From a virus: a stretch of 64,000 bases of DNA. How positions within the stretch are numbered: the first letter of the stretch is position 1; the number at the start of each line of letters is the position of its first letter. The stretch spans positions 1 through 64,000 of IMG/VR virus record IMGVR_UViG_3300036790_000219; one strand, 5' to 3'. Below are positions 1 through 64,000 of the stretch, piece after piece. The notes under the pieces are model-generated. The model made no database searches. It saw only the letters and a list, made by a program, of their open reading frames with translations, and had not been told where the DNA came from. The position numbers and the translations under genes are program-made.

Positions 1-15
1 TATTTTTTGAAAGCT

Positions 16-46
16 CCCTATACTTTGCGAGTATGTTGGTGTATAA
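16..46 (+). promoter_or_regulatory. putative phage promoter CCCTATACTTT-N15-TATAA (copy 1, upstream of tRNA array)
   Basis: Same motif and spacing at 8642 and 32162, each intergenic before an operon. Confidence 0.7.
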
Positions 47-240
47 GCTTCGTACTGTTAAGAGTCACTGTTCGAATATGCGTAGCGACTTTGCCGCCCC
101 TGGGCTATGTCCTAGGGAGCAGCGATTTTGCGTGTTGTTTGACATCGTGAACGTCCAGAATTGGGCGACGACTTTGTATACCTGCCTCCCTAACCGGGAC
201 GCGTAGCAGAAGCGTCGCCCGTTTGTCAATTTTTCAACTC

Positions 241-315
241 GCCGCCGTAGCTCAGCGATAGAGCAATTGTTTCGTAAACAATAGGTCGTCAGTTTGATCC
301 TGACCGGTGGCTCCA
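241..315 (+). tRNA. trnT: tRNA-Thr(CGU)
   Basis: Cloverleaf; ATTGT-TTCGTAA-ACAAT; CCA end. Confidence 0.9.
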
Positions 316-390
316 GCCAGTTTATCCTTAGTGGTAGAGGTCCTGTTTTGTAAGCAGGGTGTGTTGGTTCGATTCCAGCAACTGGCACCA
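316..390 (+). tRNA. trnT: tRNA-Thr(UGU)
   Basis: CCTGT-TTTGTAA-GCAGG; GTTCGA T-loop; CCA. Confidence 0.9.
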
Positions 391-399
391 TTAAATTTT

Positions 400-471
400 G
401 CCGTTTTAGCACAGTGGTAGTGCACCACATTGGTAATGTGGGGGTCAGTGGTTCAATCCCACTAGACGGCA
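400..471 (+). tRNA. trnT: tRNA-Thr(GGU)
   Basis: CCACA-TTGGTAA-TGTGG; no encoded CCA, abuts next tRNA. Confidence 0.88.
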
Positions 472-472
472 C

Positions 473-549
473 GCGTCGGTAGCCCAACGGTAGGAGGCGG
501 CTCCTTCAGAAGGAGTACAGTGTGGGTTCGAATCCCTCTCGACGCACCA
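473..549 (+). tRNA. trnL: tRNA-Leu(CAG), short variable loop
   Basis: GCTCC-TTCAGAA-GGAGT; CCA. Confidence 0.8.
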
Positions 550-555
550 TCTAAA

Positions 556-665
556 CAGATCGGATAACAGGAGCATTGGTCGCAAGCCAATCAAGTCACC
601 GGTCTGGGCTGGTGTTCCGTAGGACGCTGCGGCCTGTGATGGGGTTTAACCCTCAGATGCCAGCC
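556..665 (+). ncRNA. putative structured RNA (two folded domains) between tRNAs
   Basis: Stems CAGATCGG/CCGGTCTG and GGCTGGTGTT/GATGCCAGCC with internal hairpins. Confidence 0.4.
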
Positions 666-674
666 AGTTATTTT

Positions 675-752
675 GCCCCTGTAGCCCAAACGGTAAGAGG
701 CACCTGCTTCAAACCCAGGATAGTGTCAGTTCGAATCTGACCAGGGGCACCA
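675..752 (+). tRNA. trnL: tRNA-Leu(CAA), short variable loop
   Basis: CCTGC-TTCAAAC-CCAGG (C.C at 31-39); CCA. Confidence 0.8.
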
Positions 753-754
753 GT

Positions 755-852
755 TCAGATGATCGGTAGACCAGAATGGGCCTTAATGGGATTCGCCGAC
801 GTGAATGTACGAAACGGTTACCATCTGCCTTCAGGGCCGGTAGCTCATCTGA
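755..852 (+). ncRNA. putative multibranch structured RNA
   Basis: Closing stem TCAGATGA/TCATCTGA with nested GGCC and ATGG/CCAT helices. Confidence 0.35.
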
Positions 853-871
853 TTCGATTGATTCGCTTTTT

Positions 872-960
872 GTGGGTATGCTCGGAATGGTAGACGGCGC
901 GGACTTAAAATCCGTAGAGGCTGAAAAGGCTTGCAGGTTCGAGTCCTGCTACCCACACCA
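872..960 (+). tRNA. trnL: tRNA-Leu(UAA)
   Basis: GCGGA-CTTAAAA-TCCGT; long variable arm; CCA. Confidence 0.92.
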
Positions 961-1017
961 ATTTTAGAGGAAGCTATGGCAACTCCCTCTTAAAGAATAC
1001 CCGCAATTGAAGAGCAC

Positions 1018-1092
1018 GTGCGCTTAGCTCAGCGGTAGAGCGTCTGTTTTACACGCAGAATGTCGGGGGTTCGATCCCCTCAGCGCACACCA
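1018..1092 (+). tRNA. trnV: tRNA-Val(UAC)
   Basis: Cloverleaf, TAC anticodon, CCA. Confidence 0.88.
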
Positions 1093-1151
1093 CTTGATTT
1101 TATTATAACTTTGTTGAATTAATGCCTACTAAAAATATACGGTAGCAACAT

Positions 1152-1227
1152 GGGTCTTTAGCTCAGTGGAATGAGCGTCTCTTTGACATGGAGAAGGCCG
1201 CTGGTTCGACCCCAGCAAGACCCACCA
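1152..1227 (+). tRNA. trnV: tRNA-Val(GAC)
   Basis: TCTCT-TTGACAT-GGAGA; CCA. Confidence 0.9.
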
Positions 1228-1234
1228 ATAATTT

Positions 1235-1308
1235 GTACCTGTAGCTCAACGGTAGAGCACACGGCTGATAACCGTGCGACGAAGGTTCAACTCCTTACTG
1301 GTACACCA
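1235..1308 (+). tRNA. trnI: tRNA-Ile(GAU)
   Basis: CACGG-CTGATAA-CCGTG; CCA. Confidence 0.9.
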
Positions 1309-1359
1309 CATATAAAAGGAACTTCAAATCATGAGCAAGGATCGAAAACGGGCCAATAC

Positions 1360-1434
1360 GGACCCGTGGTGTAATAGGTAGCACGCTCGACTTTTAATCT
1401 TGAAGTCTGAGTTCAACTCTCAGCGGGTCTACCA
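1360..1434 (+). tRNA. trnK: tRNA-Lys(UUU), mismatched anticodon stem
   Basis: CTCGA-CTTTTAA-TCTTG; acceptor GGACCCG/CGGGTCT; CCA. Confidence 0.75.
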
Positions 1435-1444
1435 TTAAAATTTT

Positions 1445-1520
1445 GTGCCTTTAGCTCAGTTGGTAGAGCACCGTCCTCTTAAGTCGGGGGTCCTCGGTTC
1501 GAACCCGAGAAGGCGCGCCA
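1445..1520 (+). tRNA. trnK: tRNA-Lys(CUU)
   Basis: CCGTC-CTCTTAA-GTCGG; CCA. Confidence 0.88.
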
Positions 1521-1540
1521 AAAAAAAAAAAAAAAAAAAA
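1520..1540 (+). repeat. A21 homopolymer
   Basis: Run of 21 A starting at the CCA terminus of tRNA-Lys(CUU). Confidence 0.9.
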
Positions 1541-1542
1541 TT

Positions 1543-1629
1543 GTCCTCGTGGCGGAATTGGTAGACGCGCAACGTTGAGGCCGTTGTGGAGAAATACCGG
1601 TGCTGGTTCGATTCCAGTCGAGGACACCA
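1543..1629 (+). tRNA. trnL: tRNA-Leu(GAG)
   Basis: CAACG-TTGAGGC-CGTTG; long variable arm; CCA. Confidence 0.9.
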
Positions 1630-1634
1630 CTTTT

Positions 1635-1709
1635 GCGTCGTGATGCATCTGGTGAGGCAATCGGTCTGTCTAACCGACGAGACGGGTTCAACCCCCGTAC
1701 GACGCGCCA
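1635..1709 (+). tRNA. trnD: tRNA-Asp(GUC)
   Basis: TCGGT-CTGTCTA-ACCGA (U37); CCA. Confidence 0.87.
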
Positions 1710-1716
1710 AAATTCA

Positions 1717-1885
1717 GCTGATGGGTCCGGTGTCTGACGGTACAGCGGTACCAGACCCTGCCGGCTGCGTAAAACGGGACAATAGGGGTTTGTGTGTTTT
1801 CCCGTCCCTGAGCAACACGGAGTACCGAAGCCGCCCGTTGCTCATCCTGATCAGACGTAGGGCCTCTGATTACAACCCGACCAGC
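1717..1885 (+). ncRNA. putative ~170-nt four-hairpin structured RNA
   Basis: Hairpins GTCTG/CAGAC, ACGGGA/TCCCGT, TGAGCAAC/GTTGCTCA, TGATCAGA/TCTGATTA closed by GCTG..GGGT/ACCC..CAGC. Confidence 0.5.
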
Positions 1886-1905
1886 ATGCGGGGCACTCAA
1901 TTTTA

Positions 1906-1982
1906 CAGGGTACAGCTTAGTCCGGAAAAGCGCACGCCTCGGACGCGTGAGACCGCTGGTTCGAATCCAGCTACCCTGACCA
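1906..1982 (+). tRNA. trnP: tRNA-Pro(CGG)
   Basis: CACGC-CTCGGAC-GCGTG; CCA. Confidence 0.88.
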
Positions 1983-1987
1983 ATTCG

Positions 1988-2063
1988 GTGCACGTAGCTC
2001 AATCGGTAGAGCCGGTCGCTCATAACGGCCTCGATGCTGGTTCGATCCCAGCCGGGCACACCA
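1988..2063 (+). tRNA. tRNA-Met/Ile2(CAU)
   Basis: GGTCG-CTCATAA-CGGCC; CCA; Met vs Ile2 not resolvable by eye. Confidence 0.82.
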
Positions 2064-2084
2064 ACTCAGGAAGGAGGTTAGCAA

Positions 2085-2624
2085 ATGCAGAACTATCCCG
2101 CACTCGTTTTGAATGCTGACCTTCAGCCGGTCAACTATTTCCCGTTGTCGTTGATCACGTGGGAAGACGCAATCAAGGCTGTCTATGAAAAGACACACTT
2201 TGTGGTTGCTGAATATGAGCGCATAGTTCATAGCCCGTCGATCAGGATGAGGATCCCTTCGGTTCTAGCTTTGTGTAGATATCAGCCGGTTCCGAAGCAT
2301 GTCGCCTTCACGCGGTTCAATGTATTCTTGCGGGACCGCTTCCGTTGTCAGTATTGTGGTAGGAAGAAGCACGACAGCCGGGAGTTGACATTTGACCACG
2401 TACGTCCTCGGTCACAAGGTGGCCAGACGTGTTGGGAGAACGTTGTAGCGTGCTGCTCACCTTGCAACACGGAGAAGGACTGTCAAACTAGTATGCGACC
2501 ACTTCGGTTGCCACATCAGCCAACGTCTTCTGAGTTGATGGCGGCGAAGCGTGCGTTCCCGCCGAATTATCTGCATGAGACCTGGCGCGATTATCTCTAT
2601 TGGGATACCGCGTTGGAGCGTTGA
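2085..2624 (+). CDS. HNH endonuclease (McrA/HNH_5-like)
   Basis: LVLNAD start; RDRFRCQYCG..LTFDHVRPRSQGG..WENVVACCSPCN; RBS GGAGG. Confidence 0.9.
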   Translation: MQNYPALVLNADLQPVNYFPLSLITWEDAIKAVYEKTHFVVAEYERIVHSPSIRMRIPSVLALCRYQPVPKHVAFTRFNVFLRDRFRCQYCGRKKHDSRELTFDHVRPRSQGGQTCWENVVACCSPCNTEKDCQTSMRPLRLPHQPTSSELMAAKRAFPPNYLHETWRDYLYWDTALER

Positions 2625-2637
2625 GTATATGTTTTGA

Positions 2638-2714
2638 TTTCCGGTAGCTCAATGGATTAGAGCACAACCCTCCGAAGGTTGAGGTTGCTGGTTCGAGTCC
2701 AGTCCGGAAAACCA
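2638..2714 (+). tRNA. trnR: tRNA-Arg(CCG)
   Basis: CAACC-CTCCGAA-GGTTG; CCA. Confidence 0.92.
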
Positions 2715-2716
2715 AT

Positions 2717-2820
2717 ACGGATGGCGTAGATAGCGGTTACTTCGTTGGTTGAGGAACTGAGGTTCGCCTCAGTTTGGCCGGTTCAAATCCGGCAGAAACC
2801 GTCGTCGTTTGTTCCTCCGT
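2717..2820 (+). ncRNA. Y RNA 1 (Ro60-binding stem, T-arm-containing domain)
   Basis: TGGCGTAG-N4-CGGTTACTTCG ... TTGTTCC motif; closing ACGGA/TCCGT; T-arm GCCGGTTCAAATCCGGC. Confidence 0.75.
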
Positions 2821-2828
2821 TGAATTTG

Positions 2829-2918
2829 GGAAGGTCAACTCGTCAGGGTGTGAGCATCGCTTGGAAAGCGATTGGTACGTTAATAGCGTATGAGGATCGT
2901 GTCCTCGGCCTTCCGCCA
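2829..2918 (+). tRNA. trnS: tRNA-Ser(GGA)
   Basis: ATCGC-TTGGAAA-GCGAT; long arm; atypical T-loop ATCGTGT; CCA. Confidence 0.83.
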
Positions 2919-2939
2919 GTACTAAGGGATAGCTTACTT

Positions 2940-3488
2940 ATGCCAAAACGTGAGAAGCCACGTAAATATCCAAAGTGGGTGGTGAGGGTAGATGATGACG
3001 GTAAATTGTGGCGAAGGTTTGTTGAGAAACGCCGCGCAAGGTATACTGTTGGTTTCGAGCTTTCCTTTGAGCAGTTTTGTTCATTGTTGGTAGCCGCAAA
3101 GATAAAGAGTTCGGATATTGGCTTAAATAGATTCCATCTCGCTCGAATTGGCGATGAAGGTCCCTACGTCTTAGGATGTTGCCGCTTCCTTTGGTGTACC
3201 AAAAATACTGCAGAAATACGATCGGAGCGGCGTTATCGACCATTTGGAAACAAGATTTGGTTGGGGCGTACTCACACGTTAAAGACGCGTAAGCAGATGA
3301 GTAATTCTCATTTGGGTAAGCACGGCGGAACACTTAACTCACAATTTGGTCGTTGTTGGATAACCAAGAAGGGTGTTGATAAAAAGATTGCTGCTTCTGA
3401 ATTAACGTCCTACCTAAAGCGGGGCTTTAAGAGAGGGAGAGCAAAACCGTTTGGGAGCAGTAGCCAGCGGCCTGGCAGCGAGCCTTGA
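2940..3488 (+). CDS. free-standing HNH-type homing endonuclease with NUMOD3-like tail
   Basis: HLARIGDEGPYVLGCCRFLWCTKN His-Me-like motif; HTLKTRKQMSNSHLGK; start reassigned to ATG 2940. Confidence 0.7.
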   Translation: MPKREKPRKYPKWVVRVDDDGKLWRRFVEKRRARYTVGFELSFEQFCSLLVAAKIKSSDIGLNRFHLARIGDEGPYVLGCCRFLWCTKNTAEIRSERRYRPFGNKIWLGRTHTLKTRKQMSNSHLGKHGGTLNSQFGRCWITKKGVDKKIAASELTSYLKRGFKRGRAKPFGSSSQRPGSEP

Positions 3489-3538
3489 AAACTCGTAGCA
3501 CGGAAATGTGTGGGGATCGACACCTCACTGCTCCGCCA
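3454..3538 (+). tRNA. trnS: tRNA-Ser(UGA)
   Basis: CGAGC-CTTGAAA-ACTCG; acceptor GGAGCAG/CTGCTCC; CCA. Confidence 0.8.
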
Positions 3539-3542
3539 ATTA

Positions 3543-3632
3543 GGAGACATGGCTGAGTCCGGCTTAAAGCATCGCTCTCGAAAAGCGACACACCGCAAGG
3601 TGTCCTCCGTTCGAATCGGAGTGTCTCCGCCA
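3543..3632 (+). tRNA. trnS: tRNA-Ser(CGA)
   Basis: TCGCT-CTCGAAA-AGCGA; long arm; CCA. Confidence 0.92.
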
Positions 3633-3638
3633 AATTGA

Positions 3639-3712
3639 CGCGCGGTAGTGGAGGAGCTCCATAGAAGCCTCATAAGCTTCAGACCCCAGTGCAACTCTGG
3701 GCTGCGCAACCA
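3639..3712 (+). tRNA. tRNA-fMet-like (CAU)
   Basis: C1.A72 mismatch; GAAGC-CTCATAA-GCTTC; lacks the three G-C pairs of initiators. Confidence 0.75.
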
Positions 3713-3716
3713 AATT

Positions 3717-3808
3717 GAGTGGGAATATGTGCACGACGGCAAGGTGCCACCTGTCTGTAAAACAGGCCCTCTAAGGAGGCGGAGGTTCGACTCCTCTCCC
3801 ACTCACCA
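3717..3808 (+). tRNA. trnY: tRNA-Tyr(GUA)
   Basis: CCTGT-CTGTAAA-ACAGG; long arm; CCA. Confidence 0.85.
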
Positions 3809-3942
3809 TTTGATTACTTTTCTCAAGTGCAGTATGTTTAGCGTGTGTAGTAAATTGGCCAATGGAGGTATACAAATGAAGAAGCCTAGACAGCTTCGAT
3901 AACACAAATTAAAAAGACCTTAGAGATGATGTTATATAGGAT

Positions 3943-4013
3943 GGGCATGAGTTGCTATGGTTAGCGGGGCCGTCTGAAAAGCGGCCCTACGGAGTTCGAT
4001 TCCCTGTGGCTCG
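3943..4013 (+). pseudogene. degenerate tRNA-Phe(GAA)-like element
   Basis: GGCCGT-CTGAAAA-GCGGCC arm and GTTCGATT T-loop but imperfect acceptor and no CCA. Confidence 0.45.
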
Positions 4014-4019
4014 CTGTTG

Positions 4020-4225
4020 GTTTGGTCGGAATCGGTAGGCCAGACTATTTTGCCCGCGCCGATGACTTTCTTGCCTGGTGGAGAGAACCGTGGCACGTGT
4101 CTAGAGGAGGAACTCCAAGAGGGTTCCTTAAACAGCCTTGAATGATCAGAGGGCACGTAAGCAATGGTGTGGATCCAATCTGATTGTCCCTTTTGTCGAG
4201 ACAGGGGCAAATAAAGTCTCGACAA
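4020..4225 (+). ncRNA. putative structured RNA ending in H-type pseudoknot
   Basis: TTGTCCCT/AGGGGCAA interleaved with TTGTCGAGAC/GTCTCGACAA; upstream hairpins. Confidence 0.45.
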
Positions 4226-4232
4226 CCAATTT

Positions 4233-4307
4233 GCGGATGTAGTTCACCGGCAGAACGTCTCGTTGCCAACGAGAAAGTAGTGGGTTCAATTCCCACCATC
4301 CGCTCCA
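4233..4307 (+). tRNA. trnG: tRNA-Gly(GCC)
   Basis: TCTCG-TTGCCAA-CGAGA; U73; CCA. Confidence 0.92.
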
Positions 4308-4378
4308 ATAAGGTGCCGAATGCTTTATCAGGCTTAAATGTGAGCAGGAAAGCTAACCTCACAGCCTTAAAAACTATT

Positions 4379-4453
4379 GCCCAGGTAGCTCAGTGGTAGA
4401 GCACTGCACTGAAAATGCAGGTGTGGATGGTTCGATTCCATCTTTGGGCACCA
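4379..4453 (+). tRNA. trnF: tRNA-Phe(GAA)
   Basis: CTGCA-CTGAAAA-TGCAG; CCA. Confidence 0.93.
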
Positions 4454-4457
4454 TTTT

Positions 4458-4529
4458 GGGCCGGGCACTAGGGTGCAGCTGATCCTTGCAAGATTGGCGC
4501 GGTGGGTGCGGTCCCCACTCGGTCCACCA
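4458..4529 (+). tRNA. trnA: atypical tRNA-Ala(UGC)
   Basis: G3.U70, A73, loop CTTGCAA; shortened D region; T-loop TGCGGTC. Confidence 0.7.
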
Positions 4530-4622
4530 ACTATGCAAGTATCTGGCGCGAGTCATGTTGCGCTGGCCCTACTTGCTAGAGAGTGGGAACCCCGGTGCAC
4601 CGCAAGTACCACTCTCGCTTTT

Positions 4623-4699
4623 TCGAGGCAAGCGCACTAGGTGTGTGCACCTGACTGTTAATCAGGCCGCGCTCGGTTCGAATCCGAGGCCTCGAGCCA
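4623..4699 (+). tRNA. trnN: tRNA-Asn(GUU)
   Basis: CCTGA-CTGTTAA-TCAGG; CCA. Confidence 0.9.
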
Positions 4700-4703
4700 A
4701 TTC

Positions 4704-4779
4704 GCTCCCTTCCTCTAGCGGCTTAGGAGGTCGCCCTCTCACGGCGAGAACATGGGTTCGAATCCCATGGGGAGCGCCA
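4704..4779 (+). tRNA. trnE: tRNA-Glu(CUC)
   Basis: TCGCC-CTCTCAC-GGCGA; CCA. Confidence 0.92.
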
Positions 4780-4788
4780 AAGTTTTTT

Positions 4789-4864
4789 GCTCCTATAGCT
4801 CAGTGGATAGAGCGCCGTGCTACGAACGCGGATGTCGGGGGTTCGAATCCCTCTAGGAGCTCCA
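4789..4864 (+). tRNA. trnR: tRNA-Arg(ACG)
   Basis: CCGTG-CTACGAA-CGCGG; CCA. Confidence 0.92.
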
Positions 4865-4866
4865 AT

Positions 4867-4944
4867 CTGTGCATAGCTCAGCCTGGCCAGAGCACCTGCC
4901 TTGGGCGCAGGGGGTCGCAGGTTCAAATCCTGCTGCGCAGACCA
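4867..4944 (+). tRNA. trnP: tRNA-Pro(UGG)
   Basis: CCTGC-CTTGGGC-GCAGG; CCA. Confidence 0.93.
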
Positions 4945-4950
4945 AACTAA

Positions 4951-5026
4951 TGCCCGTTAGCTCAGCTGGTAGAGCACAACACTCTGAATGTTGGGGTCAT
5001 CCGTTCGAACCGGATACGGGCTTCCA
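4951..5026 (+). tRNA. trnQ: tRNA-Gln(CUG)
   Basis: CAACA-CTCTGAA-TGTTG; U1.U72; CCA. Confidence 0.85.
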
Positions 5027-5032
5027 AAATAT

Positions 5033-5106
5033 GGCAAAGTGGCGGAGTGGTTACGCAGCGGTCTGCAAAACCGTTTACACCGGTTCAATTCCGGTCTTTG
5101 CCTCCA
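5033..5106 (+). tRNA. trnC: tRNA-Cys(GCA)
   Basis: GCGGT-CTGCAAA-ACCGT; U73; CCA. Confidence 0.93.
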
Positions 5107-5147
5107 ACTCTAGGAAGTGCGCACCTAGACGGTGAAGGCCGCCGTGG

Positions 5148-5225
5148 CCTGGGAGGGTTGTCAAGGCAAAAGTATAGGTGACTACCGGGTTGATCGCCGT
5201 GTCGCTTATTGAGCCTGAGCCCAGG
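5148..5225 (+). ncRNA. putative long bulged hairpin RNA
   Basis: CCTGGG/CCCAGG, AGGC/GCCT, ATAGGTGAC/GTCGCTTAT, CGG/CCG. Confidence 0.4.
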
Positions 5226-5234
5226 ATGATTTTT

Positions 5235-5311
5235 GCTCTCGTAGCTCAGTGGACAGAGCGCCAGGCCTCTACCCTGGGACGTCGTGGGTTCGAATCCTAC
5301 CGAGAGCGCCA
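5235..5311 (+). tRNA. trnR: tRNA-Arg(UCU) with C33
   Basis: CCAGG-CCTCTAC-CCTGG; A20 in D loop; CCA. Confidence 0.8.
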
Positions 5312-5334
5312 ATTACTTTTACTTTGTTCATAAA

Positions 5335-5410
5335 GATCCCATAGTTCAGCGGATAGAATGCTGCGGTCCTAACGCAGAGGTCGCTGGTTCGAATCCAGCT
5401 GGGATCGCCA
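5335..5410 (+). tRNA. trnR: tRNA-Arg(CCU)
   Basis: CTGCG-GTCCTAA-CGCAG; CCA. Confidence 0.88.
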
Positions 5411-5419
5411 AGTTTCAAG

Positions 5420-5698
5420 AATTCTCCGGTTTGAGCATAGTTCCGGAGAAGGATGGCACTGAATGGTTATGATGGGAAGTGCGAACGGACGCGGGGGCAG
5501 TACCCGCCACCTCCACCATGCGGGGGTGAACCAGGATCGACGCCGCGCGGAATTCGTAACTTGTGCTCGGTGAGAGGCCCACGTTAGTGGCTGACAAACC
5601 ACAGATGCCAACGACAACGTTGTGCAGCTCAGTAGTTACGCCGCGAGGCGTAAATACTGAACCGGGTTCGGGTGGCACCTGGGAACAGAAGCCACCCA
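5420..5698 (+). ncRNA. ssrA: permuted two-piece tmRNA (alphaproteobacterial type)
   Basis: Acceptor piece ending CACCTCCACCA (5518) precedes GGGGGTGAACCAGGATCGAC (5522); G3.U70; tag ANDNVVQLSSYAARRKY* at 5607-5660. Confidence 0.9.
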
Positions 5699-5705
5699 CT
5701 TATTT

Positions 5706-5799
5706 GGAGCGTTGGCTGAGTCCGGCTTAAGGCAGCGGTTTGCTAAACCGTCACACGTCGTAAGATGTGTCCCGAGTTCAAATCTCGGACGCTCCGCCA
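5706..5799 (+). tRNA. trnS: tRNA-Ser(GCU)
   Basis: GCGGT-TTGCTAA-ACCGT; long arm; CCA. Confidence 0.93.
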
Positions 5800-5841
5800 A
5801 CTTCACCAAGGAAAGAAACATGGGCGGGTAAGCTAACCATC

Positions 5842-5915
5842 GCGGGTATAGCTCAATGGTAGAGCCAACGCCTTCCAAGCGAAAGACCGGGGTTCGATCC
5901 CCCGCACCCGCTCCA
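5842..5915 (+). tRNA. trnG: tRNA-Gly(UCC)
   Basis: CGC-CTTCCAA-GCG; U73; CCA. Confidence 0.88.
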
Positions 5916-5919
5916 AAGT

Positions 5920-6034
5920 TCTCGTGGCGACAGGAAATACACACCTCAGCAGTGTTGGATCGAAATGAAGTTTTTCTTAACGGAAAAAGCTAGCTGAGCT
6001 CTGCGAAGGCCAAGTAACTCAGCCCACGAGACCA
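5920..6034 (+). ncRNA. putative structured RNA closed by 8-bp stem followed by CCA
   Basis: TCTCGTGG/CCACGAGA-CCA; internal AGTTTTTC/GAAAAAGCT and GCTGAG/CTCAGC. Confidence 0.4.
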
Positions 6035-6110
6035 AGTCATTGTGTACTCAGCGACCGATGCTGAACATGAAAGATTTTACGGGCGACGAAGAGCTAGGAA
6101 GAGCAAACCG

Positions 6111-6323
6111 ATGACGGTGAAGACGAATGAAGACCGTATCCAGCAAGCAATTAACCTTGCTATTAGTTACGGTGGAATCGATGGTAGTCACCACAAAACA
6201 TGGGTGATTGACCAGATGTTGAGAGTTTTAACAGGCAATCTTTATGATAAGAGCATTGCCGAAGCTAGATCAGGCGAAGATGGTCCTGAGACCTATGATT
6301 GGGATGTAGGAATACCCCCGTAA
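6111..6323 (+). CDS. small phage hypothetical protein
   Basis: YGGIDGSHHKTWVIDQM motif, recalled from phage hypotheticals; ATG 6111. Confidence 0.65.
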   Translation: MTVKTNEDRIQQAINLAISYGGIDGSHHKTWVIDQMLRVLTGNLYDKSIAEARSGEDGPETYDWDVGIPP

Positions 6324-6375
6324 GCTAAATCCATAATGTTCCTGCCCAAAGTTCCTGCCCAAACGCGCGTGATTT

Positions 6376-6450
6376 GCTCCCTTCCTCTAGCGGCTAGGAG
6401 GCCGGACCTTCACTCCGGTAACGCGGGTTCGAGTCCCGCAGGGAGCACCA
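6376..6450 (+). tRNA. trnE: tRNA-Glu(UUC) with C33
   Basis: CCGGA-CCTTCAC-TCCGG; CCA. Confidence 0.85.
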
Positions 6451-6457
6451 ATTTTGA

Positions 6458-6528
6458 TGCGGGGCCTTCGGCAAGGATGTTGGCCTTTGAAGCCGACCAA
6501 GCGGGTTCGACCCCCGCACCCGCTGCCA
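6458..6528 (+). tRNA. trnQ: tRNA-Gln(UUG)
   Basis: TTGGC-CTTTGAA-GCCGA; CCA. Confidence 0.8.
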
Positions 6529-6529
6529 T

Positions 6530-6604
6530 GCCGGTGTAGCTCAGTGGTAGAGCATCCGAATCATAATCGGGTTGTCGCCAGTTCGATCCTGGCCATCGGT
6601 ACCA
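6530..6604 (+). tRNA. tRNA-Met/Ile2(CAU)
   Basis: TCCGA-ATCATAA-TCGGG (A32); CCA. Confidence 0.82.
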
Positions 6605-6609
6605 ACTTT

Positions 6610-6685
6610 GCTGGGTAAGCCAATCCGGTGACGGCGATGCGCTGTGGACGTGTCCAGGTCGGTTCAACTCCGACACCCAGTACCA
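6610..6685 (+). tRNA. trnH: tRNA-His(GUG) lacking G-1, A73
   Basis: ATGCG-CTGTGGA-CGTGT; T at -1, A discriminator. Confidence 0.85.
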
Positions 6686-6687
6686 TT

Positions 6688-6761
6688 AGGAGTGTAGCTC
6701 AACGGTAGAGCAGTGGTCTCCAAAACCACCGACCAGGGTTCGACACCTTGCACTCTTGCCA
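6688..6761 (+). tRNA. trnW: tRNA-Trp(CCA)
   Basis: GTGGT-CTCCAAA-ACCAC; CCA. Confidence 0.93.
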
Positions 6762-6832
6762 TTTGCCTAAATTCTGGACGTTACGGTGTTGACGTAATTC
6801 GTACTGTTTGAGTTGAGTAGTATGTTGTGGTT

Positions 6833-6923
6833 GCCTGTGGCGTAGGGTACGGTTACTTCGCGCTTGATGCGTGGTTTGTGTAACAGCGAACCAAGACTAA
6901 ACCACATCCGATTGTTCCCAGGC
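6833..6923 (+). ncRNA. Y RNA 2 (hairpin effector domain)
   Basis: Same Ro-binding motif; closing GCCTG/CAGGC; inner GTGGTTT/AAACCAC. Confidence 0.7.
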
Positions 6924-6930
6924 GCTTAAT

Positions 6931-7089
6931 AGATAGGAGCCGATGGCGTAGATTACGGTTACTTCGCATGGAAGCGCGTGGTCGGGGGTTCGAGTCCCTC
7001 CTACTCCACCACTATATGGGGGGTAGTAGCTCAGTTGGTTAGAGCAGCACGTCAAGATACCGCAATCGTTTGTTCCTCGGTTTCTATCT
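6931..7089 (+). ncRNA. yrlA: Y RNA 3, YrlA-type with circularly permuted tRNA-like domain
   Basis: Ro stem enclosing T-arm (GGGGGTTCGAGTCCCTC), loop-closed acceptor stem, then D-arm (TAGCTCAGTTGGTTAGAGC). Confidence 0.88.
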
Positions 7090-7118
7090 GTTAAGCGTCG
7101 CGTCATGGGTAAGAGTAG

Positions 7119-7219
7119 CGTGGACGTAGCCGACATAGATGGCGTAGGGCGCGGTTACTTCGCAGCAAAACGTAGAGAGACCGTTCCCGCTTTGTTCCTC
7201 TATGTCGGCTACGTCCACG
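7119..7219 (+). ncRNA. Y RNA 4 (minimal; perfect 21-bp terminal stem)
   Basis: CGTGGACGTAGCCGACATAGA/TCTATGTCGGCTACGTCCACG around the shared motif. Confidence 0.78.
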
Positions 7220-7247
7220 TGAGTTCCTCAAACCTTGGAGAAGGCCT

Positions 7248-8612
7248 ATGTCGCGTTTGAACGTTAAGACCCACCCAAACTATGGCCACACCCACGAAGG
7301 CGCACCAGCTGCTCGTATGAACGACGAGCAAGCTCTCCGTCGTTCTGTGATGTCCTGTCTTTTGTGGGAGGATGAGTTCTATGAGGACGGCGAGGAGATC
7401 AGCGCCCGTATTGTACGGTTGGCTAAGACCCTGCCACCTTGGACAGTTTCCTATATGGCTTGTCAGGCGCGGGAACAAGGCAATTTGCGCCATGTTCCGC
7501 TTCTGTTGCTCTCGGTTATTGCCGAGACTGGTCGGGGCCACAGGGAAGTTGCAGATGTCGTTGAGCGGGTTATTCAGCGTGCCGACGAACTGACTGAGTT
7601 CCTCGCGATCCACGCCAAGCGGAACAATGTTACACTTGACAAGATCAAGCCAACGCTTTCGGCCCAAATGAAGAAGGGTTTAGCGCGAGCGTTCCGCAAG
7701 TTTGATGAGTATCAGCTGGGGAAGTACGATCGTGCGGGCGGTATTCGTTTGCGGGACGTACTTTTCCTTTGCCACGCCAAGCCCCAGAACAAGGCTCAGG
7801 AGCGGCTCTGGAAGCGGTTGGTTCAGAATGAGCTCGAGGTCCCTGACACTTGGGAAGTTGCACTGACGCGCGGTGCCGACAAGAAGGAGACCTTCGAGCG
7901 GCTTCTTCGTGAAGGCCGATTGGGCTACCTGGCGCTGTTGCGTAACTTACGCAACATGGTACAGTCTGATTGCGACCCGGATCTGGTCAAGTCCGCTATC
8001 TTGGCACGTAGGGGTGGTGCAGACCGTGTTTTGCCATTCCGGTATACTGCAGCGGCACGGGCGGCTCCCCAGTTTGAATCCCAACTGGATGCTGCCCTAC
8101 AAGCGGCGGTGGGTGAGTTGCCGGTACTTATGGGTAAGACGGTCGTCCTTGTGGACGTCTCCCGTTCGATGGAATGGAAGTTGTCAGACAAGTCTGACTT
8201 GACCCGTATGGACGCAGCGGGAACGCTCGCTTCGATCGTCAACGCTGACCTCCGAGTGTTCACGTTCTCCGACGTCGTGTTGGAAGTCCCGGCTCGCCGT
8301 GGTATGGCAGGTGTGGATGTGATTAAGAACTCACAGGTACACAATGGTACCCATTTGTTTGATGCGGTTCATGAGATTAATGGGCTGGTAAAGTACGACC
8401 GTTTGATTGTGATCACTGATGAGCAAGCCGAACCAGGGAACTACAACATTCAGGGTCGGTTGAAGACCCTTCCAAACCCCGTGGGTTGTGGTTACATTAT
8501 TAATGTGGCATCGGCTAAGCACGGTGTCGGTTATGGAAAGTGGGTGCATGTTGATGGTTTCTCCGAATCGGTACTGCGATTTATTGCCATGCATGAGGAG
8601 AAGCAATCTTAA
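7248..8612 (+). CDS. rsr: Ro60/TROVE-vWA RNA-binding protein
   Basis: LRRSVMSCLLWEDEFYEDG, YLALLRNLRN, vWA LVDVSRSM and LIVITDEQ. Confidence 0.95.
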   Translation: MSRLNVKTHPNYGHTHEGAPAARMNDEQALRRSVMSCLLWEDEFYEDGEEISARIVRLAKTLPPWTVSYMACQAREQGNLRHVPLLLLSVIAETGRGHREVADVVERVIQRADELTEFLAIHAKRNNVTLDKIKPTLSAQMKKGLARAFRKFDEYQLGKYDRAGGIRLRDVLFLCHAKPQNKAQERLWKRLVQNELEVPDTWEVALTRGADKKETFERLLREGRLGYLALLRNLRNMVQSDCDPDLVKSAILARRGGADRVLPFRYTAAARAAPQFESQLDAALQAAVGELPVLMGKTVVLVDVSRSMEWKLSDKSDLTRMDAAGTLASIVNADLRVFTFSDVVLEVPARRGMAGVDVIKNSQVHNGTHLFDAVHEINGLVKYDRLIVITDEQAEPGNYNIQGRLKTLPNPVGCGYIINVASAKHGVGYGKWVHVDGFSESVLRFIAMHEEKQS

Positions 8613-8621
8613 GAAAAAAGT

Positions 8622-8655
8622 TAGGGGGTACACTAAATACCCCCTATACTTTTTC
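8622..8655 (+). terminator. hairpin plus T tract, probable intrinsic terminator overlapping promoter copy 2
   Basis: TAGGGGGTA/TACCCCCTA then TACTTTTT. Confidence 0.5.
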
Positions 8656-8672
8656 TAAAGGCGGGCGTATAA
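8642..8672 (+). promoter_or_regulatory. putative phage promoter (copy 2, upstream of replication module)
   Basis: CCCTATACTTT-N15-TATAA. Confidence 0.7.
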
Positions 8673-8750
8673 GCTCGGTTCCTTAAGCGTCTGATAAGCG
8701 TTTCAAAAATAACGGCAAGTTCCCCTCTCGTCGTACCATATAGCGAGAGA

Positions 8751-9755
8751 ATGGTAATGCTCGACTGGAAGCGACTTCTAGCGGCGCATAGTATCCCGTT
8801 TCAGGACGCGGGTATCTACAATATTACGACGGCGTGCCCATTTTGTGGATCGGTCGATGAACTAGGACATTACCTCGCAATTTCAACCCGAGGTCGAGGC
8901 TGGCGGTGTTTCCGTAATCCTCGGCAGCATCGTGGTCGTTCTAGTGTGCGGTTGGTTATGGCGCTTCTGCGCTGTACTAAAGAGCACGCACAGGACTTGA
9001 CCGGTGAGACGGCAACGCCGCTTCCTTCAGCTGATACTTTTGCGGCGGATTGGCGCAAGAAACTTGGTATTCACACTGAGAATGCCCGCCCTGCTAGCTT
9101 TCGCCTAAAGCTTCCTTCCGAATTCAAGGTGTTAACAACACGGTCCCGTTTTGCTGGGGTCTTCTGGGATTACCTCCACAAACGAGGTTTTAGTAGCTCT
9201 CAAGCCCATTGGGCTGTGGAAAGCTATAGCTTGCACTATGCAATCACTGGATCGTATGCCTACCGGATCATCATTCCGATTTATAATGCTGAAGGCAAAC
9301 TCATGACCTGGTCGGGGCGATCAGTACGAGCAAATTCTGAAATTCGGTACAAGACTTTGCCGACCGATGAGGCGGTAGAACCGCCCGGCAATCTCTTACT
9401 TGGTATGCAGCTTCTCTGGAAAGTCAAGGTCGCCCGATGTCTCGTGGTCTGCGAAGGCCCCTTCGATGCTATAGCGGTTAGTGTTCTTGGGCACAGCGTG
9501 GGCGTCTGGGGAACCTGTCTATTTGGTTTGAACGTTTCAGAAGCACAGTCAGATTTACTTGCGGACCTGGAACGTCGGTTTGAGAACATGAGATTGATGC
9601 TCGACCCAGATGCATTGTTGCGGGTTCTTGCCTTACGGGAGAGACTTCCCCGTCGGTGTAAGAGTACCAGGCTTCCTTCGGGACTCAAAGATCCAGGGGA
9701 GCTCGTTAGTAAAGGGAGCGTCGGTTTGAGTTTCGTGCGTGCTCTAGCCAGTTGA
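8751..9755 (+). CDS. DNA primase (Zn-finger + TOPRIM)
   Basis: CPFCG..WRCF Zn finger; VVCEGPFDA TOPRIM; KDPGE. Confidence 0.88.
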   Translation: MVMLDWKRLLAAHSIPFQDAGIYNITTACPFCGSVDELGHYLAISTRGRGWRCFRNPRQHRGRSSVRLVMALLRCTKEHAQDLTGETATPLPSADTFAADWRKKLGIHTENARPASFRLKLPSEFKVLTTRSRFAGVFWDYLHKRGFSSSQAHWAVESYSLHYAITGSYAYRIIIPIYNAEGKLMTWSGRSVRANSEIRYKTLPTDEAVEPPGNLLLGMQLLWKVKVARCLVVCEGPFDAIAVSVLGHSVGVWGTCLFGLNVSEAQSDLLADLERRFENMRLMLDPDALLRVLALRERLPRRCKSTRLPSGLKDPGELVSKGSVGLSFVRALAS

Positions 9756-9777
9756 AACGCCAAAATGAGGAAGAAAA

Positions 9778-10392
9778 ATGTCAGCACGAAAGGACGTCTA
9801 TCTTGATGAAGGAATGCTCGGGTGGTTTGAGAGGACTGCACGGAAAGAACATTGGCGTATGGCGGCGTGGTATGAGCTTAAAGATCTAGTTCAGGATGGC
9901 TACGTCTGCTATTGTAAGTGCCGCAATGCTTACGCTCTTCAGGATCCGAAGCCTGGTCATCCTTCGTTGAATACGGACAACCCAACGCGGGAGCAGCGCC
10001 GTCACTTTATGGCATTGGTTAAAACAACATACTACAACCACATCATGACATTAGCTAGCAAATTCTCGGTGGTGGTTGAGGAAGCTACGCCAGCTACTTC
10101 CTTGCCAGGAGAGCGGGGTGGTTCCCTTGAGGAGCTCCTCCCGCCGCAAGCTGAGGAAGCTTCGCTGTTTTTGGCGTTAGCCAACGCTCCTGCTGAGTTA
10201 AAGGACATGGTTGAGCGGTTAGTTAGGGACGGTTTAGATGGGGGTGATTATTTACGCACTCACCTTTGTCGAGACGGTAATAGAATACGGCGGATGCGGC
10301 AAGCCGTGCGTGAGACGACGGCGGAGTATTGGGAGCGTGTCTTGGGTACACCGGATTTGCCGCAAAAACTTGCGGCATACTTGCGGGCGTAA
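9778..10392 (+). CDS. sigma-70 region-2-like protein
   Basis: YELKDLVQDGYVCYCK and FMALVKTTYYNHI resemble sigma regions 2.2-2.4. Confidence 0.5.
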   Translation: MSARKDVYLDEGMLGWFERTARKEHWRMAAWYELKDLVQDGYVCYCKCRNAYALQDPKPGHPSLNTDNPTREQRRHFMALVKTTYYNHIMTLASKFSVVVEEATPATSLPGERGGSLEELLPPQAEEASLFLALANAPAELKDMVERLVRDGLDGGDYLRTHLCRDGNRIRRMRQAVRETTAEYWERVLGTPDLPQKLAAYLRA

Positions 10393-10479
10393 AAACTCAA
10401 GTCAGTATGATTAAAAAGCGAGCACAGGCTTGGCACAAGCCCGTGGCAGAAACTCCTCTTGCATGTGGGAAACTAATTT

Positions 10480-11112
10480 ATGACTCCTTTTGAACAGCTT
10501 TGCGCCGTATCCAAGCTCAAGCCGAAGCCGGGGGAAGACTTCCCGTCCTTCGCAAAGCGTTTGACTAAGAAGGTCAATGAGCTTAGCGATAAGGATTGGG
10601 CGAGCCTCGGGGATGATGGTCCGGCCCAGGCGTGGCATAACAATGCTATGAAAGTATTGGATCGATACCACAACGCGGTGGCTGAGGCCAAGAAGACTGG
10701 GGCTGACCCGCTGGATATCAATACCTTTGAGTGTACGCTCGACGGTGCGCAGTTTACCGGAGTGCCGGAACTTGAAGGTTACGAGCCGGAACCGGCCTCC
10801 ACGGCTGAGCCAGAAGCCGAGGAAGACCCCGAGGCTAATAAGGAAGAAGCCTCTGGGAAGGCCAAGACGCCTGAAAAGGCGGCTTCTAAGGTTAAGAAGT
10901 CAGGTGTTAAGGCAGGGCGGAAGCCCTTGCTTGCTGATGATGCCAAGATCAATATTTTGGCGAAAGAGAACCCCCACCGTACCAATACCAAGAACTTCAA
11001 GACGTTTGCAAAATACCGTGCTGGCATGACGGTAGCGGAAGCTTTGAAGGCGGGCATACCCCGTTCTAATATTCGTTATGAAGCGAATGTTAAAAATATC
11101 CGCGTGGCGTAA
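10480..11112 (+). CDS. hypothetical protein with basic C-terminal domain
   Basis: RBS and long ORF; C-terminal ENPHR..FAKYRAGMTVAEALKAG. Confidence 0.75.
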   Translation: MTPFEQLCAVSKLKPKPGEDFPSFAKRLTKKVNELSDKDWASLGDDGPAQAWHNNAMKVLDRYHNAVAEAKKTGADPLDINTFECTLDGAQFTGVPELEGYEPEPASTAEPEAEEDPEANKEEASGKAKTPEKAASKVKKSGVKAGRKPLLADDAKINILAKENPHRTNTKNFKTFAKYRAGMTVAEALKAGIPRSNIRYEANVKNIRVA

Positions 11113-11118
11113 GTTGGG

Positions 11119-12051
11119 ATGGCAACCCGCCACAAATATCCGGTTCTGGCGACTAAAAAGTGGTCTTATGGGGCAGAACTTGAATTAGCAGATTGGCCCC
11201 GTGGGGGAAAACTTCTTTCGGGTATGGCCATTGATGAGGCGGAGTGGAATAACGTCAATTCGAACGGGGTAGCAGTAGATGGTGCTGGTAAGCTTTACAA
11301 TTTAGGCGGGGAAATTTTGACAGCACCTTCCACTGACCCACACGCTCCGGCAGATCAATTGAGTTGGGTGAAGTCCCAATGGCCAGAAGCTCGTTGTAAT
11401 TTTCGAACTGGCTTAAATATCCACGTCCGTGTGCCAGGGTTGCGCGATGACTTAAAACGGTTAAAACAGCTTCAGGCTTTTATTCATGAGAGCATGCCGT
11501 GTTTGCTGCTCGTAATTGATCCTCTTAGTGTTCCAAATAAAAAAGCATTCCCCGATCAAATGGCGTGGAAGGGGGCACGGCGTGATTATCTACGTTGTCG
11601 GAAAAATCATCATACCCTCTTACCGCCTTGGCGCTTAGCATTACAGATGAAGGCTCGTAGTCCAGAAGAATTTTTTGCAGCAGAGGCTATCCATTTGCCA
11701 ACGGGGAAGGTTTATTGGGCCACCGTTCCACGGGCTTGCGTTAATCTGCGGCAATTGTTACAAACTGATACAGTGGAGTTCCGGCATTTTGCTGGTTCCT
11801 CTTCTCCGGAGGAGGTGTTGCGTGCTACGTTGTGGTGCAAAGCTTTTCTTGAAGCCGGATTTGAAGGTGGTAGCGCAAGAGAACTGTTGATGAATTTTGG
11901 GCCGCGTAAGGGGGTTGCTTGGCCGCAAGCAGCCCCTTATATTTATTGGATGGATAAAGGATTCTTCTTTACCAGCCGACATTTCCACCCTCCGGAAACG
12001 GTACGGGCTAATATTCGAGTGTGGCTGCTGCGGCAACGAAGGGAAAGCTAA
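11119..12051 (+). CDS. putative amidoligase (COOH-NH2 ligase type 2)
   Basis: YGAELE, GGEI, TGLNIHV, VNLRQL..TVEFRHF motifs. Confidence 0.75.
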   Translation: MATRHKYPVLATKKWSYGAELELADWPRGGKLLSGMAIDEAEWNNVNSNGVAVDGAGKLYNLGGEILTAPSTDPHAPADQLSWVKSQWPEARCNFRTGLNIHVRVPGLRDDLKRLKQLQAFIHESMPCLLLVIDPLSVPNKKAFPDQMAWKGARRDYLRCRKNHHTLLPPWRLALQMKARSPEEFFAAEAIHLPTGKVYWATVPRACVNLRQLLQTDTVEFRHFAGSSSPEEVLRATLWCKAFLEAGFEGGSARELLMNFGPRKGVAWPQAAPYIYWMDKGFFFTSRHFHPPETVRANIRVWLLRQRRES

Positions 12052-12052
12052 A

Positions 12053-13183
12053 ATGCCTATGATTATGAACCTGACCGAGAAGCTGTCCCAACGTACAGCT
12101 ATTCAACATATTGCACGTACAGATTGGACTTGGGGGAATGATTCTCCTTTTGTTGTTGAACTGGATCCCACAGCAGCTTGTGATTTGGCTTGTCCTGGTT
12201 GTATTAGCGAAGACCTGATCGCATTGGGTAACCGTTTTTCCGATGAGCGGCTTATGGGGCTTGGCCAAGAGTTTTTGGACTGCGGAGTGAAGGCTGTAAT
12301 CCTTATTGGTGGTGGTGAGCCTTTAGCGCATAGGAAGATTGGGGAGTTTATTGAGTTGCTGGGTAGTAATGGGGTTCACATAGGGATCACCACAAATGGT
12401 AGCTTCATTGATCGGTATTTAGAGCCTATCTCAATGTATTCAAAGTGGACACGGGTTTCGATGGATGCTGCCACGGACCGTTTGTTTAGTGTTCTGCGTC
12501 CGAGGAAGGGTGGTGGTGGAAGTAAGTTCACGAAGATTGTAAGCAACATGCGACTTTTAGCTGGGGTGAAAAAGGGTACCCTCGGCTACTCATTTTTGAT
12601 CCAGACTGCTGCCGACGATCCTAGGGTACAAAGTAATATTTGTGAGATTTATGAAGCAGCTGTCTTAGCCAGAGATATTGGTTGTGACTATTTTGAGGTT
12701 AAACCATCGTATCAATTTCGTGGCGGGGTGGAGCATGCTTTGGTGAAGCATTCTCAGGATTTGATGCAGGAAGCGGTTAGAGAGATAGCAAGGTTGGATG
12801 AATTGGAGACGGCTAGCTTTAAGATCATCCACGCGATTAATTTGAAGCCTTCTCTTGATGGTGTTGGTAGTTCGCAGTCGAAGGAATATAAACAATGCCC
12901 TTCAACGCACTTGAGGACAACGGTTACTCCTTCCGGGGTGTTTGTTTGCCCATATTGGCGTGGCAAAGAGCGAATGCGGGTGGGGGACGTAAATCACCAA
13001 AGTTTTAAGGAGATGTGGGAAGGTGCTCAGCGAGAGCAGGTTATGGCGCGGCTTGATGTTTCTAAGGATTGCACATTCCATTGTTTACGACACGCCACGA
13101 ATCTGACGGCGATAGATATAAAGCAGAAATTAAATGCGGGAGAGATAGTCCCCGTGGTTGAGGAGTTTGATCGTTTTATTTGA
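12053..13183 (+). CDS. radical SAM/SPASM enzyme
   Basis: CDLACPGC; GGGEPL; C-terminal CPS..VCPYW..CTFHC; start reassigned to ATG 12053. Confidence 0.9.
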   Translation: MPMIMNLTEKLSQRTAIQHIARTDWTWGNDSPFVVELDPTAACDLACPGCISEDLIALGNRFSDERLMGLGQEFLDCGVKAVILIGGGEPLAHRKIGEFIELLGSNGVHIGITTNGSFIDRYLEPISMYSKWTRVSMDAATDRLFSVLRPRKGGGGSKFTKIVSNMRLLAGVKKGTLGYSFLIQTAADDPRVQSNICEIYEAAVLARDIGCDYFEVKPSYQFRGGVEHALVKHSQDLMQEAVREIARLDELETASFKIIHAINLKPSLDGVGSSQSKEYKQCPSTHLRTTVTPSGVFVCPYWRGKERMRVGDVNHQSFKEMWEGAQREQVMARLDVSKDCTFHCLRHATNLTAIDIKQKLNAGEIVPVVEEFDRFI

Positions 13184-13196
13184 TGGGGAGGGGTCT

Positions 13197-14024
13197 ATGC
13201 CAAGCTCAGTTGACGTTGCTGTTGTTGGTGCTGGACTTTTTGGTAGCATTATAGCGGCAGCGCTCCGAAGGGCGAAAGCGTCAGTGCTTACCATTGATCC
13301 TTATCTCCCAGAAGCTGGTAGCCCCCCGGCCGCTTGTTTGATGAAACCATCTTGGTTTTCGTCCCTCGGCAAAAGTGTCTACGAACCGTCGCTTCGTTTG
13401 CTTGATGAATTGTATGGCACCCAGAGTGTGCGCTTCCAAGTTGGTAGGCTTTTTACTGAAGTGGTTTGGTGCCCTCCTAACAAAATCTTGCAGCCTGCGG
13501 ATAAACATTATCGTGTACGGCGCATACAACGGGCGGGTTCTTATTGGGAACTGGATGTCGGCGAACAACTACCTTTATTAAAGGTGCGGCGAGTTGTTGT
13601 TGCTGCAGGTGTTTGGACACCCACATTGGTTTCCGTTGAGGGGGGTGTTACTGGGTTGGCTGGTGTGGCTTATTTGTGGCCGAGTAAAACAATTGAAAGG
13701 CCATTTGTTAAGGTGTGGGCCCCTTATCGACAGTTGGTTGCGTTTAATCGCGGGGATGGCGTATGGGTAGGGGATGGCACTTCCATCAAACGTTTTAATT
13801 GGACTGCCGAGCGGGAAGTGAATTGCTACGACCGTTGTCAGCGCGCCGTTGGTTATGAGGATAGGGGAGTCAAAAGACTATTTGGCATGCGTCCATATGT
13901 TAACCAAAAACCTTGTTATTTGAAGGAACACCATCCCGGCTTTTGGGTTGCCACGGGCGGCGCTAAGAATGGTACTTTGGCGGCAGGGTGGTGTGCTAGT
14001 GAAATAGTTAATGCTTGGGGATAG
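13197..14024 (+). CDS. FAD-dependent oxidoreductase (DAO/glycine-oxidase-like)
   Basis: VAVVGAGLFG Rossmann motif; GMRPY; ATGGAKNG. Confidence 0.85.
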   Translation: MPSSVDVAVVGAGLFGSIIAAALRRAKASVLTIDPYLPEAGSPPAACLMKPSWFSSLGKSVYEPSLRLLDELYGTQSVRFQVGRLFTEVVWCPPNKILQPADKHYRVRRIQRAGSYWELDVGEQLPLLKVRRVVVAAGVWTPTLVSVEGGVTGLAGVAYLWPSKTIERPFVKVWAPYRQLVAFNRGDGVWVGDGTSIKRFNWTAEREVNCYDRCQRAVGYEDRGVKRLFGMRPYVNQKPCYLKEHHPGFWVATGGAKNGTLAAGWCASEIVNAWG

Positions 14025-14028
14025 GGGA

Positions 14029-14901
14029 ATGCCTCAAAAGTTACTTTTCCCAAAACGAGCTTCCCAACGGTATGAGTTGCAGAGTGTGGAGCGGTTTGGT
14101 GACGCATTATTGCGGACTAATGATTTAGACCCGGTTTACGTGGCCTTATGGGGCGCAAAGTTGAAGCCTGATCAGCTGAAGCGCCTCTTGCTGGTCTATT
14201 GGTGCTTTTACCACTTAGGGGTAGCAGCGGCGCTTAGTGAGTTGAAGGGTAACGAATTTTGGAGGGTGCTTCGAATTGCCGCCATTAACGAACAATCCCC
14301 TTATTTGGTGGACCTGTTGTGGCCAATTGGGCGTTGGCCTCGCAGTGCGGAACGCCGGTATTTCCGTGGTGCAAAATGTGTGGCCACTATTGATTGGTTG
14401 TGTGTGCGTGAACGTAGCCCAGAAAATTTGGTAGATCAATTGTTGGAAGCTGGAATTGGACGTAGTAATATTTTAGCAGCAGAAACAATAATGCAGCGGA
14501 TTCAGGAGTGGCCACTATTTGGTCCTTGGATAGCCTTCAAAGCAGCGGACATGGTAGAGCGGTTGTTTGCTATGTCCGTTGTGTTTCCAGAGAATTTGAC
14601 ACTGATTTATAAAGAACCGCGTAGTGCTCTGGATTTATTAGTGGGGGACCCCTTCAAAAATATGAGGCGTCTTGCTGTACATTTTGGTCAACAGCTTGCA
14701 CCACCTAGGTATGAGCGCCCTTGTGGCATAACGGAGTGCGAGACGGTGCTTTGTAAATGGAAGTCCTTTGTTAATGGTCATTACTGGGTTGGTAAGGATA
14801 TTTCCGAGATTCGAACTGGGCTAGGGAGTTGGGGTAAAACAGCTGACTTACTTCTACGACACACTCCTATAAGTTTGACACAGGAATCCCGCCCGGTATG
14901 A
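14029..14901 (+). CDS. amino acid:DNA transferase (aGPT-Pplase2/AADT family)
   Basis: DLDPVY, YWCFYHLG, RWPRSAERRYFRG, FGPWIAFK, ETVLCKWKS as in M6/YuA-type enzymes. Confidence 0.78.
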   Translation: MPQKLLFPKRASQRYELQSVERFGDALLRTNDLDPVYVALWGAKLKPDQLKRLLLVYWCFYHLGVAAALSELKGNEFWRVLRIAAINEQSPYLVDLLWPIGRWPRSAERRYFRGAKCVATIDWLCVRERSPENLVDQLLEAGIGRSNILAAETIMQRIQEWPLFGPWIAFKAADMVERLFAMSVVFPENLTLIYKEPRSALDLLVGDPFKNMRRLAVHFGQQLAPPRYERPCGITECETVLCKWKSFVNGHYWVGKDISEIRTGLGSWGKTADLLLRHTPISLTQESRPV

Positions 14902-14962
14902 TCAAAGTGGAGAAGGAATAAATGCAGTTTTTATTGGTACTGGGTTGCATCCTAGAAAAGCT

Positions 14963-15526
14963 ATGATTATCTCTCTTCGTGGTACCAACTCTTCGGGGAA
15001 GTCCACGGTCGTTCGTGGAATTATGGAACGGTTTCGCCCTGTACCACTTTATGGTGTGCTGGGCTTCAAGAAACCAGAAGCTTATCGGCTAGAATTACTG
15101 AAAAAGGGTAAGCCGCTTTACATTTTGGGGCCTTATGTTGTGCCCACGGGTGGTGCGGACCAGGTTACGACGAAAGGTATTGACGTCCTAATTGCTCTTG
15201 CTGAGAAGTACCACCAGAAAGGACACGTATTGGCTGAGGGTATTCTTATCAGTAACAATTATGGGTCGTTTGGTGAGTGGCTTCATAAATATAAAGAGGA
15301 AGTTATTGTTGTTTTTATGGACACTCCCCTTGCAGTATGTTTGGAGAGTGTAAAGCGCCGTCAAGTGGAAGCCGGTCGGGGTGAGAAGGAAGTTATACAT
15401 CTTGAGGGGCACTATAAGCGGGTACTCAGCACGCGCAAGACGATGGAAGGTATGGACTTTCGAACGGAGGATGTGTCCTGGGACAACGGAGTGGAGAAGA
15501 TACTATCATGGTTGACCAAAGAATAG
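14963..15526 (+). CDS. P-loop kinase, putative 5-hmdU DNA kinase
   Basis: LRGTNSSGKST Walker A; LGPY..GGAD; VLAEG; gene context. Confidence 0.72.
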   Translation: MIISLRGTNSSGKSTVVRGIMERFRPVPLYGVLGFKKPEAYRLELLKKGKPLYILGPYVVPTGGADQVTTKGIDVLIALAEKYHQKGHVLAEGILISNNYGSFGEWLHKYKEEVIVVFMDTPLAVCLESVKRRQVEAGRGEKEVIHLEGHYKRVLSTRKTMEGMDFRTEDVSWDNGVEKILSWLTKE

Positions 15527-15780
15527 TTACTGGTGCCCGCTGTGTTTGGTGGGGTTCGATCAATACCGTTGCAAGCTGTGGTGGTCTTCCGTGTTGCCCA
15601 CACTGTGGTTCTATGCTCTTCGAGTTTCCTTCGGAAGCAGACTGGTTTGTTGCCGTTGATGCACATGAAAAGGCGGGCAACCCCGGCTACCGAAAAGTAA
15701 TAGAGTGGATGCGGGGCAAACACTATAATACCTTCCTCGAAGCGAAGGCCCAGTACTTGGCGGAGCAGGAGAAAAAGTAG
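15508..15780 (+). CDS. small Cys-rich hypothetical protein
   Basis: LPCCPHCGS; tight gene packing. Confidence 0.55.
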   Translation: MVDQRIVTGARCVWWGSINTVASCGGLPCCPHCGSMLFEFPSEADWFVAVDAHEKAGNPGYRKVIEWMRGKHYNTFLEAKAQYLAEQEKK

Positions 15781-16682
15781 TGGTCAGTATCCGCCCACTT
15801 CTGTCTTTCGTTAAAGAGCGGGAAGCTATCCGGCTCAAGAAGCTTGAGGGTCTCCCAGCGCCGTGGACGAAGGACCAGATTTTTCAGATTTATCGTTTCT
15901 GCAACATTCGTCGGGCTGATGATCGCGTTAGTGCCTGGTTGATTAAGCATGTTTTGACTGAGAAGAATGTAGAGTACGATCTGCGGTCGTTTCTAATGTT
16001 CTCGGCTTGGTGTCGGTGGGTAAATTGGCCTCCGACGATCGCTGCTGTGATGAAAGAAGGCTTCTATCCCAAGAAGCGAATTGATTGGCAGAAGCTCGGC
16101 CGCTTTGTGGATAAAATAAAGGGTAAGAAGTGGACCGGTGCTTATATGATCGTTGCACCGCGCAAGGTGAAGCAGAAGAAAGGGGTGTTCGTTGCCCGTA
16201 CTGTGATTCAGAAGTCATTTGGGGGTGTTCTGCCTTCGCTGATCGAATTATTAGAGGGGGGTGTACCAAGCTTTGAGGTTGGGCCACATCAGGCGACGCG
16301 TGAGCAGGTTTGGGCTTTGTTAAAAACTCGCAACTTCTTTGGTGGGTTTATGGCTGGGCAGATCGTAGCGGATTGGGGGTATACTTCACTGCTTCGTCAC
16401 GCGCCGGATGCCAATACTTGGGCTGCACCGGGGCCAGGCTCTAGTCGGGGCTTCAACCGATTATTGGGTCTTCCAATTAAGACTAAGATTGATCCTGAGC
16501 TCTGGAAAGCTAAGTTACCGGAATGGCGAGAGAAGGTAATCAAGCTTCTCGGCTCAGAGTATGCAGATTTGACAGCGATGGACGTTCAGAACCAGCTTTG
16601 TGAATTGGATAAGTACCTTAGGGTCAAAACTGGTGCGGGACGTCCGCGAGCAAAGTACAGACCGGAGACAGCTTATGCTTAA
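15780..16682 (+). CDS. aGPT-Pplase1 / 5-hmdU DNA kinase helical-domain protein
   Basis: ERE..PWTKDQIFQIYRFCNIRRADDRVS; GGFMAGQIVAD; QNQLCELDKY. Confidence 0.85.
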   Translation: MVSIRPLLSFVKEREAIRLKKLEGLPAPWTKDQIFQIYRFCNIRRADDRVSAWLIKHVLTEKNVEYDLRSFLMFSAWCRWVNWPPTIAAVMKEGFYPKKRIDWQKLGRFVDKIKGKKWTGAYMIVAPRKVKQKKGVFVARTVIQKSFGGVLPSLIELLEGGVPSFEVGPHQATREQVWALLKTRNFFGGFMAGQIVADWGYTSLLRHAPDANTWAAPGPGSSRGFNRLLGLPIKTKIDPELWKAKLPEWREKVIKLLGSEYADLTAMDVQNQLCELDKYLRVKTGAGRPRAKYRPETAYA

Positions 16683-17121
16683 TCCAATCCAAACGAAAAA
16701 CCGTCCAAGTTTGCTGGATTTGCGTGCGCTTAGTGATCGAGCCCTTGTAGCTGGTTTCTTTGAGGAGCGTAGTTGGCGCTCCTTGTACGAACGCATAATC
16801 CTGGAAAGAATGCAAGAGGATGGGTACTACAATTTCTACCAGTGGGTTTGGGATACCCCTTCTTCAAAGAAGATTTCTAGTAAGCAACCCCCAATTCCAA
16901 GAACAGCATTGGGAATGCAGTTGGGTTCAGAGCTACGCGCTATTTTTGAGAGTGGGTGTAAATTCGAAGATGTTAGGGACTCAGAAAGGGTGAGAGAGTT
17001 TTGTTCACCAGACGGAAATGTCTATCATCTTACTGAGCGGGAATTAACGCAACGCCAGAAAGGAATGCTTGGGCTGATTCGGGATCGTAGTAGGCGTTGG
17101 ATTCAAAAGCACAGTAGGTAG
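16675..17121 (+). CDS. hypothetical protein
   Basis: Fills the gap between flanking genes with overlapping start/stop. Confidence 0.55.
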   Translation: MLNPIQTKNRPSLLDLRALSDRALVAGFFEERSWRSLYERIILERMQEDGYYNFYQWVWDTPSSKKISSKQPPIPRTALGMQLGSELRAIFESGCKFEDVRDSERVREFCSPDGNVYHLTERELTQRQKGMLGLIRDRSRRWIQKHSR

Positions 17122-17124
17122 AAA

Positions 17125-18189
17125 ATGCGTGTAATCTATGCTGACAACGTCAACGATGCTTTCTATCATGGGGTGAACGCTCTCATTCGAGACGGCGTTC
17201 GCCAGAGCTCTCGGGCTGGTTATGTGCTTGTAATGCCCTATCCAGTTTGTACGACGTACGCTTTCCCAGAGAAGCGCGTACTTTTCCATGCTAAGCGCGA
17301 TGCCAATCCGTTCTTCCATTTATTTGAGGCGTTATGGATGTTGGCTGGACAAAAGCATGGGGCTTGGCTTGACCAGTTTGTCCATGACTTTTCTGAACGC
17401 TTTGCTGAGGAGAACGGGGATATTCATGGAGCCTATGGTTTTCGCTGGCTTCGGCACTTTGACGTTGACGGTGGCGGGGAGGATCGGCGGCTTCCCAATC
17501 AGCTGGATACAATCGTTGAGCTTCTAAAAAAGGATCCAAACGATCGGCGCATTGTTTTGTCTATGTGGGACCCGGTGGCAGATTTGGGTGTTAGTAAGTT
17601 TGACATCCCATGTAATACTCATGTATATTTTCGAGTGCGAGAAGAAGAATTTAAGCCTGGTGGTTTCTTTGAGGAGTCGGACCATAAAACTGGGGGTCGC
17701 TTATTGGATATGACGGTTTGCTGCCGTTCAAATGATGCTGTGTGGGGTGCCTACGGTGCGAATGCCGTACACTTTTCGATCTTGCAGGAATATCTGGCCG
17801 CTCGGATCGGTGTCCAAATTGGGACTTACTACCAATTTAGCAACAACTTCCACATATATTCGGACATGGTAGATAAGCTAAGCCCTTTGGAGCCGGAGAA
17901 CCGTGACTTCTACTCTACTGGCACGGCAACGCGGATTGTGACTGTACCAGAAGACTTCGATGCGGAATTGGCGCTCTTTATGGGTGGGCATCCGCTACGG
18001 TGGACCTATTCTTACCGCAACGAATTCTTCCCTAAGGTGACATTGCCACTTCTTGAGGCACATGGCTTGTGGAAGCAGAAGCTGCGGAAGGAAGCACACG
18101 CGACTTTGCAGAAGCTTCCCTTCGGTTCGGATTGGCGGTTTGCAGCAGAACGTTGGATGCTGCGTCGTATGCATAAAGTGGGAGAGTGA
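17125..18189 (+). CDS. thymidylate-synthase-fold enzyme, probable dUMP hydroxymethylase
   Basis: RDANPFFHLFE, DIPCN, RSND..GAN (Asn = dUMP-specific position); context. Confidence 0.8.
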   Translation: MRVIYADNVNDAFYHGVNALIRDGVRQSSRAGYVLVMPYPVCTTYAFPEKRVLFHAKRDANPFFHLFEALWMLAGQKHGAWLDQFVHDFSERFAEENGDIHGAYGFRWLRHFDVDGGGEDRRLPNQLDTIVELLKKDPNDRRIVLSMWDPVADLGVSKFDIPCNTHVYFRVREEEFKPGGFFEESDHKTGGRLLDMTVCCRSNDAVWGAYGANAVHFSILQEYLAARIGVQIGTYYQFSNNFHIYSDMVDKLSPLEPENRDFYSTGTATRIVTVPEDFDAELALFMGGHPLRWTYSYRNEFFPKVTLPLLEAHGLWKQKLRKEAHATLQKLPFGSDWRFAAERWMLRRMHKVGE

Positions 18190-18192
18190 TGA

Positions 18193-18669
18193 GTGACTAC
18201 TGAGAATCCTGCGACAGTTGAAGGGTTGAAGGCAAATGCGTACCAGTTTGGGGGTACTCATTATCAGACTGCGTATCAGCATTGGGATCTTGTTCTACGT
18301 TGCGGTCTTGGTTATCTAGAAGGGTGCGCAACGAAGTATGTGGCCCGGTGGCGTAAGACTGGTGTCAAAGGTGAGACGGATCTTCATAAGGCGGCCCACT
18401 ATGTGCAGAAGTTGTTAGAGAATACTCTTGGACAACGCCAACGACTTCCGCAGCGGTGGTTGCGCCAGGAACTTTCTAGGTTCCTTGCCCTCAACGGGAT
18501 CCAAGGTGATGATTTAGCGATTCTGACGGCTATTGTAACTTGGGAGACGGAGCATGATCTTCAAACTGCCCTAAGTTTGATTGAGTACTTACTAACCGAG
18601 AACTTTCCAAAAGCGGTTCCTCTCGAAGATAGCAATAAGCATGCTGAACGGGCGGTAGCTAAAAAATGA
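18193..18669 (+). CDS. DUF3310 / T7 gp1.7-like putative nucleotide kinase
   Basis: GGTHY..LEGCATKYVARWRK..DLHKA.HY. Confidence 0.75.
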   Translation: MTTENPATVEGLKANAYQFGGTHYQTAYQHWDLVLRCGLGYLEGCATKYVARWRKTGVKGETDLHKAAHYVQKLLENTLGQRQRLPQRWLRQELSRFLALNGIQGDDLAILTAIVTWETEHDLQTALSLIEYLLTENFPKAVPLEDSNKHAERAVAKK

Positions 18670-19760
18670 AGATTGAACGTAAGGAATTGCTGACGGCGCT
18701 TGAGCCTCTAAAGCCTGCGTTGGCCGTACGATCATCCATTGCCGAACTTTCTCACGTGTGGTTCGACCGTGAGTTTGCCTACGCTTACGACAACGGCAAA
18801 GGCATTCGCGTCAAATTTGCTTGTCCGCTCAAGCTGGGTGTATCGGGGCCGCTACTTCTCGGCTTAGTTGAACAGAGTAGTGCTGATACGTTTACGCTAG
18901 AAGAGAATGATACGGCCCTCACTTTCAAATCTGGCCGGTCAAATGTCAAGTTGGTCACCCTCCCCTTCGAAGGCCGAGTCTGGCCGTATCCGGAGAAGTC
19001 TAAAGGAAAGCCCCTAGCTACGATCAAGGTATCGGAAGGCTTCCTTGCGGCGCTTAAGCGAGTGCTCTCGTTGCGCCCAGTTATTCAGAAGCGAATGGAA
19101 CATCACAGCGTTTGTGTCTACCCTATTGGGAAGAGCGGTGAGGAAATGGATCTGTTTACAACGGATTCCGTTTCGCTAGCCTATATGCCCCTTGTCGAAG
19201 CTATTGGTAGTAATGCCGACGCCCTTGCCATCCCCAGAGAATTTGCCGACCAGATTTTGGCTCAATGTAAACCGGGGCAGGAACTGAATTTTTACACCGA
19301 CCACTTTGCTTTGCAAGCAAGCGAGAAGGTTTGGCTTTACTCTAATGTATTTGATACCTCGGAAATGCTTGAGTTAGGGGAAGCTGTTGACAAGTTCTCA
19401 GACAAGAAGCTGACGCCTACTTTTGATATTCCTGACGGTTTTACTGCGACGTTGGAGCGTGCAGTTCTTATGGCAGGTACTGAGGAGCCGGTCGTCTCGT
19501 TGCGGGCAACTGGGAAGACGCTGGTATTGAAAGGGCAGTTCAAGTTTGGACAATTAGATGAGGAGTTTACGCTTAGCGCCGCGTTACCCAAGGTCTCAAT
19601 TGATGTTGTCGCGAAAACGCTTCTGGCGGTTAAGGATGTTACCCGTATGATGATCTTACCTCGGAATGACCGGGAGAACGGTGCCCTTGCACTCTGTGGT
19701 AAGGACGGTTTTAGGTATATCACCGCGCCGTGGGGGATGGATAAGAAGAGTAAGGAATAA
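18666..19760 (+). CDS. beta-clamp-like sliding clamp
   Basis: MKIERKELLTAL start, 364 aa, near clamp loader and polymerase. Confidence 0.75.
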   Translation: MKIERKELLTALEPLKPALAVRSSIAELSHVWFDREFAYAYDNGKGIRVKFACPLKLGVSGPLLLGLVEQSSADTFTLEENDTALTFKSGRSNVKLVTLPFEGRVWPYPEKSKGKPLATIKVSEGFLAALKRVLSLRPVIQKRMEHHSVCVYPIGKSGEEMDLFTTDSVSLAYMPLVEAIGSNADALAIPREFADQILAQCKPGQELNFYTDHFALQASEKVWLYSNVFDTSEMLELGEAVDKFSDKKLTPTFDIPDGFTATLERAVLMAGTEEPVVSLRATGKTLVLKGQFKFGQLDEEFTLSAALPKVSIDVVAKTLLAVKDVTRMMILPRNDRENGALALCGKDGFRYITAPWGMDKKSKE

Positions 19761-19766
19761 ACTTTT

Positions 19767-20009
19767 ATGCATCCTCTAGCTTGGAAGAACTGCAGCGGGG
19801 GTAATAGTGGTGCGTGGAATGAGGTTCACTCTGGGGATCATGTTATTTACCTTATAGACGGTCGCAAGGGTACGTTAGATGAGTGTCTCCACGATGGAGA
19901 TGCTTTTATTACTTGGGATGACGGTTCTTTTGGTATGGTAAGGTGGTACAATCTGGCTCCTGTGTCAAGAGTGAAGACTACAGCTACTGGTTGGGAAGCT
20001 ATGTTATAA
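19767..20009 (+). CDS. hypothetical protein
   Basis: Short ORF coupled to the polymerase start. Confidence 0.5.
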   Translation: MHPLAWKNCSGGNSGAWNEVHSGDHVIYLIDGRKGTLDECLHDGDAFITWDDGSFGMVRWYNLAPVSRVKTTATGWEAML

Positions 20010-22564
20010 TGGGGTTGTTATTTGCGGACACTACTGGTGGTGAGTTCAAGGCCAAGTCTGAAACGAAGCTCCTAAATCAATTGGGGTGTAAGGCTTGCCC
20101 GCTCAATCACACACCTGGTAAGATTGATGCTACAGGAGCGGACAAACCGCTTATCTATATCCTCGGCGAAGCGGCGGGCCGTGAGGAAGAAGAACAGCGT
20201 CTACAATTTGTAGGAACCGCTGGCAAGCTTCTACGCCAGTACATTCCAAAGAAGTACCTCCCGCAGATTCGTTGGAATAACGTCTTAAATTGTCATCCAC
20301 CAGGGAACAAGACCCCGGAGCGTACTGAAACGGAATGTTGCCGGCCACGCATCGTAGTTGATATCGAGCGTACTAAGCCAAAAGTTATCTTCGGCTTCGG
20401 TGGTACTCCGCTAACTTGGGTGGGTGGTTTTTCTGGTATTACATTTTGGCGTGGGCGGCGGATGCCCGTTAAAGTAGGTAGTCACACGTGTTGGTACTAC
20501 GCCTTTTTACATCCCTCATATCTTCACCGCATTCATCGGGCTGATCGTTACTCAGGCGAGGTTACGCCATCGGATGAAGAGTTCATTACTGAGCTTGACT
20601 TGATGCGGGCCTTCGATGAACTTGATGACTTACCGCCGCCTGAAGTTCACACACCGGAGATGGCTAAGGCAAATGTTGAGTGTATTACTAAGATCCGTGA
20701 TATTGAATTGGCTTTGGCTTGGGCAGCGAAGCAGAAGAGTGTAGGACAAGATTATGAGACCAATTGCATTCGCCCTTTCGAAGCAAAAGCTAAAATTCTT
20801 ACTGCATCGGTGGGGACACTAGAACGGGCCTTCGCTTTCCCAATGATGCACCCTGGTGCGGGGTATAGTCGGGAACAGCGCGAGGATATCATGAACCTTT
20901 GGAAGCGGTTCTTGATGAATGCGCCTTGTCGTAAGATGGTTCATAATCTTGCCTTTGAGATGGAATGGTCAGCAGAGTTCTTTGGTACGGAAGTTCTACG
21001 TGCGCGGCCCTGGGAAGATACTGCCAACGCAGCGGCGATCGTTGATGAGCGTTCTGGGGATCGTAAAAAGGTTGGACCATTCAGTTTAGAGTTCTTGGTT
21101 CAACAATACTTTGGCTTCAATATCAAGAAGGTCTCAAATGTTAACCGCTCTAATCTTGAGAACACCGACCTTCCCACCGTTCTGCTTTACAACGGTATAG
21201 ACGCAAAGTACCACGACGGTCTCTGGTACAAACTTTGGGAAGCCATTAAGCAAGAAGGGTTAGAGGAAGCCTATAGATTGGCGGTACGCCGAGTCCCTAC
21301 CGTGACGCTTGCCCAGGTTAAGGGTGTACCGGTAGACCAGTCGAGGGTAAAGGTTCTTCAGAAGAAGTACAACACGATCGTTGAGGGGATTGAGGATAAG
21401 ATCTTCGCCGTTGATGTGGTGGGCGAATTTAAGCGTAAGACCGGTGCAGAATTTAGTCCCTCATCCAACCCTGATATTGTAGATATCTTCGAAAAGTTTT
21501 TGCATTGTAAGGAAGTCAACGTTGTTGATAAGTACACCAAGAAGGAAAAGAAATCCTGTGATGAGTCGGTGCTCTCTCAGATTAAGCACCCGCTCGCACA
21601 ACTGATATTAGATTATCGGGGTGCCACTCATCAACGTTCTACGTATATTGAGCCATTGCTTAAAGGTTTTGCTAGCTCTGTTATCTTTCCCGATGACCTT
21701 ATTCATGCCCAGTTTAATACCTTCTTTGCAGAGACAGGAAGGTTAAGCTGCTCGACGCCGAATTTGCAGAACTTCCCCAAGCGAGACGCTGAAGCTAAGG
21801 AAGTTCGTTACCCCATTCGTGCGCCACAGGGCTGCTTGATTCTAAGCTTCGACTATGGGCAGATCGAAGCCCGTGTCATTGCAATGTTCACTCAGGACAA
21901 ACGCTTTTGCAAGGCACTTTGGGAACGCTATGATGTTCACCAGGATTGGGCTGAGCGTATTGCTTACGACTACCCAGCACGTGTTGGTGGGAAGAAGAAC
22001 TTAACCGACAAGAAGGCGATGAAGGACTTCCGCACAGACATAAAGAACCAGTGGACGTTCCCCCTCTTCTTTGGTGCACAACTCAAGTCCGTGGCAGGAT
22101 ACCTTAGTATCCCTGAGAACGTTCTGCGCCCACATTACAAGAAGTTCTGGCGGGAGTTTGAAGGCGTTAAGAATTGGCAGGAAGAACTCAAGAAATTCTA
22201 CTACGAGTATGGTTATGTGGAGTGTTTGACGGGACGCCGACGTCATGGCCCGTTGAGCTTAAACCAGATACTAAACTCGCCGGTTCAAGGAACTGCTTGT
22301 GAAATTGTTATGGACGCTATGTCGCGTCTCTCTGAAACCGGAGACCCACTTTTGCAACCGGAGCTTCAGATCCATGACGATCTAACTTTTATTCGGGTGC
22401 CCGAGGAGCAGATTGATGTTGTGGCGGAAAAAGTGATCGACAAGATGTTGGATGTTCCCTTTGATTTTATCAACGTTCCGATCACTGCGGAAATGAGTGT
22501 TGGTGAGAATTGGATGCAGCTTGAGGAAGTAGGGACGTATTCCTCCGATACGTGGAGAAAGTAA
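20009..22564 (+). CDS. family A DNA polymerase with N-terminal family-4 UDG-like domain
   Basis: CKACPL..GEAAG..FVG.AG (UDG4); DYETN/HNLAFE exonuclease; DYGQIEARV, QIHDDL. Confidence 0.93.
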   Translation: MGLLFADTTGGEFKAKSETKLLNQLGCKACPLNHTPGKIDATGADKPLIYILGEAAGREEEEQRLQFVGTAGKLLRQYIPKKYLPQIRWNNVLNCHPPGNKTPERTETECCRPRIVVDIERTKPKVIFGFGGTPLTWVGGFSGITFWRGRRMPVKVGSHTCWYYAFLHPSYLHRIHRADRYSGEVTPSDEEFITELDLMRAFDELDDLPPPEVHTPEMAKANVECITKIRDIELALAWAAKQKSVGQDYETNCIRPFEAKAKILTASVGTLERAFAFPMMHPGAGYSREQREDIMNLWKRFLMNAPCRKMVHNLAFEMEWSAEFFGTEVLRARPWEDTANAAAIVDERSGDRKKVGPFSLEFLVQQYFGFNIKKVSNVNRSNLENTDLPTVLLYNGIDAKYHDGLWYKLWEAIKQEGLEEAYRLAVRRVPTVTLAQVKGVPVDQSRVKVLQKKYNTIVEGIEDKIFAVDVVGEFKRKTGAEFSPSSNPDIVDIFEKFLHCKEVNVVDKYTKKEKKSCDESVLSQIKHPLAQLILDYRGATHQRSTYIEPLLKGFASSVIFPDDLIHAQFNTFFAETGRLSCSTPNLQNFPKRDAEAKEVRYPIRAPQGCLILSFDYGQIEARVIAMFTQDKRFCKALWERYDVHQDWAERIAYDYPARVGGKKNLTDKKAMKDFRTDIKNQWTFPLFFGAQLKSVAGYLSIPENVLRPHYKKFWREFEGVKNWQEELKKFYYEYGYVECLTGRRRHGPLSLNQILNSPVQGTACEIVMDAMSRLSETGDPLLQPELQIHDDLTFIRVPEEQIDVVAEKVIDKMLDVPFDFINVPITAEMSVGENWMQLEEVGTYSSDTWRK

Positions 22565-22567
22565 AAA

Positions 22568-22753
22568 GTGGCTGGCCTAAGTTTAACTATGACACAACAA
22601 GAGCGTAAGAACTTGATGGACATGTACGGCAATATACTCATCGAAAAGCTACGGGCACGCAACTATCAGAATCTTGATGTAGAGGAGATTCTACAAATTG
22701 TCTTACGATTGAGGGGTCTACTCTTGGAGTTTAGCAATGCACCAGTCAATTGA
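22568..22753 (+). CDS. hypothetical protein
   Basis: Short ORF between polymerase and clamp loader. Confidence 0.45.
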   Translation: MAGLSLTMTQQERKNLMDMYGNILIEKLRARNYQNLDVEEILQIVLRLRGLLLEFSNAPVN

Positions 22754-23666
22754 GACTAAATACAGGCCCGAGGACTTTGATGAAGTCATTGGACAGAAAG
22801 TTGTAGTCAAATCCCTACAGAACGCTATTGAAAAGCGGCTTGGTACTACCTTCCTCTTTACCGGACCTTCCGGCACTGGTAAGACCACGTTAGCGCGGTT
22901 GGCCGCTACAGCACTCGGCTGTCTCCCAGCGGACCTAGAGGAGATAGACGCGGCGACGAAGACTGGTATTGAGGACATGCGGGAGGTTACTGGAGCTCTT
23001 ATGTACCGTCCGTTGGGAACTGGCGGGGTCAAGGCCATTATCGTTGATGAGGTCCACGCGCTGAGCAAAGCGGCTATGCAGTCGCTCTTGAAAGTTCTTG
23101 AGGATCCGCCTTCCTGGGTATTCTGGTTTTTGTGTACAACTGAACCCACCAAGGTTCCGAAAGCCATCCAGACGCGGTGTCTATCCTACCAATTGAAGGA
23201 AGTTGGTGTTGATGATTTGATTGACCTCTTGGCGACGACGGAGGAAGCGAAGGACATTGATGACGGCATTCTGGCGCTTTGTGCTAAGGAAGCGGGAGGT
23301 TCGCCGCGTCAGGCACTCTCTAATCTTGGTGTCTGTGTTACGGCAGAGAACCGTAAAGAGGCAGCTGAGCTTCTACGGTCGGCAGCGGAAACCAAGGAGG
23401 CTTTTGAGTTAGCCCGTGTTCTGTTCAATGGCGCAAGCTGGAACGAGGTGCGAGAACTTTTAAGCAGGCTCAAGGAGACCAGTCCGGAATCGGTTCGTCA
23501 CGTTGTGCGGGCTTACATGACGAAGGTTCTGCTCGACAGTCAAAAGAAGGTTGATACTGAGATTGCCCTGGCAATTTTGGATGCATTTTCAATACCCTTC
23601 AATTCGTTCGATGGTATGTCTCCATTAGTTCTCGCTTGTGCGAAGCTGTGTTGGGGGAGTAAATGA
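22737..23666 (+). CDS. clamp loader AAA+ subunit (DnaX-like)
   Basis: KYRPEDFDEVIGQ; GPSGTGKTT; IVDEVH; LCTTEP. Confidence 0.92.
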   Translation: MHQSIETKYRPEDFDEVIGQKVVVKSLQNAIEKRLGTTFLFTGPSGTGKTTLARLAATALGCLPADLEEIDAATKTGIEDMREVTGALMYRPLGTGGVKAIIVDEVHALSKAAMQSLLKVLEDPPSWVFWFLCTTEPTKVPKAIQTRCLSYQLKEVGVDDLIDLLATTEEAKDIDDGILALCAKEAGGSPRQALSNLGVCVTAENRKEAAELLRSAAETKEAFELARVLFNGASWNEVRELLSRLKETSPESVRHVVRAYMTKVLLDSQKKVDTEIALAILDAFSIPFNSFDGMSPLVLACAKLCWGSK

Positions 23667-24193
23667 GTCCGCGATTCGGCCGCGAAAACTCTACACGAGA
23701 CAATCGCAGTGAGCTTGAGGGTTCATTGCAGATTGATCGGGACGATCTTGATTCCTGTCTTGTAGAACAGCCGGGTTATTTTTACCACGTTGCTGAGGAA
23801 GTAGCTCAGGCCAACGCGCGGCGAGATACCTTAAAGTTAGAGCTCGAGGAGCAGATTGCCGTTCTGGATAAAGAGGTTCGGCAGAATGCTCTCCGGGACG
23901 ATGAGAAGATGACTGAGGCTGGTATCCAGAACCGGCTTCGTACGATGCCAAAGATAAAGGATCTCCAACGCCAGTTTCTAAATGCTAAAACTGAGGCAGA
24001 TAGCTGGGCAGCACTCAAGGAAGCGTATCAACAGCGTTCCTTTATGTTGCGGGAACTCGTGGCCTTGCATTTGGCCCATCTTCACAATCTTGGTATCGAA
24101 CGTGGTGCGGTAGCTTCACGGCATGATATCGGTGATCGTAACCGAGTAGCGACTGAGGCACTGCGAAGGAATCGAAGACAGGGACAAGAATGA
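23663..24193 (+). CDS. UvsY-like recombination mediator (putative)
   Basis: Helical protein, LQIDRDDLD..EQPGYFY, upstream of SSB and RecA. Confidence 0.55.
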   Translation: MSPRFGRENSTRDNRSELEGSLQIDRDDLDSCLVEQPGYFYHVAEEVAQANARRDTLKLELEEQIAVLDKEVRQNALRDDEKMTEAGIQNRLRTMPKIKDLQRQFLNAKTEADSWAALKEAYQQRSFMLRELVALHLAHLHNLGIERGAVASRHDIGDRNRVATEALRRNRRQGQE

Positions 24194-24333
24194 TAAAGGA
24201 CGTGCTCTTAGGTCTTGCAGGATTTGCAGTGATCGTGGGTGTGGTGTATGTTCTAACGCGGACCGTCACCCTTGCCCACTATCGCAGCAAGCGCGATTAC
24301 GATCGCGGGTTTCGTAAATTCAAAGGAGAGTGA
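24190..24333 (+). CDS. small membrane protein
   Basis: MIKDVLLGLAGFAVIVGVVYVL.., 47 aa, below ORF-track cutoff. Confidence 0.45.
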   Translation: MIKDVLLGLAGFAVIVGVVYVLTRTVTLAHYRSKRDYDRGFRKFKGE

Positions 24334-24336
24334 TTA

Positions 24337-25569
24337 ATGGTGTTCAAGTATCGTGGTCGGTCCTCGGAAGCAGTATCGCGTCGTGCAAAGCAACAATCCG
24401 GCATTTACGATAGTTACGTTAGTGTAGATGCGTTGTGGTTTAAGGCTAAGGAGGGGGAGAACATAATCCGCATCCTACCCTGGATTTCAGGAACAAACCC
24501 GAAGTTGAAGGACGAAGAGTTCTCGGCAAAATGGGGGGACCATTGGGGTATCGATATCTTCATTCACCGCAACATTGGCCCCGATAATGGCACTTACCTC
24601 TGTTCCGAAAAGATGAATGGGACGCCATGCCCTATTTGTGCGGCACGGGCTGGGGCTGATGAGGAAGAAGCTCAGACGCTCAAGCCACAGAATCGTATTC
24701 TGTGTTGGCTGGTAGACCGCAACGATGAGAAGGCCGGACCGAAGCTGTGGTCTATGCCGCTCGGTACGTCCAAGGATATTAGCGCACGTAGTACCGTCAA
24801 GGGGTCCGGGGAATTATTATTGATTGACGACCCCGAGGAAGGCTTCGATATCTTCTTCGATCGGGAAGGGGAGAAAGCCCGCACACGCTATAATCACGTT
24901 GAGGTTGACCGAGAGCCTAGCTCACTACACAAAAACGAGAAGACACAGAATAAGTGGCTAGCCTACGCAGAGGACAACCTCCTCCCAGAAATTCTGGAGT
25001 TCTACGAAGCTGATTATCTGGAGAAGATACTTTCGGGTCAGATCGAACGTGATGATGAAAGTGCCAGCGACCGAGGCTCACGTCGTGGTCGTCGTGGTGA
25101 GGAAGACAAGGATGGGGAGAACACAACTCGCCGTTCGCGGGGTCGGGACGCGGATCAAGAGGAAGCTGGTGACGAAAAGCCCGCCCGTCGTTCTCGTAGC
25201 CAAGGCAATGAGGAGGAAGGAGGAGAATCAGAAACATTATCCCGTTCTCGCCGTCGTGGTAGAGAGGAAGAAGAGAACTTGGGGGAGAAGGAAAGCCCAC
25301 GTGGATCCCGACATACCCGTGGGCATTCTGAGGAGGAGGAAACGGCAGAAGCAGATGCCGAAGCCGAGTCTGAGAACGAAGGTCGTGAAGCACGAGCATC
25401 TACCCGTCGCTCACGTCGGGGCGACGACGCCGATGAAGAAGCTGAGGAGAAAGCTGAGCCGAAGCGTGGTGAGCGTTATCGCTCAAGTCGAGACGAACCG
25501 GCCGATGAAGCGGAGACGACCGTAGCAGCTGCAAAGGGCCGCTTACGCCGCGTCGGTACTCGGAGGTAG
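24337..25569 (+). CDS. gp32-like ssDNA-binding protein with long charged tail
   Basis: GENIIRILP; YLC..CPIC; Glu/Arg-rich low-complexity C-terminus. Confidence 0.75.
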   Translation: MVFKYRGRSSEAVSRRAKQQSGIYDSYVSVDALWFKAKEGENIIRILPWISGTNPKLKDEEFSAKWGDHWGIDIFIHRNIGPDNGTYLCSEKMNGTPCPICAARAGADEEEAQTLKPQNRILCWLVDRNDEKAGPKLWSMPLGTSKDISARSTVKGSGELLLIDDPEEGFDIFFDREGEKARTRYNHVEVDREPSSLHKNEKTQNKWLAYAEDNLLPEILEFYEADYLEKILSGQIERDDESASDRGSRRGRRGEEDKDGENTTRRSRGRDADQEEAGDEKPARRSRSQGNEEEGGESETLSRSRRRGREEEENLGEKESPRGSRHTRGHSEEEETAEADAEAESENEGREARASTRRSRRGDDADEEAEEKAEPKRGERYRSSRDEPADEAETTVAAAKGRLRRVGTRR

Positions 25570-25634
25570 GGGTATGGGGGCCGATAGGCTAAAAGCCCGC
25601 TCTGGGCCTATTTGCAGGGCGAAGAGAGGGTACT

Positions 25635-26741
25635 TTGGCTGAGAGGTATCGCCCAAGTGCTGAACCAAAGGCTTCAGCTGTCGAAACCGTCTATTTCGGC
25701 AGCAAGAAGCTTGAGTTCATCCCGTCGGGGTGCACGCTGTTGGATTGTGAAGTCAACGGCGGCGGTGCGGACGGCGCTTGGCCACTTGGTCGAATTGTCA
25801 ACATTGTTGGTGATCGTTCAACGGGCAAGACGCTTCTGGCGGAAGAAGCCATGGCAAACTTCTTGCGGAAATACCCGCAAGGAAAAATCTGGTATCGGGA
25901 GACTGAAGCCGCCTTCGATGAGAGCTATGCCCAGGGTTTGGGATTGGACACAGGTAAGATCGACTTTGGCCCTGACGGTTCTGATACTCAATGGGCTACG
26001 ATAGAGGATTTAATTGAAGACTTCCGGGCGCAACTTGATGCCTTCGATGAAAAGGTAATCGCGAGAGCGAAGGCCATTCGGGAATTGCCTAAGAACAAGA
26101 AGATGCAAGTACGGGAGGCGACTGCTCGTGCTCTGCGCGAATCACAGCCGGGGTTGTACATCATCGATTCGTTAGATGCGGTTACCACTGAGGTTGAGCA
26201 GAAGCGTGATATTCGTCAAGGGTCTTACAACCTTGAGAAGCAGAAGCTCCTCGGCGAGTTCTTCCGAACTGAAACACGACGGATACGCCGCGCGCGGATT
26301 TGTTTTATTGTTGTTTCTCAGATCCGCGACCGTATCGGGGCGATGATCAAAGGCAAGAAGTACACTCGTACTGGTGGTAAGTCACTTGACTTTTATGCCA
26401 GTGTGGTGTTGTACCTAAGTGATCTCGGTAAGGTATATGAGCAAGTTAAAGGTATCAAGCGCCCGGTAGCTATTAAGATCAAGGCCAAATGTGAGAAGAA
26501 CAAAATTTCGATGCCTTTCCGAGAGTGCATCTTTGAGCTCCGCTTTGGCTATGGTATTGATGATGAATGGGCCAGCCTTGAGTGGCTCAAAGAGACCAAG
26601 ATGTTAAAAGCGGCGGGCTTTGATGACTTGCCCAAGAGTTTGAAGACCGTGGATTCAAATAAACTTCGTGAAGATGTCAAGCGTATCTGGATGGAGATTG
26701 AGAAAGGCTTTACCCCACCAAAAGGAAAGTACGCCGCATGA
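25635..26741 (+). CDS. RecA/UvsX-like recombinase
   Basis: GDRSTGKT; IIDSLDA; SQIRD; TGGKSLDFYAS. Confidence 0.9.
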   Translation: MAERYRPSAEPKASAVETVYFGSKKLEFIPSGCTLLDCEVNGGGADGAWPLGRIVNIVGDRSTGKTLLAEEAMANFLRKYPQGKIWYRETEAAFDESYAQGLGLDTGKIDFGPDGSDTQWATIEDLIEDFRAQLDAFDEKVIARAKAIRELPKNKKMQVREATARALRESQPGLYIIDSLDAVTTEVEQKRDIRQGSYNLEKQKLLGEFFRTETRRIRRARICFIVVSQIRDRIGAMIKGKKYTRTGGKSLDFYASVVLYLSDLGKVYEQVKGIKRPVAIKIKAKCEKNKISMPFRECIFELRFGYGIDDEWASLEWLKETKMLKAAGFDDLPKSLKTVDSNKLREDVKRIWMEIEKGFTPPKGKYAA

Positions 26742-26974
26742 GTACTGCAAAAGAGACACGAGAACTTGCCGCTTTAGGAAAGGGTTGTTTGGGGAAGGCT
26801 GCAGACAGCGAGCCAGTATTTGTTTTGCGTGGTCAGGATAGGCTCGCGCCACTACTCGTGGGTATGTGGGCCGCTAGTGCGGCACTTTATGGTTGTCCTG
26901 AAGAAAAAATTGTGGAAGCTCAGGCTTTAGCGCAGCAGATGCGGGAGTGGCCCCACAGGAAGAATCCGGATTGA
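26738..26974 (+). CDS. hypothetical protein
   Basis: EPVFVLRGQDRLAP; translational coupling. Confidence 0.65.
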   Translation: MSTAKETRELAALGKGCLGKAADSEPVFVLRGQDRLAPLLVGMWAASAALYGCPEEKIVEAQALAQQMREWPHRKNPD

Positions 26975-26980
26975 CCATAA

Positions 26981-27208
26981 ATGGTTGATTATGATCCAAT
27001 GCGCGCGATTCAACAAGAGTTGGAAGGGTTGAATCAAGTATCCGTCTCAATGAGGCGGCGTCAGAGTGTTGCTGAGGAAGCTATCGCTAAAGCTGAGAAT
27101 GAGCTTAACGATATTAACAAAGTATATGGCTTCCTTAAGATTGAGATTGAGCGCAAGCGCACGATTCTATCTGAGCTTCAAGAAAAGGCAAAAGCGGAGA
27201 CGAGATGA
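26981..27208 (+). CDS. coiled-coil hypothetical protein
   Basis: Heptad-like sequence; coupled ORF. Confidence 0.55.
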   Translation: MVDYDPMRAIQQELEGLNQVSVSMRRRQSVAEEAIAKAENELNDINKVYGFLKIEIERKRTILSELQEKAKAETR

Positions 27209-27732
27209 GGAAAGGCGGTGGCAAAGGCAAAGGTTCGTCGTTCGAACGCAAGATTTGTAAGGAGCTCTCGCTCTGGATATCGAAAGGTAAGCGAAAGGAT
27301 CTGTTCTGGAGAAGTGCAATGTCTGGTGGGCGTTCTACGGTGGGGCGAAAGCGTGGAGAGGACCTCGCACATCAAGCTGGGGATATCAGTGCTGTTCATC
27401 CAGAAGGTCACATTCTAACTAATAGCTACTACATTGAATGCAAGCACTATCGTAGTCTGGAACTCGGACGGTTTCTGTTTGGGGAGGGACGGCTTGCTAC
27501 GTATTGGAGTCAGGCGTGTAGGGAGGCAGAGGCTTATGCGCGAGAACCGATGCTTATTGCTAAGGAGAACTTCACTCCTATCATGGTACTCCTGCGTCCT
27601 GGTAGCTTTGTGCCTAGTCCCGGTGCTGGCCACCCAGGAACCTTTGTTGAGGCAGAATTTGAACCGGCCTGTGTTATTCTAACGCTCAAGAGTATGCTCA
27701 GTCAGTTCATTACGTCAATCTTGAAGGTGTAG
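27205..27732 (+). CDS. Holliday junction resolvase (PD-(D/E)XK, Hjc-like)
   Basis: KGSSFERKIC..SGG..GDI..IECKHY. Confidence 0.8.
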   Translation: MRKGGGKGKGSSFERKICKELSLWISKGKRKDLFWRSAMSGGRSTVGRKRGEDLAHQAGDISAVHPEGHILTNSYYIECKHYRSLELGRFLFGEGRLATYWSQACREAEAYAREPMLIAKENFTPIMVLLRPGSFVPSPGAGHPGTFVEAEFEPACVILTLKSMLSQFITSILKV

Positions 27733-27734
27733 CC

Positions 27735-27920
27735 TTGACGCTCCAGCGTATCAAAGACTATGTCTCATTCTCGTGTGACAGCTGTCCGGAAACCTTTGAG
27801 CCGGAGGAGCCAACGGAAACACCGCGTGTGGCTTGGAAGCAAGCGCAAGAAGCTGGGTGGAAGATTATATGGAGTAACCATCCAGCGCATTATTGTTCAG
27901 GTTGCAAATGTCCCTCCTAA
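27735..27920 (+). CDS. small Zn-ribbon protein
   Basis: CDSC..YCSGC. Confidence 0.5.
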   Translation: MTLQRIKDYVSFSCDSCPETFEPEEPTETPRVAWKQAQEAGWKIIWSNHPAHYCSGCKCPS

Positions 27921-28921
27921 TTACCGCTGATTTACACTTATCCGCTAATCGGCGTGATGACTACCGTTTTAAGGCGATGGAGTATCTCGGCGACTTGATT
28001 GAGAAGCACAAGCCAGAGAAGCTGATCATTCTTGGTGATCTTACTGAGGAAAAGAATTATCACTCTGCTGTGCTGACTAATGATGTTGTGGATTTGATCT
28101 TCAATCTCAGTTGCATGTTGCCCGTTGATATTCTTCGCGGCAATCATGATTACACCGATGCGGATTGTCCATACTTCTTCTTTGTACGTCACATGAAGAA
28201 TGTGCGTTGGATCAACAAGCCAACACTATCACAGGTGTCAAAGGACATGGAGGCGTTATTTCTCCCCCACACACCAGACTACAAACGAGACTGGAAAGGA
28301 GTTTTTGAAGATACTTTCAATACTGGCTCGCCACCTAATTTAATCTTTTGCCACAACACTTTTGAAGGTGCAAGCACAGAACATGGTCATCGGCTGCATG
28401 GAATTCCCACCACAGTCTTCCCGGAAGGAATCCAAGTTGTGAGTGGGGATATTCACACCCCGCAGAAGATTGGTTGTGTGACTTACGTGGGTTCCCCGTA
28501 TACCGTGGATTTTGGGGATGCGTTCGATCCTCGGGTGTTGCTTCTGACTGAAGACAAGATGAAGTCTATTCTAATGGGGGGGCCACAAAAGCGATTAGTG
28601 GAGCTTACTAAGTTTTTGCTGGACCGGTGGGACTGGGCATTCTTGTACGAAGGTGACATCGTCAAGGTTCGTTATACTCTTGATGCGGACGAGCGGGATG
28701 AGTGGCCAGAGATTAAGCAGCGAATCAAGGACAAGCTTACGGAGATGGGGTGTGTACCGTTTCTTATCCAGCCGGTTCTTGAGAAGACCACCATGAAGAA
28801 GATGGCAAAGTCAAAGCACCTAGTCGTGAGCGATGAGACAATTGTGCGTAGCTTCGGCAAACAAGCCAAGGTCTCAGACCATACGCTTGAAACGGGTCTC
28901 AGTCTATTGGAGAAGGGGTAA
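27908..28921 (+). CDS. SbcD/Mre11-like metallophosphoesterase nuclease
   Basis: ADLH, LGDL, GNHD, SGDIH motifs. Confidence 0.9.
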   Translation: MSLLITADLHLSANRRDDYRFKAMEYLGDLIEKHKPEKLIILGDLTEEKNYHSAVLTNDVVDLIFNLSCMLPVDILRGNHDYTDADCPYFFFVRHMKNVRWINKPTLSQVSKDMEALFLPHTPDYKRDWKGVFEDTFNTGSPPNLIFCHNTFEGASTEHGHRLHGIPTTVFPEGIQVVSGDIHTPQKIGCVTYVGSPYTVDFGDAFDPRVLLLTEDKMKSILMGGPQKRLVELTKFLLDRWDWAFLYEGDIVKVRYTLDADERDEWPEIKQRIKDKLTEMGCVPFLIQPVLEKTTMKKMAKSKHLVVSDETIVRSFGKQAKVSDHTLETGLSLLEKG

Positions 28922-29160
28922 TGCCTTTTATAGCCTTTCCCTTGAGATTAAAGGCTAGGATGTCTCAAAATAAAGAACGGCGGCGGACATCAGCACATCT
29001 CTTACCCCATCACCGACGGTGGAGTTGCGTTAGTATTTTTAGGGGTAAGTACGCCGGGTATTCAAATGGTTGGTGGCTTGCGTATAAGAATGTGCCTTGT
29101 ACAGGGCCTTTTAGTACATTTCAGAAATGTGTGTGTTGGTATAGTAACGGCGGAAGATAG
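28921..29160 (+). CDS. hypothetical protein (doubtful)
   Basis: AT-rich ORF exactly filling the gap between sbcD- and sbcC-like genes. Confidence 0.3.
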   Translation: MPFIAFPLRLKARMSQNKERRRTSAHLLPHHRRWSCVSIFRGKYAGYSNGWWLAYKNVPCTGPFSTFQKCVCWYSNGGR

Positions 29161-30989
29161 TGCGAGTTAACTTTCTTGAAGAGACCCTGTCGGATTTTAA
29201 GGCCTTCTCTGGGCAGCACTCGCTTGCCTTAGACCTACCGGGGGTTACCTTCGTTCGCGGTGAGAACCTTATTGCTGAGCGGCTCGGTGCTAATGGAGCC
29301 GCGAAGTCTTCATTGTGGGACGCCCTGTGTTGGTGTCTCTTCGGTCGAACGCCAGATGATCTACGCAATCCAGATGTCATTCCGTGGAGTGGGAGTGGGA
29401 ATCCGAAGGTAGCGGTCAAGGTTCGAATTGAGAGTAAAGAGCGGGTTATCACCCGCACCATCAGCCCAAACAAGCTTCTCCTTGACGGTGAAGAAATAGG
29501 ACAGGATGAGGTTGAAGCTCTTGGGATGAGCTTTGATCTCTTTACCAATACTATCCTTCTGGCACAAGGCCAACCATTGTTCTTTGATCTTCAGCCGAAG
29601 GACAAGATGGACTTGTTTTCAAATACCATGCGGTTGGACCGGTGGGACGTTCGTGCCAAGGCGGCAGACGTGGCGGCTTGCGAAGCCGAAGCGGATCTGG
29701 TGGATTTTGATAGTGAGAAGCGGGGTTTTGAGTCGGCGCTGGCCGAAGTAGAACGTGTTCTGACCACGACGAAGGCACAGTCTGCCACTTGGGTTGCTGA
29801 GCAGCGGAAGTCAACGCGGGATGTAGTAGAGAAGCGTAAGCAGCTACAGGGAGAGTATGATAAGAAGGATAAGCAGCTAGCTGGGGCTATTCTAAAGTTA
29901 GATGGCGTAGGAGCAGAGCTCACTTCGCTAGATAAAGAGTACCGTAAGCAACAAGACGATTTGTCGAAGCTAAATACTGCATTGACTATAGCGAAGATAC
30001 GGGTAGAGGAAGGAAAGGAGAAAGCCGAAGAGATAAGAAAGGCTTTAAGGGAACTCGGCCAAACCCGAATATGCCCTACTTGTCGTCAGCCGGTTAAGGC
30101 CGCTAACCTCGGTGAGCACAAAGCCCACCTAGAAGAGAAGCTTGCACAATTCGAAACAAATATTAAAGCCGGAGTTCCTAAGAAGCTTGTGCAGAATATT
30201 GCTGTTTTAGAGAAGCGGATTGCAGACACACTCTCCTACGCCCAAAGCTTCCAGGCTAAGCATAGCTCGTCTGAGAACGAACGTAATCGGCTCCAGCCAG
30301 AGGTGGCAACACTTAAGGCTCAACTCCAGGAACTACAGCGTGTCATTAAGGATGGGGCTGAGGCTAATCCATATACCAAACAATTGGCTGATTTGCAAAA
30401 GCGACAGAAAGAACTCAATGAAGATATGCTCTCTTGTGATAAGGATATTGCCGAGGCTTCCCGCCGTGCTGAACGTAATAAGTTTTGGGTCAAGGGCTTC
30501 AAGGATATCAAGCTGCAATTAATTGAGGAGGTACTTGAGGAACTTGAGCTCGTGACCAACAGTATGATTGAAGAGGTTGGTTTGGTAGGTTGGGAGGTTA
30601 AGTACGATATTGAACGGGAGACCAAGTCTGGTACGATACAACGCGCTCTCCACGTTCAGATACGTTCTCCACAGAGTAAAGGCTTCGTCAAATGGAAGTC
30701 CTGGTCTGGTGGTGAGAAGCAGCGGCTAAGGCTTGTGGGCGCGCTGGCATTATCAGACGTATTGTTGGCACATGCCGGAGTCGAGGCTAATCTTGAGATT
30801 CTAGATGAGCCAGCGCTATACTGGTCAACGGAAGGTGTACAAGAACTTTGTGGGTTCTTGGCTGAGCGAGCCCGACAGACGAAACGGAGTATTTATTACA
30901 TCGAACACCAAGCGGTGGAATCAACGCACTTCTCAAATACCTTAACTGTGGTGCACGACAAAGATGGCGCATTTATTGAAGGGGGATGA
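29160..30989 (+). CDS. SbcC/Rad50-like ATPase
   Basis: NGAAKSS Walker A; coiled coil with CPTC hook; WSGGE signature; ILDEP. Confidence 0.92.
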   Translation: MRVNFLEETLSDFKAFSGQHSLALDLPGVTFVRGENLIAERLGANGAAKSSLWDALCWCLFGRTPDDLRNPDVIPWSGSGNPKVAVKVRIESKERVITRTISPNKLLLDGEEIGQDEVEALGMSFDLFTNTILLAQGQPLFFDLQPKDKMDLFSNTMRLDRWDVRAKAADVAACEAEADLVDFDSEKRGFESALAEVERVLTTTKAQSATWVAEQRKSTRDVVEKRKQLQGEYDKKDKQLAGAILKLDGVGAELTSLDKEYRKQQDDLSKLNTALTIAKIRVEEGKEKAEEIRKALRELGQTRICPTCRQPVKAANLGEHKAHLEEKLAQFETNIKAGVPKKLVQNIAVLEKRIADTLSYAQSFQAKHSSSENERNRLQPEVATLKAQLQELQRVIKDGAEANPYTKQLADLQKRQKELNEDMLSCDKDIAEASRRAERNKFWVKGFKDIKLQLIEEVLEELELVTNSMIEEVGLVGWEVKYDIERETKSGTIQRALHVQIRSPQSKGFVKWKSWSGGEKQRLRLVGALALSDVLLAHAGVEANLEILDEPALYWSTEGVQELCGFLAERARQTKRSIYYIEHQAVESTHFSNTLTVVHDKDGAFIEGG

Positions 30990-30992
30990 TTA

Positions 30993-31334
30993 ATGGTAAG
31001 TAGACCAAAGGTCTCTGTTGGGCCAAGTCAAGTTGTTTTGCAAACTGGAAGAGGATTATCAGTCCACCAAGATATGCTCACAGCTGAAGAAGCACGGGAA
31101 CTTGCAAAATCATTGATGGCTGCAGCAGATGCTCTAGTCCCCAAAAGGTTGGAGCCACCTAATTCTTATGAGGCTTACCTTTATCATTGGTTGACTAACA
31201 CGTATAGTAAACCAATTGTTGCTCATTGGTTATTGGTAACAAAGAAATGGCAAATGTGTGGAGTTAAAGAGTTATCTACACCGGAGGAAATGTGGATGGT
31301 TGGTTGGCGTTATTTGAAACCAGTTGCTCCGTAA
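30993..31334 (+). CDS. hypothetical protein
   Basis: ORF with RBS. Confidence 0.5.
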   Translation: MVSRPKVSVGPSQVVLQTGRGLSVHQDMLTAEEARELAKSLMAAADALVPKRLEPPNSYEAYLYHWLTNTYSKPIVAHWLLVTKKWQMCGVKELSTPEEMWMVGWRYLKPVAP

Positions 31335-31350
31335 AGCAGAAAGCTGTGCC

Positions 31351-31782
31351 ATGATTACTGACGAAGAACACCCGGAGTTTCTAAAGGCGTGGAAGGAAGT
31401 GCTCCGCCGTTTGGGTGAATGTCTTGGTGATGGTACCCGCGAGTGCAATCAGTACCTACTCCGGGAAATGTTTGATATCACGAAGCGCCACCGAGAAGAA
31501 TGTAAGTTACGAGGCATTGACTTTCCGGTGCTCGTTGCCTTGGTGGTGCCCCGGCTTGGAATTGTAGAGTTCAAGCGTGCCGACCTTGATGCTGCGTCAA
31601 TTCGGATAAGCATTATCAATTTTGTACGCTTTCACCCTGAAGCCAGTATGAGGGAGATAGTTAATGCTTTCAAAAGCGCATACTCGGATTTGAAACCAGA
31701 TGACATCTTGCAGCCCGCCGATATTGGACAACAATCTAACGCAGCCCGTGTCCAGAAAGAGGCCCCTGAGAGAGAAAATTAG
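31351..31782 (+). CDS. hypothetical protein
   Basis: ORF; ATG 31351. Confidence 0.55.
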   Translation: MITDEEHPEFLKAWKEVLRRLGECLGDGTRECNQYLLREMFDITKRHREECKLRGIDFPVLVALVVPRLGIVEFKRADLDAASIRISIINFVRFHPEASMREIVNAFKSAYSDLKPDDILQPADIGQQSNAARVQKEAPEREN

Positions 31783-32155
31783 GTTCTATGCTGGGCTTCT
31801 ATTTCTGGTGTGCGCGGTAGTAGGTCGTATAGGGTGGGGTCTAGGAGAAGACGCTTTATTGTGGAGTAGTATTTTCTGGGTTGGTGTCGTCGCTTTTTGG
31901 CTATTGCTGGGCAACGGTAGCGTTCTTTGTGTTCCAGGGATACTCTGTAATGCACTAGCAACTTTGACAAATGGTGGGAAGATGCCCGTGTACGGTCAGG
32001 AGAACGTAACTGGGTACGCCTGGGTAAAAGGAACTCAAGATAGTCATCTGCAATTTCTTTGTGATCAATTCTATAGTTATAGTATAGGTGACTTTTTGAT
32101 TTTTGCTGGTTTGGCTTCGATATTTGTTTACCGTGTGTTCCTCAAGCGGTGTTAA
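31748..32155 (+). CDS. DUF5317-like membrane protein
   Basis: CNALATLTNGGKMPV..FLCD..YSIGD; start uncertain. Confidence 0.65.
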   Translation: MSRKRPLREKIRFYAGLLFLVCAVVGRIGWGLGEDALLWSSIFWVGVVAFWLLLGNGSVLCVPGILCNALATLTNGGKMPVYGQENVTGYAWVKGTQDSHLQFLCDQFYSYSIGDFLIFAGLASIFVYRVFLKRC

Positions 32156-32161
32156 ACAACC

Positions 32162-32192
32162 CCCTATACTTTTGAAAACAAACGCGCTATAA
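32162..32192 (+). promoter_or_regulatory. putative phage promoter (copy 3, upstream of NusG-like gene)
   Basis: CCCTATACTTT-N15-TATAA. Confidence 0.7.
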
Positions 32193-32226
32193 CGTCAGTT
32201 GCTCTTTCCACGGAGGGCATTCGGTT

Positions 32227-32754
32227 GTGGTTGATTCCCAAGGCACAGTTAACGATCATTGGTTCATAGTCCGAACGCAGTCTCACCGGGAACGTTGGGC
32301 TGCGGAAAACGTTGCCCGTGCCGGTGCGCTCTATTACCTACCTGAGATACTTGAGACAGTTCGAATTGTTGTGCGTGGTGTACGCAAGCGTGAGTTCCGC
32401 CGCCGCCCATTATTTCCCTGCTACCTCTTCGTCAAGACCGAAGGGCAATGGCACTTCCTGCTTACGGCATTTGGCGTAGCAGCAGTCATCACAGGAACAA
32501 ACGGCTCGCCGGGGACCATCCCCGGTAGAATTATATCAGACCTCCGTGATCGAGAAGAGAACGGACTGGTTAGACTCCCTACCCGCTCCCGCTTCAAAGC
32601 AGGAGATCCGGTGCGTATAACCAAAGGCTCCTTTTCTGGGTATGTTGGTATCTACCAGGGGGCATCAGCAACCGACCGTGTACGCGTGTTGCTAGACTTC
32701 CTAAGTCGCAAGACATCGACAATCGTTGCTGAGAATACCTTAGAGGCGGCTTGA
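32227..32754 (+). CDS. NusG/RfaH-like transcription antiterminator
   Basis: WFIVRT..E; PLFPCYLFV; KOW GDPVRITKGSFSG; RVRVLL. Confidence 0.88.
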   Translation: MVDSQGTVNDHWFIVRTQSHRERWAAENVARAGALYYLPEILETVRIVVRGVRKREFRRRPLFPCYLFVKTEGQWHFLLTAFGVAAVITGTNGSPGTIPGRIISDLRDREENGLVRLPTRSRFKAGDPVRITKGSFSGYVGIYQGASATDRVRVLLDFLSRKTSTIVAENTLEAA

Positions 32755-32872
32755 AGCGCCGCAACCCGCGCCAAGGCCAAAACCTCTAGTGTGAGTAACT
32801 GTGATAACGGGAGCGGGTTCGCTCAACGGCAGAGCTTTCCCGCTATTTCTGGTAAGTAAATGAGGGTTTGGA

Positions 32873-33097
32873 ATGAACGGCAACGGTAATTTTCTACCTG
32901 GGCGCGTCAAGTTCTATGATTCACGCAAGGGTTTTGGTTTTATTAAGCCGGACGATGGTTCTCGTGACGTATTCCTGTCGATCAAGGTGTTGCCGAAAGG
33001 CTGTTTGGTACTCACGCCGGATCAAGCAGTGAAGTATGTTCTTGGTGAGGGCAAGAATGGCAAAGGCCCAGCTGCCGAGGAGCTCGTATTGCTGTGA
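32873..33097 (+). CDS. cold-shock domain protein
   Basis: GRVKFYDSRKGFGFI..DVF; GKNGKGPAAEEL. Confidence 0.9.
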   Translation: MNGNGNFLPGRVKFYDSRKGFGFIKPDDGSRDVFLSIKVLPKGCLVLTPDQAVKYVLGEGKNGKGPAAEELVLL

Positions 33098-33417
33098 TCG
33101 ATGTTGGTGGTCAAGTGGTTTGTATTGACGATGATTGGAAGCCTGCCCCCGGACCGTTGGGAATAAGTGCCCCTGTGCGAGGTCAAGTTTATACTGTTCG
33201 TGAGATTGGAAAAGGTGTTACGACTGCTGACGGTTCCCACCACCCAGATTTTGTAGGTATTAAGCTGGAAGAGATTCACAACCCCCCAGATATTCCAACA
33301 CCGGGAAGGGGTGAAGTGGTTTTCAACATTATTGCCTTCCGTCCGGTTAAGAAGACCTCAATCGAGGAGTTTACCAAGATCCTTGATAATGCACCTAAGC
33401 GATTAGAGCCTGCCTAA
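33094..33417 (+). CDS. hypothetical protein
   Basis: Coupled ORF; VVCIDD..VYTVR. Confidence 0.6.
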   Translation: MIDVGGQVVCIDDDWKPAPGPLGISAPVRGQVYTVREIGKGVTTADGSHHPDFVGIKLEEIHNPPDIPTPGRGEVVFNIIAFRPVKKTSIEEFTKILDNAPKRLEPA

Positions 33418-33507
33418 TGCCCGCACAGTTCGTCGTACTCTTTTGGGCATTATTGGCGGCGCTACCATTCCTTTGGTTTGGTATTGTGGTGGAAGAGGAA
33501 AAGTGAC

Positions 33508-33702
33508 ATGCAAACTTTTGTATGTCCTGATGAAATCCTCGATTTGCTAGACGAACCAGAGACCAGAGAAGTGGGTGAGGAAAGGTTGGGTGAGTGGATC
33601 TGTACCCTCCCTGGCCAACTCGGTGATAAGCTACTGTTGCCGTGTGATTGCTGTGGTGCGCTTCACGCTATGATGGAATATGAACCCATATGGCTGCATT
33701 GA
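33508..33702 (+). CDS. hypothetical protein
   Basis: GAGG RBS; ATG 33508. Confidence 0.45.
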   Translation: MQTFVCPDEILDLLDEPETREVGEERLGEWICTLPGQLGDKLLLPCDCCGALHAMMEYEPIWLH

Positions 33703-33870
33703 GCACACTTCTGTTGTTGACGGCCATAGGGGTAGTGCCGGTCCCAGCTAAGATTGTACCACCGGTAGTAGTTCACAATTACTTTGTGCCGCTCGTCCCC
33801 CAAGCCAAATGTGTTTACAGCCACTTTGATAATGGTTACGGATATGAGTGGCGGAACTGTGTAGAGACTT

Positions 33871-34014
33871 ATGGCAACACGCTATTTCCCTAAGCCCGTC
33901 TTTGTACTTCAGAGCAACGGGGTGATGCGGCATTTTACAGTAGGTGTTCATGAAGTGTCGGAGGACTTGGCAACTCATTGGTGGCTCCGCGCTAATTCAG
34001 TCCGCCCTATGTAG
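33871..34014 (+). CDS. small protein, STY1053-like (tentative)
   Basis: MATRYFPKPVFVL..RHFTVGVHEV..HWW, 47 aa. Confidence 0.4.
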   Translation: MATRYFPKPVFVLQSNGVMRHFTVGVHEVSEDLATHWWLRANSVRPM

Positions 34015-34043
34015 GTCCTGGGCCAGTGTCAGTGTCCCCACTC

Positions 34044-34091
34044 CCAGGACGGCCTTGGAAAGGTGAGGCAACGTTACCAGGACGGCCTTGG
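34044..34091 (+). repeat. 15-bp direct repeat CCAGGACGGCCTTGG x2
   Basis: Copies at 34044-34058 and 34077-34091, in a likely non-coding stretch. Confidence 0.7.
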
Positions 34092-34166
34092 GGCTTAGCA
34101 GAAGAGATCCGACGAACATTACGTCAAAGGAGTATCCCGGTGCCTAGTAGTTTTGGTGGTCGTTCA

Positions 34167-34433
34167 ATGGCAGGTGCATTACTTGACGATATTCGTGCTG
34201 ATCTACAAAAGGCATTGGTGAATGCACGGGACGACTCCAAGTTGATTATCTCTGGGGCGATCATAGACCTTGTGAAAGAATTCAAGACCGGTACCAAGTC
34301 GGTGGAAAGGGCTATCCAAGCCGAAGCTATGGCAGTCCGAGACGAGTTTGCCACTATTGTGGGTAATGCTCACGACGCCGCTGAGGATGCAGTGGGGCAG
34401 GCTAAGGACTTGGTTGAGAAGGCCAAGGAGTAG
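34167..34433 (+). CDS. hypothetical protein
   Basis: Amphipathic helical ORF; ATG 34167. Confidence 0.55.
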   Translation: MAGALLDDIRADLQKALVNARDDSKLIISGAIIDLVKEFKTGTKSVERAIQAEAMAVRDEFATIVGNAHDAAEDAVGQAKDLVEKAKE

Positions 34434-34632
34434 ATTGCCGATGACGATGGAACAGGCACAAGCCAAATGCCGTAAGTGGCGCGAGAAAGGTGATACACGA
34501 TCGCTTGCTGCTGCAAATAGACTTGAAGCAAAGTTCCGGCCACACCCAGAATATCAGAGTGATGTTATGTGGTTATTAGAAAGGCAGTCTGGGGTTGGTA
34601 TGTGACCAGTAAAACTATCGTGTGAGATAATT

Positions 34633-35154
34633 ATGGCCGAGCGATACAAGTCACATCAGTTTACACCGGACAAACAGCCCAAGGTTAGAGGCCGGAAGAA
34701 GGGCAAGCCAAATCGGTTGACTGCTGTCATTAAGGACGCTGTGGAAGGTGCCCTGGACGACATTGGGGAAATGGCACCCATCTATGAGAAGGTCAGGACT
34801 GTGAAGGGTCGTGTACTCAAGGTTGATGGTAAGCCTGTGATGCGGCTGGTAGGGTGGAAGCCAACTGGGAAGGACGGTGCACGGGGGTTCTTCCGCTGGC
34901 TGGGAGTTCATGAGCCAACAACATTTGCGGGTGTGGCCGCTAAGATCATTCCGCAGCAGATCAATGCACAGGTCAAGCATGATCACGAACACACAATCAA
35001 TTCCCGGTTTGAGGGTGTTGATCTTAGCAAGTTGAATTCCGCTGATCTGCAGACCATGATGCGGGAAGCGTTGAATCTGACGAAGCCCTTGCCCCCCAAA
35101 CAATTAGAGTTACAAGCTGAGGAGATAGTGGACGAGCAGGAGGAGGCAGCGTAA
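34633..35154 (+). CDS. terminase small subunit (putative)
   Basis: GRKKGKPNRLT..IKDAV..KIIPQQINAQV; position before TerL. Confidence 0.7.
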   Translation: MAERYKSHQFTPDKQPKVRGRKKGKPNRLTAVIKDAVEGALDDIGEMAPIYEKVRTVKGRVLKVDGKPVMRLVGWKPTGKDGARGFFRWLGVHEPTTFAGVAAKIIPQQINAQVKHDHEHTINSRFEGVDLSKLNSADLQTMMREALNLTKPLPPKQLELQAEEIVDEQEEAA

Positions 35155-35156
35155 AT

Positions 35157-35396
35157 ATGGATCCGGTGCTCACACTCTTTGTGCTCATAGGGGTTGTATC
35201 CCTTACAGCTGTGCCATGGATAATACTTTACGTTGTCTGTAGAATAGAGGACCGGCTAGATGGTCTTGAGGAAACCTTTGTTGAGGTATTAGGCAGCAGT
35301 GATGGTGAAGGGGGGCCGGACGATGATCCAGGACCAGGTGAGGAAGAACCTAAGTCCCACAGTAATGTGATAGCCTTCAGCAAGAAGGTAACATAA
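35157..35396 (+). CDS. small membrane protein
   Basis: N-terminal TM helix, acidic tail. Confidence 0.55.
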   Translation: MDPVLTLFVLIGVVSLTAVPWIILYVVCRIEDRLDGLEETFVEVLGSSDGEGGPDDDPGPGEEEPKSHSNVIAFSKKVT

Positions 35397-35408
35397 AGTT
35401 ATGAAAGT

Positions 35409-35612
35409 ATGAGGGGTGGTGGAGGATATAGGCAACTAGAAGGGTACCCCATGACTGTCGCCGAAGCCATTGCGATTATCAACGAAGAGTTGAAAGCACG
35501 AAAAGCATACCCGGACGAGTTTGATAATGATATTACTGAGGCGATTAGTATTATACTAACTATATGCCAACGATTACAAGACACGTTTGGGAAGGGGAAC
35601 GAAGAGTTATGA
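35409..35612 (+). CDS. hypothetical protein
   Basis: Coupled ORF. Confidence 0.45.
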   Translation: MRGGGGYRQLEGYPMTVAEAIAIINEELKARKAYPDEFDNDITEAISIILTICQRLQDTFGKGNEEL

Positions 35613-35821
35613 ACGCACTCCTCTTTGGTCTGCCGGTGAAGGACGGGCTGGTTTGTGCTAACCCGATCTGCACAGCCTACGCTGACTATATCATCCACAC
35701 AGGAGCGCCAGAGAAGCCGCTAGAGGTCCTGGCCTGTGCGGAGCACATGCATGGCCTAAGCGCGGGCAAGCGTATCCTGAAGCTGGAGAAGCTTAAGGAA
35801 CCAGGTTCGAGGAATAAGTGA
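35609..35821 (+). CDS. Zn-finger-like hypothetical protein
   Basis: CANPIC..CAEH. Confidence 0.5.
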   Translation: MNALLFGLPVKDGLVCANPICTAYADYIIHTGAPEKPLEVLACAEHMHGLSAGKRILKLEKLKEPGSRNK

Positions 35822-35824
35822 CGC
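35801..35824 (+). repeat. 24-bp direct repeat copy 1
   Basis: CCAGGTTCGAGGAATAAGTGACGC. Confidence 0.85.
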
Positions 35825-35858
35825 GCCCGGCGGTTCCGGGCATAGCAGGAGAAGAAGT

Positions 35859-36173
35859 ATGTTTACATTGAAGCTCTATAGAAACGGCCCGCTGCCTCCG
35901 GCGGGCAAAACCGTGATTCTCGAAACGGTCGGTTTGTGGATCGGACATTGCGACGGGGGCGTAAAGCATATTCGAGCCTTCAAAAAGAAGGTCGGCGTAC
36001 AAGACGAGGACGGCACGCCGGAGTTTTACGTCGGCGGCCAGCCAAAGAGCGACGACGATCTTCCTAAAGGGGGCGACAATCTCCGCGACGGTATCTATGC
36101 TGGCGATGATGACTACTACTCCTGGGGCGTTCTCGAAAATGCCATGGGTAAGACGACAGAAATGTTCCGATAG
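35859..36173 (+). CDS. hypothetical protein in repeat-flanked cassette
   Basis: MFTLKL..LENAMGKTTEMF; strong RBS. Confidence 0.7.
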   Translation: MFTLKLYRNGPLPPAGKTVILETVGLWIGHCDGGVKHIRAFKKKVGVQDEDGTPEFYVGGQPKSDDDLPKGGDNLRDGIYAGDDDYYSWGVLENAMGKTTEMFR

Positions 36174-36177
36174 CCAC

Positions 36178-36201
36178 CCAGGTTCGAGGAATAAGTGACG
36201 C
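36178..36201 (+). repeat. 24-bp direct repeat copy 2
   Basis: Identical to 35801-35824. Confidence 0.85.
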
Positions 36202-36521
36202 CCTTACGAAGCGACCAAGACTACGTAGAATGGGAACCAACACCTGAAGATGAGCGAGTAAAGGCACACCGCCTATCCTCAACTGGGTGGGAAGAAGATG
36301 TGGAGGTTTCTAGTTTACGCAAGGGCGACGTCTTCAAGATGGTATTCGACGGTGAGGCTATACACCCCATTACTAGGGAAGCCGATGACCAGGTTGTTGC
36401 CCTTGCTGTAGCAGATGCTTTTCGTATGGACCCGTACGGAAGTACAGGACAAACTCGGGGGTACGGTGTTCTTATTGAAGTCTTCGATTATTTGGATCAA
36501 ATCAAAACATCATTGTCCTAA
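36195..36521 (+). CDS. hypothetical protein
   Basis: GTG start inside the repeat, with RBS. Confidence 0.55.
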   Translation: MTPLRSDQDYVEWEPTPEDERVKAHRLSSTGWEEDVEVSSLRKGDVFKMVFDGEAIHPITREADDQVVALAVADAFRMDPYGSTGQTRGYGVLIEVFDYLDQIKTSLS

Positions 36522-36549
36522 CTCCTCATGCCGCCAGGTTCTTAGGGAA

Positions 36550-36741
36550 ATGAAGCAACATCGTTGGTCTGGATGGCCTGGTGCATACTGTCTTGATTGT
36601 GGCTGTGAAAATCCTATCGAAATAGCATTGGCTGACGGAAATTATATTGAGGTTGAGGACTCAGCCGCTCCCCTGGGATTTCGTTACGAGTTTCCCAATG
36701 TGGTTGTGCCTCCATGCGTCAGTCTCAGACGATGGTGGTAA
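36550..36741 (+). CDS. small Cys-containing hypothetical protein
   Basis: HRWSGWPGAYCLDCG. Confidence 0.5.
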   Translation: MKQHRWSGWPGAYCLDCGCENPIEIALADGNYIEVEDSAAPLGFRYEFPNVVVPPCVSLRRWW

Positions 36742-37037
36742 TATCAAAAGCTCGTTTGGGTGAGCTACAAAAGATGCAAGTTCATCCTTCTGGTTTTCCT
36801 ATGAGTGAGGTTTCGTGTAGTTGTTGTTTCTACTTTGTGCGAGTGACTGGCCCAGAAGCAGGTCCGTTGGTTTATCAAGAGTGCTGGCGCTACCCGGCGC
36901 GCCAACGCAGACGTCCAACTGAGTGGTGTGGTGAGTTCTCAAGATGCGTCCCGCCTCCAAGTCACGAACACAGCGAACCAAGTGGTCCCCTGAGCGGTGG
37001 CAACAGCACTGGTTCTCCCACTGTGGACAAGCTTTAG
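36732..37037 (+). CDS. Cys-rich hypothetical protein
   Basis: CSCCFY..ECWRYP..WCGEF. Confidence 0.45.
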   Translation: MVVISKARLGELQKMQVHPSGFPMSEVSCSCCFYFVRVTGPEAGPLVYQECWRYPARQRRRPTEWCGEFSRCVPPPSHEHSEPSGPLSGGNSTGSPTVDKL

Positions 37038-37259
37038 CCAAAGCGGTAGAGGCTAAGCGTAATAACGATCACAAGATGCATGGAGCCTGGCTTCGCAGAG
37101 CAGCTAGCTGTGCGCGAATGGCTGCGAGCTTAGAGAGGATAGTTTGATGCACCACGTAATCACCGTAGCAGACGTTCTGAAGGTTAGCGGAATTACTTTG
37201 ATCATCCTCTCGGTGATCGGTGGTTTCTGCTGGTTCGTCTCAAAGATAGACTTCTCCAA

Positions 37260-37496
37260 ATGACCCACATCATTGTTCACAACCATCTGCCGAAGCGGAG
37301 AACGGTTGACCAGCCAACACTGGGCAGGCTGTCTCCTGGCATGCCTCCTCAGAACAGGGATACTGAGGACGTACCTGGTTCTGGTCCATATACATTCGAA
37401 TCCAAGACCAAGCAAGAGGGTTGGGGCAAGTCTCACCATGCGTCACAAGAAGTAGTGAAAGACGCAAAGAAAAAGAAGAAGCGGCGAATCAAGTGA
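37260..37496 (+). CDS. leader-family small protein (MTHIIVHNHLPKRRTVD)
   Basis: Shared N-terminal motif; coupled to terL. Confidence 0.7.
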   Translation: MTHIIVHNHLPKRRTVDQPTLGRLSPGMPPQNRDTEDVPGSGPYTFESKTKQEGWGKSHHASQEVVKDAKKKKKRRIK

Positions 37497-39214
37497 CAGT
37501 CCTTGAACTGCCGTCAGTTCAGCTTCCTTCTCCACTCAATCAACCTAATGTCCCCGACGACCTTCTGGTTGAGATTGAGGCGTCACAACGTAGACGCCTA
37601 GAACACTTTCTGGCGGTAGAGCGTAACGGCCTTATTGAGCCAGAACTTGAGTCTTGTCGTAGAGACATTTTCTACTGGTTCACGAATTATGCGTGGACCT
37701 ATGATCCTAGGAATGCGGACGTAGAGGAGTCAGTCACCGGACAGAGACTACCAACGTGGTTACCGTTCGATTTGTGGCCTCGTCAGATAGAACTCATTCG
37801 CTGGTTTGACTTCCTGCTCAAGTCTAAGAGTGACGGTGCGCTGAAGAAGTCGCGCGATATTGGTTTCACGTGGCTAGCTGCTGCTTATGCTTGGCATAAG
37901 TTCCGTTTTGTTGAAGGCTTTGCTACTACATTTGGTTCGCGCGTTGCCATGCTGGTTGATCAGCTGGGTGACCCCACCACAATATTTGAGAAGATCCGTC
38001 TTATCTACAAGTCAGTTCCGAAGTGGATGTTGCCGCAGGGCTTCGACCCTCGTGAACATGACAAGTTCATGTTGATGATTAACCCCGCCAATGGTGCAAC
38101 AATCCGGGGTGAGGGTGGCGACGAGATGGGGCGTGGTGGTCGCTCGTCTCTGTACTTTATTGACGAAGCGGCCAAGTTAGAGCGTGCTGACCGAGTGGAT
38201 GCGGCCACGTCAGCTAATACTGACGTTCGTATCTGGGGTTCGTCGATCAATCCTCAGAACGAGAACAATCTCTTTCAACGCAAGTATACGTCCTTCCCAG
38301 CAGACCGTGTGTTTCGCTTTCACTACTCTGACGACCCTCGCAAGACCACAGAGTGGGCAGCGAAGAAGCGCGGTTCGCTGTCCCCGGAGATTTGGGCGGC
38401 TGAGTATGAGATTGATGATAGTTATTCGGTTGAGGATATCTGTATACCAGCCAGCTGGGTAGAATCTTCCCGCAAATTGAAAAAGCTATTAAAGGAAAAG
38501 CGGGGTACCACTCTTGAGCCTAAACGTGAGGGTATAGCGGGCGGTGACGTCGGTGGTGGTAAAGCGCAATCCGTCGTCATCGCCCGGTTTGGTGTCGTGG
38601 TTACAGAGCCTTCTGCCTGGCAAAATCCTGATACGATCGATACTGCCTTCAAGATGCTTGATTACTGCCAAGACCTCAAACTCCCGCCAAGAGCCGATCA
38701 GTACATCCCAAGAATTAAGTCGCTACGGTTTGATTCTATTGGCATTGGCCAGGGTGTGTCCGCTGCTCTAAAGCGCAACCCTCGGCCCGGTTTGATCGTT
38801 ACTGGTGTCAATGTTGGTGAGCCGGCAAGCGATGAGCGGTGGCCTGATGGCGAAGAAGCTACTGAGAAATTCGTCAATTGCAAGGCGGAAGCCTGGTGGA
38901 AGGCAAGAGAGTGCTTCAAGCGTACTCATGAAATGGTTTGCTTCCTGGAAGGTACTGGGGGCTTCGAACGGCCGATAGATGAGTTGATTTCTCTCCCAGA
39001 TGACTACCACAATCAACTTGTCACTATCCTTTGTCAGCAGCTTAGCCAGGTCAAGTGGCTACGGAATGAGAAAGGCAAGATCCTGATTGAGTCCAAGGCT
39101 TCGCTGTCTAAGCGGGGCGTTGGTTCACCGGACTTTGCCGATGCTTTGATTCTGACTTTCGCTGGCTACAATAAAGCAGAGAAGTGGGCCGCATTCGCCC
39201 GTGTGAGAGTATGA
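37493..39214 (+). CDS. terL: terminase large subunit
   Basis: KKSRDIGFTW; GGRSSLYFIDEAA; GGDVGGG; SPDFADAL; start reassigned to GTG 37493. Confidence 0.92.
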   Translation: MTVLELPSVQLPSPLNQPNVPDDLLVEIEASQRRRLEHFLAVERNGLIEPELESCRRDIFYWFTNYAWTYDPRNADVEESVTGQRLPTWLPFDLWPRQIELIRWFDFLLKSKSDGALKKSRDIGFTWLAAAYAWHKFRFVEGFATTFGSRVAMLVDQLGDPTTIFEKIRLIYKSVPKWMLPQGFDPREHDKFMLMINPANGATIRGEGGDEMGRGGRSSLYFIDEAAKLERADRVDAATSANTDVRIWGSSINPQNENNLFQRKYTSFPADRVFRFHYSDDPRKTTEWAAKKRGSLSPEIWAAEYEIDDSYSVEDICIPASWVESSRKLKKLLKEKRGTTLEPKREGIAGGDVGGGKAQSVVIARFGVVVTEPSAWQNPDTIDTAFKMLDYCQDLKLPPRADQYIPRIKSLRFDSIGIGQGVSAALKRNPRPGLIVTGVNVGEPASDERWPDGEEATEKFVNCKAEAWWKARECFKRTHEMVCFLEGTGGFERPIDELISLPDDYHNQLVTILCQQLSQVKWLRNEKGKILIESKASLSKRGVGSPDFADALILTFAGYNKAEKWAAFARVRV

Positions 39215-39221
39215 TTAAGCT

Positions 39222-39530
39222 ATGCTTTATTTGATAGGGGAAAAGGTCCGATGCATGCTTGCGGACTACCACCCCGGCAAGTCAATTCTGATTCTGACCG
39301 CTACGGCGGATAGCCTCTCCTTGGCTGAGGACTTTGACACAGCCTTCAATGATGTTGGAATAAAGTCAACAATTGATCGGCCAATGGACACGGTGTCCGG
39401 TTTGCATGTGACGGATCCGGTGCTCGCCGAATTGATTACTGCGGCCACACACATCAGGTGTATTATTGATCCCGTAACTTCTGCACCGGATGGCGTGATC
39501 GTAATTAACTTCGGTCGGAAGGCACACTAG
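39222..39530 (+). CDS. hypothetical protein
   Basis: ORF downstream of terL. Confidence 0.5.
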   Translation: MLYLIGEKVRCMLADYHPGKSILILTATADSLSLAEDFDTAFNDVGIKSTIDRPMDTVSGLHVTDPVLAELITAATHIRCIIDPVTSAPDGVIVINFGRKAH

Positions 39531-39787
39531 TGCTCACCTTTGATTCGCGTCACGCTCCACCGGATGAGCTCAAAGAGCTCCTGAAGAAGCCCTCTTCCCC
39601 AGACCGTGTTGAGTGTGGTGAATCTAATGACTATTGGATTTATGTTAAACGGTCCACGAAGCAAGTTGAGTTAGTCTCAAAACAGACCGGCCGGATTGTA
39701 GCAAACTGCACAGTTGAGCTTGCGCGGGATTTTGGCCTGAGAGAGCTCCAGATTTTGGCAGTCAAGAAAGCTCTCCTCCGTATGTAG
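39530..39787 (+). CDS. hypothetical protein
   Basis: Coupled ORF. Confidence 0.5.
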   Translation: MLTFDSRHAPPDELKELLKKPSSPDRVECGESNDYWIYVKRSTKQVELVSKQTGRIVANCTVELARDFGLRELQILAVKKALLRM

Positions 39788-40266
39788 TGGGCATGGGAAT
39801 CCCCAACGATGAATTTGGTAAGCGGTACTTCGAGGTTATTGAAGCCTTGCGCCAAACTTACGGCACACTAGAGCTTCTGCTTAGATCCGAATTTGGTCCT
39901 ACCATCACACCACCCCAGGTTATGGTGATTTACTATATTGGTGATCAGACGATTACGGTTTCTGAGCTCCGCCGTCGTGGCTATTACTTGGGCAGTAATG
40001 CTACTCACAATCTAGCGAAGCTGATATCTGACGGTTTTATTGAGAATACAAAAAGCAACACCGACCGGCGCGTCACCAACATTAAGTTGACTGTTAAAGG
40101 GAAGAAGCTTTGTATAGTGGTGGCTCAATTCTTTGCCAATACCAGTGCGAGACTTGAGGCAACGAACTCTGTTCATTTTAGTGCGTTTGTTACAGCACAG
40201 GAAGTTCTCTTGGCGATGAATCGCAACTGGGCGGAGAGCAGCCTCTATCATCGGCTAGGGAACTAA
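39787..40266 (+). CDS. MarR-family regulator, LdtR-like
   Basis: RGYYLGSNATHNLAKL..DRRVTNIKLT.KG. Confidence 0.8.
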   Translation: MGMGIPNDEFGKRYFEVIEALRQTYGTLELLLRSEFGPTITPPQVMVIYYIGDQTITVSELRRRGYYLGSNATHNLAKLISDGFIENTKSNTDRRVTNIKLTVKGKKLCIVVAQFFANTSARLEATNSVHFSAFVTAQEVLLAMNRNWAESSLYHRLGN

Positions 40267-40316
40267 TCCTTCAAAAACTCCTTTTCCTTCAAAAACTTGT
40301 CTGAAAGGGTAGCGTC

Positions 40317-40742
40317 ATGACGAGACGCCGTAAATCAACACGTGCCGGGGACATCAATCCCGACAGCCACGTGACTATGAGTTTACAGCAAGTGCTCGTG
40401 GTGGCTAGCATTCTGTTGGCATGTGGTTCTGGCTATGCTTATCTGGTCTGGAACCAGTCTGATGCTAAGACTGCAATTGCTGACGTTAACACCAAGCTTT
40501 CTACGGTGACAGTTAACAACGGCAAGGCTCTGGCGGATGAGGACAGTAAGCGCGAGCAAATGGGCAAGGACTTCCTAGCATCCACCGAGAAGATTGCTGA
40601 CAAGGTGTCGGATTTGAATACTGCCTTGGCCGTTCAACAGACTACATCTAAGCAGATGGCAGATACGTTACAGACGATCTCCAACCAACTCGGTGAGCTC
40701 GCTAAGGTTGCGGCTCCCACTCCAGTAGGAGCGCATAAATGA
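40317..40742 (+). CDS. membrane-anchored coiled-coil protein
   Basis: One TM helix then heptads. Confidence 0.65.
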   Translation: MTRRRKSTRAGDINPDSHVTMSLQQVLVVASILLACGSGYAYLVWNQSDAKTAIADVNTKLSTVTVNNGKALADEDSKREQMGKDFLASTEKIADKVSDLNTALAVQQTTSKQMADTLQTISNQLGELAKVAAPTPVGAHK

Positions 40743-40957
40743 GCCGCGTAATTATTCACAACCATTTACCAAAGCGTAAGACACGGGATGCTGACTGGTG
40801 GGTGGAATATGATTATAAACACCCCAATGGTTATAAAGGTCATGACATACGAATAGTTAAAGCTGGGACGAGGGCTGAGGCCATGGAAAAGGTAACGCGT
40901 TCGTCTGGTTTGGGAACACAAATCAAAGTTACTAGTGTTGAGAAAGATAGAGACTAG
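40739..40957 (+). CDS. leader-family small protein (MSRVIIHNHLPKRKTRD)
   Basis: Shared motif; directly before portal. Confidence 0.7.
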   Translation: MSRVIIHNHLPKRKTRDADWWVEYDYKHPNGYKGHDIRIVKAGTRAEAMEKVTRSSGLGTQIKVTSVEKDRD

Positions 40958-43056
40958 TGGCTCCTCGTTACCGTCCTACATCGTCTGTGCCTACTTTGGA
41001 TTCGGCAACGTTTATGCCGAAGCAGCCTAGGCATGCTTATGTGCGGCCCGGTAAGGTTATTGGTCGGGCTTCGATTAAGCAATCCACCATTAAGAAGGTC
41101 GCACAGGAAGGTAAGCAACTTCGTAAGTCTGCCACTGGTGACTCCTTCCAGAACTTCGCCCTCAATTTAGGCATTGGTACCAACAATGCACTGAGCCAAA
41201 GTCTCTACGGCTTCTACCCAATCACGCGGGTTAGAACACTTTTAGATTGGATCCATCGCGGTAGCTGGATCGGGGGAATTGCCGTAGACTTGCTGGCAAA
41301 TGATATGACGCGCGGTGGGGTGGAGATCCTAACCATAGAAGATCCTCAGAAGGTTGAGAAGCTGCAGCAAGGCATCACCCGTCTCCAGATCTGGAAGAAG
41401 CTGTGCTCAACAGTAAAGTGGTCCCAGTTGTACGGGGGTTGTCTGGCGGTCTTGCTGATTGATGGTCAGGATCCCAAGACGCCGCTACGTATTGATACCG
41501 TCACCAAGAATCAGTTCAAGGGATTGATGGTCCTCGACCGGTGGATGGTTGACCCTGACTTACAGCGGTTAGTTGCTGACTTCGGCCCCCACCTCGGTGA
41601 ACCAGAATGGTATCGTGTGGTAGCAGATGCTCCCGCCATGCGTAACCAGTCCATTCACTACACTCGCTGTATCCGGTTGCTTGGAATTGAGTTGCCATAC
41701 TGGCAGTGTATTATGGAGAATCTCTGGGGCTTGTCGGTCTTTGAGCGCATCTACGATCGCATGGTGGCGTTTGATTCCGCCACGACCGGTGCGGCGCAGC
41801 TGGTGTATAAGTCCTATCTGCGCACGTATAAGATGGACGGCTTGCATGAGGCGGCCACTGCAGCCGGTGACGCACTCGTCGGTATCTCTCAGCGCGTTGA
41901 GTTGATGCGTAAGTACCAGTCTATTGAAGGCATAACCCTACTCGACAGCAAGGATGAGTTTGCTGATACTGGTGGTGCGTCGTCGAGCTTCTCTGGTATT
42001 GCTGACTTGATGCTGCACTTCGCGGAGCAGTTGTCGGGTTCGCTCCAAGTGCCGTTAGTGCGGTTATTGGGTCAATCCCCTGCTGGTTTGAACTCCACGG
42101 GGGAAGCAGACCTGCGGACGTACTACGACAACATTCTACAACGTCAGGAGCACGATCTGCGTGAGGGTATGAACACGGTTCTCCGTGTTCTGGCTAATTC
42201 CCTTGCTATCAAGCTGCCGGAGGAATTCAATTTTAACTTCGTACCGTTGTGGCAACTCGATGAAACTGAAAAAGCTGATGTCGCCGATAAAACCACACGG
42301 ATGGTGTTGGAAACCGAAGCCGGTGGGTTGGTCTCTCAAAAGACGGCACTCCAAGAATTGCGGCAACTCGCCCGCGTCACGGGGCGGTGGACGAACATTG
42401 ACGACAAGATGATTAATGAGGCTAACGACGTCGCCGAACCGCCTGAAGCTGAAATGGGGGCCGCTGCTGAAGGCGGCGAGGGAGGCGAGGAAGAGGCCAA
42501 AGGCGGTGAGGGAGGCAAACCCCCTGGCGGAGAGAAAGGCTCCTCTGCAGCCGAGCTAAAGGGTTTAGAGGGCTTCAAACAGATCCGGCGGGCGGTGGGT
42601 GGCGGGAGCGACCGGGCTTTTGATTCTTACCAGCTTCCGGTCAGCGAAATAGCAGGTTTGCAGATTGTTATAGAAAACCAGGCCGGAACTATTCGTTCAG
42701 GGGAAGGGTGGAGCGTAGTAATGCCTTGTGCGTATGGTTATATAAGAAGGGTAGGGTCTGCGGAAGGGGCTGACGAATATTTGGATTGCTTTGTAGGACC
42801 AAATACGAGTTCTCGTGATGTTTGGGTTGTTGATGCAGTAAATCCGGAAACTGGGAAGTTCGATGAGCATAAAGTCATTCTTGGGGCAAAGACCTCTCAC
42901 GAGGCGCTTGATTATTTTCGCAAGGCTTACGACGATGGCGCAGCCAGACGTATAGGGGCAGTTACGCACTTTGACATGTCGGAGTTGCGATACAAAAACT
43001 GGATTGCTAGGGGCGATAAGCGACGACCACTTGCGATGGATCGAGTTGCGGCATGA
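40957..43056 (+). CDS. portal protein (DUF1073-type) with C-terminal InPase-like domain
   Basis: LYGG..LLIDGQD; GLNSTGEADLRTYYD; C-term IENQAG.IRSG..YGYI..LDCFVGP..FDEHKV. Confidence 0.88.
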   Translation: MAPRYRPTSSVPTLDSATFMPKQPRHAYVRPGKVIGRASIKQSTIKKVAQEGKQLRKSATGDSFQNFALNLGIGTNNALSQSLYGFYPITRVRTLLDWIHRGSWIGGIAVDLLANDMTRGGVEILTIEDPQKVEKLQQGITRLQIWKKLCSTVKWSQLYGGCLAVLLIDGQDPKTPLRIDTVTKNQFKGLMVLDRWMVDPDLQRLVADFGPHLGEPEWYRVVADAPAMRNQSIHYTRCIRLLGIELPYWQCIMENLWGLSVFERIYDRMVAFDSATTGAAQLVYKSYLRTYKMDGLHEAATAAGDALVGISQRVELMRKYQSIEGITLLDSKDEFADTGGASSSFSGIADLMLHFAEQLSGSLQVPLVRLLGQSPAGLNSTGEADLRTYYDNILQRQEHDLREGMNTVLRVLANSLAIKLPEEFNFNFVPLWQLDETEKADVADKTTRMVLETEAGGLVSQKTALQELRQLARVTGRWTNIDDKMINEANDVAEPPEAEMGAAAEGGEGGEEEAKGGEGGKPPGGEKGSSAAELKGLEGFKQIRRAVGGGSDRAFDSYQLPVSEIAGLQIVIENQAGTIRSGEGWSVVMPCAYGYIRRVGSAEGADEYLDCFVGPNTSSRDVWVVDAVNPETGKFDEHKVILGAKTSHEALDYFRKAYDDGAARRIGAVTHFDMSELRYKNWIARGDKRRPLAMDRVAA

Positions 43057-43793
43057 ACTATTGTAGAATTTATCGACAACTTATGCAGCGAGCTAAAACC
43101 CGGCAACCGCTGTTTGGTTGTTACTACGAGAGACACCATGTCAAACCTCGGTGTCTTGGTGGTTTGGATTTGAACCGGAATCTGGTTTTACTCACGGCTG
43201 AGGAGCATTATGTAGCACATCAATTATTGGTAAAGCTTTATCCAAACAATCGGAAGATTATTTGGGCAGCTTTGGCGATGACACGGGGTGCAAAAGGAAA
43301 TCGAGTATCTAACAAATGTTACGGTTGGTTGCGAAGAAAATGGTCAGAAGTCCAAACCAAAAATAATACCGCCAAATCGATCGAAGCCCGGCGAAAGATC
43401 AGCGCCCACGCTAAATTACGTACTGGTTCAGCTAATCCAATGTTTGGAAAGAGGCACCGGCAAGAGTCTTGTGCCTTAATAAGTAAGAATTTGACGGGGA
43501 AGAATACTGGTTCAAAACCTCCGCGTACTCCTGAGCATTGCACAAATCTTAGTGCTTCAATAAAGCAGGGATTCGTTGATGGGAGAAAAGTTAATTTTAA
43601 GGGGGATAGTCACAAGCCAGAGACTATCGAGGTTCTTAGAGTAAAAGCCCTTGAACTGTGGGAACGACAAAAGGCTGCGGGTTTTACGGTATCCAAGGCA
43701 ATGCGAAACAAGCAGCGAGAGGCCCTTCTTAAGTTCTGGGCAGATAGAAAAGCACGGGGATTAACTGGGCGACTTGGATCAGAATGCGCCTAG
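43053..43793 (+). CDS. HNH homing endonuclease with NUMOD3
   Basis: YYERHHVKPRCLGG..NLVLLTAEEHYVAHQLL; NPMFGKRH. Confidence 0.88.
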   Translation: MNYCRIYRQLMQRAKTRQPLFGCYYERHHVKPRCLGGLDLNRNLVLLTAEEHYVAHQLLVKLYPNNRKIIWAALAMTRGAKGNRVSNKCYGWLRRKWSEVQTKNNTAKSIEARRKISAHAKLRTGSANPMFGKRHRQESCALISKNLTGKNTGSKPPRTPEHCTNLSASIKQGFVDGRKVNFKGDSHKPETIEVLRVKALELWERQKAAGFTVSKAMRNKQREALLKFWADRKARGLTGRLGSECA

Positions 43794-44275
43794 TAATTAG
43801 TAATCACACGGCGCGTACTTGTGACGCTGAAAATGGGAGCGCCGTGATACGGGCGATCAAGCAGGCACAGCGTACAGACCCGCTCCAATATATGAAGGGT
43901 TTGAAGAAGATCCGACTCGTCCCAGACCGAGATGACTGGAATGCTAAGTACGACGCCGACGACGATGAGGTTCTACTCGAAGGCAAGTTCCTTGACAAGC
44001 CACTTAATGATATGGTCCAGGTTCTGCTACACGAGGCAGGCCACCGGGGCCAGTCTAAGGATTCTAAGACGTACGAGGCATTCAAGCGTCGTGGGCTGAA
44101 CTTGCTGTCGTTCTTCTTGGCGATGGCGAACAAGGCCCACCGTGAAGACTATGCTCGCAAGGGTGAGATCCCAAATATTGCTGAGGAAGTGTTTGCTGAG
44201 TCCTACTCCCGGTTTGCCTTAAAGCTGGACATGCCGGAAACACTCCGCAAATTTTGGCAGGAGAGAATACAATGA
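43784..44275 (+). CDS. leader-family zincin-like metallopeptidase
   Basis: MRLVISNHTARTCD leader; LLHEAGH; EEVFAESY. Confidence 0.7.
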   Translation: MRLVISNHTARTCDAENGSAVIRAIKQAQRTDPLQYMKGLKKIRLVPDRDDWNAKYDADDDEVLLEGKFLDKPLNDMVQVLLHEAGHRGQSKDSKTYEAFKRRGLNLLSFFLAMANKAHREDYARKGEIPNIAEEVFAESYSRFALKLDMPETLRKFWQERIQ

Positions 44276-44796
44276 CTCATATCGTTGTTCACAACTATCT
44301 GCCGAAACGCCGGACGAAAGACGCTCGTCCTTTAGCCCGTCAAGCAGTTGAGTTGACTTATGAAGAGGACGGAAAGCAATATAAGAGAAACTTTTCTACA
44401 GCAGAAGAGCAGGAGGCTTGGGTACGGTCTAAAGGTAATACAGTAAAGGTTATTTCACGTGAGAAAATTGTAAAGGACCGCCACACCCGTGGGGATGCAA
44501 GAGCGGGCGTCCACCCCTTCCGAAAAGGCGCTGATGTTGAAGTAAAGAATACTGGGAAAATTGGCTCAGTTATTGAGTCCGACGAGGACCGTACACTTGT
44601 CGATTGGCGGAATGGAAAGACCTCTCGGATTGACACCGATCGGTTGGTTTACTTCACCAGTTCTAGAGGCAAAGACCGCCACACACGCGGTGACCAAGGC
44701 GCTGCTACAATAGTTCGTCCGGACTCCAAGATCGGCAAGTACGGCGATGCTGTGAGTGGTGTGACTGGCTTGCCGAAGAAGGCTAACGGGCGTTAA
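44272..44796 (+). CDS. leader-family protein with internal KDRHTRGD repeats
   Basis: MTHIVVHNYLPKRRTKD; KDRHTRGD twice. Confidence 0.75.
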   Translation: MTHIVVHNYLPKRRTKDARPLARQAVELTYEEDGKQYKRNFSTAEEQEAWVRSKGNTVKVISREKIVKDRHTRGDARAGVHPFRKGADVEVKNTGKIGSVIESDEDRTLVDWRNGKTSRIDTDRLVYFTSSRGKDRHTRGDQGAATIVRPDSKIGKYGDAVSGVTGLPKKANGR

Positions 44797-44800
44797 AGCC

Positions 44801-45271
44801 GTGCACGTCGTCGTTCACAACCACCTTCCGCGTCGCCGAGCTCTCGATGCTCCTGGGGGAACCGCACTTTCCCAGTTGAAAGCATTCCTTGGTTCGCCAC
44901 GGGTGTCTAAGGAAGTGGCTAAGGAAGCCGTGCGGGTTTTAGGCAAGCATACGTACAAACACGGTGTCGGGCTCTCGGGCCACACGGCCGTTCATGCTGC
45001 GGTGCTTTTTGGCGTTTCCCAACTTGGCGGCGGTTCGGCTACCGAAGCAGTAGCAGCAGCGGTGGCAGGTTATGCCGTCACAGAAGTAATGAAGAAACTC
45101 GGTCTCACCTCAGAGAAGGCTGCTCAGCTTTTAAGTGTGTTGAGCCGTAAGCTTCTTGCTGCGTACCGAGAATGGCGAAAGGACCACGAGCTCTTCCGGT
45201 TAACCCCAGTTCATGATGCTCAGGATCCAATTGAGGTTGGTCTTGAGCGGTTTGCCCAAGCGTTGGCATGA
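44801..45271 (+). CDS. leader-family protein with hydrophobic helices
   Basis: MHVVVHNHLPRRRALD. Confidence 0.7.
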   Translation: MHVVVHNHLPRRRALDAPGGTALSQLKAFLGSPRVSKEVAKEAVRVLGKHTYKHGVGLSGHTAVHAAVLFGVSQLGGGSATEAVAAAVAGYAVTEVMKKLGLTSEKAAQLLSVLSRKLLAAYREWRKDHELFRLTPVHDAQDPIEVGLERFAQALA

Positions 45272-45409
45272 TCCAACACCTTCTCTTCCTCCTATTCGCG
45301 GTCTTTGCTGGGGCGGTCGTCTACCACTGGACTTCTGGAGTGGCTTTGATTGTGCTTGAATTTCTAATTGGTGGCGCGGTGGCCTGGTCCATCCCCAGTA
45401 TGGTTAGAC

Positions 45410-45622
45410 ATGATTGATGGAATTCTTCTGATAAGATTAGAGGATTGCGCCGCGTCCTCACGTCTCGGAATGGCCGACAAGGCTTTTCCACAAGATCTTG
45501 CACGGTTAGCGGCCCGTGGCCTCGTTGCTGCTGCCGATGGTGGTGGCTACAAAGTCACAGTTGACGGGTTGGCGTTCCTCCGCGTAGCGAAGCAGAGTTA
45601 TGAGCGACAAGAGCAAGTTTGA
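45410..45622 (+). CDS. small winged-helix-like hypothetical protein
   Basis: LAARGLV..YKVTVDG. Confidence 0.45.
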   Translation: MIDGILLIRLEDCAASSRLGMADKAFPQDLARLAARGLVAAADGGGYKVTVDGLAFLRVAKQSYERQEQV

Positions 45623-45854
45623 GATTTCCAATATCCCGGACGATAAGGCGGATGTTCGGTTTGCCCAACACCTTGTGGGCTTGAACGCCAAGCCCTCGGG
45701 ACGTATGCGTGTTGTGGTAGAAACCGGCCGTATTGAAATTGAATGGGTGGGGGCTATGGGTGCTATCTTCCTGCCTATTCCTGGGGTGTCAAAGAAGACA
45801 GCTGAGAACCTTGGCCCCCATGACCAAGTAGGCCGCGTCCGGCTTGATGGCTAG
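45600..45854 (+). CDS. hypothetical protein
   Basis: Coupled ORF. Confidence 0.5.
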   Translation: MSDKSKFEISNIPDDKADVRFAQHLVGLNAKPSGRMRVVVETGRIEIEWVGAMGAIFLPIPGVSKKTAENLGPHDQVGRVRLDG

Positions 45855-45857
45855 AAA

Positions 45858-46340
45858 ATGCAAGTTCATCCCCTCTTTGATCTTGAGCAACAAGTCTGGG
45901 TGGCAGAATCTGGCGTCGTTGCTAAAACACTTCGAGAGCTTCAGCAGAAGCTTCCTGGAGCAGAAATAATTGGGTACTACCCAAACGGCTATCAAGAGAC
46001 GGGACGTCAGACCTGGCCTCTTGTTGAAGGGCGCTTCTTTCTCCGGTCTAACTACCGGTCATCAAAGAAAGTTCAGAAGCGTCGTATCCTTCATGAAAAG
46101 CGATTAACCCAAGAGAAAGCTGAGTTGGAGCGTATTGAGGGTGAGCTCGCCCAAGAATCCAAACAGGTAGCCCCGCTCCATACCAATGGTCACACAGGGG
46201 GATGGTTACCAGAGCAAGATTCCCTCATTCGCAGAGGGGCAGCACAGGGTTGGTCGGCCGCTCAGGTGGCTGGTTTGACAAACAGGACACGTGCTGCGGT
46301 CCTCGGGCGTGCTCACAGATTAGGCATAAGCTTTCGTTAG
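45858..46340 (+). CDS. protein with C-terminal GcrA-like HTH
   Basis: W..EQDSLIRRGAAQGWSAAQVAGLTNRTRAAVLGRAHRLGI. Confidence 0.7.
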   Translation: MQVHPLFDLEQQVWVAESGVVAKTLRELQQKLPGAEIIGYYPNGYQETGRQTWPLVEGRFFLRSNYRSSKKVQKRRILHEKRLTQEKAELERIEGELAQESKQVAPLHTNGHTGGWLPEQDSLIRRGAAQGWSAAQVAGLTNRTRAAVLGRAHRLGISFR

Positions 46341-46354
46341 TATGTTGGTTTTGG

Positions 46355-46456
46355 GAAGGAGTGAGTTGATTCCTTTCGGACTCGCTTCTTCTACGGCCCT
46401 GCTCAGGTTAACGGTACCCCCGTCCCCCGACACCCCAACCGTCCCTGAGCAGGGCC
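46355..46456 (+). ncRNA. putative sRNA or leader: two hairpins, second with C-rich loop
   Basis: 12-bp stem 46355-66/46380-91; perfect 13-bp IR 46395-407/46444-56. Confidence 0.45.
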
Positions 46457-46477
46457 ACTTTTAAGAGAGTTAATTAG

Positions 46478-46939
46478 ATGAAAGAATTCAACTCTGTTTC
46501 GTTCTTTGCTGTGGAGAAGATGTCTGACGAACAGCTTCGTGCGCATGTTCGAAGTCTCCAAGACCGGGTAGAGCAACTTGAGTACCTGTTGCTGGAGATA
46601 CCGAAGCACGACGTCAAGTTCAAGTTCTGCCACCTCACGCCGACAGAAGAACGTTACTTGGGGATGGTTTACACCCAATCTTTTGTCTGTACCAAAGAGG
46701 CTATTCTGATAGGGGTTTACGGTGGTCTTCCGGAATGTGACGTCCCAGAAATGAAGATCATTGATGTTATATTCTGCAAGATTAGAAAGAAGCTCAAGCC
46801 CTTCGGTGTACAGATTGAAACCATATGGGGGCGTGGCTACTTTCTCGACCCAGAAAACCGTGCTAAGATGCGGGCCTTGATTGTGGCGTCACAAGACATC
46901 GTCGCCCCACTCGCGGGTGTTCTTAGAAAAGCTGGTTGA
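46478..46939 (+). CDS. receiver-less CtrA-like winged-helix protein
   Basis: HLTPTE..YGG..PEMKIIDVIFCKIRKKL..IETIWGRGYFL. Confidence 0.85.
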   Translation: MKEFNSVSFFAVEKMSDEQLRAHVRSLQDRVEQLEYLLLEIPKHDVKFKFCHLTPTEERYLGMVYTQSFVCTKEAILIGVYGGLPECDVPEMKIIDVIFCKIRKKLKPFGVQIETIWGRGYFLDPENRAKMRALIVASQDIVAPLAGVLRKAG

Positions 46940-47316
46940 TGAGCGTGCTCACACGTAGGCAACTTGCTCTTGGTCTGGCTGTGACTGGTGCAGCTGCTGG
47001 CTTCCCAGCGCCCAACAGTTTTGCACACGGAATGATTGTAAATGGGCAGGTCGAAGTTGGGGATATCTCCTGGGCTTCGCTCTACCAAGATCTTCGCAGT
47101 ATCTATGAAGAGTATTACGATACTACCCTCGTCCCAGGATCTGCCTGGGATGTGCTTTTGCAGTTGTATGCTGAGCATGTTTACCGGGTTCAGTCTTTGA
47201 CTATTAATGTCAACTTGGCGGATTTCAATTCTGGGGAAGAGTCGTTCCGTGATCTTCTTGGTGATGACCCAACGCTTCCCAACAAGAAGAAAAAGGGACT
47301 TGTGAACGTTGCATGA
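46936..47316 (+). CDS. hypothetical protein with Tat-like signal
   Basis: TRRQLALGLAVTGAAA. Confidence 0.55.
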   Translation: MMSVLTRRQLALGLAVTGAAAGFPAPNSFAHGMIVNGQVEVGDISWASLYQDLRSIYEEYYDTTLVPGSAWDVLLQLYAEHVYRVQSLTINVNLADFNSGEESFRDLLGDDPTLPNKKKKGLVNVA

Positions 47317-47507
47317 GGGTTATCGTCCACAACTACATGCCGGGAACGGTACGGGACGCTGCCACAGCAAGCCGAAAGCCGAAGGCCCACAAACACAAAC
47401 ATTCTCACGACCACACTCAGGAGTGTGGGGATACTTGTGCGTGTGATGACTGTCGTGAGGACAGAGGCTTCTTACCCTTCCGTGATTCGAAGCCCCGTAA
47501 GAGCTAA
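47313..47507 (+). CDS. leader-family His/Cys-rich small protein
   Basis: MRVIVHNYMPGTVRD; HKHKHSHDH..CGDTCACDDC. Confidence 0.6.
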   Translation: MRVIVHNYMPGTVRDAATASRKPKAHKHKHSHDHTQECGDTCACDDCREDRGFLPFRDSKPRKS

Positions 47508-48323
47508 ATGCCTCGTAGACCGCCTAGAAGAGACACCGCAGAAATGCGGAAGACGTGGCTGCGTGCCCGACGCGCGGAGCATCAGTTCGGGCGGGGTCTC
47601 CGTTCTCTAGCGCGACGCTGTGGTGAGCTTACCCAGCAGATGTACGACCGGCGAGACCCACTGGGTTCTTCGGCGCGGCTTCGTACCCTACTTAGGAACT
47701 ATGCCCAGGCACTCCGACCTTGGGCCCAAGAGACTGCCAAACGGATGGTACTGGATGTGTCGCGGCGTGATGAGGTCTTCTGGGCTGAGCGATCTAAGGA
47801 GATGGCTCGCAATCTGATTGAGGAACTCAAGACCGCGCCAACTGGCGTAGCGTTACGCGAACGAACTCAGGAAGCAGCGGCGTTAATTATGTCGTTACCA
47901 CTCGAGGCGGCTCAGCGGATTGAGAAGTTCACGGTCCAAGCTTTGACTGACTCGTCCCGTGCTGACGAGGTTGCTAAGGAGATTATGCGGACCGGGCACG
48001 TGGCTAAGGGACGAGCGAATTTGATTGCCCGTACCGAGGTCTCTCGAACGGCTTCGCTCCTCGTCCAGGTTCGTTCTGAACACGTTGGTGCAGAAGGTTA
48101 TATCTGGCGCACTTCCAACGATATCGACGTTCGTAAAGAACACAAGCGATTGGCTGGTAAATTCGTTCGTTGGGATGCACCTCCCGTAGCTGGTCCAAAG
48201 GGAATGCGTTATCACGCAGGACAAGGTCCGAATTGCCGGTGTTACGCAGAAATAATTCTGCCGGAGTATGCACCTAATGGTTGGCGTGCTCCAAGATTTC
48301 GTGCTGAGGCTGTGAATGTGTGA
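47508..48323 (+). CDS. head morphogenesis protein (MuF/SPP1 gp7-like)
   Basis: RANLIARTE; YIWRTSND..VRKEH; HAGQGPNCRC. Confidence 0.9.
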   Translation: MPRRPPRRDTAEMRKTWLRARRAEHQFGRGLRSLARRCGELTQQMYDRRDPLGSSARLRTLLRNYAQALRPWAQETAKRMVLDVSRRDEVFWAERSKEMARNLIEELKTAPTGVALRERTQEAAALIMSLPLEAAQRIEKFTVQALTDSSRADEVAKEIMRTGHVAKGRANLIARTEVSRTASLLVQVRSEHVGAEGYIWRTSNDIDVRKEHKRLAGKFVRWDAPPVAGPKGMRYHAGQGPNCRCYAEIILPEYAPNGWRAPRFRAEAVNV

Positions 48324-49110
48324 GTTGTACAAAATCATTTTTCCAAATGGTAAGCTTTATTTTGGGATGTCAATTAATGCCCTTCGGCGCTTTAAAGGGC
48401 ATATTAAATCAACCACAAACAAATCAAAATTACCTGTTCATAATGCAATGCGAAAATACGGTGTAAATAATTGTAAGGTTATGATTATTTGTGTAGGTTC
48501 TACTTCCTATATTGCGAAATTAGAGCAATGGGTCATTGCAAAGTATCAAACCCAAAGTAGAAAATTTGGCTACAATGTTTGTATTGGGGGTGAAGTTGGC
48601 CCAATGACTGGAAGAGGGCATTCACAAAAGTCTCGACGTAAAATGAGCATGAGCCAGCGAGTACGTATACGTACTGAAGAAGAATTAGCTCGCCTTGCTA
48701 CGTATGGGCGTTATGAACGGTCACCAGAAACACGTGCAAAGAATGGTGCTAGTATGGTGGCCCGCCATGCACGTGGTGAGATTCCGTTAGATACTCCGGC
48801 GCAATTAGCTGCATTTGAGAAAGGTAGATTGCCCAGGCCTTGTAAGGAAAAAACAAAGATCAAACTAAGCAAAATAATGTCTGGACGCCCTGGCAAATAT
48901 TATTACCATAGTCCGGAAGCGATACAACGTGCTTCTGCTTCGCGAAAAAAGTGTTGGAAACAAAAACGGGCGGAGTCAATCCAGTGTGGTGTTCCGTTGC
49001 TTTCAGCAACACAAGAAAAGGCTCTTGCTCGCGCACGTGCGGTGCGTTGGCATAAACCGCGCACGCGGTCTGCCCCCCGGTTCCGTGCGGAAGCTGTAGA
49101 GGCCCTCTGA
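48316..49110 (+). CDS. GIY-YIG homing endonuclease with NUMOD3
   Basis: LYKIIFPNGKLYFG..RRFKGH..LEQWVI..GYNV; HSQKSRRKMS. Confidence 0.85.
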   Translation: MCELYKIIFPNGKLYFGMSINALRRFKGHIKSTTNKSKLPVHNAMRKYGVNNCKVMIICVGSTSYIAKLEQWVIAKYQTQSRKFGYNVCIGGEVGPMTGRGHSQKSRRKMSMSQRVRIRTEEELARLATYGRYERSPETRAKNGASMVARHARGEIPLDTPAQLAAFEKGRLPRPCKEKTKIKLSKIMSGRPGKYYYHSPEAIQRASASRKKCWKQKRAESIQCGVPLLSATQEKALARARAVRWHKPRTRSAPRFRAEAVEAL

Positions 49111-49394
49111 TGCACATCACTGTTCACAACCACCTTCCGAAGCGGAAGACACGTGATGGTGGGGAGTCAAACGCAACCGAGCAAGTCAACAAGTTTGGTT
49201 CGTTGGACTACCTCTCAAATATGTACCAGTTCTCTGGTTTGGCCGAGTGGCCTGACGGCAAGAAGACAGGCATGTACTTCATGGCAAAGACGCTGGAAGA
49301 AGCCAAGCAGCGATTTAAGTCACAGGTTAATTCTGGTGGCTGGCCAAAGATCACGAATGTGAAGCTTGCTAAAACCCGGCCTGAGCCACGGTAA
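49110..49394 (+). CDS. leader-family small protein (MHITVHNHLPKRKTRD)
   Basis: Shared motif. Confidence 0.7.
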   Translation: MHITVHNHLPKRKTRDGGESNATEQVNKFGSLDYLSNMYQFSGLAEWPDGKKTGMYFMAKTLEEAKQRFKSQVNSGGWPKITNVKLAKTRPEPR

Positions 49395-49675
49395 TGTCTA
49401 GTCTCTCGCCGTTCGATTATCTGAAGCTTCGAACGCGAATCGACCAGCTGGTTGAGGATGGCTTCCTCATTCAAGGGGAGCACCCAAATAGCCTAAAGGT
49501 AACTCGTAAAGGAATAGACGCTCTGATGGCGTGTGCTGAGCGTCCTGTTCCGAAGCCCGCTCACATCCACTTGACTGTGGATGAGCGTGAGGCTCTCATA
49601 AAGAACCGCCATGGGCGGACACGTCGTAAACACAATCCCGACAATCTTGAAGGAAAGGGACTCGAAGATGCGTAA
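49394..49675 (+). CDS. hypothetical protein
   Basis: Coupled ORF. Confidence 0.55.
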   Translation: MSSLSPFDYLKLRTRIDQLVEDGFLIQGEHPNSLKVTRKGIDALMACAERPVPKPAHIHLTVDEREALIKNRHGRTRRKHNPDNLEGKGLEDA

Positions 49676-50231
49676 ACTGACTTCGTTGTTGAAGGGACTG
49701 ACGCTTGCGGCGGCAGTTCTCCTGGTTGCTGCGGTTCTGATTGCTCAGCCTTGGCGGGCTTCGGCCCAAGTGCCTTCGCTGACGGGGCCGTACAATATTG
49801 ACCTTGGTAAGGTGTTGGCGTTCACGAATCTGTTGAACACGGCATCTGCGCAGAGTCCGGCCGGCTCAACCTACTCGACTACTCCAGTCAACTACAGCAG
49901 CAAGGGCCTCATTTGCTCTCTGACGATTACTGGCAATTCAGCTTCGGGTTCGCCCTCGCTTGCCTGGAGCATTCAACAGTACGACGCCGCTTCCAACTCC
50001 TGGTTCACTCTCGTGACCCAAACGATTGTGGGGCCAACAGGTAGTGGTATTTACCCCGCACCAGCGGTATTGGAAGTTGCACCGGGCATTGCTGTTTCCA
50101 GCTTGCCCACGAACCTGGCAGCTGCCAATCTAGTGATACCGCGTATTTGGCGCGTCAATGTTGCGCCTTCTGGTAGTGTAGGAGGTACCTACGTTAGCGG
50201 TTACGTTGGCTGCAACCTGGTCAATGGCTAA
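49668..50231 (+). CDS. signal-peptide-bearing beta-rich protein
   Basis: MRKLTSLLKGLTLAAAVLLVAAVLIAQPWRASA-Q; Ser/Thr/Gly-rich. Confidence 0.7.
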   Translation: MRKLTSLLKGLTLAAAVLLVAAVLIAQPWRASAQVPSLTGPYNIDLGKVLAFTNLLNTASAQSPAGSTYSTTPVNYSSKGLICSLTITGNSASGSPSLAWSIQQYDAASNSWFTLVTQTIVGPTGSGIYPAPAVLEVAPGIAVSSLPTNLAAANLVIPRIWRVNVAPSGSVGGTYVSGYVGCNLVNG

Positions 50232-50233
50232 CA

Positions 50234-51364
50234 GTGCGGTTGGCTTTACTCACCTTCGTAGTCTCGGTTGCTTACCTGCCTCTGCCGTCATACTCGACGG
50301 CGGGCAGGTGGGCCGCGTGCGCGTTACTTGTCGGGATGCTTTGGCAGTCCAGGCCTAAGATGGGTCCAGCGCACTGGATGGGTCTGGTATTTGTAGTGTG
50401 GTGTTTCCTCAACTTCTTTTGGTCGATGGGGAAGCTCGACACTATTAATCAGCTTTACCACATACTACTTCTGGCAGGTGTCTTCTTTGTTGCAAGTGCA
50501 GAGACAGACTTAAAGCCTACGGCAATTGCCTTGGGCTGTGGAGTTGCGGTTTCCGCAGTAATCGCACTTTTGCAACTGTCTGGTTATCATCCTGTGGCTG
50601 CAGTTACGCAAGGCAGTTTTGGTTGGGGCGGTGCGGGGCTGTTCTTGAACAAGGACTTTTTCGCACAAGTTGCCTCACCTTCGTTGCTGCTCTCAGCAGG
50701 ACTCGGTCTCTGGGCTATGGTACCAGCGGCGTTATTTGCTGTTGTAGCCACCACATCACGAGAAGCCTGGATTGCTACGGTGGTAGGCGGTATGGTTCTG
50801 CTCTGGTGGAAGCTGCCTTCTTTGCAGTGGCGAATTTTCTGCGCCTTTGTCCTTCTGGTCGTGGGGGCAGTTCTACTACGCTTTGATCTAAACTTTTTGC
50901 ACGGCGGGCGGTTAACTAGCCTCAATGACCGGCTGGCTTTCTGGCAGTACACCTTGCCAAATATCACCTGGTTGGGATATGGGTTAGGAACGTATCCGCT
51001 TCTGTGGCCCGGTTGGCAGCATGCGCATAATGAGTTTTTGGAACTTGCTTTTGAAATTGGTGGGGGTGTGGTGCCTCTTATCGGAGTATTTGTTTATGCA
51101 CTCGGTGGTTCCGTTTCCCTCCCGGCGCGAGCCGCTCTGGTCTCTCTTCTGGTCTCAGCTTGCACGTACTTCCCCTTCCACCAGCCCACCACTGCATTTC
51201 TGGCAGCACTTCTGGCGGGCCATTTATGTGGTGGTCGTGATCGGCTTCGCTATGCTCAATCTGAAGGCCGAGTATATCGCCGGGAAGGCGCTCGGAACCC
51301 CGAACCTGCTAGCACAGGCGCGCTATGCGGGGCTAATCTCGGCCGCGCAGATTTACCCCTTTGA
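50234..51364 (+). CDS. O-antigen ligase / O-oligosaccharyltransferase-like (Wzy_C) membrane protein
   Basis: Many TM helices; GLFLNKD, SREAW, RLAFW, GYGLG, HAHNEFLE. Confidence 0.82.
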   Translation: MRLALLTFVVSVAYLPLPSYSTAGRWAACALLVGMLWQSRPKMGPAHWMGLVFVVWCFLNFFWSMGKLDTINQLYHILLLAGVFFVASAETDLKPTAIALGCGVAVSAVIALLQLSGYHPVAAVTQGSFGWGGAGLFLNKDFFAQVASPSLLLSAGLGLWAMVPAALFAVVATTSREAWIATVVGGMVLLWWKLPSLQWRIFCAFVLLVVGAVLLRFDLNFLHGGRLTSLNDRLAFWQYTLPNITWLGYGLGTYPLLWPGWQHAHNEFLELAFEIGGGVVPLIGVFVYALGGSVSLPARAALVSLLVSACTYFPFHQPTTAFLAALLAGHLCGGRDRLRYAQSEGRVYRREGARNPEPASTGALCGANLGRADLPL

Positions 51365-51439
51365 TCGGAATTTACGGAACGCTCCTGAGAGCTTTCGTAA
51401 GGACTATAACCGCATCGTCCGTTCTGGAGGCACTCACCC

Positions 51440-51844
51440 ATGACTCGTTTGATAAAACTGTGTCTTATTGCGACGCTGCTTCTGCCGCTGCAACTTTTTG
51501 CCCAGAGTTACTTTGACGTTCGGGTTTTCTTTCCAGCATTAACGGCTGGGGCTACCACGGTTAAGAGTACTCCGGGGACATTGCTCTCAGCAGCCTGCTA
51601 CAATCCAAATGCGGTTGGGGTGTGGCTACAATTCTTTGATACGGCTTCGTCAATTACATTAGGAACTACGATTCCAATATTTCAGTGGTATATCGCACCG
51701 TCACAAGTTACGGGGCCGATGCCACCACCAACGGCGTCCCATATTTATTCAGCAGCAAATAGTATGCGAGTTGCTGTTACAACAACGGCGGGCGGTTCTA
51801 CCGCTCCAAGCTCGGCTGTTCCTTGCGAATTTGATATCCGCTAG
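51440..51844 (+). CDS. signal-peptide-bearing beta-rich protein
   Basis: MTRLIKLCLIATLLLPLQLFA-Q. Confidence 0.7.
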   Translation: MTRLIKLCLIATLLLPLQLFAQSYFDVRVFFPALTAGATTVKSTPGTLLSAACYNPNAVGVWLQFFDTASSITLGTTIPIFQWYIAPSQVTGPMPPPTASHIYSAANSMRVAVTTTAGGSTAPSSAVPCEFDIR

Positions 51845-52066
51845 TAGGGCCGAACTCCAGCTGTTGGCGGGTGGCAGACGCCCAGCGAATACACGGCTTC
51901 GATCAGTAGGTCCTGCGATGGACTATGGCATACCGGTTGTCACAGTCCAAGAGACATAGTCTGAAATCGGAGCAAACGACGGAATCTGAGGTTTCAAACC
52001 TGGAATCCGCCAGGAAGTTTCAACAGGCCGTCCTGCCACACCATTTTCATTAGATGAGGTTCCACG

Positions 52067-52495
52067 ATGCCTAGCACTGCTGTGGCTTCTAAGCCCGTTA
52101 TCGAAGTGAAGAACAGTGCGGTTCGTCAACCGAATGGCCATCTTCTGATTGGTTGTGAAGCTTGTGGGTCAATAGGTATAAATCACACAATCAGCAAGAC
52201 GCGGGTTTCCACATCGCAAAACGATGCCGCGCTAAAGACACATAAGCAGCGTATTGAAGCCCGCTGGCTAGCTTTTGAAGCACAATACAACGTGCTCGCT
52301 AAGGCTTCGAAGAGGAACCCTGGTGCTAAGGAAGAACTGGATACTTTGAAAGCCTCCTTCGAGAAAGAGATGGAAGAACTCCTGAAAGCAGCACCAAAAG
52401 ATACTTCCTTCACTCGGGTGAATACCTGCCCGTGGTGTAAGAAGCCTTTGAATGTGCAAGTGCAGGAGTTGGTTGCTGAGGAGAAGCTTCTGTGA
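52067..52495 (+). CDS. Zn-ribbon hypothetical protein
   Basis: CEACG..CPWCK. Confidence 0.6.
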   Translation: MPSTAVASKPVIEVKNSAVRQPNGHLLIGCEACGSIGINHTISKTRVSTSQNDAALKTHKQRIEARWLAFEAQYNVLAKASKRNPGAKEELDTLKASFEKEMEELLKAAPKDTSFTRVNTCPWCKKPLNVQVQELVAEEKLL

Positions 52496-55400
52496 GAAAG
52501 CTACTCTCTGTAATCTTGGTACTCGCAGCGTTTGTACTGCCGACGTCAGCTTGGGCTGCTGCCACCAAGGTTTCGTTGGTGTGGCAGAGTACTGGTCGTC
52601 TGCCTAGTGCTACAAGTGTTACCGCAACGCCAGCGACCACACAACTACCTACTGGCAACGGTAATGTGGTTTGGGTTTGTAACGTTGGTGTGCAGGATGC
52701 CTATATTGCCGTCGGCGGAAGTTCGATCACGGTGTCTGCTACCACGGGCACGTGGCTGAAAGCTGGAACCTGTGGAACTTACGATTTGCAACCGCTGTCT
52801 GCTAGTCAACCAATTTATGGCTATATTGCAGCTGTAACTGCAACCAGTACAACAAATTTGGAAATTGAAACAGGCCTCGGCACCCCACCAACTTCGAGTG
52901 GTGGGGGCGGCGGTGGCGGTGGCTCGGTTACGCAGGGAACGGTCCCGTGGTCTGACAACGTCACAACCTGGGCCAACGGCACATTAGGGGCCATGGCTGA
53001 TTATGGTACCTCACCGGGCGCGGTTTTGGTACCGGGGGTCAACGCATTTATTACCAACACCCCCTCGGTTGCTCAGTCTGGAGCCTGGACGGTTGGTGGT
53101 ACCGGAAACTTTACGGTCGTTCAGCCGACCGGCACAAATTTACACGTAGTTTGCGACAGTGGCTGTAGTGGTAGTGGTGGTAGCGCCACCTTTGGTTCGA
53201 CCTTCCCGACGACAGGTACTGCCGTTGGCATGTCCCAAGGCGGCAATATGGTCGCTTTCACAGGGACGTCTGACAGTCTCAACACTAATGTTACCAATAC
53301 ATCGCTTACCGTAGCCCAAGCCACGGCTGCGAGCCTCAATGCTACCGTTGTGGGGACCGGTACGTTTGCGGTGCAATTGAGCGGGTCAACAAACAATATC
53401 AACAACATTGGAGGTACGATCTCGTTGCCAACGGGGGCTGCGACGTCGGCCAACCAGTCTACCGAGATTACTTCTCTTGGGACTATCGCTACTAACACCA
53501 GCACGCTCGCGGGAGCAGTTTCTGCATCAGTACTACAAAATAATGTTAAGCAGTGGGACGGAACAGCCCTTGGCGCTCCGTCAAATTATGGCACCGCTCC
53601 GGGGGCTGTGGCAGTTATTGGGGTAAATGCTTTTGTCACCAACACCCCTGCAGTTTCGCAGTCGGGTTCGTGGACGGTAGCGGGAACTGGTAGTTTCACT
53701 GTAGCCCAGGCCACCGGCACAAACTTGCATATGGTGTGTGATAGCGGATGCTCGTCGAGCTCGGCACCGGCTGATGAGTCGGCGTTTACGGCTGGTACTA
53801 CCTCTCAAACTCCTGTCGGTGGCTTCTATCAAACGACGGCAACGAGCAACCCATTGACTACCGGGCAGATGGGCGCTTTCCAAGTCACGGCAAATCGTGC
53901 GTTATTCACAAACTTACGCAACTCTTCGGGTGTTGAGATCGGGACGTCGTCCACTCCTGTGCAAGTCTCCCTCGCAAATACAGCCGCGAATGCGACCGCG
54001 TTGTTAGTTACGGCCAACGCGGGCACCGGGACCTTTGGGATGAACTTATCCCAACTCGATGGTTCCGCGCTTGGGGCACCTTCCAATTATGGGACGTCGC
54101 CGGGTGCGGTCGCGGTTCAGGGTGTTAACGCATACGTTACAAATACTCCTGCAGTGACCCAGTCCGGAACCTGGACTAGTACGGTTACTCAGCCGACGGC
54201 CGCTAATCTTAACGCTACCGTTGTGGGCACTGGAACCTTTGCGGTACAAGATTCGACGACCGAGACTAATACCGGCACGATTGCTGGAGCCGTGACCGCC
54301 TCGGTTTTGCAGGGTAACGTAAAACAGATTAACGGTATCACCACTCTGGCTGGTGCTGGTGCGGTCGGGACCGGATCGCTTCGAGTGGCTGTAGGCCAGG
54401 ATACGGCGACCATCGCCGGTTCGGCACCGGGCACGGCGGGGTCCGCTTCCGCGAACGTCATTACAGTTCAGGGCGTCACCTCGATGACTCCGGTACAGGT
54501 CAGTCAGGCCACCGCTGCGAATCTGAATGCGACGGTAGTTGGTACCGGTACCTTCGCGACGCAGCTGACCGGTTCGACGAACAATATTAATAACATCTCT
54601 GGGACAATAACTCTTCCGACCGGAGCGGCGACCTCAGCGAACCAGACAACTGAGATAACAAGTCTCGGAACTATCGCTGGTGCCGTGTCGTCGTCGGTCG
54701 TTCAGAGCAATGTGAAACAAGTCGCTGGAATCGCTCTCGGTTCACCCTCCAACTATGGCACCGCTCCTGGGGCTGTCGAGGTTCAGGGTGTTAATGCGAA
54801 TGTTACCAACACGGTCGCTATCTCGGCAACTTCGCTGCCGCTGCCGACCGGGGCGGCAACTTCCGCGCTTCAAACCACCATCAACTCGACTCTTGGGTCG
54901 CCATTCCAGGCCGGGGGTTCTATCGGTAACTCTACGTTCGGGGCGACGCTGAATACGACGCCCTCGCTCGCCAATGGCAACGGTGTGGTACCGACGCAAG
55001 GCGGCGCGGTTCTCAGTGCGACTAACGGCTGGTACGGTAATCTGCTACAGGGCAATGCTGTACTTTCCGCCACCAACCCAGTCTTTGCGTCGATCACAGA
55101 CGGCACGAATAAAGCAGCCGTAAAAGCAGCCTCGACAGCGCCCGTTTCAACTGATCCTTCGCTCGTCGTCGGCATCAACCCGAACAGCATCAACGCCAAC
55201 GGTCAGGCGACGATGGCGAACTCGGCACCAGCCGCCATTGCCAGTAATCAGAGCTACGTTGACCCCTGTGCCAGCCCCGGCATTGCCAAGTCGAGCGTTC
55301 AAATAGCCATCAGCTCGGCTACCACAACTCAACTGGTGGCGATTTCAGGGACGACGGCAATCTATGTCTGCCATTTCGACTTTACGCTGAATGATTCGGT

Positions 55401-55629
55401 TACCACGGCTAACACGGTGCAGTTTGAGTATGGGACATCGACCAATTGCACGGGGACCAATAAGTTAACGGGCACTTACGGAACCGGGAGCGTGACTGCC
55501 GGTATCCCGGTTCACATCGCCGCCGGCTACGGCGGGACGCTCTTTACTGCTCCAGCCTCGAACGGGCTTTGTATTTTAAGCGCGGGCTCCCCCGACATTG
55601 AGGGCGTCTTGACCTACGTGCAACAATAG
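52492..55629 (+). CDS. large repeat-rich fibre-like protein with signal peptide
   Basis: MRKLLSVILVLAAFVLPTSAWA-A; four LG.PSNYGT.PGAV.V.GVNA.VTNT-type repeats; NATVVGTGTFA repeats. Confidence 0.8.
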   Translation: MRKLLSVILVLAAFVLPTSAWAAATKVSLVWQSTGRLPSATSVTATPATTQLPTGNGNVVWVCNVGVQDAYIAVGGSSITVSATTGTWLKAGTCGTYDLQPLSASQPIYGYIAAVTATSTTNLEIETGLGTPPTSSGGGGGGGGSVTQGTVPWSDNVTTWANGTLGAMADYGTSPGAVLVPGVNAFITNTPSVAQSGAWTVGGTGNFTVVQPTGTNLHVVCDSGCSGSGGSATFGSTFPTTGTAVGMSQGGNMVAFTGTSDSLNTNVTNTSLTVAQATAASLNATVVGTGTFAVQLSGSTNNINNIGGTISLPTGAATSANQSTEITSLGTIATNTSTLAGAVSASVLQNNVKQWDGTALGAPSNYGTAPGAVAVIGVNAFVTNTPAVSQSGSWTVAGTGSFTVAQATGTNLHMVCDSGCSSSSAPADESAFTAGTTSQTPVGGFYQTTATSNPLTTGQMGAFQVTANRALFTNLRNSSGVEIGTSSTPVQVSLANTAANATALLVTANAGTGTFGMNLSQLDGSALGAPSNYGTSPGAVAVQGVNAYVTNTPAVTQSGTWTSTVTQPTAANLNATVVGTGTFAVQDSTTETNTGTIAGAVTASVLQGNVKQINGITTLAGAGAVGTGSLRVAVGQDTATIAGSAPGTAGSASANVITVQGVTSMTPVQVSQATAANLNATVVGTGTFATQLTGSTNNINNISGTITLPTGAATSANQTTEITSLGTIAGAVSSSVVQSNVKQVAGIALGSPSNYGTAPGAVEVQGVNANVTNTVAISATSLPLPTGAATSALQTTINSTLGSPFQAGGSIGNSTFGATLNTTPSLANGNGVVPTQGGAVLSATNGWYGNLLQGNAVLSATNPVFASITDGTNKAAVKAASTAPVSTDPSLVVGINPNSINANGQATMANSAPAAIASNQSYVDPCASPGIAKSSVQIAISSATTTQLVAISGTTAIYVCHFDFTLNDSVTTANTVQFEYGTSTNCTGTNKLTGTYGTGSVTAGIPVHIAAGYGGTLFTAPASNGLCILSAGSPDIEGVLTYVQQ

Positions 55630-55630
55630 C

Positions 55631-58060
55631 ATGCGTCGCCTGTCCACTGCGCTATTGCTGCTCCTGATCTGGAGCCCGGTCTGGGCGGCTGGGTTGTTGC
55701 AGTTCGGTGCCGCACCCTGGCAAACCTATTACTACGTCAATGCCGCGACCGGCTCCGACAGCAATGCCGGGACCTCGCCCGCACTAGCCTGGGCGACACT
55801 GCATAAGGTCAACAATTCGGTTTTCGCTGCGAACAGTGTCGTGTTTCTGCAAGGCAGTTTCTCCGGCGGCGACAACGGCCTTATCATCACCACGACGGTT
55901 GCGCCGAGCGGCAAGCTGACCATCACGACTTACGGTGCTGGTGCGACGATTAATTCCGGCAACTCGACGGCGTGTGTAACGGCGACAGACGTCCCGAGTT
56001 TCAAGTTCACGGGTGTTGCATGCGTAGGCGGCGGCAACCTAACAAATACGACGGCCGGAATTTCTGTCGTCAATGACCAGTCCGGCAACACATCACTCGC
56101 GGGGCCGACGATCTCCGGCATCACCGTTTCAGGCTACGGCAGCAATTGTATCGAGATTAAAGGCACCAGTGGCACGTCCGGTTTTAACGGCGTCGATATC
56201 ACCAGGACTACCGCGCACGACTGCACCGGGAATGTCTTACCTGAAACAGTCCTGAACGGATCGTCCTGCATCACCGGCTTTTCAGGGCCGGCGAGCGGGA
56301 CGACAAGTGCGTTCTCGAACGTCTCTATTACCTACACCACCGTCTATAATTGCACTGGGATCGCTACCGCTACCGCGACCAACGGCAACGGCGTCACTTT
56401 CTTTCAGGTCAATGGCCTGACGATGAAATACAACGTCGCCCGCGACATCGGGACGGCAGTTACCTCGTGCGGCGGCGCTGGCGCATTCTGGACTCAAGAT
56501 GCCACTAATGCCGACGTCGAATATAACGAAGCCTACCACATCCATCATGGCTCGGGCGGCTGTGACGGCGACGGTTTCGATCTGGACGTCTGTGTCACCA
56601 ATTCGATTGTGGCGCACAATTACGCTCACGACAACGACAGCTACGATTACCTGACCGATCCCGGTTCCGACGGCTTTGGCTGCTCGGCGTGGGGCAACAA
56701 TACGATCGCCTGGAACATCGGCCAGCTCGCTGGCTTGGGCGAACTGGCGCTGGCCATGACCGGCAACGCGACCGGAGCGCTTTACGCGTACAACAATACT
56801 TTCTACTGCGTTGGCTCCGGAACGTGTTTTCTCGAAGCCGATAGCGGCACGCAGAGCGCAACGATTGCCAACAATATTTTCATCGGTCTCGGCGGCGCTG
56901 ACATTCTCAAACTGACAACGACCAGTTCTATCGATTTCTTGGGCAATGACTACGTTACGACCACCGGCGTTCCCAGTTTTAATTGGGGCGGTACGACCTA
57001 CTCCACCTTCGCGGCATGGCAGAGCGCCTCGGGACAGGAAAAAATCAACGGCAGCAATGTCGGGCTGACTGTCAATCCGCAAATCTACGTGCCGGGCGGC
57101 GGCTGGGCCAATGGCGGCTATGTGCCCGCCAATTTGTACGCTTACAATCTGCAGGCCGCGTCGCCGATGATCGGCGCCGGTCAGACCTACGCAACGCTCG
57201 GCATTCCGTCTCCGATCCTGACGGATTACTACGGCGTCGCTGTCAGCGCAGGTAGCCCACCCGTCGGTGCAGCGAATGGAGACTTCGGCACCTTCGTGGC
57301 ATCGTGTACCCCGACGAGCAATTACCTCGCGCGAGTGTCGAGCTTCACCAAGCTTGACGAGGTCAACTACAATTCGCTGCTGTGCGGCGAGAATTCCGAC
57401 GGCGATCTGCCTCTGATTGATGTTGAAAATATCTGGGCGGCACCAAATCACGCTGCGGCACTGCTCAATCTTGTTAGCAACAACCATAATTCCACCGAGA
57501 ACGGCACGGTGACATTCAGCGCGCGCGTGGGCATCACGGGTGACGCATCGACCGGCTATGAGGACCCGGCTTTCACACCATCGACGGCGGCCGGCAACTA
57601 TACTCAAAACATCGCAACTGTTGGCGGGTATCTCACCAATAGCCGAACGACGGTGGAAAACTGGAACATCCTGGGCGCGACTGACACGACCAATACCTAT
57701 GAAACTAACATTTCGCCCTATACTACCGGGCCGGACGTATTTGCCGACGTTAACAGTGAAATCGGAACGGAAGCCGGGAGCACGAACGCACAGGGTCAGT
57801 GGCTCGCGCAGCGGCTCTCTACTACGTCCGAGGCAATCTACAAAAACGGGGCCAGCGTCAAACTTTCAACTACCGATACGACTACCAGTCTGCTGAACAA
57901 CAAGCTGCTAATCGCGGCGGAGACTGCGCCAAATGGCACGGCGGAGAATTTCTCTGGCGATACGTTTGCGGCTAGCGTCATTGGCGGAGCAATTTCACCT
58001 TTGAATGTGTCCAATCGCATCAACTCATTCATGCAAGCCTATGGTATCAATGTGTATTGA
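55631..58060 (+). CDS. pectin-lyase-like beta-helix protein (depolymerase/tailspike-like) with signal peptide
   Basis: YYVNAATGSDSNAGTS; DGDGFDLD; beta-helix periodicity. Confidence 0.8.
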   Translation: MRRLSTALLLLLIWSPVWAAGLLQFGAAPWQTYYYVNAATGSDSNAGTSPALAWATLHKVNNSVFAANSVVFLQGSFSGGDNGLIITTTVAPSGKLTITTYGAGATINSGNSTACVTATDVPSFKFTGVACVGGGNLTNTTAGISVVNDQSGNTSLAGPTISGITVSGYGSNCIEIKGTSGTSGFNGVDITRTTAHDCTGNVLPETVLNGSSCITGFSGPASGTTSAFSNVSITYTTVYNCTGIATATATNGNGVTFFQVNGLTMKYNVARDIGTAVTSCGGAGAFWTQDATNADVEYNEAYHIHHGSGGCDGDGFDLDVCVTNSIVAHNYAHDNDSYDYLTDPGSDGFGCSAWGNNTIAWNIGQLAGLGELALAMTGNATGALYAYNNTFYCVGSGTCFLEADSGTQSATIANNIFIGLGGADILKLTTTSSIDFLGNDYVTTTGVPSFNWGGTTYSTFAAWQSASGQEKINGSNVGLTVNPQIYVPGGGWANGGYVPANLYAYNLQAASPMIGAGQTYATLGIPSPILTDYYGVAVSAGSPPVGAANGDFGTFVASCTPTSNYLARVSSFTKLDEVNYNSLLCGENSDGDLPLIDVENIWAAPNHAAALLNLVSNNHNSTENGTVTFSARVGITGDASTGYEDPAFTPSTAAGNYTQNIATVGGYLTNSRTTVENWNILGATDTTNTYETNISPYTTGPDVFADVNSEIGTEAGSTNAQGQWLAQRLSTTSEAIYKNGASVKLSTTDTTTSLLNNKLLIAAETAPNGTAENFSGDTFAASVIGGAISPLNVSNRINSFMQAYGINVY

Positions 58061-58222
58061 GAGTGGGGGAGATCTCTTCGGCCACGGTCCACAGGCCGAT
58101 GGTCCCGGACAATCCCATCTTGCCAAAGCCCCGCGAATCATGCGCCCTGACCATCCTTGTCCGCGCGCTACAGGAGCCGACATGACACGTCTGGCAGGCA
58201 CCGTGAAATCACCGTTCAATGA

Positions 58223-58456
58223 TTGGAGGACAAAACAGTGAATGATAATGTTACCCATTTGCAGACCACGGTTAAGACTGATATTGAAAAGGCAAGAGAG
58301 TATCGGGAACGTATGCTTGTGCCACTTCAGGAAATCTGCAAGGTTGTTAGCGAGGCCAAGCGCGATGGTATTATTATAAGTTACCAAACAGCTGCTGACG
58401 GTCTTGGCAATCAGTTCATAGCGAACCTTTCTACGCTGAAAGAACTGAAGGATTAG
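58223..58456 (+). CDS. hypothetical protein
   Basis: ORF with RBS. Confidence 0.5.
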   Translation: MEDKTVNDNVTHLQTTVKTDIEKAREYRERMLVPLQEICKVVSEAKRDGIIISYQTAADGLGNQFIANLSTLKELKD

Positions 58457-58459
58457 GCT

Positions 58460-59764
58460 GTGCTCCTCGACGCCGACTTCAAGGAAGGGGAACACCCGCG
58501 CGGCCAGCCGAAGAACTCTGGACAGTTCGCGTCTAAGCCTGGCGGAAAAGGTTCGGAGAAAGGCAGCGGTGAAGGCGGTAAAGAAGCTCAGGCCGGTGAA
58601 CAGGGTGAGAAGAAGTCTGTTGGCAAGGTTGCCCCGCGTGAAAAACAGATAGAGGGTACGGTTGAACTCTCTGCATACTTGCGCAAGATCGCCAATATCA
58701 ACAGGATGCCGAAAGGAATGAAGTCTCAGTCTCAGTTTATTCTAGATAACGGCCAGAACTATGTCGCTAACGCCAAGACGTACGAGGGTCCTAGGGATCC
58801 AATGCATGAGTGTTATAAAAATGCAACCCTCGCTGCTCTAAGCAATAAGGACCGCACTTATGTTGAAGGCTATATGACTGTCCATGGTGTTCCAATTGAA
58901 CACGCTTGGACTGTAGATAAGACTGGCCAGGTTTACGATTCGACCGTTACCCCAGATTTGGGGATATCAGGTTATTTTGGCGTACCGTTCAAAACTGATT
59001 ACGTTCTGGCATCAGGATTGCTGAATAAGGTTTATGGCTTGCTTGGGCACAATAGTCGAAAGACGCTTGATCCCTTATTGAAAGGTCAAGTTAAGGACTT
59101 CCGGGGCGAGGTAGATCCGGATTCGCTCTCGCCTCAGGTGATTGCTGATCGGATAGCATACGCAGACGCCGTGGTGCGGTCTATTCCTCCTACGGATAAG
59201 ATTAATACTCCTGAGCGTAAGCAGATGCGCAAGGAGATTGCGGACAAGCTCTACAACAAGGATATTGACAAGCGCAAGCGTAATCGTGAAGCAACAATTG
59301 TCTTAGGCTTACCCGGTGCTGGTAAAAGCACATTCATGGACCCGTTGCTCAAGGATGGCTACTTGAATATGGGTGGTGATGAAGTCAAATATGAGATACC
59401 AGAATTTGCTGGCGGCGCGGGCGCTTTTGCCGTACACGAGGAAGGTTCTGGGATCATGCGGGATGTTCTGCAGCGTGCCGTTACAAATGGCGACAACCTG
59501 GCTTGGGAACGTGTGGATTCCCCGGATAAGATTGTAAGTGACCTCGAAAGTCTAAAGAAGGCTGGATATAAGGTCAACGTCAAGTTGGTGGATGCTTCGC
59601 CTGAAATCGCGATGAAGTCAGCGGTGAAACGTTTCTTGAAGACGGGGCGCTACGTCTCCCTTGAGAATATAAAAGGTTATGGGGGCGCACCGCGTGATGC
59701 GTACGAAGCGGCCAAGAAGACTGGCTTGCTAGAATCAAGTGAGGAGCTTAAACGTGGATCTTGA
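58460..59764 (+). CDS. head-associated multidomain protein: HPRG motif, Cys/His papain-like domain, zeta-toxin-like P-loop kinase
   Basis: EHPRGQPKNSGQF; CYKNA..EHAW; GLPGAGKST..DEVK..HEEGS. Confidence 0.72.
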   Translation: MLLDADFKEGEHPRGQPKNSGQFASKPGGKGSEKGSGEGGKEAQAGEQGEKKSVGKVAPREKQIEGTVELSAYLRKIANINRMPKGMKSQSQFILDNGQNYVANAKTYEGPRDPMHECYKNATLAALSNKDRTYVEGYMTVHGVPIEHAWTVDKTGQVYDSTVTPDLGISGYFGVPFKTDYVLASGLLNKVYGLLGHNSRKTLDPLLKGQVKDFRGEVDPDSLSPQVIADRIAYADAVVRSIPPTDKINTPERKQMRKEIADKLYNKDIDKRKRNREATIVLGLPGAGKSTFMDPLLKDGYLNMGGDEVKYEIPEFAGGAGAFAVHEEGSGIMRDVLQRAVTNGDNLAWERVDSPDKIVSDLESLKKAGYKVNVKLVDASPEIAMKSAVKRFLKTGRYVSLENIKGYGGAPRDAYEAAKKTGLLESSEELKRGS

Positions 59765-60659
59765 GGCAGTTCTAAAGGAACTCCAGGGCGATCCGAACGC
59801 GGCGGCGAACGCCAAGTTCTATGCTGAGCTTTTGGCTGGCAGCGAAGACGAGGACACGCGCTCTCTGCGCGACTTCGTGGATAAGCTAGCCAAGCAGAAC
59901 GGTGAGAGCGGAGAGGAGGAGGACAAAGGTAAGGAGGAAACGTCTACTGCTAAGGACCGCCGCACAATTACTCTCGACCGCGATGCCCGTGATATTGAGT
60001 ATTATACCACGGAAGAGCTTGGTCCCCAACGGGAACGGACTCCTGAAGGCTTCTTGATTTGTTACGACGTGCCGGTGGCACGTACTGGCGAGATGACTTA
60101 TGGTCCTGGTGAAACCCCCGTTCCTACTGGTCGGGATGGGCGGGTCAAGATCCACCGCCGTGAAGGTGAAGTCTTCGCTGCCAAGAGCATGCGTTCGCTG
60201 AACGGTAAGCCGGTGACGGACGATCATCCGCCTGTGGACGTGGACCCCAAGAACTGGCGGTTCTACACGCGGGGGATGGTTGTTAACCCCCGGCGCGGTG
60301 AGGGGGAACACAAGAGCTTTCTGGTTGCTGACCTAATCATTCTTGATCATGATTTAATTGAGGACATCGAATCGGGCAAGCGCGAGGTGTCCTGTGGTTA
60401 CAACCCAGACTACCTCCAGATGTTAGATGATCGTGGAGAGCCAGTCGCAGGTGAAGGTGAGCAGGTAAACATTATTTACAATCACCTGGCTCTGGTTGAT
60501 CGTGGACGGTGTGGGGCACGGTGCTCCATTGGCGATCGTAAAACAGTTGATGCTCTGGCACAAGAGTTTGTGCGGGCAACGGAATATCGTGCTATCCGTA
60601 AAAAGAAGCACAAAGCAAAAACTCGTCCTCGGGTGGTTATCTTTAACCACACACGCTAG
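59739..60659 (+). CDS. prohead protease (DUF2213-type)
   Basis: TPEGFLIC..PVARTG; GKPVTDDHP; SGKREVSCGY; NHLALVDRGRCG. Confidence 0.88.
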   Translation: MRSLNVDLEAVLKELQGDPNAAANAKFYAELLAGSEDEDTRSLRDFVDKLAKQNGESGEEEDKGKEETSTAKDRRTITLDRDARDIEYYTTEELGPQRERTPEGFLICYDVPVARTGEMTYGPGETPVPTGRDGRVKIHRREGEVFAAKSMRSLNGKPVTDDHPPVDVDPKNWRFYTRGMVVNPRRGEGEHKSFLVADLIILDHDLIEDIESGKREVSCGYNPDYLQMLDDRGEPVAGEGEQVNIIYNHLALVDRGRCGARCSIGDRKTVDALAQEFVRATEYRAIRKKKHKAKTRPRVVIFNHTR

Positions 60660-60770
60660 TTTCTTTCAAAATTCATCTTGGCGCTGGTCGATCCTTGCGG
60701 TCGCTGTGGCCTGCGCTGTTCCATACGCGACCGTAATTGTCGGAACCTCATGGGAAAGGAGAAAGACCCC

Positions 60771-61706
60771 ATGTCTACCAAATCTGTACTTCGTAGGCTT
60801 CAGAAGGCATTCTCGGCGAAGGATGAGCGCGCATTTGATGATGCGATGGAAGAGCTCGAAGAGAAGGAAGACGAAGCCCACGACGAAGAAGACCCGGACA
60901 CCGTCGAAATCCACAATCACATTCCTGGTGAGGATGGTCTCGGCGAAATGCCGCCAAAGGATCCAAAAATGCCCGGTGCACGTGACGACGAAATGCCGGA
61001 GTGGTTCAAGAAGCACCAGCAGGATTGTGTGGACCGCTTCAAGTCCCTCGACGAAGGCGTGGCTGGCCTGAAGAAGTGGGCTGAGGAAGAGGGTAAGGAA
61101 CCTCAACATCAGGACGACGAGGAAGATCCGAACCTCGAAATGGGAATGGAAGATCGTCGGAGCGATGATCGTCGGTCTGACGATCGCCGTCATGGTAAGG
61201 ATGCCAAGGATGACGAAGCCAACAAAGCCATTCTTGGCGAGTTGGAATTCGAATCTCCTCCTGGCACTGGTGATAAGGCGAGCAAGGCACGGGATAGTGA
61301 GTATTTGGAAGAGTCCTTCCAAGACACGATCTCGAAGGCCGAGATCCTTGCACCAGGTATACGCGTGCCAACTTTCGATCGTGCTGTTGACCCCCGTAAG
61401 TCATTCCGCACCATCCATGGTCTGCGTTGTACGGCACTGGATCTGGCCTACACCAAGCCGGAAACCCGTGGCGTTCTTGATGTGGCCCTTGGCGGGCGAG
61501 CACTCGATACCAAGGGTCTTGGTTACGGTGCGGCGCGCGTTCTGTTCAATTCCGCAGCTGCGGTAGTTGCCACAAACAACAACTCTCGTGCCACGGACCG
61601 CAGTACTACAACGACACCAACTGGCGGCACACAGAAGGGTCGGCTGAACTCGATTGCCGACATCAACCAGCGTAACGCAGAACGTTACGGCCGTAAGTCG
61701 GCCTAA
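60771..61706 (+). CDS. scaffolding protein
   Basis: Acidic helical protein; KAEILAPGI; RBS AAGGAG before ATG 60771. Confidence 0.78.
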   Translation: MSTKSVLRRLQKAFSAKDERAFDDAMEELEEKEDEAHDEEDPDTVEIHNHIPGEDGLGEMPPKDPKMPGARDDEMPEWFKKHQQDCVDRFKSLDEGVAGLKKWAEEEGKEPQHQDDEEDPNLEMGMEDRRSDDRRSDDRRHGKDAKDDEANKAILGELEFESPPGTGDKASKARDSEYLEESFQDTISKAEILAPGIRVPTFDRAVDPRKSFRTIHGLRCTALDLAYTKPETRGVLDVALGGRALDTKGLGYGAARVLFNSAAAVVATNNNSRATDRSTTTTPTGGTQKGRLNSIADINQRNAERYGRKSA

Positions 61707-61732
61707 CGCTGCCAGGAAAGGAGAATCATTCC

Positions 61733-62311
61733 ATGAAAGATAACATCCTCGTTCCCGAGCGCAAATTCCGCGTTCTTGGACGGCACCGTACTTGTGATAC
61801 GTCGTACACGTTCCGTATGACGGCAGGTGCGGCAGGCGACATCTCTCGTGCCCACCCGGCGTCTATTCAGCCATGTTTGGGTGATCCTACGAACTTCCCG
61901 ACTGCATATGGTCAACCAGTTGTTGTTGATTCGGTCTCAGAAGGCGTGCGACCGATTGGTGCGGGGGACAGTGCTCTCACCCAGATTTGGGGTGTGACGT
62001 GTCGTCCATACCCAATTCAGCAGTCCACGACTTCCAACAACTACGGTGAGGTCAATTACGGATCGATTGCTCCGCCGTTGTTACAGCCCATCGACGTCAT
62101 GACGGTAGGATACATGATGGTGCCGGTGGTTGGTGCCCCAATAAAGGGCGGTTCCGTGTGGATTTGGTACGCGGCCTCAGGTGGTGGCCACACGCAAGGC
62201 GGTTTCGAAGCTGCCAACACGGGTGGCAGTACACTGGCGCTGAACGGTAACTATGCCTGGAATTCGCCACCCGATACCAACGGTATCGCCGAACTCAAGA
62301 TTGTCGTGTAA
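61733..62311 (+). CDS. capsid cement/decoration protein
   Basis: FRMTAGAAGDISR; position between scaffold and MCP. Confidence 0.75.
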   Translation: MKDNILVPERKFRVLGRHRTCDTSYTFRMTAGAAGDISRAHPASIQPCLGDPTNFPTAYGQPVVVDSVSEGVRPIGAGDSALTQIWGVTCRPYPIQQSTTSNNYGEVNYGSIAPPLLQPIDVMTVGYMMVPVVGAPIKGGSVWIWYAASGGGHTQGGFEAANTGGSTLALNGNYAWNSPPDTNGIAELKIVV

Positions 62312-62344
62312 TCGGCGGCGATCAGGAAAAGGACAAAGCAAACC

Positions 62345-63535
62345 ATGAAACACGAACGTGACTTCCGCTCGGCTAGCGCATTCACGCCGCCCGAGCAGGT
62401 CCTGAACCGCCGTCGTTCTCTTGGACGGTTCCGGACCGTTGACATGTTGACTTTCGACAAGGGTTACACCTTTGACGAAGGGGGTAACATGCGCGGTAAG
62501 TCTCTGGGTCAGGCGTTCAAGACCCACGACGGCCGTACGATTGACTCCACGGGAGCTTTCCTTGTGGGCGAACTTGAGCGTCTCGATCTGACACTCCACG
62601 AGCCATTGGCTGCGGTCAGTTGGGGTCGCGACATTCAACTTCGTGAAGACGTTACGACGGCGGACGAGGTCTCCTCGTTCACGGTCTCGACGTACTACTC
62701 ACCAGGTTCGCTTGGTACTGGTCAGGGTGTTGGCAACGCCAAGTCCTGGATCGGTAAAGACACCAACCAAGTGACTCGTGTGTCGGTTGACATCGCAAAG
62801 GTCACTCAACCTCTCATCCCGTGGGGCAAGGAACTTGCCTATACGGTTCTTGAGCTTGAGTCCGCTGCGAAGCTCGGCCGTCCGGTGGACGAGCAGAAGT
62901 ACCGTGCACTCCAACTCGCCCATCAGATGGAAGTGGACGAAATGGTGTACTATGGTGACACCCCTGGTGCCTTCTACGGTCTGGTCAATTCGAACAACCG
63001 TACGTTCATCGACCAGGTCACGAACGTTTCCAACGTCGCCAACGGTGCGCAAGGTTCGCCACTTTGGACGCAGAAGACGCCTGCTGAGATTCTTCAGGAC
63101 TTCAATGAGGAACTGACCTCGGCATGGGCGGCTACGGGTTGGGCTATCCTGCCTGATTCCATTCTGCTGCCACCAGCGGATTTTGGTTACATTTCAACCC
63201 AGACCGTGTCTACGGCTGGTAACGTATCCATTCTGAACTACGTGCTTGAAAACAATATCACGGCACGGCAGGGTGGCGCAACGCTGGACATCAAGCCGGT
63301 CAAGTGGTGTTTGGGAACTGGCATAGGTGGTACGGTAGGGGTTGGTGCTGCGGGCCATGATCGTATGGTGGTGTACACCAACGATAAGGAGCGCGTTCGC
63401 TACCCGATGACTATGTTAAGCAAGACGCCTCTCCAATATGACTCGATTTGGCATCGCTCAACTTATTATGGCCGTCTTGGCGTTTTGGAGATCGTCTACC
63501 CCGAATGTATATGTTATAGGGATGGAATCAGCTAG
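62345..63535 (+). CDS. major capsid protein (DUF2184-type HK97 fold)
   Basis: GAFLVGELERLD; YTVLELESA; PDSILLPP; DRMVVY; GVLEIVYP. Confidence 0.92.
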   Translation: MKHERDFRSASAFTPPEQVLNRRRSLGRFRTVDMLTFDKGYTFDEGGNMRGKSLGQAFKTHDGRTIDSTGAFLVGELERLDLTLHEPLAAVSWGRDIQLREDVTTADEVSSFTVSTYYSPGSLGTGQGVGNAKSWIGKDTNQVTRVSVDIAKVTQPLIPWGKELAYTVLELESAAKLGRPVDEQKYRALQLAHQMEVDEMVYYGDTPGAFYGLVNSNNRTFIDQVTNVSNVANGAQGSPLWTQKTPAEILQDFNEELTSAWAATGWAILPDSILLPPADFGYISTQTVSTAGNVSILNYVLENNITARQGGATLDIKPVKWCLGTGIGGTVGVGAAGHDRMVVYTNDKERVRYPMTMLSKTPLQYDSIWHRSTYYGRLGVLEIVYPECICYRDGIS

Positions 63536-63555
63536 GAGACGGCTTATCCTAATCC

Positions 63556-63606
63556 TTGACCGTGTGCTTCTGTGAGGTTATACTCCGGTAAATTCTAACC
63601 GGAGTA
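63556..63606 (+). promoter_or_regulatory. sigma70-like promoter overlapping an RBS-sequestering hairpin
   Basis: TTGACC-17-TATACT; stem TACTCCGG/CCGGAGTA covering GGAG. Confidence 0.65.
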
Positions 63607-63610
63607 CTCT

Positions 63611-64000
63611 ATGCCTAAGCACACGATCTACGGCCTCTACGATCCGAGCGATCGGAAAAAGGAGGTTCGCTATGTTGGAGCAACTAAGTTCACGCCTGAG
63701 CAACGTTTAACTGATCACATCTCCGGTGCAGAAGCCGCAGACACTTATAAGAAGAAGTGGATCAGAAAACTGCTCAGGCAGAACTTGGTTCCTGCCATCC
63801 TAGTTCTTGAAGTCACAACGACGAGACACTGGAAGAAGCGGGAGAAGTATTGGATCGCCTACCTTCGTTCTAAAGGTAGCCGCCTAACGAACTCAACGGA
63901 AGGCGGGGAGGGCCTGGTCAACCCAACGAAAAATGTTCGGGCCAGGATTGCCAAGAAGGTTTCTGAGCTTCTTATTGGAAACCAACGCGCTACAGGAATG
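63611..64000 (+). CDS. GIY-YIG homing endonuclease (truncated by window end)
   Basis: IYGLYDP..VRYVGAT..RL..H..REKYWI..LTN. Confidence 0.82.
   Translation, partial: MPKHTIYGLYDPSDRKKEVRYVGATKFTPEQRLTDHISGAEAADTYKKKWIRKLLRQNLVPAILVLEVTTTRHWKKREKYWIAYLRSKGSRLTNSTEGGEGLVNPTKNVRARIAKKVSELLIGNQRATGM

What the first reader, a model, noticed from the sequence alone, without database searches (positions are those of the whole stretch)
2717..8612. Phage Ro60 with four Y RNAs sharing one binding module but carrying different effector domains
Seen: TGGCGTAG-N4-CGGTTACTTCG...CG(N1-2)TTGTTCC occurs four times (2717, 6833, 6931, 7119), each closed by a different terminal stem with compensatory pairing. 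The enclosed domains differ: a T-arm plus long arm, a plain hairpin, a permuted tRNA (canonical YrlA) and a ~20-nt loop. Three copies lie directly upstream of rsr. Known: bacterial Ro60-Y RNPs use Y RNAs as tethers or gates, e.g. to PNPase, and some phages encode them. Inference: a modular phage RNP toolkit with four interchangeable adaptors, perhaps for handling or protecting damaged tRNAs of the 39-tRNA array.
Basis: partly seen in the sequence, partly recalled or inferred. Interest (0 to 1): 0.82.

Follow-up and report, generated by a model that had tools for sequence, protein, structure and literature searches.

The report
Phage Ro60 with four Y RNAs
A complete 120-kb phage genome encodes a Ro60 RNA-binding ring protein and four small Y RNAs that share one protein-docking module but carry different outer domains; this is real, but such arrays of 2 to 8 Y RNAs turn out to be the rule next to this kind of Ro60 gene in phages and bacteria.

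Summary
UGGCGUAG-N4-CGGUUACUUCG ... UUGUUCC occurs exactly four times in the window and in the whole genome, always on the + strand, with 0 expected by chance.

A covariance model built only from elements of other viral contigs finds copies 1, 2 and 4 at 44-51 bits. A second model finds all four at 54-60 bits. Across 124 family members, all 16 modelled base pairs show compensatory changes: 94% of cells are paired, against 40-52% when the partners are slid.

The ORF at 7248-8612 is a true Ro60/Rsr. Its nearest solved relative is Thermus phage phiLo Ro60, and the 13 best fold matches are all Ro60.

So these are Y RNAs. However, four is ordinary for this clade: 40 viral loci have a median of 3 (range 1-5), Caulobacter phage CcrColossus has 8, and 80 bacterial loci hold 282. 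Phage Ro60 with Y RNAs is already published (2014, 2025). The proposed link to the tRNA array is weak, because most relatives have no array.

One new detail concerns copy 3. It has an open 7-bp acceptor stem with G3·U70, A73 and an encoded CCA, which is the alanine/tmRNA identity set, and three other phage lineages share this.

Verdict: a new variant of a known kind, of moderate interest.

The parts
2717..2820 (+). Y RNA copy 1. It lies inside the tRNA array, 2 nt after tRNA-Arg(CCG) and 8 nt before tRNA-Ser(GGA). It has a 5-bp terminal stem and the docking module. Its inner domain is three hairpins on a closing helix, the third being a T arm (GCCGG-UUCAAAU-CCGGC), which gives a cloverleaf-like outline.
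   Evidence: Model R1, which contains no window sequence, scores it 50.8 bits, E 2e-9. R2 scores it 59.5 bits. The fold has z = -3.2.
6833..6923 (+). Y RNA copy 2. It starts 71 nt after the last tRNA (Trp). It has a 5-6-bp terminal stem and the docking module. Its inner domain is two hairpins and has no tRNA-like arm.
   Evidence: R1 48.3 bits, E 7e-9. R2 53.8 bits. Fold. The inner domain has no BLAST match in any fetched locus.
6921..7099 (+). Y RNA copy 3, of the YrlA type. It has a 23-bp terminal stem (6921-6943/7077-7099), the docking module (core 6939-7081) and a permuted tRNA-like domain. That domain comprises a T arm at 6984-7000, the acceptor 3' strand at 7001-7007, A73 at 7008, CCA at 7009-7011, an 8-nt linker at 7012-7019, the acceptor 5' strand at 7020-7026 and a D arm at 7029-7045.
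   Evidence: Rfam YrlA RF02553 scores 33.5 bits over model positions 26-82, below the gathering score of 69. R2, built without this copy, scores 54.1 bits full length. Acceptor pairs were read from the sequence.
7118..7220 (+). Y RNA copy 4, of the minimal type. It has a 22-bp terminal stem (7118-7139/7199-7220). The docking module (core 7135-7203) is closed by a loop region of about 20 nt. It ends 27 nt before the rsr start codon.
   Evidence: R1 44.0 bits, E 7e-8. R2 54.4 bits. Fold -59.2 kcal/mol, z = -8.8.
7248..8612 (+). rsr, a Ro60 orthologue of 454 aa. It has a TROVE HEAT-repeat ring and a vWA domain with the MIDAS motif DxSxS (D303, S305, S307).
   Evidence: Pfam TROVE 6e-12. PHROG 850 RNA-binding protein 2e-53. 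phiLo Ro60 9KOP/9L5Y at 5e-19, and 4e-49 with a profile, which also finds human, Xenopus and Deinococcus Ro60. AF2 pLDDT 82.5, and the Foldseek top 13 are all Ro60, TM 0.61-0.68. MIDAS residues are invariant in 22 relatives.
8622..8646 (+). Terminator-like hairpin with T runs on both strands. It closes the Y RNA-rsr unit.
   Evidence: Consensus scan. This is pattern evidence only.
241..6761 (+). Context: an array of 37 tRNA genes and a permuted (two-piece) tmRNA at 5409-5700. It is on the same strand and probably in the same transcription units as the Y RNAs.
   Evidence: ARAGORN. Rfam tRNA hits and alpha_tmRNA at 134.8 bits.

Best explanation
The four elements are genes for Y RNAs, the small RNA partners of the phage's own Ro60 (Rsr) protein.

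Each RNA has the same docking module. A terminal stem leads through a bulged U and two G-C pairs into an asymmetric internal loop, with 5' C-G-U-A and 3' G-N(1-2)-U-U-G-U-U. A second helix of about 9 bp follows, capped by an invariant UACUUC. Ro60 most likely binds this module on its outer basic surface, as shown for Xenopus Ro60 and for Thermus phage phiLo Ro60.

The variable distal domains probably recruit different host factors or gate the Ro60 ring differently. These domains are a cloverleaf-like fold with a T arm (copy 1), two hairpins (copy 2), a permuted tRNA mimic (copy 3) and a short A-rich loop (copy 4). The best precedent for a partner is host PNPase, because the phage has no PNPase, RtcB or CCA-adding enzyme of its own.

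The RNAs are probably cut out of long tRNA-Y RNA-rsr transcripts. Copies 1 and 2 would be released by the tRNA-processing enzymes acting on their neighbours. Copies 3 and 4 would be released by a double-strand-specific nuclease acting on their 22-23-bp stems.

Shown here: the family, its structure, its linkage to rsr and the Ro60 fold. Inferred: binding, processing, partners and the effect on infection.
For: - Statistics: the motif occurs four times against 0 expected.
- Independent model: R1 was built from 14 elements of other contigs and still finds copies 1, 2 and 4 full length at 44-51 bits. R2 finds all four, and only these four, in the complete genome.
- Covariation: on 124 elements, 93.9% of cells are paired against 40-52% when slid. 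All 16 pairs have double changes, and 0 of 500 shuffles reach the covariation score.
- Linkage: every hit in viral, cultured-phage and bacterial loci is on the rsr strand. Hits lie upstream of rsr everywhere except in one phage, where they lie downstream.
- Motif: GGCGUAG differs at one base from the published Rsr-binding motif GNCGAA(N0-1)G, and 24 of 124 relatives have GGCGAAG (PMC4201824).
- Protein: it is Ro60 by sequence and by fold. The phiLo Ro60 RNA-contact residues K141, K142, R169 and R178 align with K142, K143, R169 and K178 (PMC12135203).
- Precedent: phiLo Ro60 binds two Y-like RNAs encoded upstream of its gene and also binds host PNPase (PMC12135203).
- The phage lacks RtcB, an RNase PH-fold enzyme and a CCA-adding enzyme.
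Against: - No expression, end-mapping or binding data exist for this uncultured phage.
- The alignments used for pair counts were fitted to the model, which inflates the paired percentage, although it does not create the double changes.
- The internal loop shows no Watson-Crick covariation. A 'bulged Ro helix' like that of animal Y RNAs is therefore not demonstrated; only the two flanking helices are.
- Three copies lie in the rsr leader, so a cis-regulatory role is not excluded.
- Copy 3 is below Rfam's YrlA threshold.
- Processing by a double-strand nuclease and PNPase as the partner are analogies, not results.
Confidence: 0.85

Rival explanations
1. The three copies in front of rsr are cis-acting elements of the rsr mRNA leader. 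In this view they are autoregulatory Ro60 binding sites or processing signals, not free-standing RNAs with their own partners.
For: Copies 2-4 fill the 486 nt between the last tRNA and the rsr start. Copy 4 ends 27 nt before the ATG. No sigma-70-like promoter is predicted between them and rsr.
Against: Copy 1 lies 4.4 kb upstream between two tRNAs. In Microcystis phage Mvi-JY20 both copies lie downstream of rsr. In M. smegmatis, Y RNAs are processed from one precursor with rsr and still accumulate bound to Rsr (PMC4201824). The diversified, structured distal domains would have no purpose in a simple operator.
Confidence: 0.08
2. They are tRNA-derived relics or a mobile repeat that spread within tRNA arrays and has no link to Ro60.
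For: Copies 1 and 3 carry T arms. Copy 1 sits inside the array. ARAGORN and GenBank annotate some relatives as tRNAs. One relative shows an element nested inside another.
Against: There are only four copies in the genome, all near rsr and on its strand. 406 hits in 120 of 121 other rsr loci, plus up to 22 in five of seven cultured phages, are all on the rsr strand. The conserved part is the non-tRNA module, with compensatory changes. Most related loci have no tRNA array.
Confidence: 0.03
3. The module is bound mainly by a protein other than Ro60, for example a host tRNA- or rRNA-processing factor. In this view the linkage to rsr reflects a shared pathway rather than direct binding.
For: The invariant UACUUC cap (124 of 124 for U27 and C29) and the 3' strand are not part of the published Rsr motif. 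No binding data exist.
Against: The 5' motif matches the mapped Rsr/phiRo60 contact site (PMC4201824, PMC12135203). The basic contact residues are conserved in the protein.
Confidence: 0.04

Closest known systems
Bacterial YrlA/YrlB Y RNAs with Rsr (Salmonella, Mycobacterium smegmatis; Rfam RF02553; Chen et al. 2014, PMC4201824)
   Same: They are encoded next to rsr on the same strand. Their 5' and 3' ends are paired. They have a GNCGAA(N)G-type motif near the 5' end. One RNA has a T arm, an acceptor-like stem and a D arm in permuted order, and it is accompanied by one or more shorter hairpin RNAs. As in M. smegmatis YrlA, copy 3 has a 7-bp acceptor stem.
   Different: There are four RNAs rather than two. 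The motif reads GGCGUAG. Both strands of the docking module and a UACUUC cap are conserved, whereas only the 5' strand is recognisable in the Salmonella and M. smegmatis RNAs. The Rfam model reaches only 33.5 of 69 bits on copy 3 and finds none of the others. In copy 3 the CCA is encoded and the stem carries G3·U70.
Thermus phage phiLo Ro60 with Yrl1 and Yrl2 (Hu et al. 2025, PMC12135203; PDB 9KOP, 9L5Y)
   Same: It is a phage-encoded Ro60, and the nearest solved structure to the window protein. Its Y-like RNAs lie upstream of the gene and have a stem, an internal loop with a CGAA-type motif, and a second stem. It has no phage PNPase, so host PNPase is the partner. Basic RNA-contact residues are shared.
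   Different: Protein identity is only 24% in the structural alignment. phiLo has two RNAs, here there are four. No tRNA-like domain is reported for Yrl1 or Yrl2. The host is a Thermus species, whereas here the host is probably an alphaproteobacterium.
Animal Y RNAs (for example human Y1, Y3, Y4, Y5) with Ro60
   Same: Several paralogous RNAs share one Ro60-binding stem and differ in their distal loops, which bind different proteins.
   Different: Animal Y RNAs have no tRNA-like domains. In animals the binding site is a helix with a bulged C. Here it is an asymmetric internal loop without detectable Watson-Crick covariation.
Two-piece (permuted) tmRNA of Alphaproteobacteria
   Same: The tRNA-like domain of copy 3 has the same gene order: T arm, acceptor 3' strand, ACCA, linker, acceptor 5' strand. 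It has the same G3·U70/A73 identity set as the phage's own tmRNA at 5409-5700.
   Different: Copy 3 has no mRNA-like reading frame or pseudoknots. It has a normal D arm, and the docking module replaces the anticodon arm. It is not a sequence copy of the tmRNA.

Membership tests
Bacterial Y RNA (YrlA/YrlB type) | Encoded within a few kb of a Ro60/rsr gene on the same strand | tested here: met
   Copies 2-4 lie 27-416 nt upstream of rsr and copy 1 lies 4.4 kb upstream, all on +. The same holds for 124 viral and 282 bacterial hits.
Bacterial Y RNA (YrlA/YrlB type) | GNCGAA(N0-1)G motif near the 5' end | tested here: inconclusive
   All four copies read GGCGUAG, which is one substitution (A to U) from the motif. 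In the family this position is U in 83, A in 24 and C in 15 of 124 elements, so exact GGCGAAG occurs in relatives.
Bacterial Y RNA (YrlA/YrlB type) | 5' and 3' ends pair to form a stem that encloses the Ro60 site | tested here: met
   Terminal stems are 5, 6, 23 and 22 bp. All 7 pairs of the outer helix and all 9 pairs of the inner helix show compensatory changes.
Bacterial Y RNA (YrlA/YrlB type) | At least one RNA per locus has a tRNA-like domain (T arm, acceptor-like stem, D arm) | tested here: met
   Copy 3 at 6979-7046 aligns to positions 26-82 of Rfam YrlA with E 6e-6. The full model score is below the gathering threshold.
Bacterial Y RNA (YrlA/YrlB type) | Stable RNA that co-purifies with Ro60 | not testable with these tools
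   The phage is uncultured and no RNA-seq or binding data are available.
Rfam YrlA (RF02553) | Score at or above the gathering threshold of 69 bits | tested here: not met
   No hit at gathering thresholds. The best is 33.5 bits on copy 3 only.
Ro60 / Rsr (TROVE protein) | TROVE HEAT-repeat ring followed by a vWA domain with a MIDAS motif | tested here: met
   Pfam TROVE 6e-12 and weak vWA hits. The profile finds phage, human, Xenopus and Deinococcus Ro60. The AF2 model matches 13 Ro60 chains over the full length. DxSxS is invariant.
Ro60 / Rsr (TROVE protein) | Basic outer surface that contacts the Y RNA stem | tested here: inconclusive
   Four of the eight mutated phiRo60 residues align with K or R in the window protein. 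This is an alignment at low identity, and no docking or binding test was done.

The most novel reading that the evidence does not exclude
Copy 3 may be one of a small, apparently phage-restricted subclass of Y RNAs that are matured like two-piece tmRNA: RNase P cleavage at G7020 and a free encoded CCA at 7009-7011. Such RNAs would carry alanine identity (G1-C72, G2-C71, G3·U70, A73). The phage Ro60 would then hold a chargeable tRNA-Ala/tmRNA-like end, able to engage AlaRS, EF-Tu or the ribosome. This would occur in a phage whose 37-tRNA set lacks tRNA-Ala. More broadly, the arrays of 2-8 Y RNAs with shuffled distal domains may be sets of adaptors that direct one Ro60 ring to several host machines during infection.
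Probability: 0.15. Interest if true: 0.8.

Novelty: new variant of a known kind. Interest (0 to 1): 0.52.

Why it matters
Ro60-Y RNA particles are conserved from bacteria to humans, yet what the variable part of a Y RNA does is known for very few cases.

This locus belongs to a large, mostly unannotated family. I found 124 elements in 41 viral stretches, 282 in 80 bacterial loci, and 8 in the cultured Caulobacter phage CcrColossus. In this family one conserved docking module is combined with many different distal domains.

That gives a natural series of 'same anchor, different adaptor' RNAs, and a tractable model system in CcrColossus on Caulobacter crescentus. With it one can ask which partners each domain recruits and why phages carry the system.

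It also shows three practical points. Rfam's YrlA model misses this family. Genome records annotate some of its members as tRNAs. A subclass carries a full alanine acceptor identity, which makes the old question of whether a Y RNA can be aminoacylated directly testable.

Tried and rejected
- Rfam at gathering thresholds found no Y RNA. At relaxed thresholds only the tRNA-like core of copy 3 matched YrlA.
- My first regex descriptor missed copy 2 and gave spurious hits, so I replaced it with covariance models.
- A mutual-information scan of the internal loop against its opposite strand found no Watson-Crick covariation; the highest value was 0.16 bits. I therefore do not claim an animal-type bulged helix.
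- BLAST of the four inner domains against all fetched loci found no orthologues for copies 1, 2 and 4.
- A weak R1 hit antisense to the tmRNA (5471-5520, E 0.047) disappeared with R2, so I reject it.
- The ARAGORN tRNA-Ala at 17686-17777 lies in coding DNA and has no Rfam tRNA hit, so I reject it.
- The supplement of Chen et al. 2014 and the 2020 Annual Review were not available. I therefore could not check which phages were already listed there or how many Y RNAs per locus were reported.
- The phage has no RtcB, RNase PH-fold or CCA-adding enzyme.


Full report
**1. Observation**

The pattern TGGCGTAG-N4-CGGTTACTTCG matches four times in the window, at 2722, 6838, 6944 and 7140, all on the + strand. 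No match appeared in 100 dinucleotide-preserving shuffles, even with two mismatches allowed. Each match is followed by TTGTTCC at 2809, 6912, 7070 and 7192.

The window is the first 64 kb of a complete 120,057-bp virus record with direct terminal repeats. That record holds no further copy.

Each copy is closed by its own terminal stem of 5, 6, 23 or 22 bp. In each copy the variable N4, together with the preceding G, pairs with a matching 3' segment: GAU/GUC, GGGU/AUCC, GAUU/AAUC, GGG/CCC.

Three details need correcting:
- Copy 2 contains two hairpins, not one.
- Copy 3 is not a threshold-level Rfam YrlA.
- ARAGORN finds 37 tRNAs in the array, not 39.

**2. The protein**

ORF 7248-8612 (454 aa) matches Pfam TROVE at 6e-12, with weak vWA hits, and PHROG 850 'RNA-binding protein' at 2e-53.

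By sequence, its nearest solved relative is the Ro60 of Thermus phage phiLo (9KOP/9L5Y, E 5e-19 over residues 14-445). A profile of 22 relatives raises this to 4e-49. The profile also finds human RO60 (3e-12), Xenopus Ro60 (1e-9) and Deinococcus Rsr (2e-5).

An AlphaFold2 model (mean pLDDT 82.5) has Ro60 or Rsr chains as its 13 best PDB matches, all full length, with TM 0.61-0.68. The MIDAS motif DxSxS (D303, S305, S307) is invariant in the clade.

In phiLo Ro60, the residues K141, K142, R169 and R178 weaken Y RNA binding when mutated (PMC12135203). They align with K142, K143, R169 and K178 here. The gene is therefore a true Ro60 orthologue.

**3. The RNAs are members of a large family linked to rsr**

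The exact motif occurs in 17 IMG/VR contigs. A protein-based search independently gave 31 viral loci with a related rsr.

I built covariance model R1 from 14 short hairpin-type elements of other contigs, with none from the window. It finds window copies 1, 2 and 4 full length at 50.8, 48.3 and 44.0 bits (E at most 7e-8). It finds copy 3 only partly, because its 125-nt insert exceeds the model's reach.

R1 found 81 hits in 43 sources. Model R2, built from those hits without copy 3, finds all four window copies at 53.8-59.5 bits and 124 hits in 42 sources. All hits are on the rsr strand, and 40 of the 41 other viral loci have at least one.

On the 124 elements:
- 93.9% of base-pair cells are standard pairs, against 40-52% when the 3' partners are slid by 1-3 columns.
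- All 16 pairs show changes on both sides.
- There are 666 double-change cells, against 187 in shuffles.
- No shuffle out of 500 reaches the covariation score.

The alignment was fitted to the model, which inflates the paired percentage. It cannot create the many G-C to A-U, C-G and U-A exchanges.

**4. Anatomy of the shared module**

From the outside in, the module comprises:
- a terminal stem;
- a bulged U (122 of 124);
- two G-C pairs that themselves covary to A-U;
- an internal loop with 5' Y-G-N-A and 3' G-N-Y-U-G-U-U;
- a helix of about 9 bp;
- UACUUC, with U27 and C29 invariant in 124 of 124.

The 5' string G-G-C-G-U-A-G is the published Rsr-binding motif GNCGAA(N0-1)G with one substitution. 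In 24 of 124 relatives it reads GGCGAAG (PMC4201824).

The loop nucleotides show no Watson-Crick covariation with the opposite strand; the maximum mutual information is 0.16 bits. I therefore describe the site as two covarying helices around a conserved asymmetric loop, not as a proven animal-type bulged helix. This matches the 'stem, internal bulge with CGAA, stem' description of the phiLo Yrl RNAs, where each base of CGAA contributes to binding (PMC12135203).

**5. The distal domains differ**

- Copy 1: three hairpins on the closing helix. The middle one has a UUCG tetraloop and the third is a canonical T arm, giving a cloverleaf-like outline opened at the 'acceptor' side.
- Copy 2: two hairpins.
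- Copy 3: a permuted tRNA mimic whose T arm, acceptor-like stem and D arm align to positions 26-82 of Rfam YrlA (33.5 bits, E 6e-6).
- Copy 4: only a loop region of about 20 nt.

BLAST finds no relative of the inner parts of copies 1, 2 and 4 in any fetched locus, while the module is conserved. The anchor is therefore under strong constraint and the adaptors turn over quickly.

**6. Four is not unusual**

| Source | Y RNA hits |
|---|---|
| 40 viral loci | median 3, range 1-5, 11 loci with four or more |
| Caulobacter phage CcrColossus | 8, upstream of its 'TROVE-like' gp139 |
| Brevundimonas phage Kabachok | 5 |
| Xanthomonas phage 10KY502B | 5 |
| Microcystis phage Mvi-JY20 | 2, downstream of rsr |
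| Rhizobium phage RHph_TM39 | 1-2 |
| crAss001 and RsoM2USA | 0 with this model |
| 80 bacterial contigs (Caulobacterales, Hyphomicrobiales, Acidobacteriota and others) | 282 within 3 kb upstream |

None of these elements is annotated as a Y RNA. The tRNA-Gln of CcrColossus and the tRNA-Thr of 10KY502B overlap Y RNA hits.

The element lengths fall into classes:

| Length | Number | Type |
|---|---|---|
| 50-75 nt | 41 | minimal |
| 75-120 nt | 39 | intermediate |
| 120-140 nt | 42 | YrlA type |

This fits the published rule that each species has one tRNA-like Y RNA and at least one hairpin Y RNA (PMC4201824).

**7. What is already known**

- Chen et al. 2014 reported YrlA-like RNAs next to rsr in 254 bacteria and 22 phages, and at least two Y RNAs in each studied species.
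- Hu et al. 2025 showed that a phage Ro60 binds two phage-encoded Y-like RNAs and host PNPase, and attenuates PNPase.
- The jumbo-phage survey PMC7824862 notes TROVE proteins with a tRNA-like partner.

I found no paper in the searchable library that describes arrays of four or more Y RNAs or this two-strand module. However, the supplement of the 2014 paper and the 2020 review were not available to me.

**8. The tRNA-array idea**

In the window, the Y RNAs end a 37-tRNA array that also holds a tmRNA, and copy 1 lies between two tRNAs. Among 41 related viral loci, only four sit next to arrays of 10 or more tRNAs. Several isolated 'tRNAs' in the others are YrlA cores. The 43-kb Xanthomonas phages have five Y RNAs and no array.

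The system therefore does not depend on a phage tRNA set. Co-transcription and shared processing are the simpler reasons for the adjacency. A role in tRNA fragment clearance is possible by analogy with the Salmonella rsr-yrlBA-rtcBA operon, which responds to damaged tRNAs (PMC7790460), but nothing here tests it. The phage encodes no RtcB, RNase PH-fold enzyme or CCA-adding enzyme, so its partners must come from the host.

**9.

In copy 3 the stem between the T and D arms is not a closed hairpin as in most YrlA RNAs. It is a 7-bp acceptor stem, GGGGUAG (7020-7026) with CUACUCC (7001-7007). This gives G1-C72, G2-C71, G3·U70, then A73 and an encoded CCA (7008-7011). An 8-nt linker joins CCA to G1.

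This is the alanine identity set of tRNA-Ala and tmRNA. The gene order is that of two-piece tmRNA, which this phage also encodes.

Among the permuted tRNA-like domains in all fetched loci, the same set (GGG...UCC-ACCA) occurs in three other phage lineages:
- L042/L105;
- L063;
- CcrColossus and CcrPW.

Their linkers are 4, 31 and 30 nt, and pairs 4-7 differ through compensatory changes. It occurs in none of the 80 bacterial loci. The other NCCA cases have short loops and no G1, and look like chance.

M. smegmatis YrlA, the only known case with a 7-bp stem, is cut by RNase P and receives CCA in vivo. Its authors raised aminoacylation as a possibility (PMC4201824).

The complete phage genome has no credible tRNA-Ala. 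I rate actual charging as possible but unproven, at about 0.15.

**10. Mechanism and verdict**

Shown:
- four members of a covariation-supported RNA family that is tightly linked to a true Ro60 gene;
- a conserved docking module that contains the known Rsr motif;
- divergent distal domains.

Inferred:
- Ro60 binds the module.
- The RNAs are released from tRNA-Y RNA-rsr transcripts by tRNA-processing enzymes (copies 1 and 2) and by a double-strand nuclease acting on the 22-23-bp stems (copies 3 and 4).
- The distal domains recruit host factors such as PNPase, or gate the ring.

Rival readings (cis-acting leader elements, tRNA relics or mobile repeats, another binding protein) are each unlikely for the reasons given under the rival explanations.

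The finding is real and correctly identified. It is a new variant within a known kind rather than a new system, and its headline feature of four RNAs is typical of the clade. Interest is moderate. The family-wide arrays and the alanine-type acceptor are the parts worth following up.

Noticed in passing
window 7001-7026: The tRNA-like domain of copy 3 has an open 7-bp acceptor stem with G3·U70, A73 and an encoded CCA, which is the alanine/tmRNA identity set. Three other phage lineages share this, with compensatory changes at pairs 4-7. None of the 80 bacterial loci has it.
   Followed up: partly
window 1-6761 and whole genome: The 37-tRNA set covers 19 amino acids but has no credible tRNA-Ala. 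The ARAGORN 'tRNA-Ala' at 17686-17777 lies in coding DNA and has no Rfam tRNA hit.
   Followed up: partly
window 1360-1434: This tRNA has anticodon UUA, which would read the stop codon UAA (Rfam tRNA 57.7 bits). I did not check whether the phage has in-frame TAA codons.
   Followed up: no
window 5409-5700: This is a permuted, two-piece alpha-type tmRNA (134.8 bits). Only 3 nt separate the CCA of the acceptor piece from G1 of the coding piece.
   Followed up: no
L010 5717-5957 and L012 1227-1467, compared with L006 7183-7314: In two contigs a minimal Y RNA is nested inside the 3' strand (CGAUUGUUCC) of a YrlA-type Y RNA, compared with otherwise near-identical contigs. This looks like recombination between the shared modules.
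   Followed up: no
L049 1263-2454 (Caulobacter phage CcrColossus, JX100810.1): Eight Y RNA hits fill the unannotated gap upstream of the TROVE-like gp139. The annotated tRNA-Gln (1673-1740) and two 'terminators' overlap or adjoin them. The tRNA-Thr of Xanthomonas phage 10KY502B (L051 2322-2389) also overlaps a Y RNA hit.
   Followed up: partly
L162-L241 (bacterial genome contigs): The same Rsr clade (52-63% identity) is common in Caulobacterales, Hyphomicrobiales, Acidobacteriota and other groups. Upstream of each gene there are 1 to about 7 Y RNA hits. I did not check whether these loci are prophages.
   Followed up: partly
window 2085-2624 and 2940-3488: An HNH endonuclease gene (PHROG 16726, 4e-34) and an ORF with no family match sit inside the tRNA array, on either side of Y RNA copy 1 and its two neighbouring tRNAs.
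   Followed up: no

What the first reader, a model, noticed from the sequence alone, without database searches (positions are those of the whole stretch)
11119..18669. Thymidine-hypermodification cassette with an unusual enzyme set: probable new DNA base
Seen: contiguous amidoligase, radical SAM/SPASM, FAD oxidoreductase, amino-acid:DNA transferase, P-loop kinase, aGPT-Pplase1, TS-fold enzyme with dUMP-specifying Asn (RSND..GAN) and DUF3310. Known: in M6/ViI/PaMx11-type phages hmdU is phosphorylated in DNA, an amino acid is installed, and radical SAM isomerases, PLP decarboxylases, flavin lyases or acetyltransferases tailor it; the rSAM + flavin route yields an aminomethyl-dU that is then acetylated. 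Inference: no PLP or acetyltransferase gene is visible here, and an ATP-dependent amidoligase sits in the cassette instead. It could acylate (e.g. glutamylate) the amine to give an uncharacterised base. The tailoring genes also look more AT-rich at wobble positions than the flanks (not computed), suggesting a swapped-in module.
Basis: partly seen in the sequence, partly recalled or inferred. Interest (0 to 1): 0.88.

Follow-up and report, generated by a model that had tools for sequence, protein, structure and literature searches.

The report
Phage thymine-hypermodification cluster with amidoligase and radical-SAM
An uncultured 120-kb phage has the known enzyme set that turns thymine in its DNA into 5-aminomethyl-uracil, but where relatives have an acetyltransferase it has an ATP-dependent amide ligase plus a radical-SAM enzyme taken from bacterial sugar-decoration operons, so it probably makes an undescribed DNA base.

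Summary
Window 11119-18669 is one tight +strand operon. It encodes a GS-fold amidoligase, a radical SAM/twitch enzyme, a homolog of PaMx11 gp47 (FAD N-alpha-GlyT oxidase, 50% id), a homolog of gp46 (glycine:DNA transferase, 39% id), the 5-hmdU DNA kinase, PF18723 (old name aGPT-Pplase1), a dUMP-hydroxymethylase-like TS and a gp53/DUF3310-like protein. Every published active-site residue of gp46 (12) and gp47 (9) is conserved, so synthesis of 5-aminomethyl-dU is well supported.

In 21 viral loci with the FAD gene, the next gene is either the gp48-type acetyltransferase (6) or the amidoligase (13), never both. That argues the ligase acylates the unmasked amine.

New here: in 69 of 82 loci the amidoligase is followed by an LMW phosphatase. 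In this phage and two relatives it is followed by a radical SAM enzyme unrelated to M6 gp53. That enzyme is 55-73% identical to bacterial enzymes that sit in GT2-rSAM-ALDH-ATP-grasp/AMP-ligase-WecE cassettes, so it probably makes or tailors the acyl group.

The acyl group is unknown and no chemistry was tested. Amidoligases in such clusters were noted, without a function, by Lee et al. 2021. This scan has already reported the amidoligase-phosphatase form on other DNA. Verdict: new variant of a known kind.

The parts
11119..12051 (+). GS-fold carboxylate-amine ligase (divergent Amidoligase_2), 310 aa; proposed ATP-dependent N-acylase of 5-aminomethyl-dU in DNA
   Evidence: PF12224 only E=0.036 for this protein, but 26/37 homologs match. 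Model pLDDT 94.9. VIA-align top 19 hits are all GS/GCL/YbdK/PafA, Z 9.6-5.5. Invariant E20, E22, E65, R96, R205, R211, E220, R222, H223. Sits where gp48 GNAT sits in PaMx11-type loci.
12053..13183 (+). Radical SAM enzyme with one auxiliary-cluster (twitch/partial SPASM) domain, 376 aa; proposed maker or tailor of the acyl group
   Evidence: PF04055 1.5e-11. CX3CX2C at C41/C45/C48 plus invariant C280, C297, C338, C342. 55-73% identical to bacterial homologs. Nested in a bacterial clade. Foldseek: SuiB, DesII, SkfB, BlsE, anSME. Unrelated to M6 gp53.
13197..14024 (+). FAD-dependent N-alpha-glycinylthymidine oxidase/lyase (PaMx11 gp47/NGTO homolog); the ORF is open from 13158, likely ATG at 13197
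   Evidence: 50% identity over full length to gp47. W51, F52, Y180, Q182, K202, R210, R242, Y244, K268 of NGTO all conserved (with PMC11472151). ATG with GGGGAGGGG upstream.
14011..14901 (+). Amino acid:DNA transferase (PaMx11 gp46/PUGT homolog), probably glycine-specific
   Evidence: PF18724 3.6e-14. 39% identity to gp46. D24, Y47, Y51, E92, W146, K150, E243, T244, C247, K261, D262, E265 all conserved (with PMC11472151).
14945..15526 (+). P-loop 5-hmdU DNA kinase
   Evidence: PF18748 32.2 bits, cut-off 27. 28% identity to M6 gp54.
15508..15780 (+). 90-aa Cys-rich ORF, function unknown, no homolog in related loci
   Evidence: No Pfam/PHROG hit. No tblastn hit in 80 loci.
15780..16682 (+).
   Evidence: PF18723 2.6e-37. 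31% identity to M6 gp55.
16675..17121 (+). Orphan ORF (open from 16600, likely start 16675), unknown; sits where relatives have an HD/YfbR-like nucleotidase
   Evidence: No family hits. Relative L006 has an HD_3/YfbR-like gene at this position.
17125..18189 (+). Thymidylate-synthase-fold enzyme, probable dUMP hydroxymethylase (PaMx11 gp51 homolog)
   Evidence: PF00303 4.6e-24, phrog_5131 1.5e-91. 38% identity over full length to gp51. Asn in the GAN motif.
18193..18669 (+). gp53-like / DUF3310-like small protein, function unknown
   Evidence: phrog_5839 5e-31. DUF3310 E=0.018, sub-threshold. 34% identity to PaMx11 gp53.

Best explanation
The cassette replaces thymine in the phage's DNA with a hypermodified base, in steps.

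Well supported by homology:
1. The TS-like enzyme makes 5-hmdUMP, which is incorporated during replication.
2. The P-loop kinase phosphorylates 5-hmdU in DNA.
3. The AADT swaps the phosphate for glycine, giving N-alpha-GlyT.
4. The FAD enzyme cleaves this to 5-aminomethyl-dU plus glyoxylate.

Inferred: the GS-fold amidoligase then activates a free carboxylic acid with ATP, as an acyl-phosphate, and joins it to the unmasked primary amine. It does the job that the GNAT acetyltransferase does in PaMx11, but with a different acyl group, giving a 5-(acylaminomethyl)-dU.

More weakly inferred: the adjacent radical SAM enzyme, captured from a bacterial cassette in which it always travels with a carboxylate-activating ligase, builds that acid or tailors the acyl group after ligation. 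It does not act on the base itself.

The acyl group is unknown. Characterised GS-fold ligases use the gamma-carboxylate of glutamate, so that is the default guess.
For: Pathway to 5-NmdU:
- Family hits.
- gp47 50% and gp46 39% identity, with all 9 and all 12 published functional residues conserved (PMC11472151 sections 14 and 20).
- gp51-like TS.

Amidoligase is a ligase: fold matches only GS/GCL/PafA, and 26/37 homologs match PF12224.

It acts after the amine is made:
- In 21 FAD-containing viral loci, the gene right after FAD is either the gp48-type GNAT (6) or the amidoligase (13), never both.
- The same ligase family also sits in M6-type clusters with a PLP decarboxylase, which likewise end in a primary amine.

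The family is tied to DNA hypermodification: it is fused to LMW phosphatase, TET-associated glycosyltransferase, GATase and a P-loop kinase-like domain.

rSAM role:
- 55-73% identity to bacterial chromosomal homologs.
- The phage clade is nested in a bacterial clade (95 and 99 SH-aLRT).
- In 41 non-actinobacterial loci, 37 have an ATP-grasp or AMP-binding ligase and 31 an ALDH within 5 kb.
- The amid-rSAM-FAD-AADT quartet is kept in two further large phages, even where TET/JBP replaces the TS.
- 16 contig lengths are shared between the amidoligase and rSAM hit lists.
Against: - No chemistry was done; the phage is uncultured.
- The amidoligase itself is below Pfam's threshold.
- GATase-amidoligase fusions suggest that some family members amidate a carboxylate with ammonia. 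The DNA-borne group could therefore be the acid rather than the amine.
- The phage lacks the ALDH that accompanies the rSAM in most bacteria.
- A GNAT exists elsewhere in the genome. It is unrelated to gp48, but it could still acetylate 5-NmdU.
- Most family members pair with a phosphatase that is absent here, so this clade may work differently.
- The tree is a quick, midpoint-rooted one.
Confidence: 0.5

Rival explanations
1. The amidoligase activates a carboxylate that is already on the DNA (the glycine carboxyl of N-alpha-GlyT) and joins it to ammonia or another amine, giving a glycinamide-type base. The FAD enzyme then handles only part of the sites, or acts on another substrate.
For: GATase-amidoligase fusions exist in the family. 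Lee et al. 2021 also saw amidotransferases with amidoligases in these clusters. Thirty-five family members sit with TET/JBP oxidases that could create carboxylated bases.
Against: The ligase always follows enzymes that remove the carboxylate: the FAD lyase with the conserved carboxylate-binding R242, or the M6-type PLP decarboxylase. It takes the exact place of the amine-acetylating GNAT. No GATase is present in this genome.
Confidence: 0.17
2. The radical SAM enzyme works directly on the modified base in DNA, as M6 gp53 does. It would isomerise, decarboxylate or oxidise N-alpha-GlyT or the acylated product, so the base has a rearranged carbon skeleton.
For: It sits between the ligase and the FAD gene in one operon, and the quartet is conserved in three phages. 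Structural neighbours DesII and BlsE act on nucleotide- or nucleoside-linked substrates.
Against: No similarity to gp53. It is 55-65% identical to bacterial chromosomal proteins in glycan cassettes that have no DNA-modification genes, which argues for a shared small-molecule or acyl substrate.
Confidence: 0.15
3. The final base is simply 5-aminomethyl-dU, or 5-AcNmdU made by the distant GNAT. The amidoligase and rSAM then serve something else, such as host envelope or metabolite remodelling, as an auxiliary module.
For: The rSAM's relatives are glycan-cassette genes. A GNAT exists at genome 111949-112422.
Against: The ligase family is embedded in or fused to DNA-hypermodification genes in dozens of unrelated phages. 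Here the genes abut, with 1-nt and 13-nt gaps, inside the operon. The GNAT shows no similarity to gp48.
Confidence: 0.1

Closest known systems
Pseudomonas phage PaMx11 5-AcNmdU pathway (gp46 PUGT, gp47 NGTO, gp48 GNAT, gp49 kinase, gp50, gp51 TS, gp53); PMC8989533, PMC11472151
   Same: Homologs of gp46, gp47, gp49, gp50, gp51 and gp53 are all present. The catalytic and substrate-binding residues of gp46 and gp47 are conserved. The logic is the same: hmdU, then PmdU, then N-alpha-GlyT, then 5-NmdU.
   Different: No gp48 acetyltransferase and no gp52-type HD protein. A GS-fold amidoligase plus a cellular-type radical SAM enzyme take the terminal tailoring position. The gene order differs (ligase and rSAM lie upstream of FAD). 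The genome is a 120-kb phage, not a 60-kb Mesyanzhinovviridae.
Amidoligase + LMW-phosphatase form of the same cluster (e.g. phage Simon PQ683277 and many IMG/VR contigs; seen in Lee et al. 2021 Fig. 2 without a function)
   Same: Same ligase family (35-45% identity), in the same place after the FAD gene, and equally uncharacterised.
   Different: Those loci carry PF01451 directly after, or fused to, the ligase. This phage has no such gene and has the rSAM instead.
Pseudomonas phage M6 5-NedU pathway (gp51 AADT, gp52 PLP decarboxylase, gp53 SPL-like rSAM isomerase)
   Same: Shares the kinase, AADT, PF18723 and TS. A radical SAM gene lies in the tailoring block.
   Different: The rSAM is unrelated (E=15). 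There is no PLP enzyme in the genome.
Bacterial GT2(ArnC-like)-rSAM-ALDH-ATP-grasp-WecE cassette (uncharacterised)
   Same: The rSAM is 55-73% identical and phylogenetically nested in this group. In both settings it travels with an ATP-dependent carboxylate-amine ligase and an amine-generating enzyme.
   Different: The acceptor there is presumably a dTDP-4-amino-4,6-dideoxyhexose, the ligase is ATP-grasp or AMP-binding, and an ALDH is usually present. Here the acceptor would be a DNA base, the ligase is GS-fold, and there is no ALDH.
GS-fold gamma-glutamyl-amine ligases (from my own knowledge, named by analogy: PuuA, GmaS, NpaA1, PafA)
   Same: Same fold class. The chemistry activates a carboxylate as an acyl-phosphate and transfers it to an amine.
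   Different: Only 10-17% identity. The protein is much smaller (310 aa). The donor acid and a DNA acceptor are unproven.

Membership tests
PaMx11-type 5-NmdU/5-AcNmdU thymidine hypermodification pathway | TS-fold dUMP hydroxymethylase with dUMP-specifying Asn | tested here: met
   PF00303 4.6e-24; motif RSND..GAN; 38% identity to gp51 over full length. Hydroxymethylase versus methylase activity is not testable here.
PaMx11-type 5-NmdU/5-AcNmdU thymidine hypermodification pathway | 5-hmdU DNA kinase (P-loop) | tested here: met
   PF18748 32.2 bits, above the cut-off of 27.
PaMx11-type 5-NmdU/5-AcNmdU thymidine hypermodification pathway | Glycine:DNA transferase with catalytic Cys247, metal ligands E243/T244 and glycine contacts D24/W146/K150 | tested here: met
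   All 12 named residues are conserved in the pairwise alignment (PMC11472151 section 14).
PaMx11-type 5-NmdU/5-AcNmdU thymidine hypermodification pathway | FAD N-alpha-GlyT oxidase with base cage W51/Y180/Q182/K268 and carboxylate-binding R242 | tested here: met
   50% identity; all 9 named residues conserved (PMC11472151 section 20).
PaMx11-type 5-NmdU/5-AcNmdU thymidine hypermodification pathway | gp48-type GNAT acetyltransferase that caps 5-NmdU | tested here: not met
   No match to gp48 in the whole genome at E<=10. The only GNAT lies about 19 kb away around the circle and is unrelated. The window is therefore not a member of the 5-AcNmdU pathway as defined.
Amidoligase_2 (PF12224) / GS-fold carboxylate-amine ligases | Match to the family HMM above the gathering score | tested here: inconclusive
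   This protein scores 14.4 bits against a cut-off of 22. Of 37 aligned homologs, 26 match at E<=0.01, best 7.3e-9.
Amidoligase_2 (PF12224) / GS-fold carboxylate-amine ligases | Glutamine-synthetase-like catalytic fold | tested here: met
   Model pLDDT 94.9. The top 19 VIA-align hits are all GS/GCL/YbdK/PafA/Dop, Z 9.6-5.5, and the next hit is 4.5. Foldseek hits are all the same class, though weak.
Amidoligase_2 (PF12224) / GS-fold carboxylate-amine ligases | ATP-dependent amide-bond formation | not testable with these tools
   Only invariant acidic and basic residues are seen (E20, E22, E65, R96, R205, R211, E220, R222, H223). They were not mapped onto GS metal or ATP sites.
M6 gp53-type (SPL-like) glycinyl-thymine isomerase | Sequence similarity to gp53 | tested here: not met
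   BLASTP best E=15. True gp53 homologs exist in other amidoligase loci (L004, L007, L016, L023, L044) but not here.
Radical SAM superfamily with SPASM/twitch extension | CX3CX2C SAM-cluster motif | tested here: met
   C41, C45 and C48 are invariant; PF04055 1.5e-11.
Radical SAM superfamily with SPASM/twitch extension | C-terminal auxiliary Fe-S cluster domain | tested here: inconclusive
   PF13186 scores 20.2 bits against a cut-off of 21.5. Four invariant C-terminal Cys are enough for one cluster. Structural neighbours are SPASM/twitch enzymes.
Bacterial glycan-cassette rSAM family (GT2-rSAM-ALDH-ligase-WecE) | Full-length high identity and placement inside the clade | tested here: met
   55-73% identity over 376 aa. 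Clade support is 95 and 99 SH-aLRT in a quick tree.
Bacterial glycan-cassette rSAM family (GT2-rSAM-ALDH-ligase-WecE) | Neighbouring ALDH, GT2 and WecE genes | tested here: not met
   None of these lies next to the rSAM in the window. There is no ALDH in the genome. Only the 'adjacent carboxylate-amine ligase' theme is kept.

The most novel reading that the evidence does not exclude
The phage has captured a bacterial radical SAM enzyme that builds an unusual acid for decorating surface amino-sugars, and it pairs that enzyme with a DNA-directed GS-fold amidoligase. The result would be that thymines carry a 5-(acylaminomethyl) group whose acyl part is a radical-SAM-made acid. That would be a DNA base of a kind not yet described, and the first case of glycan-decoration chemistry redirected onto DNA.
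Probability: 0.35. Interest if true: 0.8.

Novelty: new variant of a known kind. Interest (0 to 1): 0.62.

Why it matters
Hypermodified thymines shield phage DNA from restriction and other nucleases, and each new one has supplied new enzymes that work on DNA polymers.

This cluster offers a concrete, testable route to a new base. The first four steps can be run with already characterised homologs, leaving two enzymes to assay. It also gives a functional handle on a ligase family of at least 556 clusters at 50% identity that is wired into DNA-hypermodification genes, and on a widespread, uncharacterised bacterial radical SAM cassette.

If the ligase accepts varied acids, it could be a tool for site-directed acylation of DNA.

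Tried and rejected
Searches that gave nothing useful:
- Megablast of the cassette against phage records: no match.
- NCBIfam gave no family for the amidoligase, AADT or PF18723 protein, and only sub-threshold generic hits for the rSAM.
- PDB sequence search with the amidoligase profile found nothing meaningful.
- Foldseek alone was weak for the amidoligase (best E 2e-3); VIA-align was needed.
- ESM Atlas gave only the generic label 'radical SAM'.
- A full-text search for the bacterial rSAM-ALDH-ATP-grasp cassette found nothing.
- No paper assigning a function to an amidoligase in thymidine hypermodification was found.

Amidoligase-rSAM linkage on metagenome contigs therefore rests on 16 matching contig lengths, not on inspected DNA.
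- The single metagenome-contig scan returned one distant locus only.
- Complex prediction was not used, because the report does not claim that the two proteins bind.

Ideas rejected:
- The 120-kb record as a doubled 60-kb genome: self-BLAST shows only the 127-bp terminal repeat.
- The rSAM as an M6-type isomerase.
- An LMW phosphatase, GATase, ALDH, PALP enzyme, dCMP deaminase or gp52-type HD protein hidden elsewhere in the genome: none found.
- The terminator-like hairpin at 11909-11938 inside the ligase ORF as a signal: its folding z-score is only -1.55.

Full report
**What is there**

The window is the first 64 kb of a complete 120,057-bp viral record. Its 127-bp terminal repeat is the only self-similarity, so this is not a doubled 60-kb genome.

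From 11119 to 18669, ten +strand ORFs abut or overlap. The ligase stop and the rSAM start are 1 nt apart. The rSAM stop and the likely FAD start at 13197 are 13 nt apart.

- radical SAM, with a near-threshold SPASM match;
- a DAO-type FAD enzyme;
- AADT (PF18724);
- the 5-hmdU DNA kinase (PF18748);
- thymidylate synthase.

Two labels needed more work:
- The first ORF scores only E=0.036 against Amidoligase_2. It belongs to a family in which 26 of 37 aligned members match PF12224. Its AlphaFold model (pLDDT 94.9) matches only glutamine-synthetase-fold carboxylate-amine ligases: YbdK, GCL, GS, GmaS, PafA and Dop, with Z 9.6 to 5.5 for the top 19 and then a drop to 4.5.
- The 'DUF3310' protein is sub-threshold for that family, but it is a clear homolog of PaMx11 gp53.

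**The core pathway**

The FAD enzyme is 50% identical over its full length to PaMx11 gp47, and the AADT is 39% identical to gp46. The crystal-structure paper on those two proteins (PMC11472151) names their functional residues.
- For gp46: D24, Y47, Y51, E92, W146, K150, E243, T244, C247, K261, D262 and E265.
- For gp47: W51, F52, Y180, Q182, K202, R210, R242, Y244 and K268.

I read every one of them as conserved in the pairwise alignments. They include the glycine contacts, the catalytic cysteine, and the arginine proposed to hold the glycine carboxylate. The TS is 38% identical to gp51, including its C-terminal extension.

The route hmdUMP, hmdU-DNA, 5-PmdU, N-alpha-GlyT, 5-aminomethyl-dU plus glyoxylate is therefore well supported by homology to reconstituted enzymes (PMC8989533).

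**What replaces the acetyltransferase**

No gp48 homolog exists anywhere in the genome. One unrelated GNAT lies at 111949-112422.

I collected 21 viral loci containing the FAD gene. The gene immediately after it is:
- the gp48-type GNAT in 6 loci;
- the amidoligase in 13 loci;
- never both;
- neither in 2 loci (one truncated).

The same ligase family also occurs in M6-type clusters with the PLP decarboxylase and the SPL-like rSAM (L004, L007, L016, L023, L044). Both routes remove the amino-acid carboxylate and leave a primary amine.

The family is firmly tied to DNA hypermodification:
- Of 82 loci, about 27 carry the kinase and/or AADT genes and 38 carry a TET/JBP oxygenase.
- A profile search finds 556 clusters at 50% identity.
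- Fused forms carry an LMW phosphatase, a TET-associated glycosyltransferase, a class-II GATase or a P-loop kinase-like domain.

The GATase fusions keep alive the rival reading that some members amidate a DNA-borne carboxylate.

**What is particular to this phage**

In 69 of 82 loci the ligase is followed by a small gene that is an LMW phosphatase (PF01451, 5e-15). Earlier follow-ups of this scan reported that pairing on other DNA.

This genome has no such gene. Here, and in two related large phages (L006, 110.6 kb; L005, 137 kb), the ligase is followed by a 376-aa radical SAM enzyme. In L005 the quartet ligase-rSAM-FAD-AADT is kept even though a TET/JBP oxygenase replaces the TS as the source of hmU. 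A fourth relative, L007, has an SDR after the ligase together with M6-type tailoring genes.

**The radical SAM enzyme**

It shows no similarity to M6 gp53. It has the CX3CX2C motif and four further invariant cysteines.

It has over a thousand homologs. Bacterial and MAG proteins are 55-73% identical over the full length, from Thiotrichaceae, Desulfobacter, Lachnospiraceae and others, with Streptomyces and Pelagibacteraceae at about 40%.

None of those bacterial loci contains any thymidine-hypermodification gene. Instead the neighbours are:
- an ArnC/PgfS-like GT2;
- a PuuC/BADH-like aldehyde dehydrogenase;
- an ATP-grasp ligase, or an AMP-binding ligase with an ACP;
- a WecE-type dTDP-4-amino-4,6-dideoxyhexose transaminase that scores above its NCBIfam cut-off.

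Among 41 non-actinobacterial loci, 37 have one of the two ligase types and 31 have the ALDH within 5 kb. In a quick maximum-likelihood tree, the three phage proteins plus one short MAG contig form a supported clade nested inside this bacterial group. The model (pLDDT 88.7) is closest to SuiB, DesII, SkfB, BlsE and anSME, which does not fix a reaction.

The constant partner across all settings is a carboxylate-activating ligase of changing type, next to an enzyme that makes an amine. The simplest common denominator is the acid. I therefore infer that the rSAM makes the acyl donor or tailors it after ligation. An earlier follow-up on a bacterial genome read the bacterial cassette the same way. 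I reached that reading from my own neighbourhood analysis before seeing it, but it is not independent experimental evidence.

**Module origin**

The five tailoring genes have the lowest mean GC3 (0.451) of all 93 five-gene runs. The genome mean is 0.52, sd 0.067. The shift is about one standard deviation per gene, and a second region comes close at 0.456. With the rSAM tree, this fits a swapped-in module but does not prove one.

**Novelty and limits**

Lee et al. 2021 already reported, without a function, that amidoligase and amidotransferase genes accompany kinase/AADT clusters in viromes. I found no later paper assigning a function.

The pairing of the ligase with a cellular glycan-cassette rSAM is not described in anything I could search.

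Everything past 5-NmdU is inference from gene order, fusions and folds. The acyl group is unknown. Glutamate is only the default of the GS-fold superfamily (my own knowledge), and no chemistry has been done.

Noticed in passing
window 19943-22564: Family A DNA polymerase with an N-terminal uracil-DNA-glycosylase domain and a 3'-5' exonuclease domain (PF03167 2.5e-14, PF00476 6e-60). A 2025 preprint (10.1101/2025.03.26.645540) describes such UDG-PolA fusions. This is notable in a phage that probably replaces T with a dU derivative.
   Followed up: partly
window 7248-8612: Phage-encoded Ro60-like protein: TROVE domain (6e-12) plus weak vWA matches. It lies just downstream of the tRNA/tmRNA region noted by other readers.
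   Followed up: no
genome 111949-112422 (outside the window; L166:1375-1848): The only GNAT acetyltransferase in the genome (PF00583, 6.7e-13). It is unrelated to PaMx11 gp48 and its neighbours have no informative family. It could in principle still act on 5-NmdU.
   Followed up: partly
window 18666-19760: 364-aa ORF with no family hit of its own. Its homolog in relative L006 matches DNA pol III beta-clamp domains weakly, so it is probably a sliding clamp.
   Followed up: partly
window 11909-11938: A 13-bp GC-rich hairpin followed by a T-rich tail, inside the 3' end of the amidoligase ORF. It was the top terminator-like hit, but its folding z-score is only -1.55, so it is probably not a signal.
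   Followed up: yes
L005:14272-15728 (IMGVR_UViG_3300037421_000080, 137 kb): A relative keeps ligase-rSAM-FAD-AADT, but these are followed by a Tet_JBP oxygenase and a different P-loop kinase (Ploopntkinase3), with no TS/PF18723 nearby. The same tailoring module is apparently fed by in-DNA oxidation of thymine.
   Followed up: partly
L007:9202-13294 (IMGVR_UViG_3300012971_000018, 112 kb): Another relative combines an M6-type PLP enzyme, the amidoligase, a short-chain dehydrogenase and an M6 gp53-type rSAM before the AADT. This is a further uncharacterised permutation.
   Followed up: partly
P0285, P0317, P0342, P0242 (family members): Fusion proteins of the amidoligase with LMW phosphatase plus TET-associated glycosyltransferase, with the TAGT alone, with a class-II glutamine amidotransferase, and with a P-loop kinase-like domain.
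   Followed up: partly
L096:7009-13387 and about 40 other bacterial loci (L085-L120): A conserved, apparently uncharacterised bacterial cassette: ArnC-like GT2, radical SAM, PuuC-like aldehyde dehydrogenase, ATP-grasp (or AMP-ligase plus ACP) and a WecE transaminase. In Pelagibacteraceae it lies next to NeuB and sugar epimerase genes.
   Followed up: partly
window 15508-15780 and 16675-17121: Two ORFs inside the operon (a 90-aa ORF with CCPHC, and a ~148-aa ORF) with no homolog in any of 80 related loci and no family hit. The second sits where relatives have an HD/YfbR-like nucleotidase, and the genome has no gp52-type HD gene or dCMP deaminase.
   Followed up: partly

Follow-up and report, generated by a model that had tools for sequence, protein, structure and literature searches.

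The head genes of the uncultured phage IMGVR_UViG_3300036790_000219 (genome 120,057 bp) raise the question of why a series of small proteins with unrelated bodies should begin with the same peptide. The window analyzed here is the whole stretch comprising the first 64,000 nucleotides of this genome, and the seven open reading frames (ORFs) concerned lie at 37260-49394, in a head module that encodes a DUF2184 capsid protein, a DUF2213 protease, a Phage_portal_3 portal and an E217/Pam3-type cement protein. The first-pass annotation of this DNA had proposed that the peptide recruits a variable payload into the prohead and is removed by the protease after Asp, by analogy with the internal proteins of phage T4. 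That interpretation is partly supported: every comparative prediction open to computational testing came out as the model requires.

A common N-terminus on unrelated bodies

The seven ORFs are all present and carry the N-termini previously reported for them; like the protease, scaffold, cement and capsid genes described below, they lie on the plus strand. Their shared N-terminal leader is 15-18 residues long and follows the consensus M-x-[RH]-h-h-h-H-N-[HY]-L-P-[KR]-R-[KR]-[TA]-x-D, with Ala as the most frequent next residue. Pairwise comparison of the bodies behind the leader returned no significant similarity, as had been claimed. The bodies are mostly basic, but when small ORFs serve as a crude background the excess is not significant (p = 0.10).

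The first leader ORF (37260..37496, 78 aa) carries MTHIIVHNHLPKRRTVD, encoded by 37260-37310, and ends in a TGA that overlaps the likely start codon of the large terminase, a GTG at 37493; its orthologue P0024 bears the same leader. The second (40739..40957, 72 aa; MSRVIIHNHLPKRKTRD, then Ala) lies directly 5′ of the portal gene and overlaps it. Its orthologues are P0019 and P0022, and a leader ORF occupies the equivalent position in locus L021, where an HNH gene intervenes before the portal. The third (43784..44275, 163 aa) combines a degenerate leader, MRLVISNHTARTCD, then Ala, with a body whose HEAGH and EEVFAESY sequences form a metalloprotease-like (HExxH) motif. This leader is the weakest copy and is validated by the orthologue in L018, which starts MRYVVHNHFPARTVD; the HEAGH protein is conserved in L007 and L018, and a protein atlas gives a lead, and no more than a lead, to the ATLF family. 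Two internal KDRHTRGD repeats (repeat family D11) mark the body of the fourth (44272..44796, 174 aa; MTHIVVHNYLPKRRTKD, then Ala), and the fifth, which starts with GTG (44801..45271, 156 aa; MHVVVHNHLPRRRALD, then Ala), has the orthologue P0015. The sixth (47313..47507, 64 aa) places a shortened leader, MRVIVHNYMPGTVRD, then Ala, before a His- and Cys-rich body and abuts the MuF gene, while the seventh (49110..49394, 94 aa; MHITVHNHLPKRKTRD, then Gly) belongs to a family in which P0002, P0003, P0004 and P0013 all have the leader. The bodies are not all orphans, several having orthologues in relatives. Beyond the window, two more degenerate leaders (66856 and 67592 in the genome) are borne by conserved connector-region genes.

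A six-frame scan of the whole genome located the core H-N-[HY]-[LM]-P at six of the leader N-termini and at one site inside the scaffolding protein, and nowhere else; the seventh N-terminus (43784) reads S-N-H-T-A and is recovered by looser scans only. A degenerate DNA pattern of the leader gave 11 matches against 1.2 expected from shuffles. The invariant His, Asn and Pro residues each use two to three codons and the Leu uses four, and the DNA 5′ of the ATG codons does not align among the copies. Selection therefore acts on the leader at the protein level, and it is the peptide, not the DNA, that is conserved.

Metagenomic relatives extend this pattern. The leader is found on about 40 of their proteins; a metagenome search with a profile of the first 40 residues contributed about 22 additional leader proteins, and further copies occur in L007, L013-L018 and L021. 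Among the first set of 31 leader proteins, 20 body families can be told apart that show no similarity to one another; the leader is attached to at least 20 unrelated kinds of body. In 30 of these 31 proteins H-N-H starts at residues 6-10, and in 19 Ala directly follows the leader Asp. Leader ORFs are confined to the head module in every locus examined, where they begin just 5′ of the large terminase, continue across the interval between portal and MuF and reach just past MuF, with additional copies in the connector region. The motif also occurs internally, in scaffolds, in P0025 and at the end of P0004. No GenBank phage was found with the leader or a close scaffold, and 185,579 species genomes contained only two leader matches, both chance occurrences inside ORFs of two Treponema genome bins. 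The leader-bearing clade is wholly uncultured; the nearest isolate is Edwardsiella phage ZHS (57% capsid protein identity).

A scaffold motif and candidate cleavage sites

The scaffolding protein (60771..61706, 311 aa from an ATG preceded by the ribosome-binding site GGAAAGGAG) contains VEIHNHIP at 60903-60926, as first noted in the earlier annotation. This is the only internal match to the leader core in the genome, and core and scaffold motif are the same sequence, [IV]-H-N-H-[LI]-P. The scaffold form, [IV]-E-[IV]-H-N-H-[IVM]-P, lies in a disordered, acidic N-terminal half. All 34 scaffold homologues in an alignment have its H-N-H-x-P unchanged. Of the 69 closest homologues 67 possess it, some of them twice in tandem, versus 2 of the 40 most distant. 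Leader and scaffold motif also occur together: six of six relatives with the scaffold motif have leader-type N-termini (L016 only a degenerate one), whereas the three controls without it (ZHS, PB1 and L019) have no leader-type ORFs, a small comparison of six loci with three. Conserved [KR][AT]xD sites are present in the scaffold as well, for example ASKARD followed by Ser, and most homologues have D[KR]A[RK][KR]A[RK]D, then Ser.

Upstream of the scaffold gene lies that of the DUF2213 prohead protease (59739..60659, 306 aa; Pfam DUF2213, E = 4.8e-46). Right after the protease domain comes IGDRKTVD, then Ala, where the protease may cleave itself (KTVD, 60540-60551), and IGD[RHQ][RK]TVD is kept at this position in relatives and in protease-scaffold fusions. 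An AlphaFold2 model of a homologous fusion protein gave a pLDDT above 90 for the protease domain, and in a Foldseek search the modeled domain best matched T4 gp21 (5jbl, probability 0.98), followed by herpesvirus proteases. With E about 3e-3 and a TM of about 0.5 on the target, the gp21 match is of moderate strength, and the DUF2213 protease appears to have the gp21 fold. The modeled protein is a natural protease-scaffold fusion, and the model places both its RRTVD linker and its HNHIP motif in disordered segments; within this single chain, HNHIP makes no confident contact and does not dock onto the protease.

The protease ends in VVIFNHTR, as the first-pass annotation stated, but this C-terminus is part of a decayed tandem duplicate (60630..60734) of the protease's own conserved segment, copy 1 occupying 60465-60539 and copy 2 60630-60734. 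The duplicate reads RVVIFNH, TR, a TAG stop, FLSKFI and then LALVDPCGRCGLRCSIRDR, and the stop (60657-60659) shares its frame with the scaffold gene. We therefore rejected VVIFNHTR as a leader copy or targeting motif and regard it as a duplication scar. A Zeta-toxin-domain protein is encoded next to the protease in this phage, which also encodes MuF. In L016 and L018, the protease ORF bears the same EHPRG-motif N-terminal region.

The T-x-D motifs listed earlier for the major capsid protein (RTVD, LTFD, KTHD, RTID) and for the cement protein (RTCD) were all found. The N-terminal extension of the cement, or decoration, protein (61733..62311) ends LGRHRTCD, then Thr (RTCD, 61787-61798), and its Pfam domain starts at residue 23. 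In the major capsid protein (DUF2184/Major_capside, 62345..63535), the N-terminal sites include LGRFRTVD, then Met (residues 30-33), KTHD, then Gly (residues 59-62), and RTID, then STGAF (residues 64-67; 62534-62545). The two N-termini thus have LGR[HF]RTxD in common. ZHS has RARTRD in both its capsid and cement proteins, and the PB1 cement has no N-terminal extension. The [KR]-[TA]-x-D sites coincide exactly with domain boundaries: one follows the protease domain, and others precede the Pfam cement domain and the conserved capsid fold. Inside cargo bodies [KR][TA][KR]D was observed nine times against 0.9 expected. In structures of related phages the N-terminal 30-65 capsid protein residues are unseen; for E217, the first 65 residues are not visible (PMC10329688). 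Taken together, the sites suggest [KR]-[TA]-x-D, cut after Asp, as a putative DUF2213 cleavage consensus. Cement is expected outside the shell, and cutting of its RTCD by an internal protease would need explaining.

Possible functions of the leader

The explanation that we favor, with modest confidence, is that the shared N-terminus constitutes a two-part, removable capsid-targeting propeptide resembling the T4 capsid-targeting sequence (CTS). Its first part, M-x-[RH]-h-h-h-H-N-[HY]-L-P, copies the short linear motif of the scaffold. Through the contact that the scaffold motif itself makes, either between scaffold molecules or with a shell or protease site, it would bring the protein that carries it into the scaffold core during prohead assembly. 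The second, [KR]-R-[KR]-[TA]-x-D, mostly followed by Ala, would serve as a cut site for the DUF2213 prohead protease. After the tag had been cut off, a mature protein, in most cases small and often basic, would remain in the head until ejected along with the DNA. Physical recruitment, cleavage after Asp, presence in the virion and ejection of the leader proteins are all steps that we infer. The broader proposition, that this scaffold-mimicking tag is portable and sufficient to load any protein into a DUF2184/DUF2213-type capsid before being cut after Asp by the prohead protease, we hold more tentatively, at a little under even chances.

Much of the same evidence could be read with the protease, rather than the virion, as the destination. 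The leader would then mark prohead-protease substrates with a docking motif and a cut site, giving timed activation or inactivation of late proteins in the manner of a pro-enzyme, or a transient role in assembly, with neither retention in the virion nor ejection. The protease-site sequences apply equally here, the scaffold, a protein normally degraded and expelled, bears the motif itself, and the metalloprotease-like cargo might need a pro-form. Proteases of this fold, however, are generally active inside proheads, which their substrates must therefore enter; twenty body families that are unrelated and turn over fast suit a payload better than assembly factors; and the modeled fusion does not place the motif on the protease of its own chain. 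We regard this reading as unlikely. Slightly less likely again is an uncleaved assembly tag, in which HNHLP binds scaffold, portal or shell, [KR]-[TA]-x-D is a binding feature, and the proteins remain in the head or connector as minor components. The two degenerate leaders on connector-region genes and the RTCD of the externally placed cement would fit such a tag, but it accounts poorly for sites that fall exactly at the boundaries of protease, cement and capsid domains and recur within cargo bodies, and for capsid N-termini that are absent from structures.

Two further alternatives move the leader away from the prohead protease or from protein function altogether. The leader might be read by another protease in a process unrelated to the capsid, either the HExxH protein at 43784 or a host enzyme. 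The former is encoded among the leader genes and retained in two relatives, and shared leaders cleaved by the host have a precedent in Staphylococcus phage 80alpha, whose capsid and scaffold proteins imitate an extension found at the N-terminus of ribosomal protein L27. Yet the HExxH protein bears the leader itself and so resembles cargo, the motif's twin is part of the scaffold, and next to the DUF2213 domain the cut-site consensus recurs; for a host enzyme, the two chance Treponema matches are all that the species genomes offer. We judge this idea improbable. Most improbable, and disfavored, is a DNA, RNA or translational element, such as a recombination linker for cassette shuffling, a translation-initiation region or a regulatory nascent peptide. 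Five leader copies are detectable as a 46-nt direct repeat and homing endonuclease genes lie near the leader ORFs, but synonymous sites are free to vary while the amino acids are fixed, nothing is conserved 5′ of the ATG, and the motif recurs inside proteins.

Significance and relation to known systems

If the leader is indeed a capsid-targeting propeptide, it would add to the T-even phages a second clear case of diverse, fast-changing capsid-delivered proteins with a short targeting peptide in common, one that evolved independently in a lineage unrelated to them. The match of the tag to an invariant motif of the scaffold suggests a simple, testable mechanism in which cargo imitates scaffold. 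The capsid-targeted internal proteins of T4 are anti-defense effectors, and a tag readable from sequence would therefore list candidate injected effectors directly from metagenomes; the proteins that a whole clade of uncultured phages ejects could be read in this way. The putative sites would also provide a first cleavage consensus for the widespread, uncharacterized DUF2213 prohead proteases, and the leader might become a tool for packaging foreign proteins into phage heads.

The closest parallel is T4, in which a capsid-targeting sequence of 10-20 residues, removed by gp21, is all that the diverse internal proteins have in common (PMC3012670, PMC5694885). Like the CTS of IPI-III and Alt, the leader is a short N-terminal sequence on unrelated, fast-evolving proteins, with an acidic residue just before the (here putative) cut and a further preferred residue two positions upstream; the CTS targets cargo to the scaffold core, and the T4 protease is the best fold match of the modeled DUF2213 domain. 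The two peptides nonetheless have no sequence similarity, and the cut would follow Asp here as opposed to Glu in T4. Unlike the CTS, the leader duplicates a motif embedded in the scaffold, and its genes are interleaved with those for terminase, portal and MuF. The phage itself, with its DUF2184 capsid protein, DUF2213 protease and E217/Pam3-type cement, belongs to a lineage unrelated to T4.

In the giant phages phiKZ, 201phi2-1 and SPN3US, a gp21-like protease processes many head proteins, recognizing a short consensus in which the residue before the cut is acidic; its substrates have multiple sites, and it removes its own C-terminus (PMC5694885). The ejection and inner-body propeptides of these phages mostly exceed 100 residues and do not represent a single common peptide, whereas here a single tag of 15-18 residues is reused. 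Encapsulin cargo-loading peptides likewise send diverse cargo inside an HK97-fold shell by means of a short linear peptide. Those tags usually sit at the C-terminus, bind to the shell protein itself and remain uncleaved, in contrast to a leader that is N-terminal, scaffold-like and probably removed. MuF-fused polymorphic toxins and polyvalent head proteins load their cargo by covalent fusion to a head protein and not through a small detachable tag; this phage too encodes MuF and a Zeta-toxin-domain protein, and the protease ORFs with the EHPRG region in L016 and L018 may represent another route for head cargo.

A shared leader on unrelated head-module proteins

The IMG/VR record is 120,057 bp long, has direct terminal repeats and contributes its first 64 kb as the window. 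Its nearest isolate is Edwardsiella phage vB_EpM_ZHS (ZHS; capsid protein identity 57%), and GenBank phages yield no DNA-level match to the region. Every gene in the head-module region lies on the + strand. Downstream of a possible small terminase (34633), the first leader ORF (37260) is positioned upstream of the large terminase, whose probable GTG start at 37493 overlaps the TGA stop of the leader ORF. This overlap (GTGA) accounts for the layout, and a -1 frameshift fusing the two was rejected. Several small ORFs, including a gene for a MarR-family winged-helix regulator (39787-40266), separate the terminase from the second leader ORF (40739), which precedes the portal (40957-43056). The portal bears a C-terminal inorganic pyrophosphatase-like (InPase) domain, a fusion also present in the relative viral contig L018. 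An HNH endonuclease gene (43053-43793) follows, then leader ORFs at 43784, 44272 and 44801, and then further small ORFs.

The sixth leader ORF (47313) precedes MuF (47508-48323), and a GIY-YIG endonuclease gene lies between MuF and the seventh (49110). MuF and this endonuclease share the C-terminal end APRFRAEAV (48290-49110), a duplication resembling the target duplication left by homing endonuclease insertion; L007 and L014, two relative contigs, carry an endonuclease gene in the equivalent place (NUMOD3-type in L014), and a further GIY-YIG-like gene begins at 63611. Wzy_C-type and exported proteins make up the next module. After it come a Zeta-toxin-domain gene (58460-59764), the DUF2213 protease (59739-60659), the scaffold (60771-61706), an E217/Pam3-type cement protein (61733-62311) and the DUF2184 major capsid protein (62345-63535).

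The first-pass annotation described seven ORFs that begin with the same peptide and continue into unrelated bodies. The N-termini are as it stated, leader-trimmed sequences lack significant pairwise similarity, and none of the seven has a significant family match in Pfam or PHROGs. Translated in all six frames, the complete genome has H-N-[HY]-[LM]-P only at six leader N-termini and one internal scaffold site. The seventh N-terminus (43784) reads S-N-H-T-A and is detected by looser scans only; its start is validated by the L018 orthologue, which has a full leader, MRYVVHNHFPARTVD. A degenerate DNA pattern of the leader gives 11 matches against 1.2 expected. Alignment of the leader ORFs reveals no DNA conservation upstream of the ATG, and codon-by-codon comparison reveals that the invariant His, Asn and Pro are each encoded by two to three codons and Leu by four. 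Free codon use and unconserved upstream DNA thus indicate selection on the peptide rather than on DNA or RNA.

A looser N-terminal pattern recovers two extra degenerate copies just past the window, MKPRVKIINHVGRRRTGD followed by Ala (genome 66856-67065; L020:2856-3065) and MHRKYVVHNTRD followed by Ile (genome 67592-68032; L020:3592-4032). They lie in the connector region on either side of a phrog_302 virion structural protein, and both have orthologues in L013 and L017.

The 43784-44275 body contains conserved HEAGH and EEVFAESY, like a small zinc metalloprotease, and a protein atlas points weakly to an anthrax-lethal-factor-like family. Its AlphaFold2 model (pLDDT 49) is too poor for structure search. 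Cargo bodies are not significantly more basic than a crude background.

Breadth of the family and co-occurrence with a scaffold motif

Leader proteins extend well beyond this genome. The 5.9-kb viral contig L007, whose MuF is 74% identical to that of the window, encodes four leader ORFs with bodies unlike those in the window. Searching 5.8 billion proteins with a profile built from residues 1-40 adds about 22 more leader proteins, which come from short contigs in JGI, ENA and Logan and carry neither a name nor a Pfam domain. Of 31 leader proteins in an initial set, 30 have the H-N-H beginning at residues 6-10 and 19 have Ala directly after the leader Asp; a BLASTP cut-off of E < 1e-3 sorts their bodies into 20 families. 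Cargo lengths span 49 to 531 residues. Orthologues of four window bodies (P0024, P0019, P0015 and P0013) keep the leader. The motif also occurs internally in the metagenomic protein P0025 (...RRVVVHNYLPVRKAKDAIHNHLPVNKTRDF...), and P0004 ends in ...RRIVIHNH, possibly at the end of its contig.

Other searches were negative within their scope. GenBank phages match neither the leader peptide, the scaffold nor the region; representative bacterial and archaeal genomes contain only two leader-pattern matches, both of them chance occurrences within ORFs, in two genome bins of Treponema; and one metagenome DNA-pattern scan picked up two sequences, likewise by chance, within proteins that are unrelated (GKIHNYFPHRRTGD). 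Among viral contigs the strict leader DNA pattern finds nothing and a looser pattern finds L007 only, and P0022 and P0031 were sought there and not found. A profile search of protein representatives was dominated by full-length P0002, so that its matches, P0003-P0005, are body homologues and not leaders.

The VEIHNHIP noted earlier inside the window scaffold is present, and the same motif recurs across scaffold homologues. [IV]-E-[IV]-H-N-H-[IVM]-P occurs at about residues 45-57, sometimes duplicated as a tandem pair, in 67 of the 69 closest homologues (109 in all); of the 40 most distant, only two have it. H48, N49, H50 and P52 do not vary across 34 aligned scaffolds and are the best-conserved positions of an otherwise variable acidic N-terminal half. 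The scaffold starts at ATG 60771 after the ribosome-binding site GGAAAGGAG, which the cement gene also uses.

We compared leader and scaffold motif across relatives in a small test of seven viral contigs recovered through scaffold alignment. Six (L013-L018) carry the scaffold motif, and all six have leader-type N-termini within the head-module sequence present, L016 displaying only a degenerate one, MARVVLHNYM. Neither element occurs in ZHS, the comparison phage PB1 or the contig L019, whose scaffolds lack the motif and which likewise have no leader ORFs. The leader protein P0031 and the motif-bearing scaffold P0095 are each assigned to a JGI contig with a length of 25,394 nt, and thus probably to one and the same contig.

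Putative cleavage sites and the DUF2213 protease

The second half of the leader, [KR]-R-[KR]-[TA]-x-D, is a putative cleavage site, and sites of its type recur in five further settings. The window, L013-L018 and natural protease-scaffold fusions all have IGD[RHQ][RK]TVD directly behind the DUF2213 protease domain. Most scaffold homologues contain D[KR]A[RK][KR]A[RK]D with Ser as the next residue, and scaffolds hold two more conserved sites. The T-x-D reported near the capsid and cement N-termini is borne out as LGR[HF]RTxD, common to both proteins in the window (cement, 61787-61798; capsid, 62432-62443; visible as DNA repeat D7), L013, L016 and L018. L017 has the related KHRTTD and KYRTVD, ZHS has RARTRD in both proteins, and the PB1 cement protein is without the N-terminal extension. 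This looks like a separate propeptide class for shell proteins with the same putative cut site at its end. The capsid protein has RT[IV]D, then STGAF, immediately before its conserved fold; in the related phages E217 (PMC10329688) and XM1, the first 65 and the first 30 capsid protein residues, respectively, are absent from cryo-EM maps. Cargo bodies contain nine [KR][TA][KR]D sites, where shuffles give an expectation of 0.9. The fourth leader ORF contains two KDRHTRGD copies (44473-44495 and 44671-44693) about 66 residues apart, which may be additional processing sites splitting the protein into domains.

The AlphaFold2 model of P0040, a natural protease-scaffold fusion, has a confident protease domain, and its RRTVD linker and HNHIP motif both lie in low-confidence, presumably disordered segments, which fits a linker that can be cleaved and a motif of the short linear kind. 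The model reveals no docking of HNHIP on the protease. Foldseek with the protease domain returned T4 gp21 first (probability 0.98) and herpesvirus proteases next. In T4, gp21 cleaves behind the Glu of [LI]-x-E motifs, so a cut after Asp by a protease with the gp21 fold is plausible. C-terminal self-cleavage of a gp21-like prohead protease is documented in SPN3US (PMC5694885).

The protease end VVIFNHTR, previously read as leader-like, proved to derive from a conserved protease segment that was copied in tandem and has decayed, and we rejected it as a targeting motif in favor of a duplication scar. Positions 60630-60734 read RVVIFNH, TR, a TAG stop, FLSKFI and then LALVDPCGRCGLRCSIRDR; the source is a conserved 25-residue segment at 60465-60539, with a 23-residue counterpart in the corresponding position in ZHS. 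Protease and scaffold share one frame, split by this single TAG (60657-60659) inside the decayed duplicate, and form one fused protein in ZHS, PB1, L013 and L014. Read-through of the TAG might yield such a fusion in the window phage. ARAGORN predicts 38 tRNA genes (241-6761 and 17686-17777), among them a suppressor tRNA with anticodon UUA (1360-1434) that may bear on this TAG; general recoding is absent, because the head genes are intact with the standard code.

The 434-aa Zeta-toxin P-loop protein encoded at 58460-59764, directly upstream of the protease gene and overlapping it, has an N-terminal EHPRGxxxxxGQF. In L016 and L018 (with a variant start in L017), the protease ORF is 572-588 aa long and begins with that motif, which suggests fusion of the EHPRG-type region to the protease and, with it, another route of cargo packaging.

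Interpretation and comparison with T4

What the analysis establishes lies at the sequence level and comprises the motif, its conservation, the diversity of bodies, the identity with the scaffold, the co-occurrence, the placement of sites and the protease fold. By analogy with the T4 capsid-targeting sequence (CTS), we consider it somewhat better than an even chance that the leader is a two-part targeting propeptide. Its scaffold-mimicking half would draw the protein into the assembling prohead, and the protease site would then free the protein from its tag. We infer recruitment, cleavage after Asp, residence in the virion and ejection.

The leader could instead be a tag marking protease substrates that are not retained in the virion, which we regard as unlikely; an assembly tag that stays uncleaved appears slightly less probable still. 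Recognition by another protease, such as a host enzyme or the product of the HExxH ORF at 43784, is improbable. A nucleic-acid-level or translational element is a very poor candidate, as the leader varies synonymously and its motif also occurs internally in proteins.

The literature searched contains no mention of the leader motif, and DUF2213 is barely studied. In T4, all that the diverse internal proteins have in common is a CTS of 10-20 residues, which targets them to the scaffold core before gp21 removes it (PMC3012670, PMC5694885). The principle of a packaging tag is already known from T4, and the present case would place it in an unrelated, uncultured lineage. Like the CTS, the leader is a short tag on diverse proteins, here read as a two-part propeptide. 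Unlike the T4 system, the leader copies an invariant scaffold motif, and this copying would be its additional feature.
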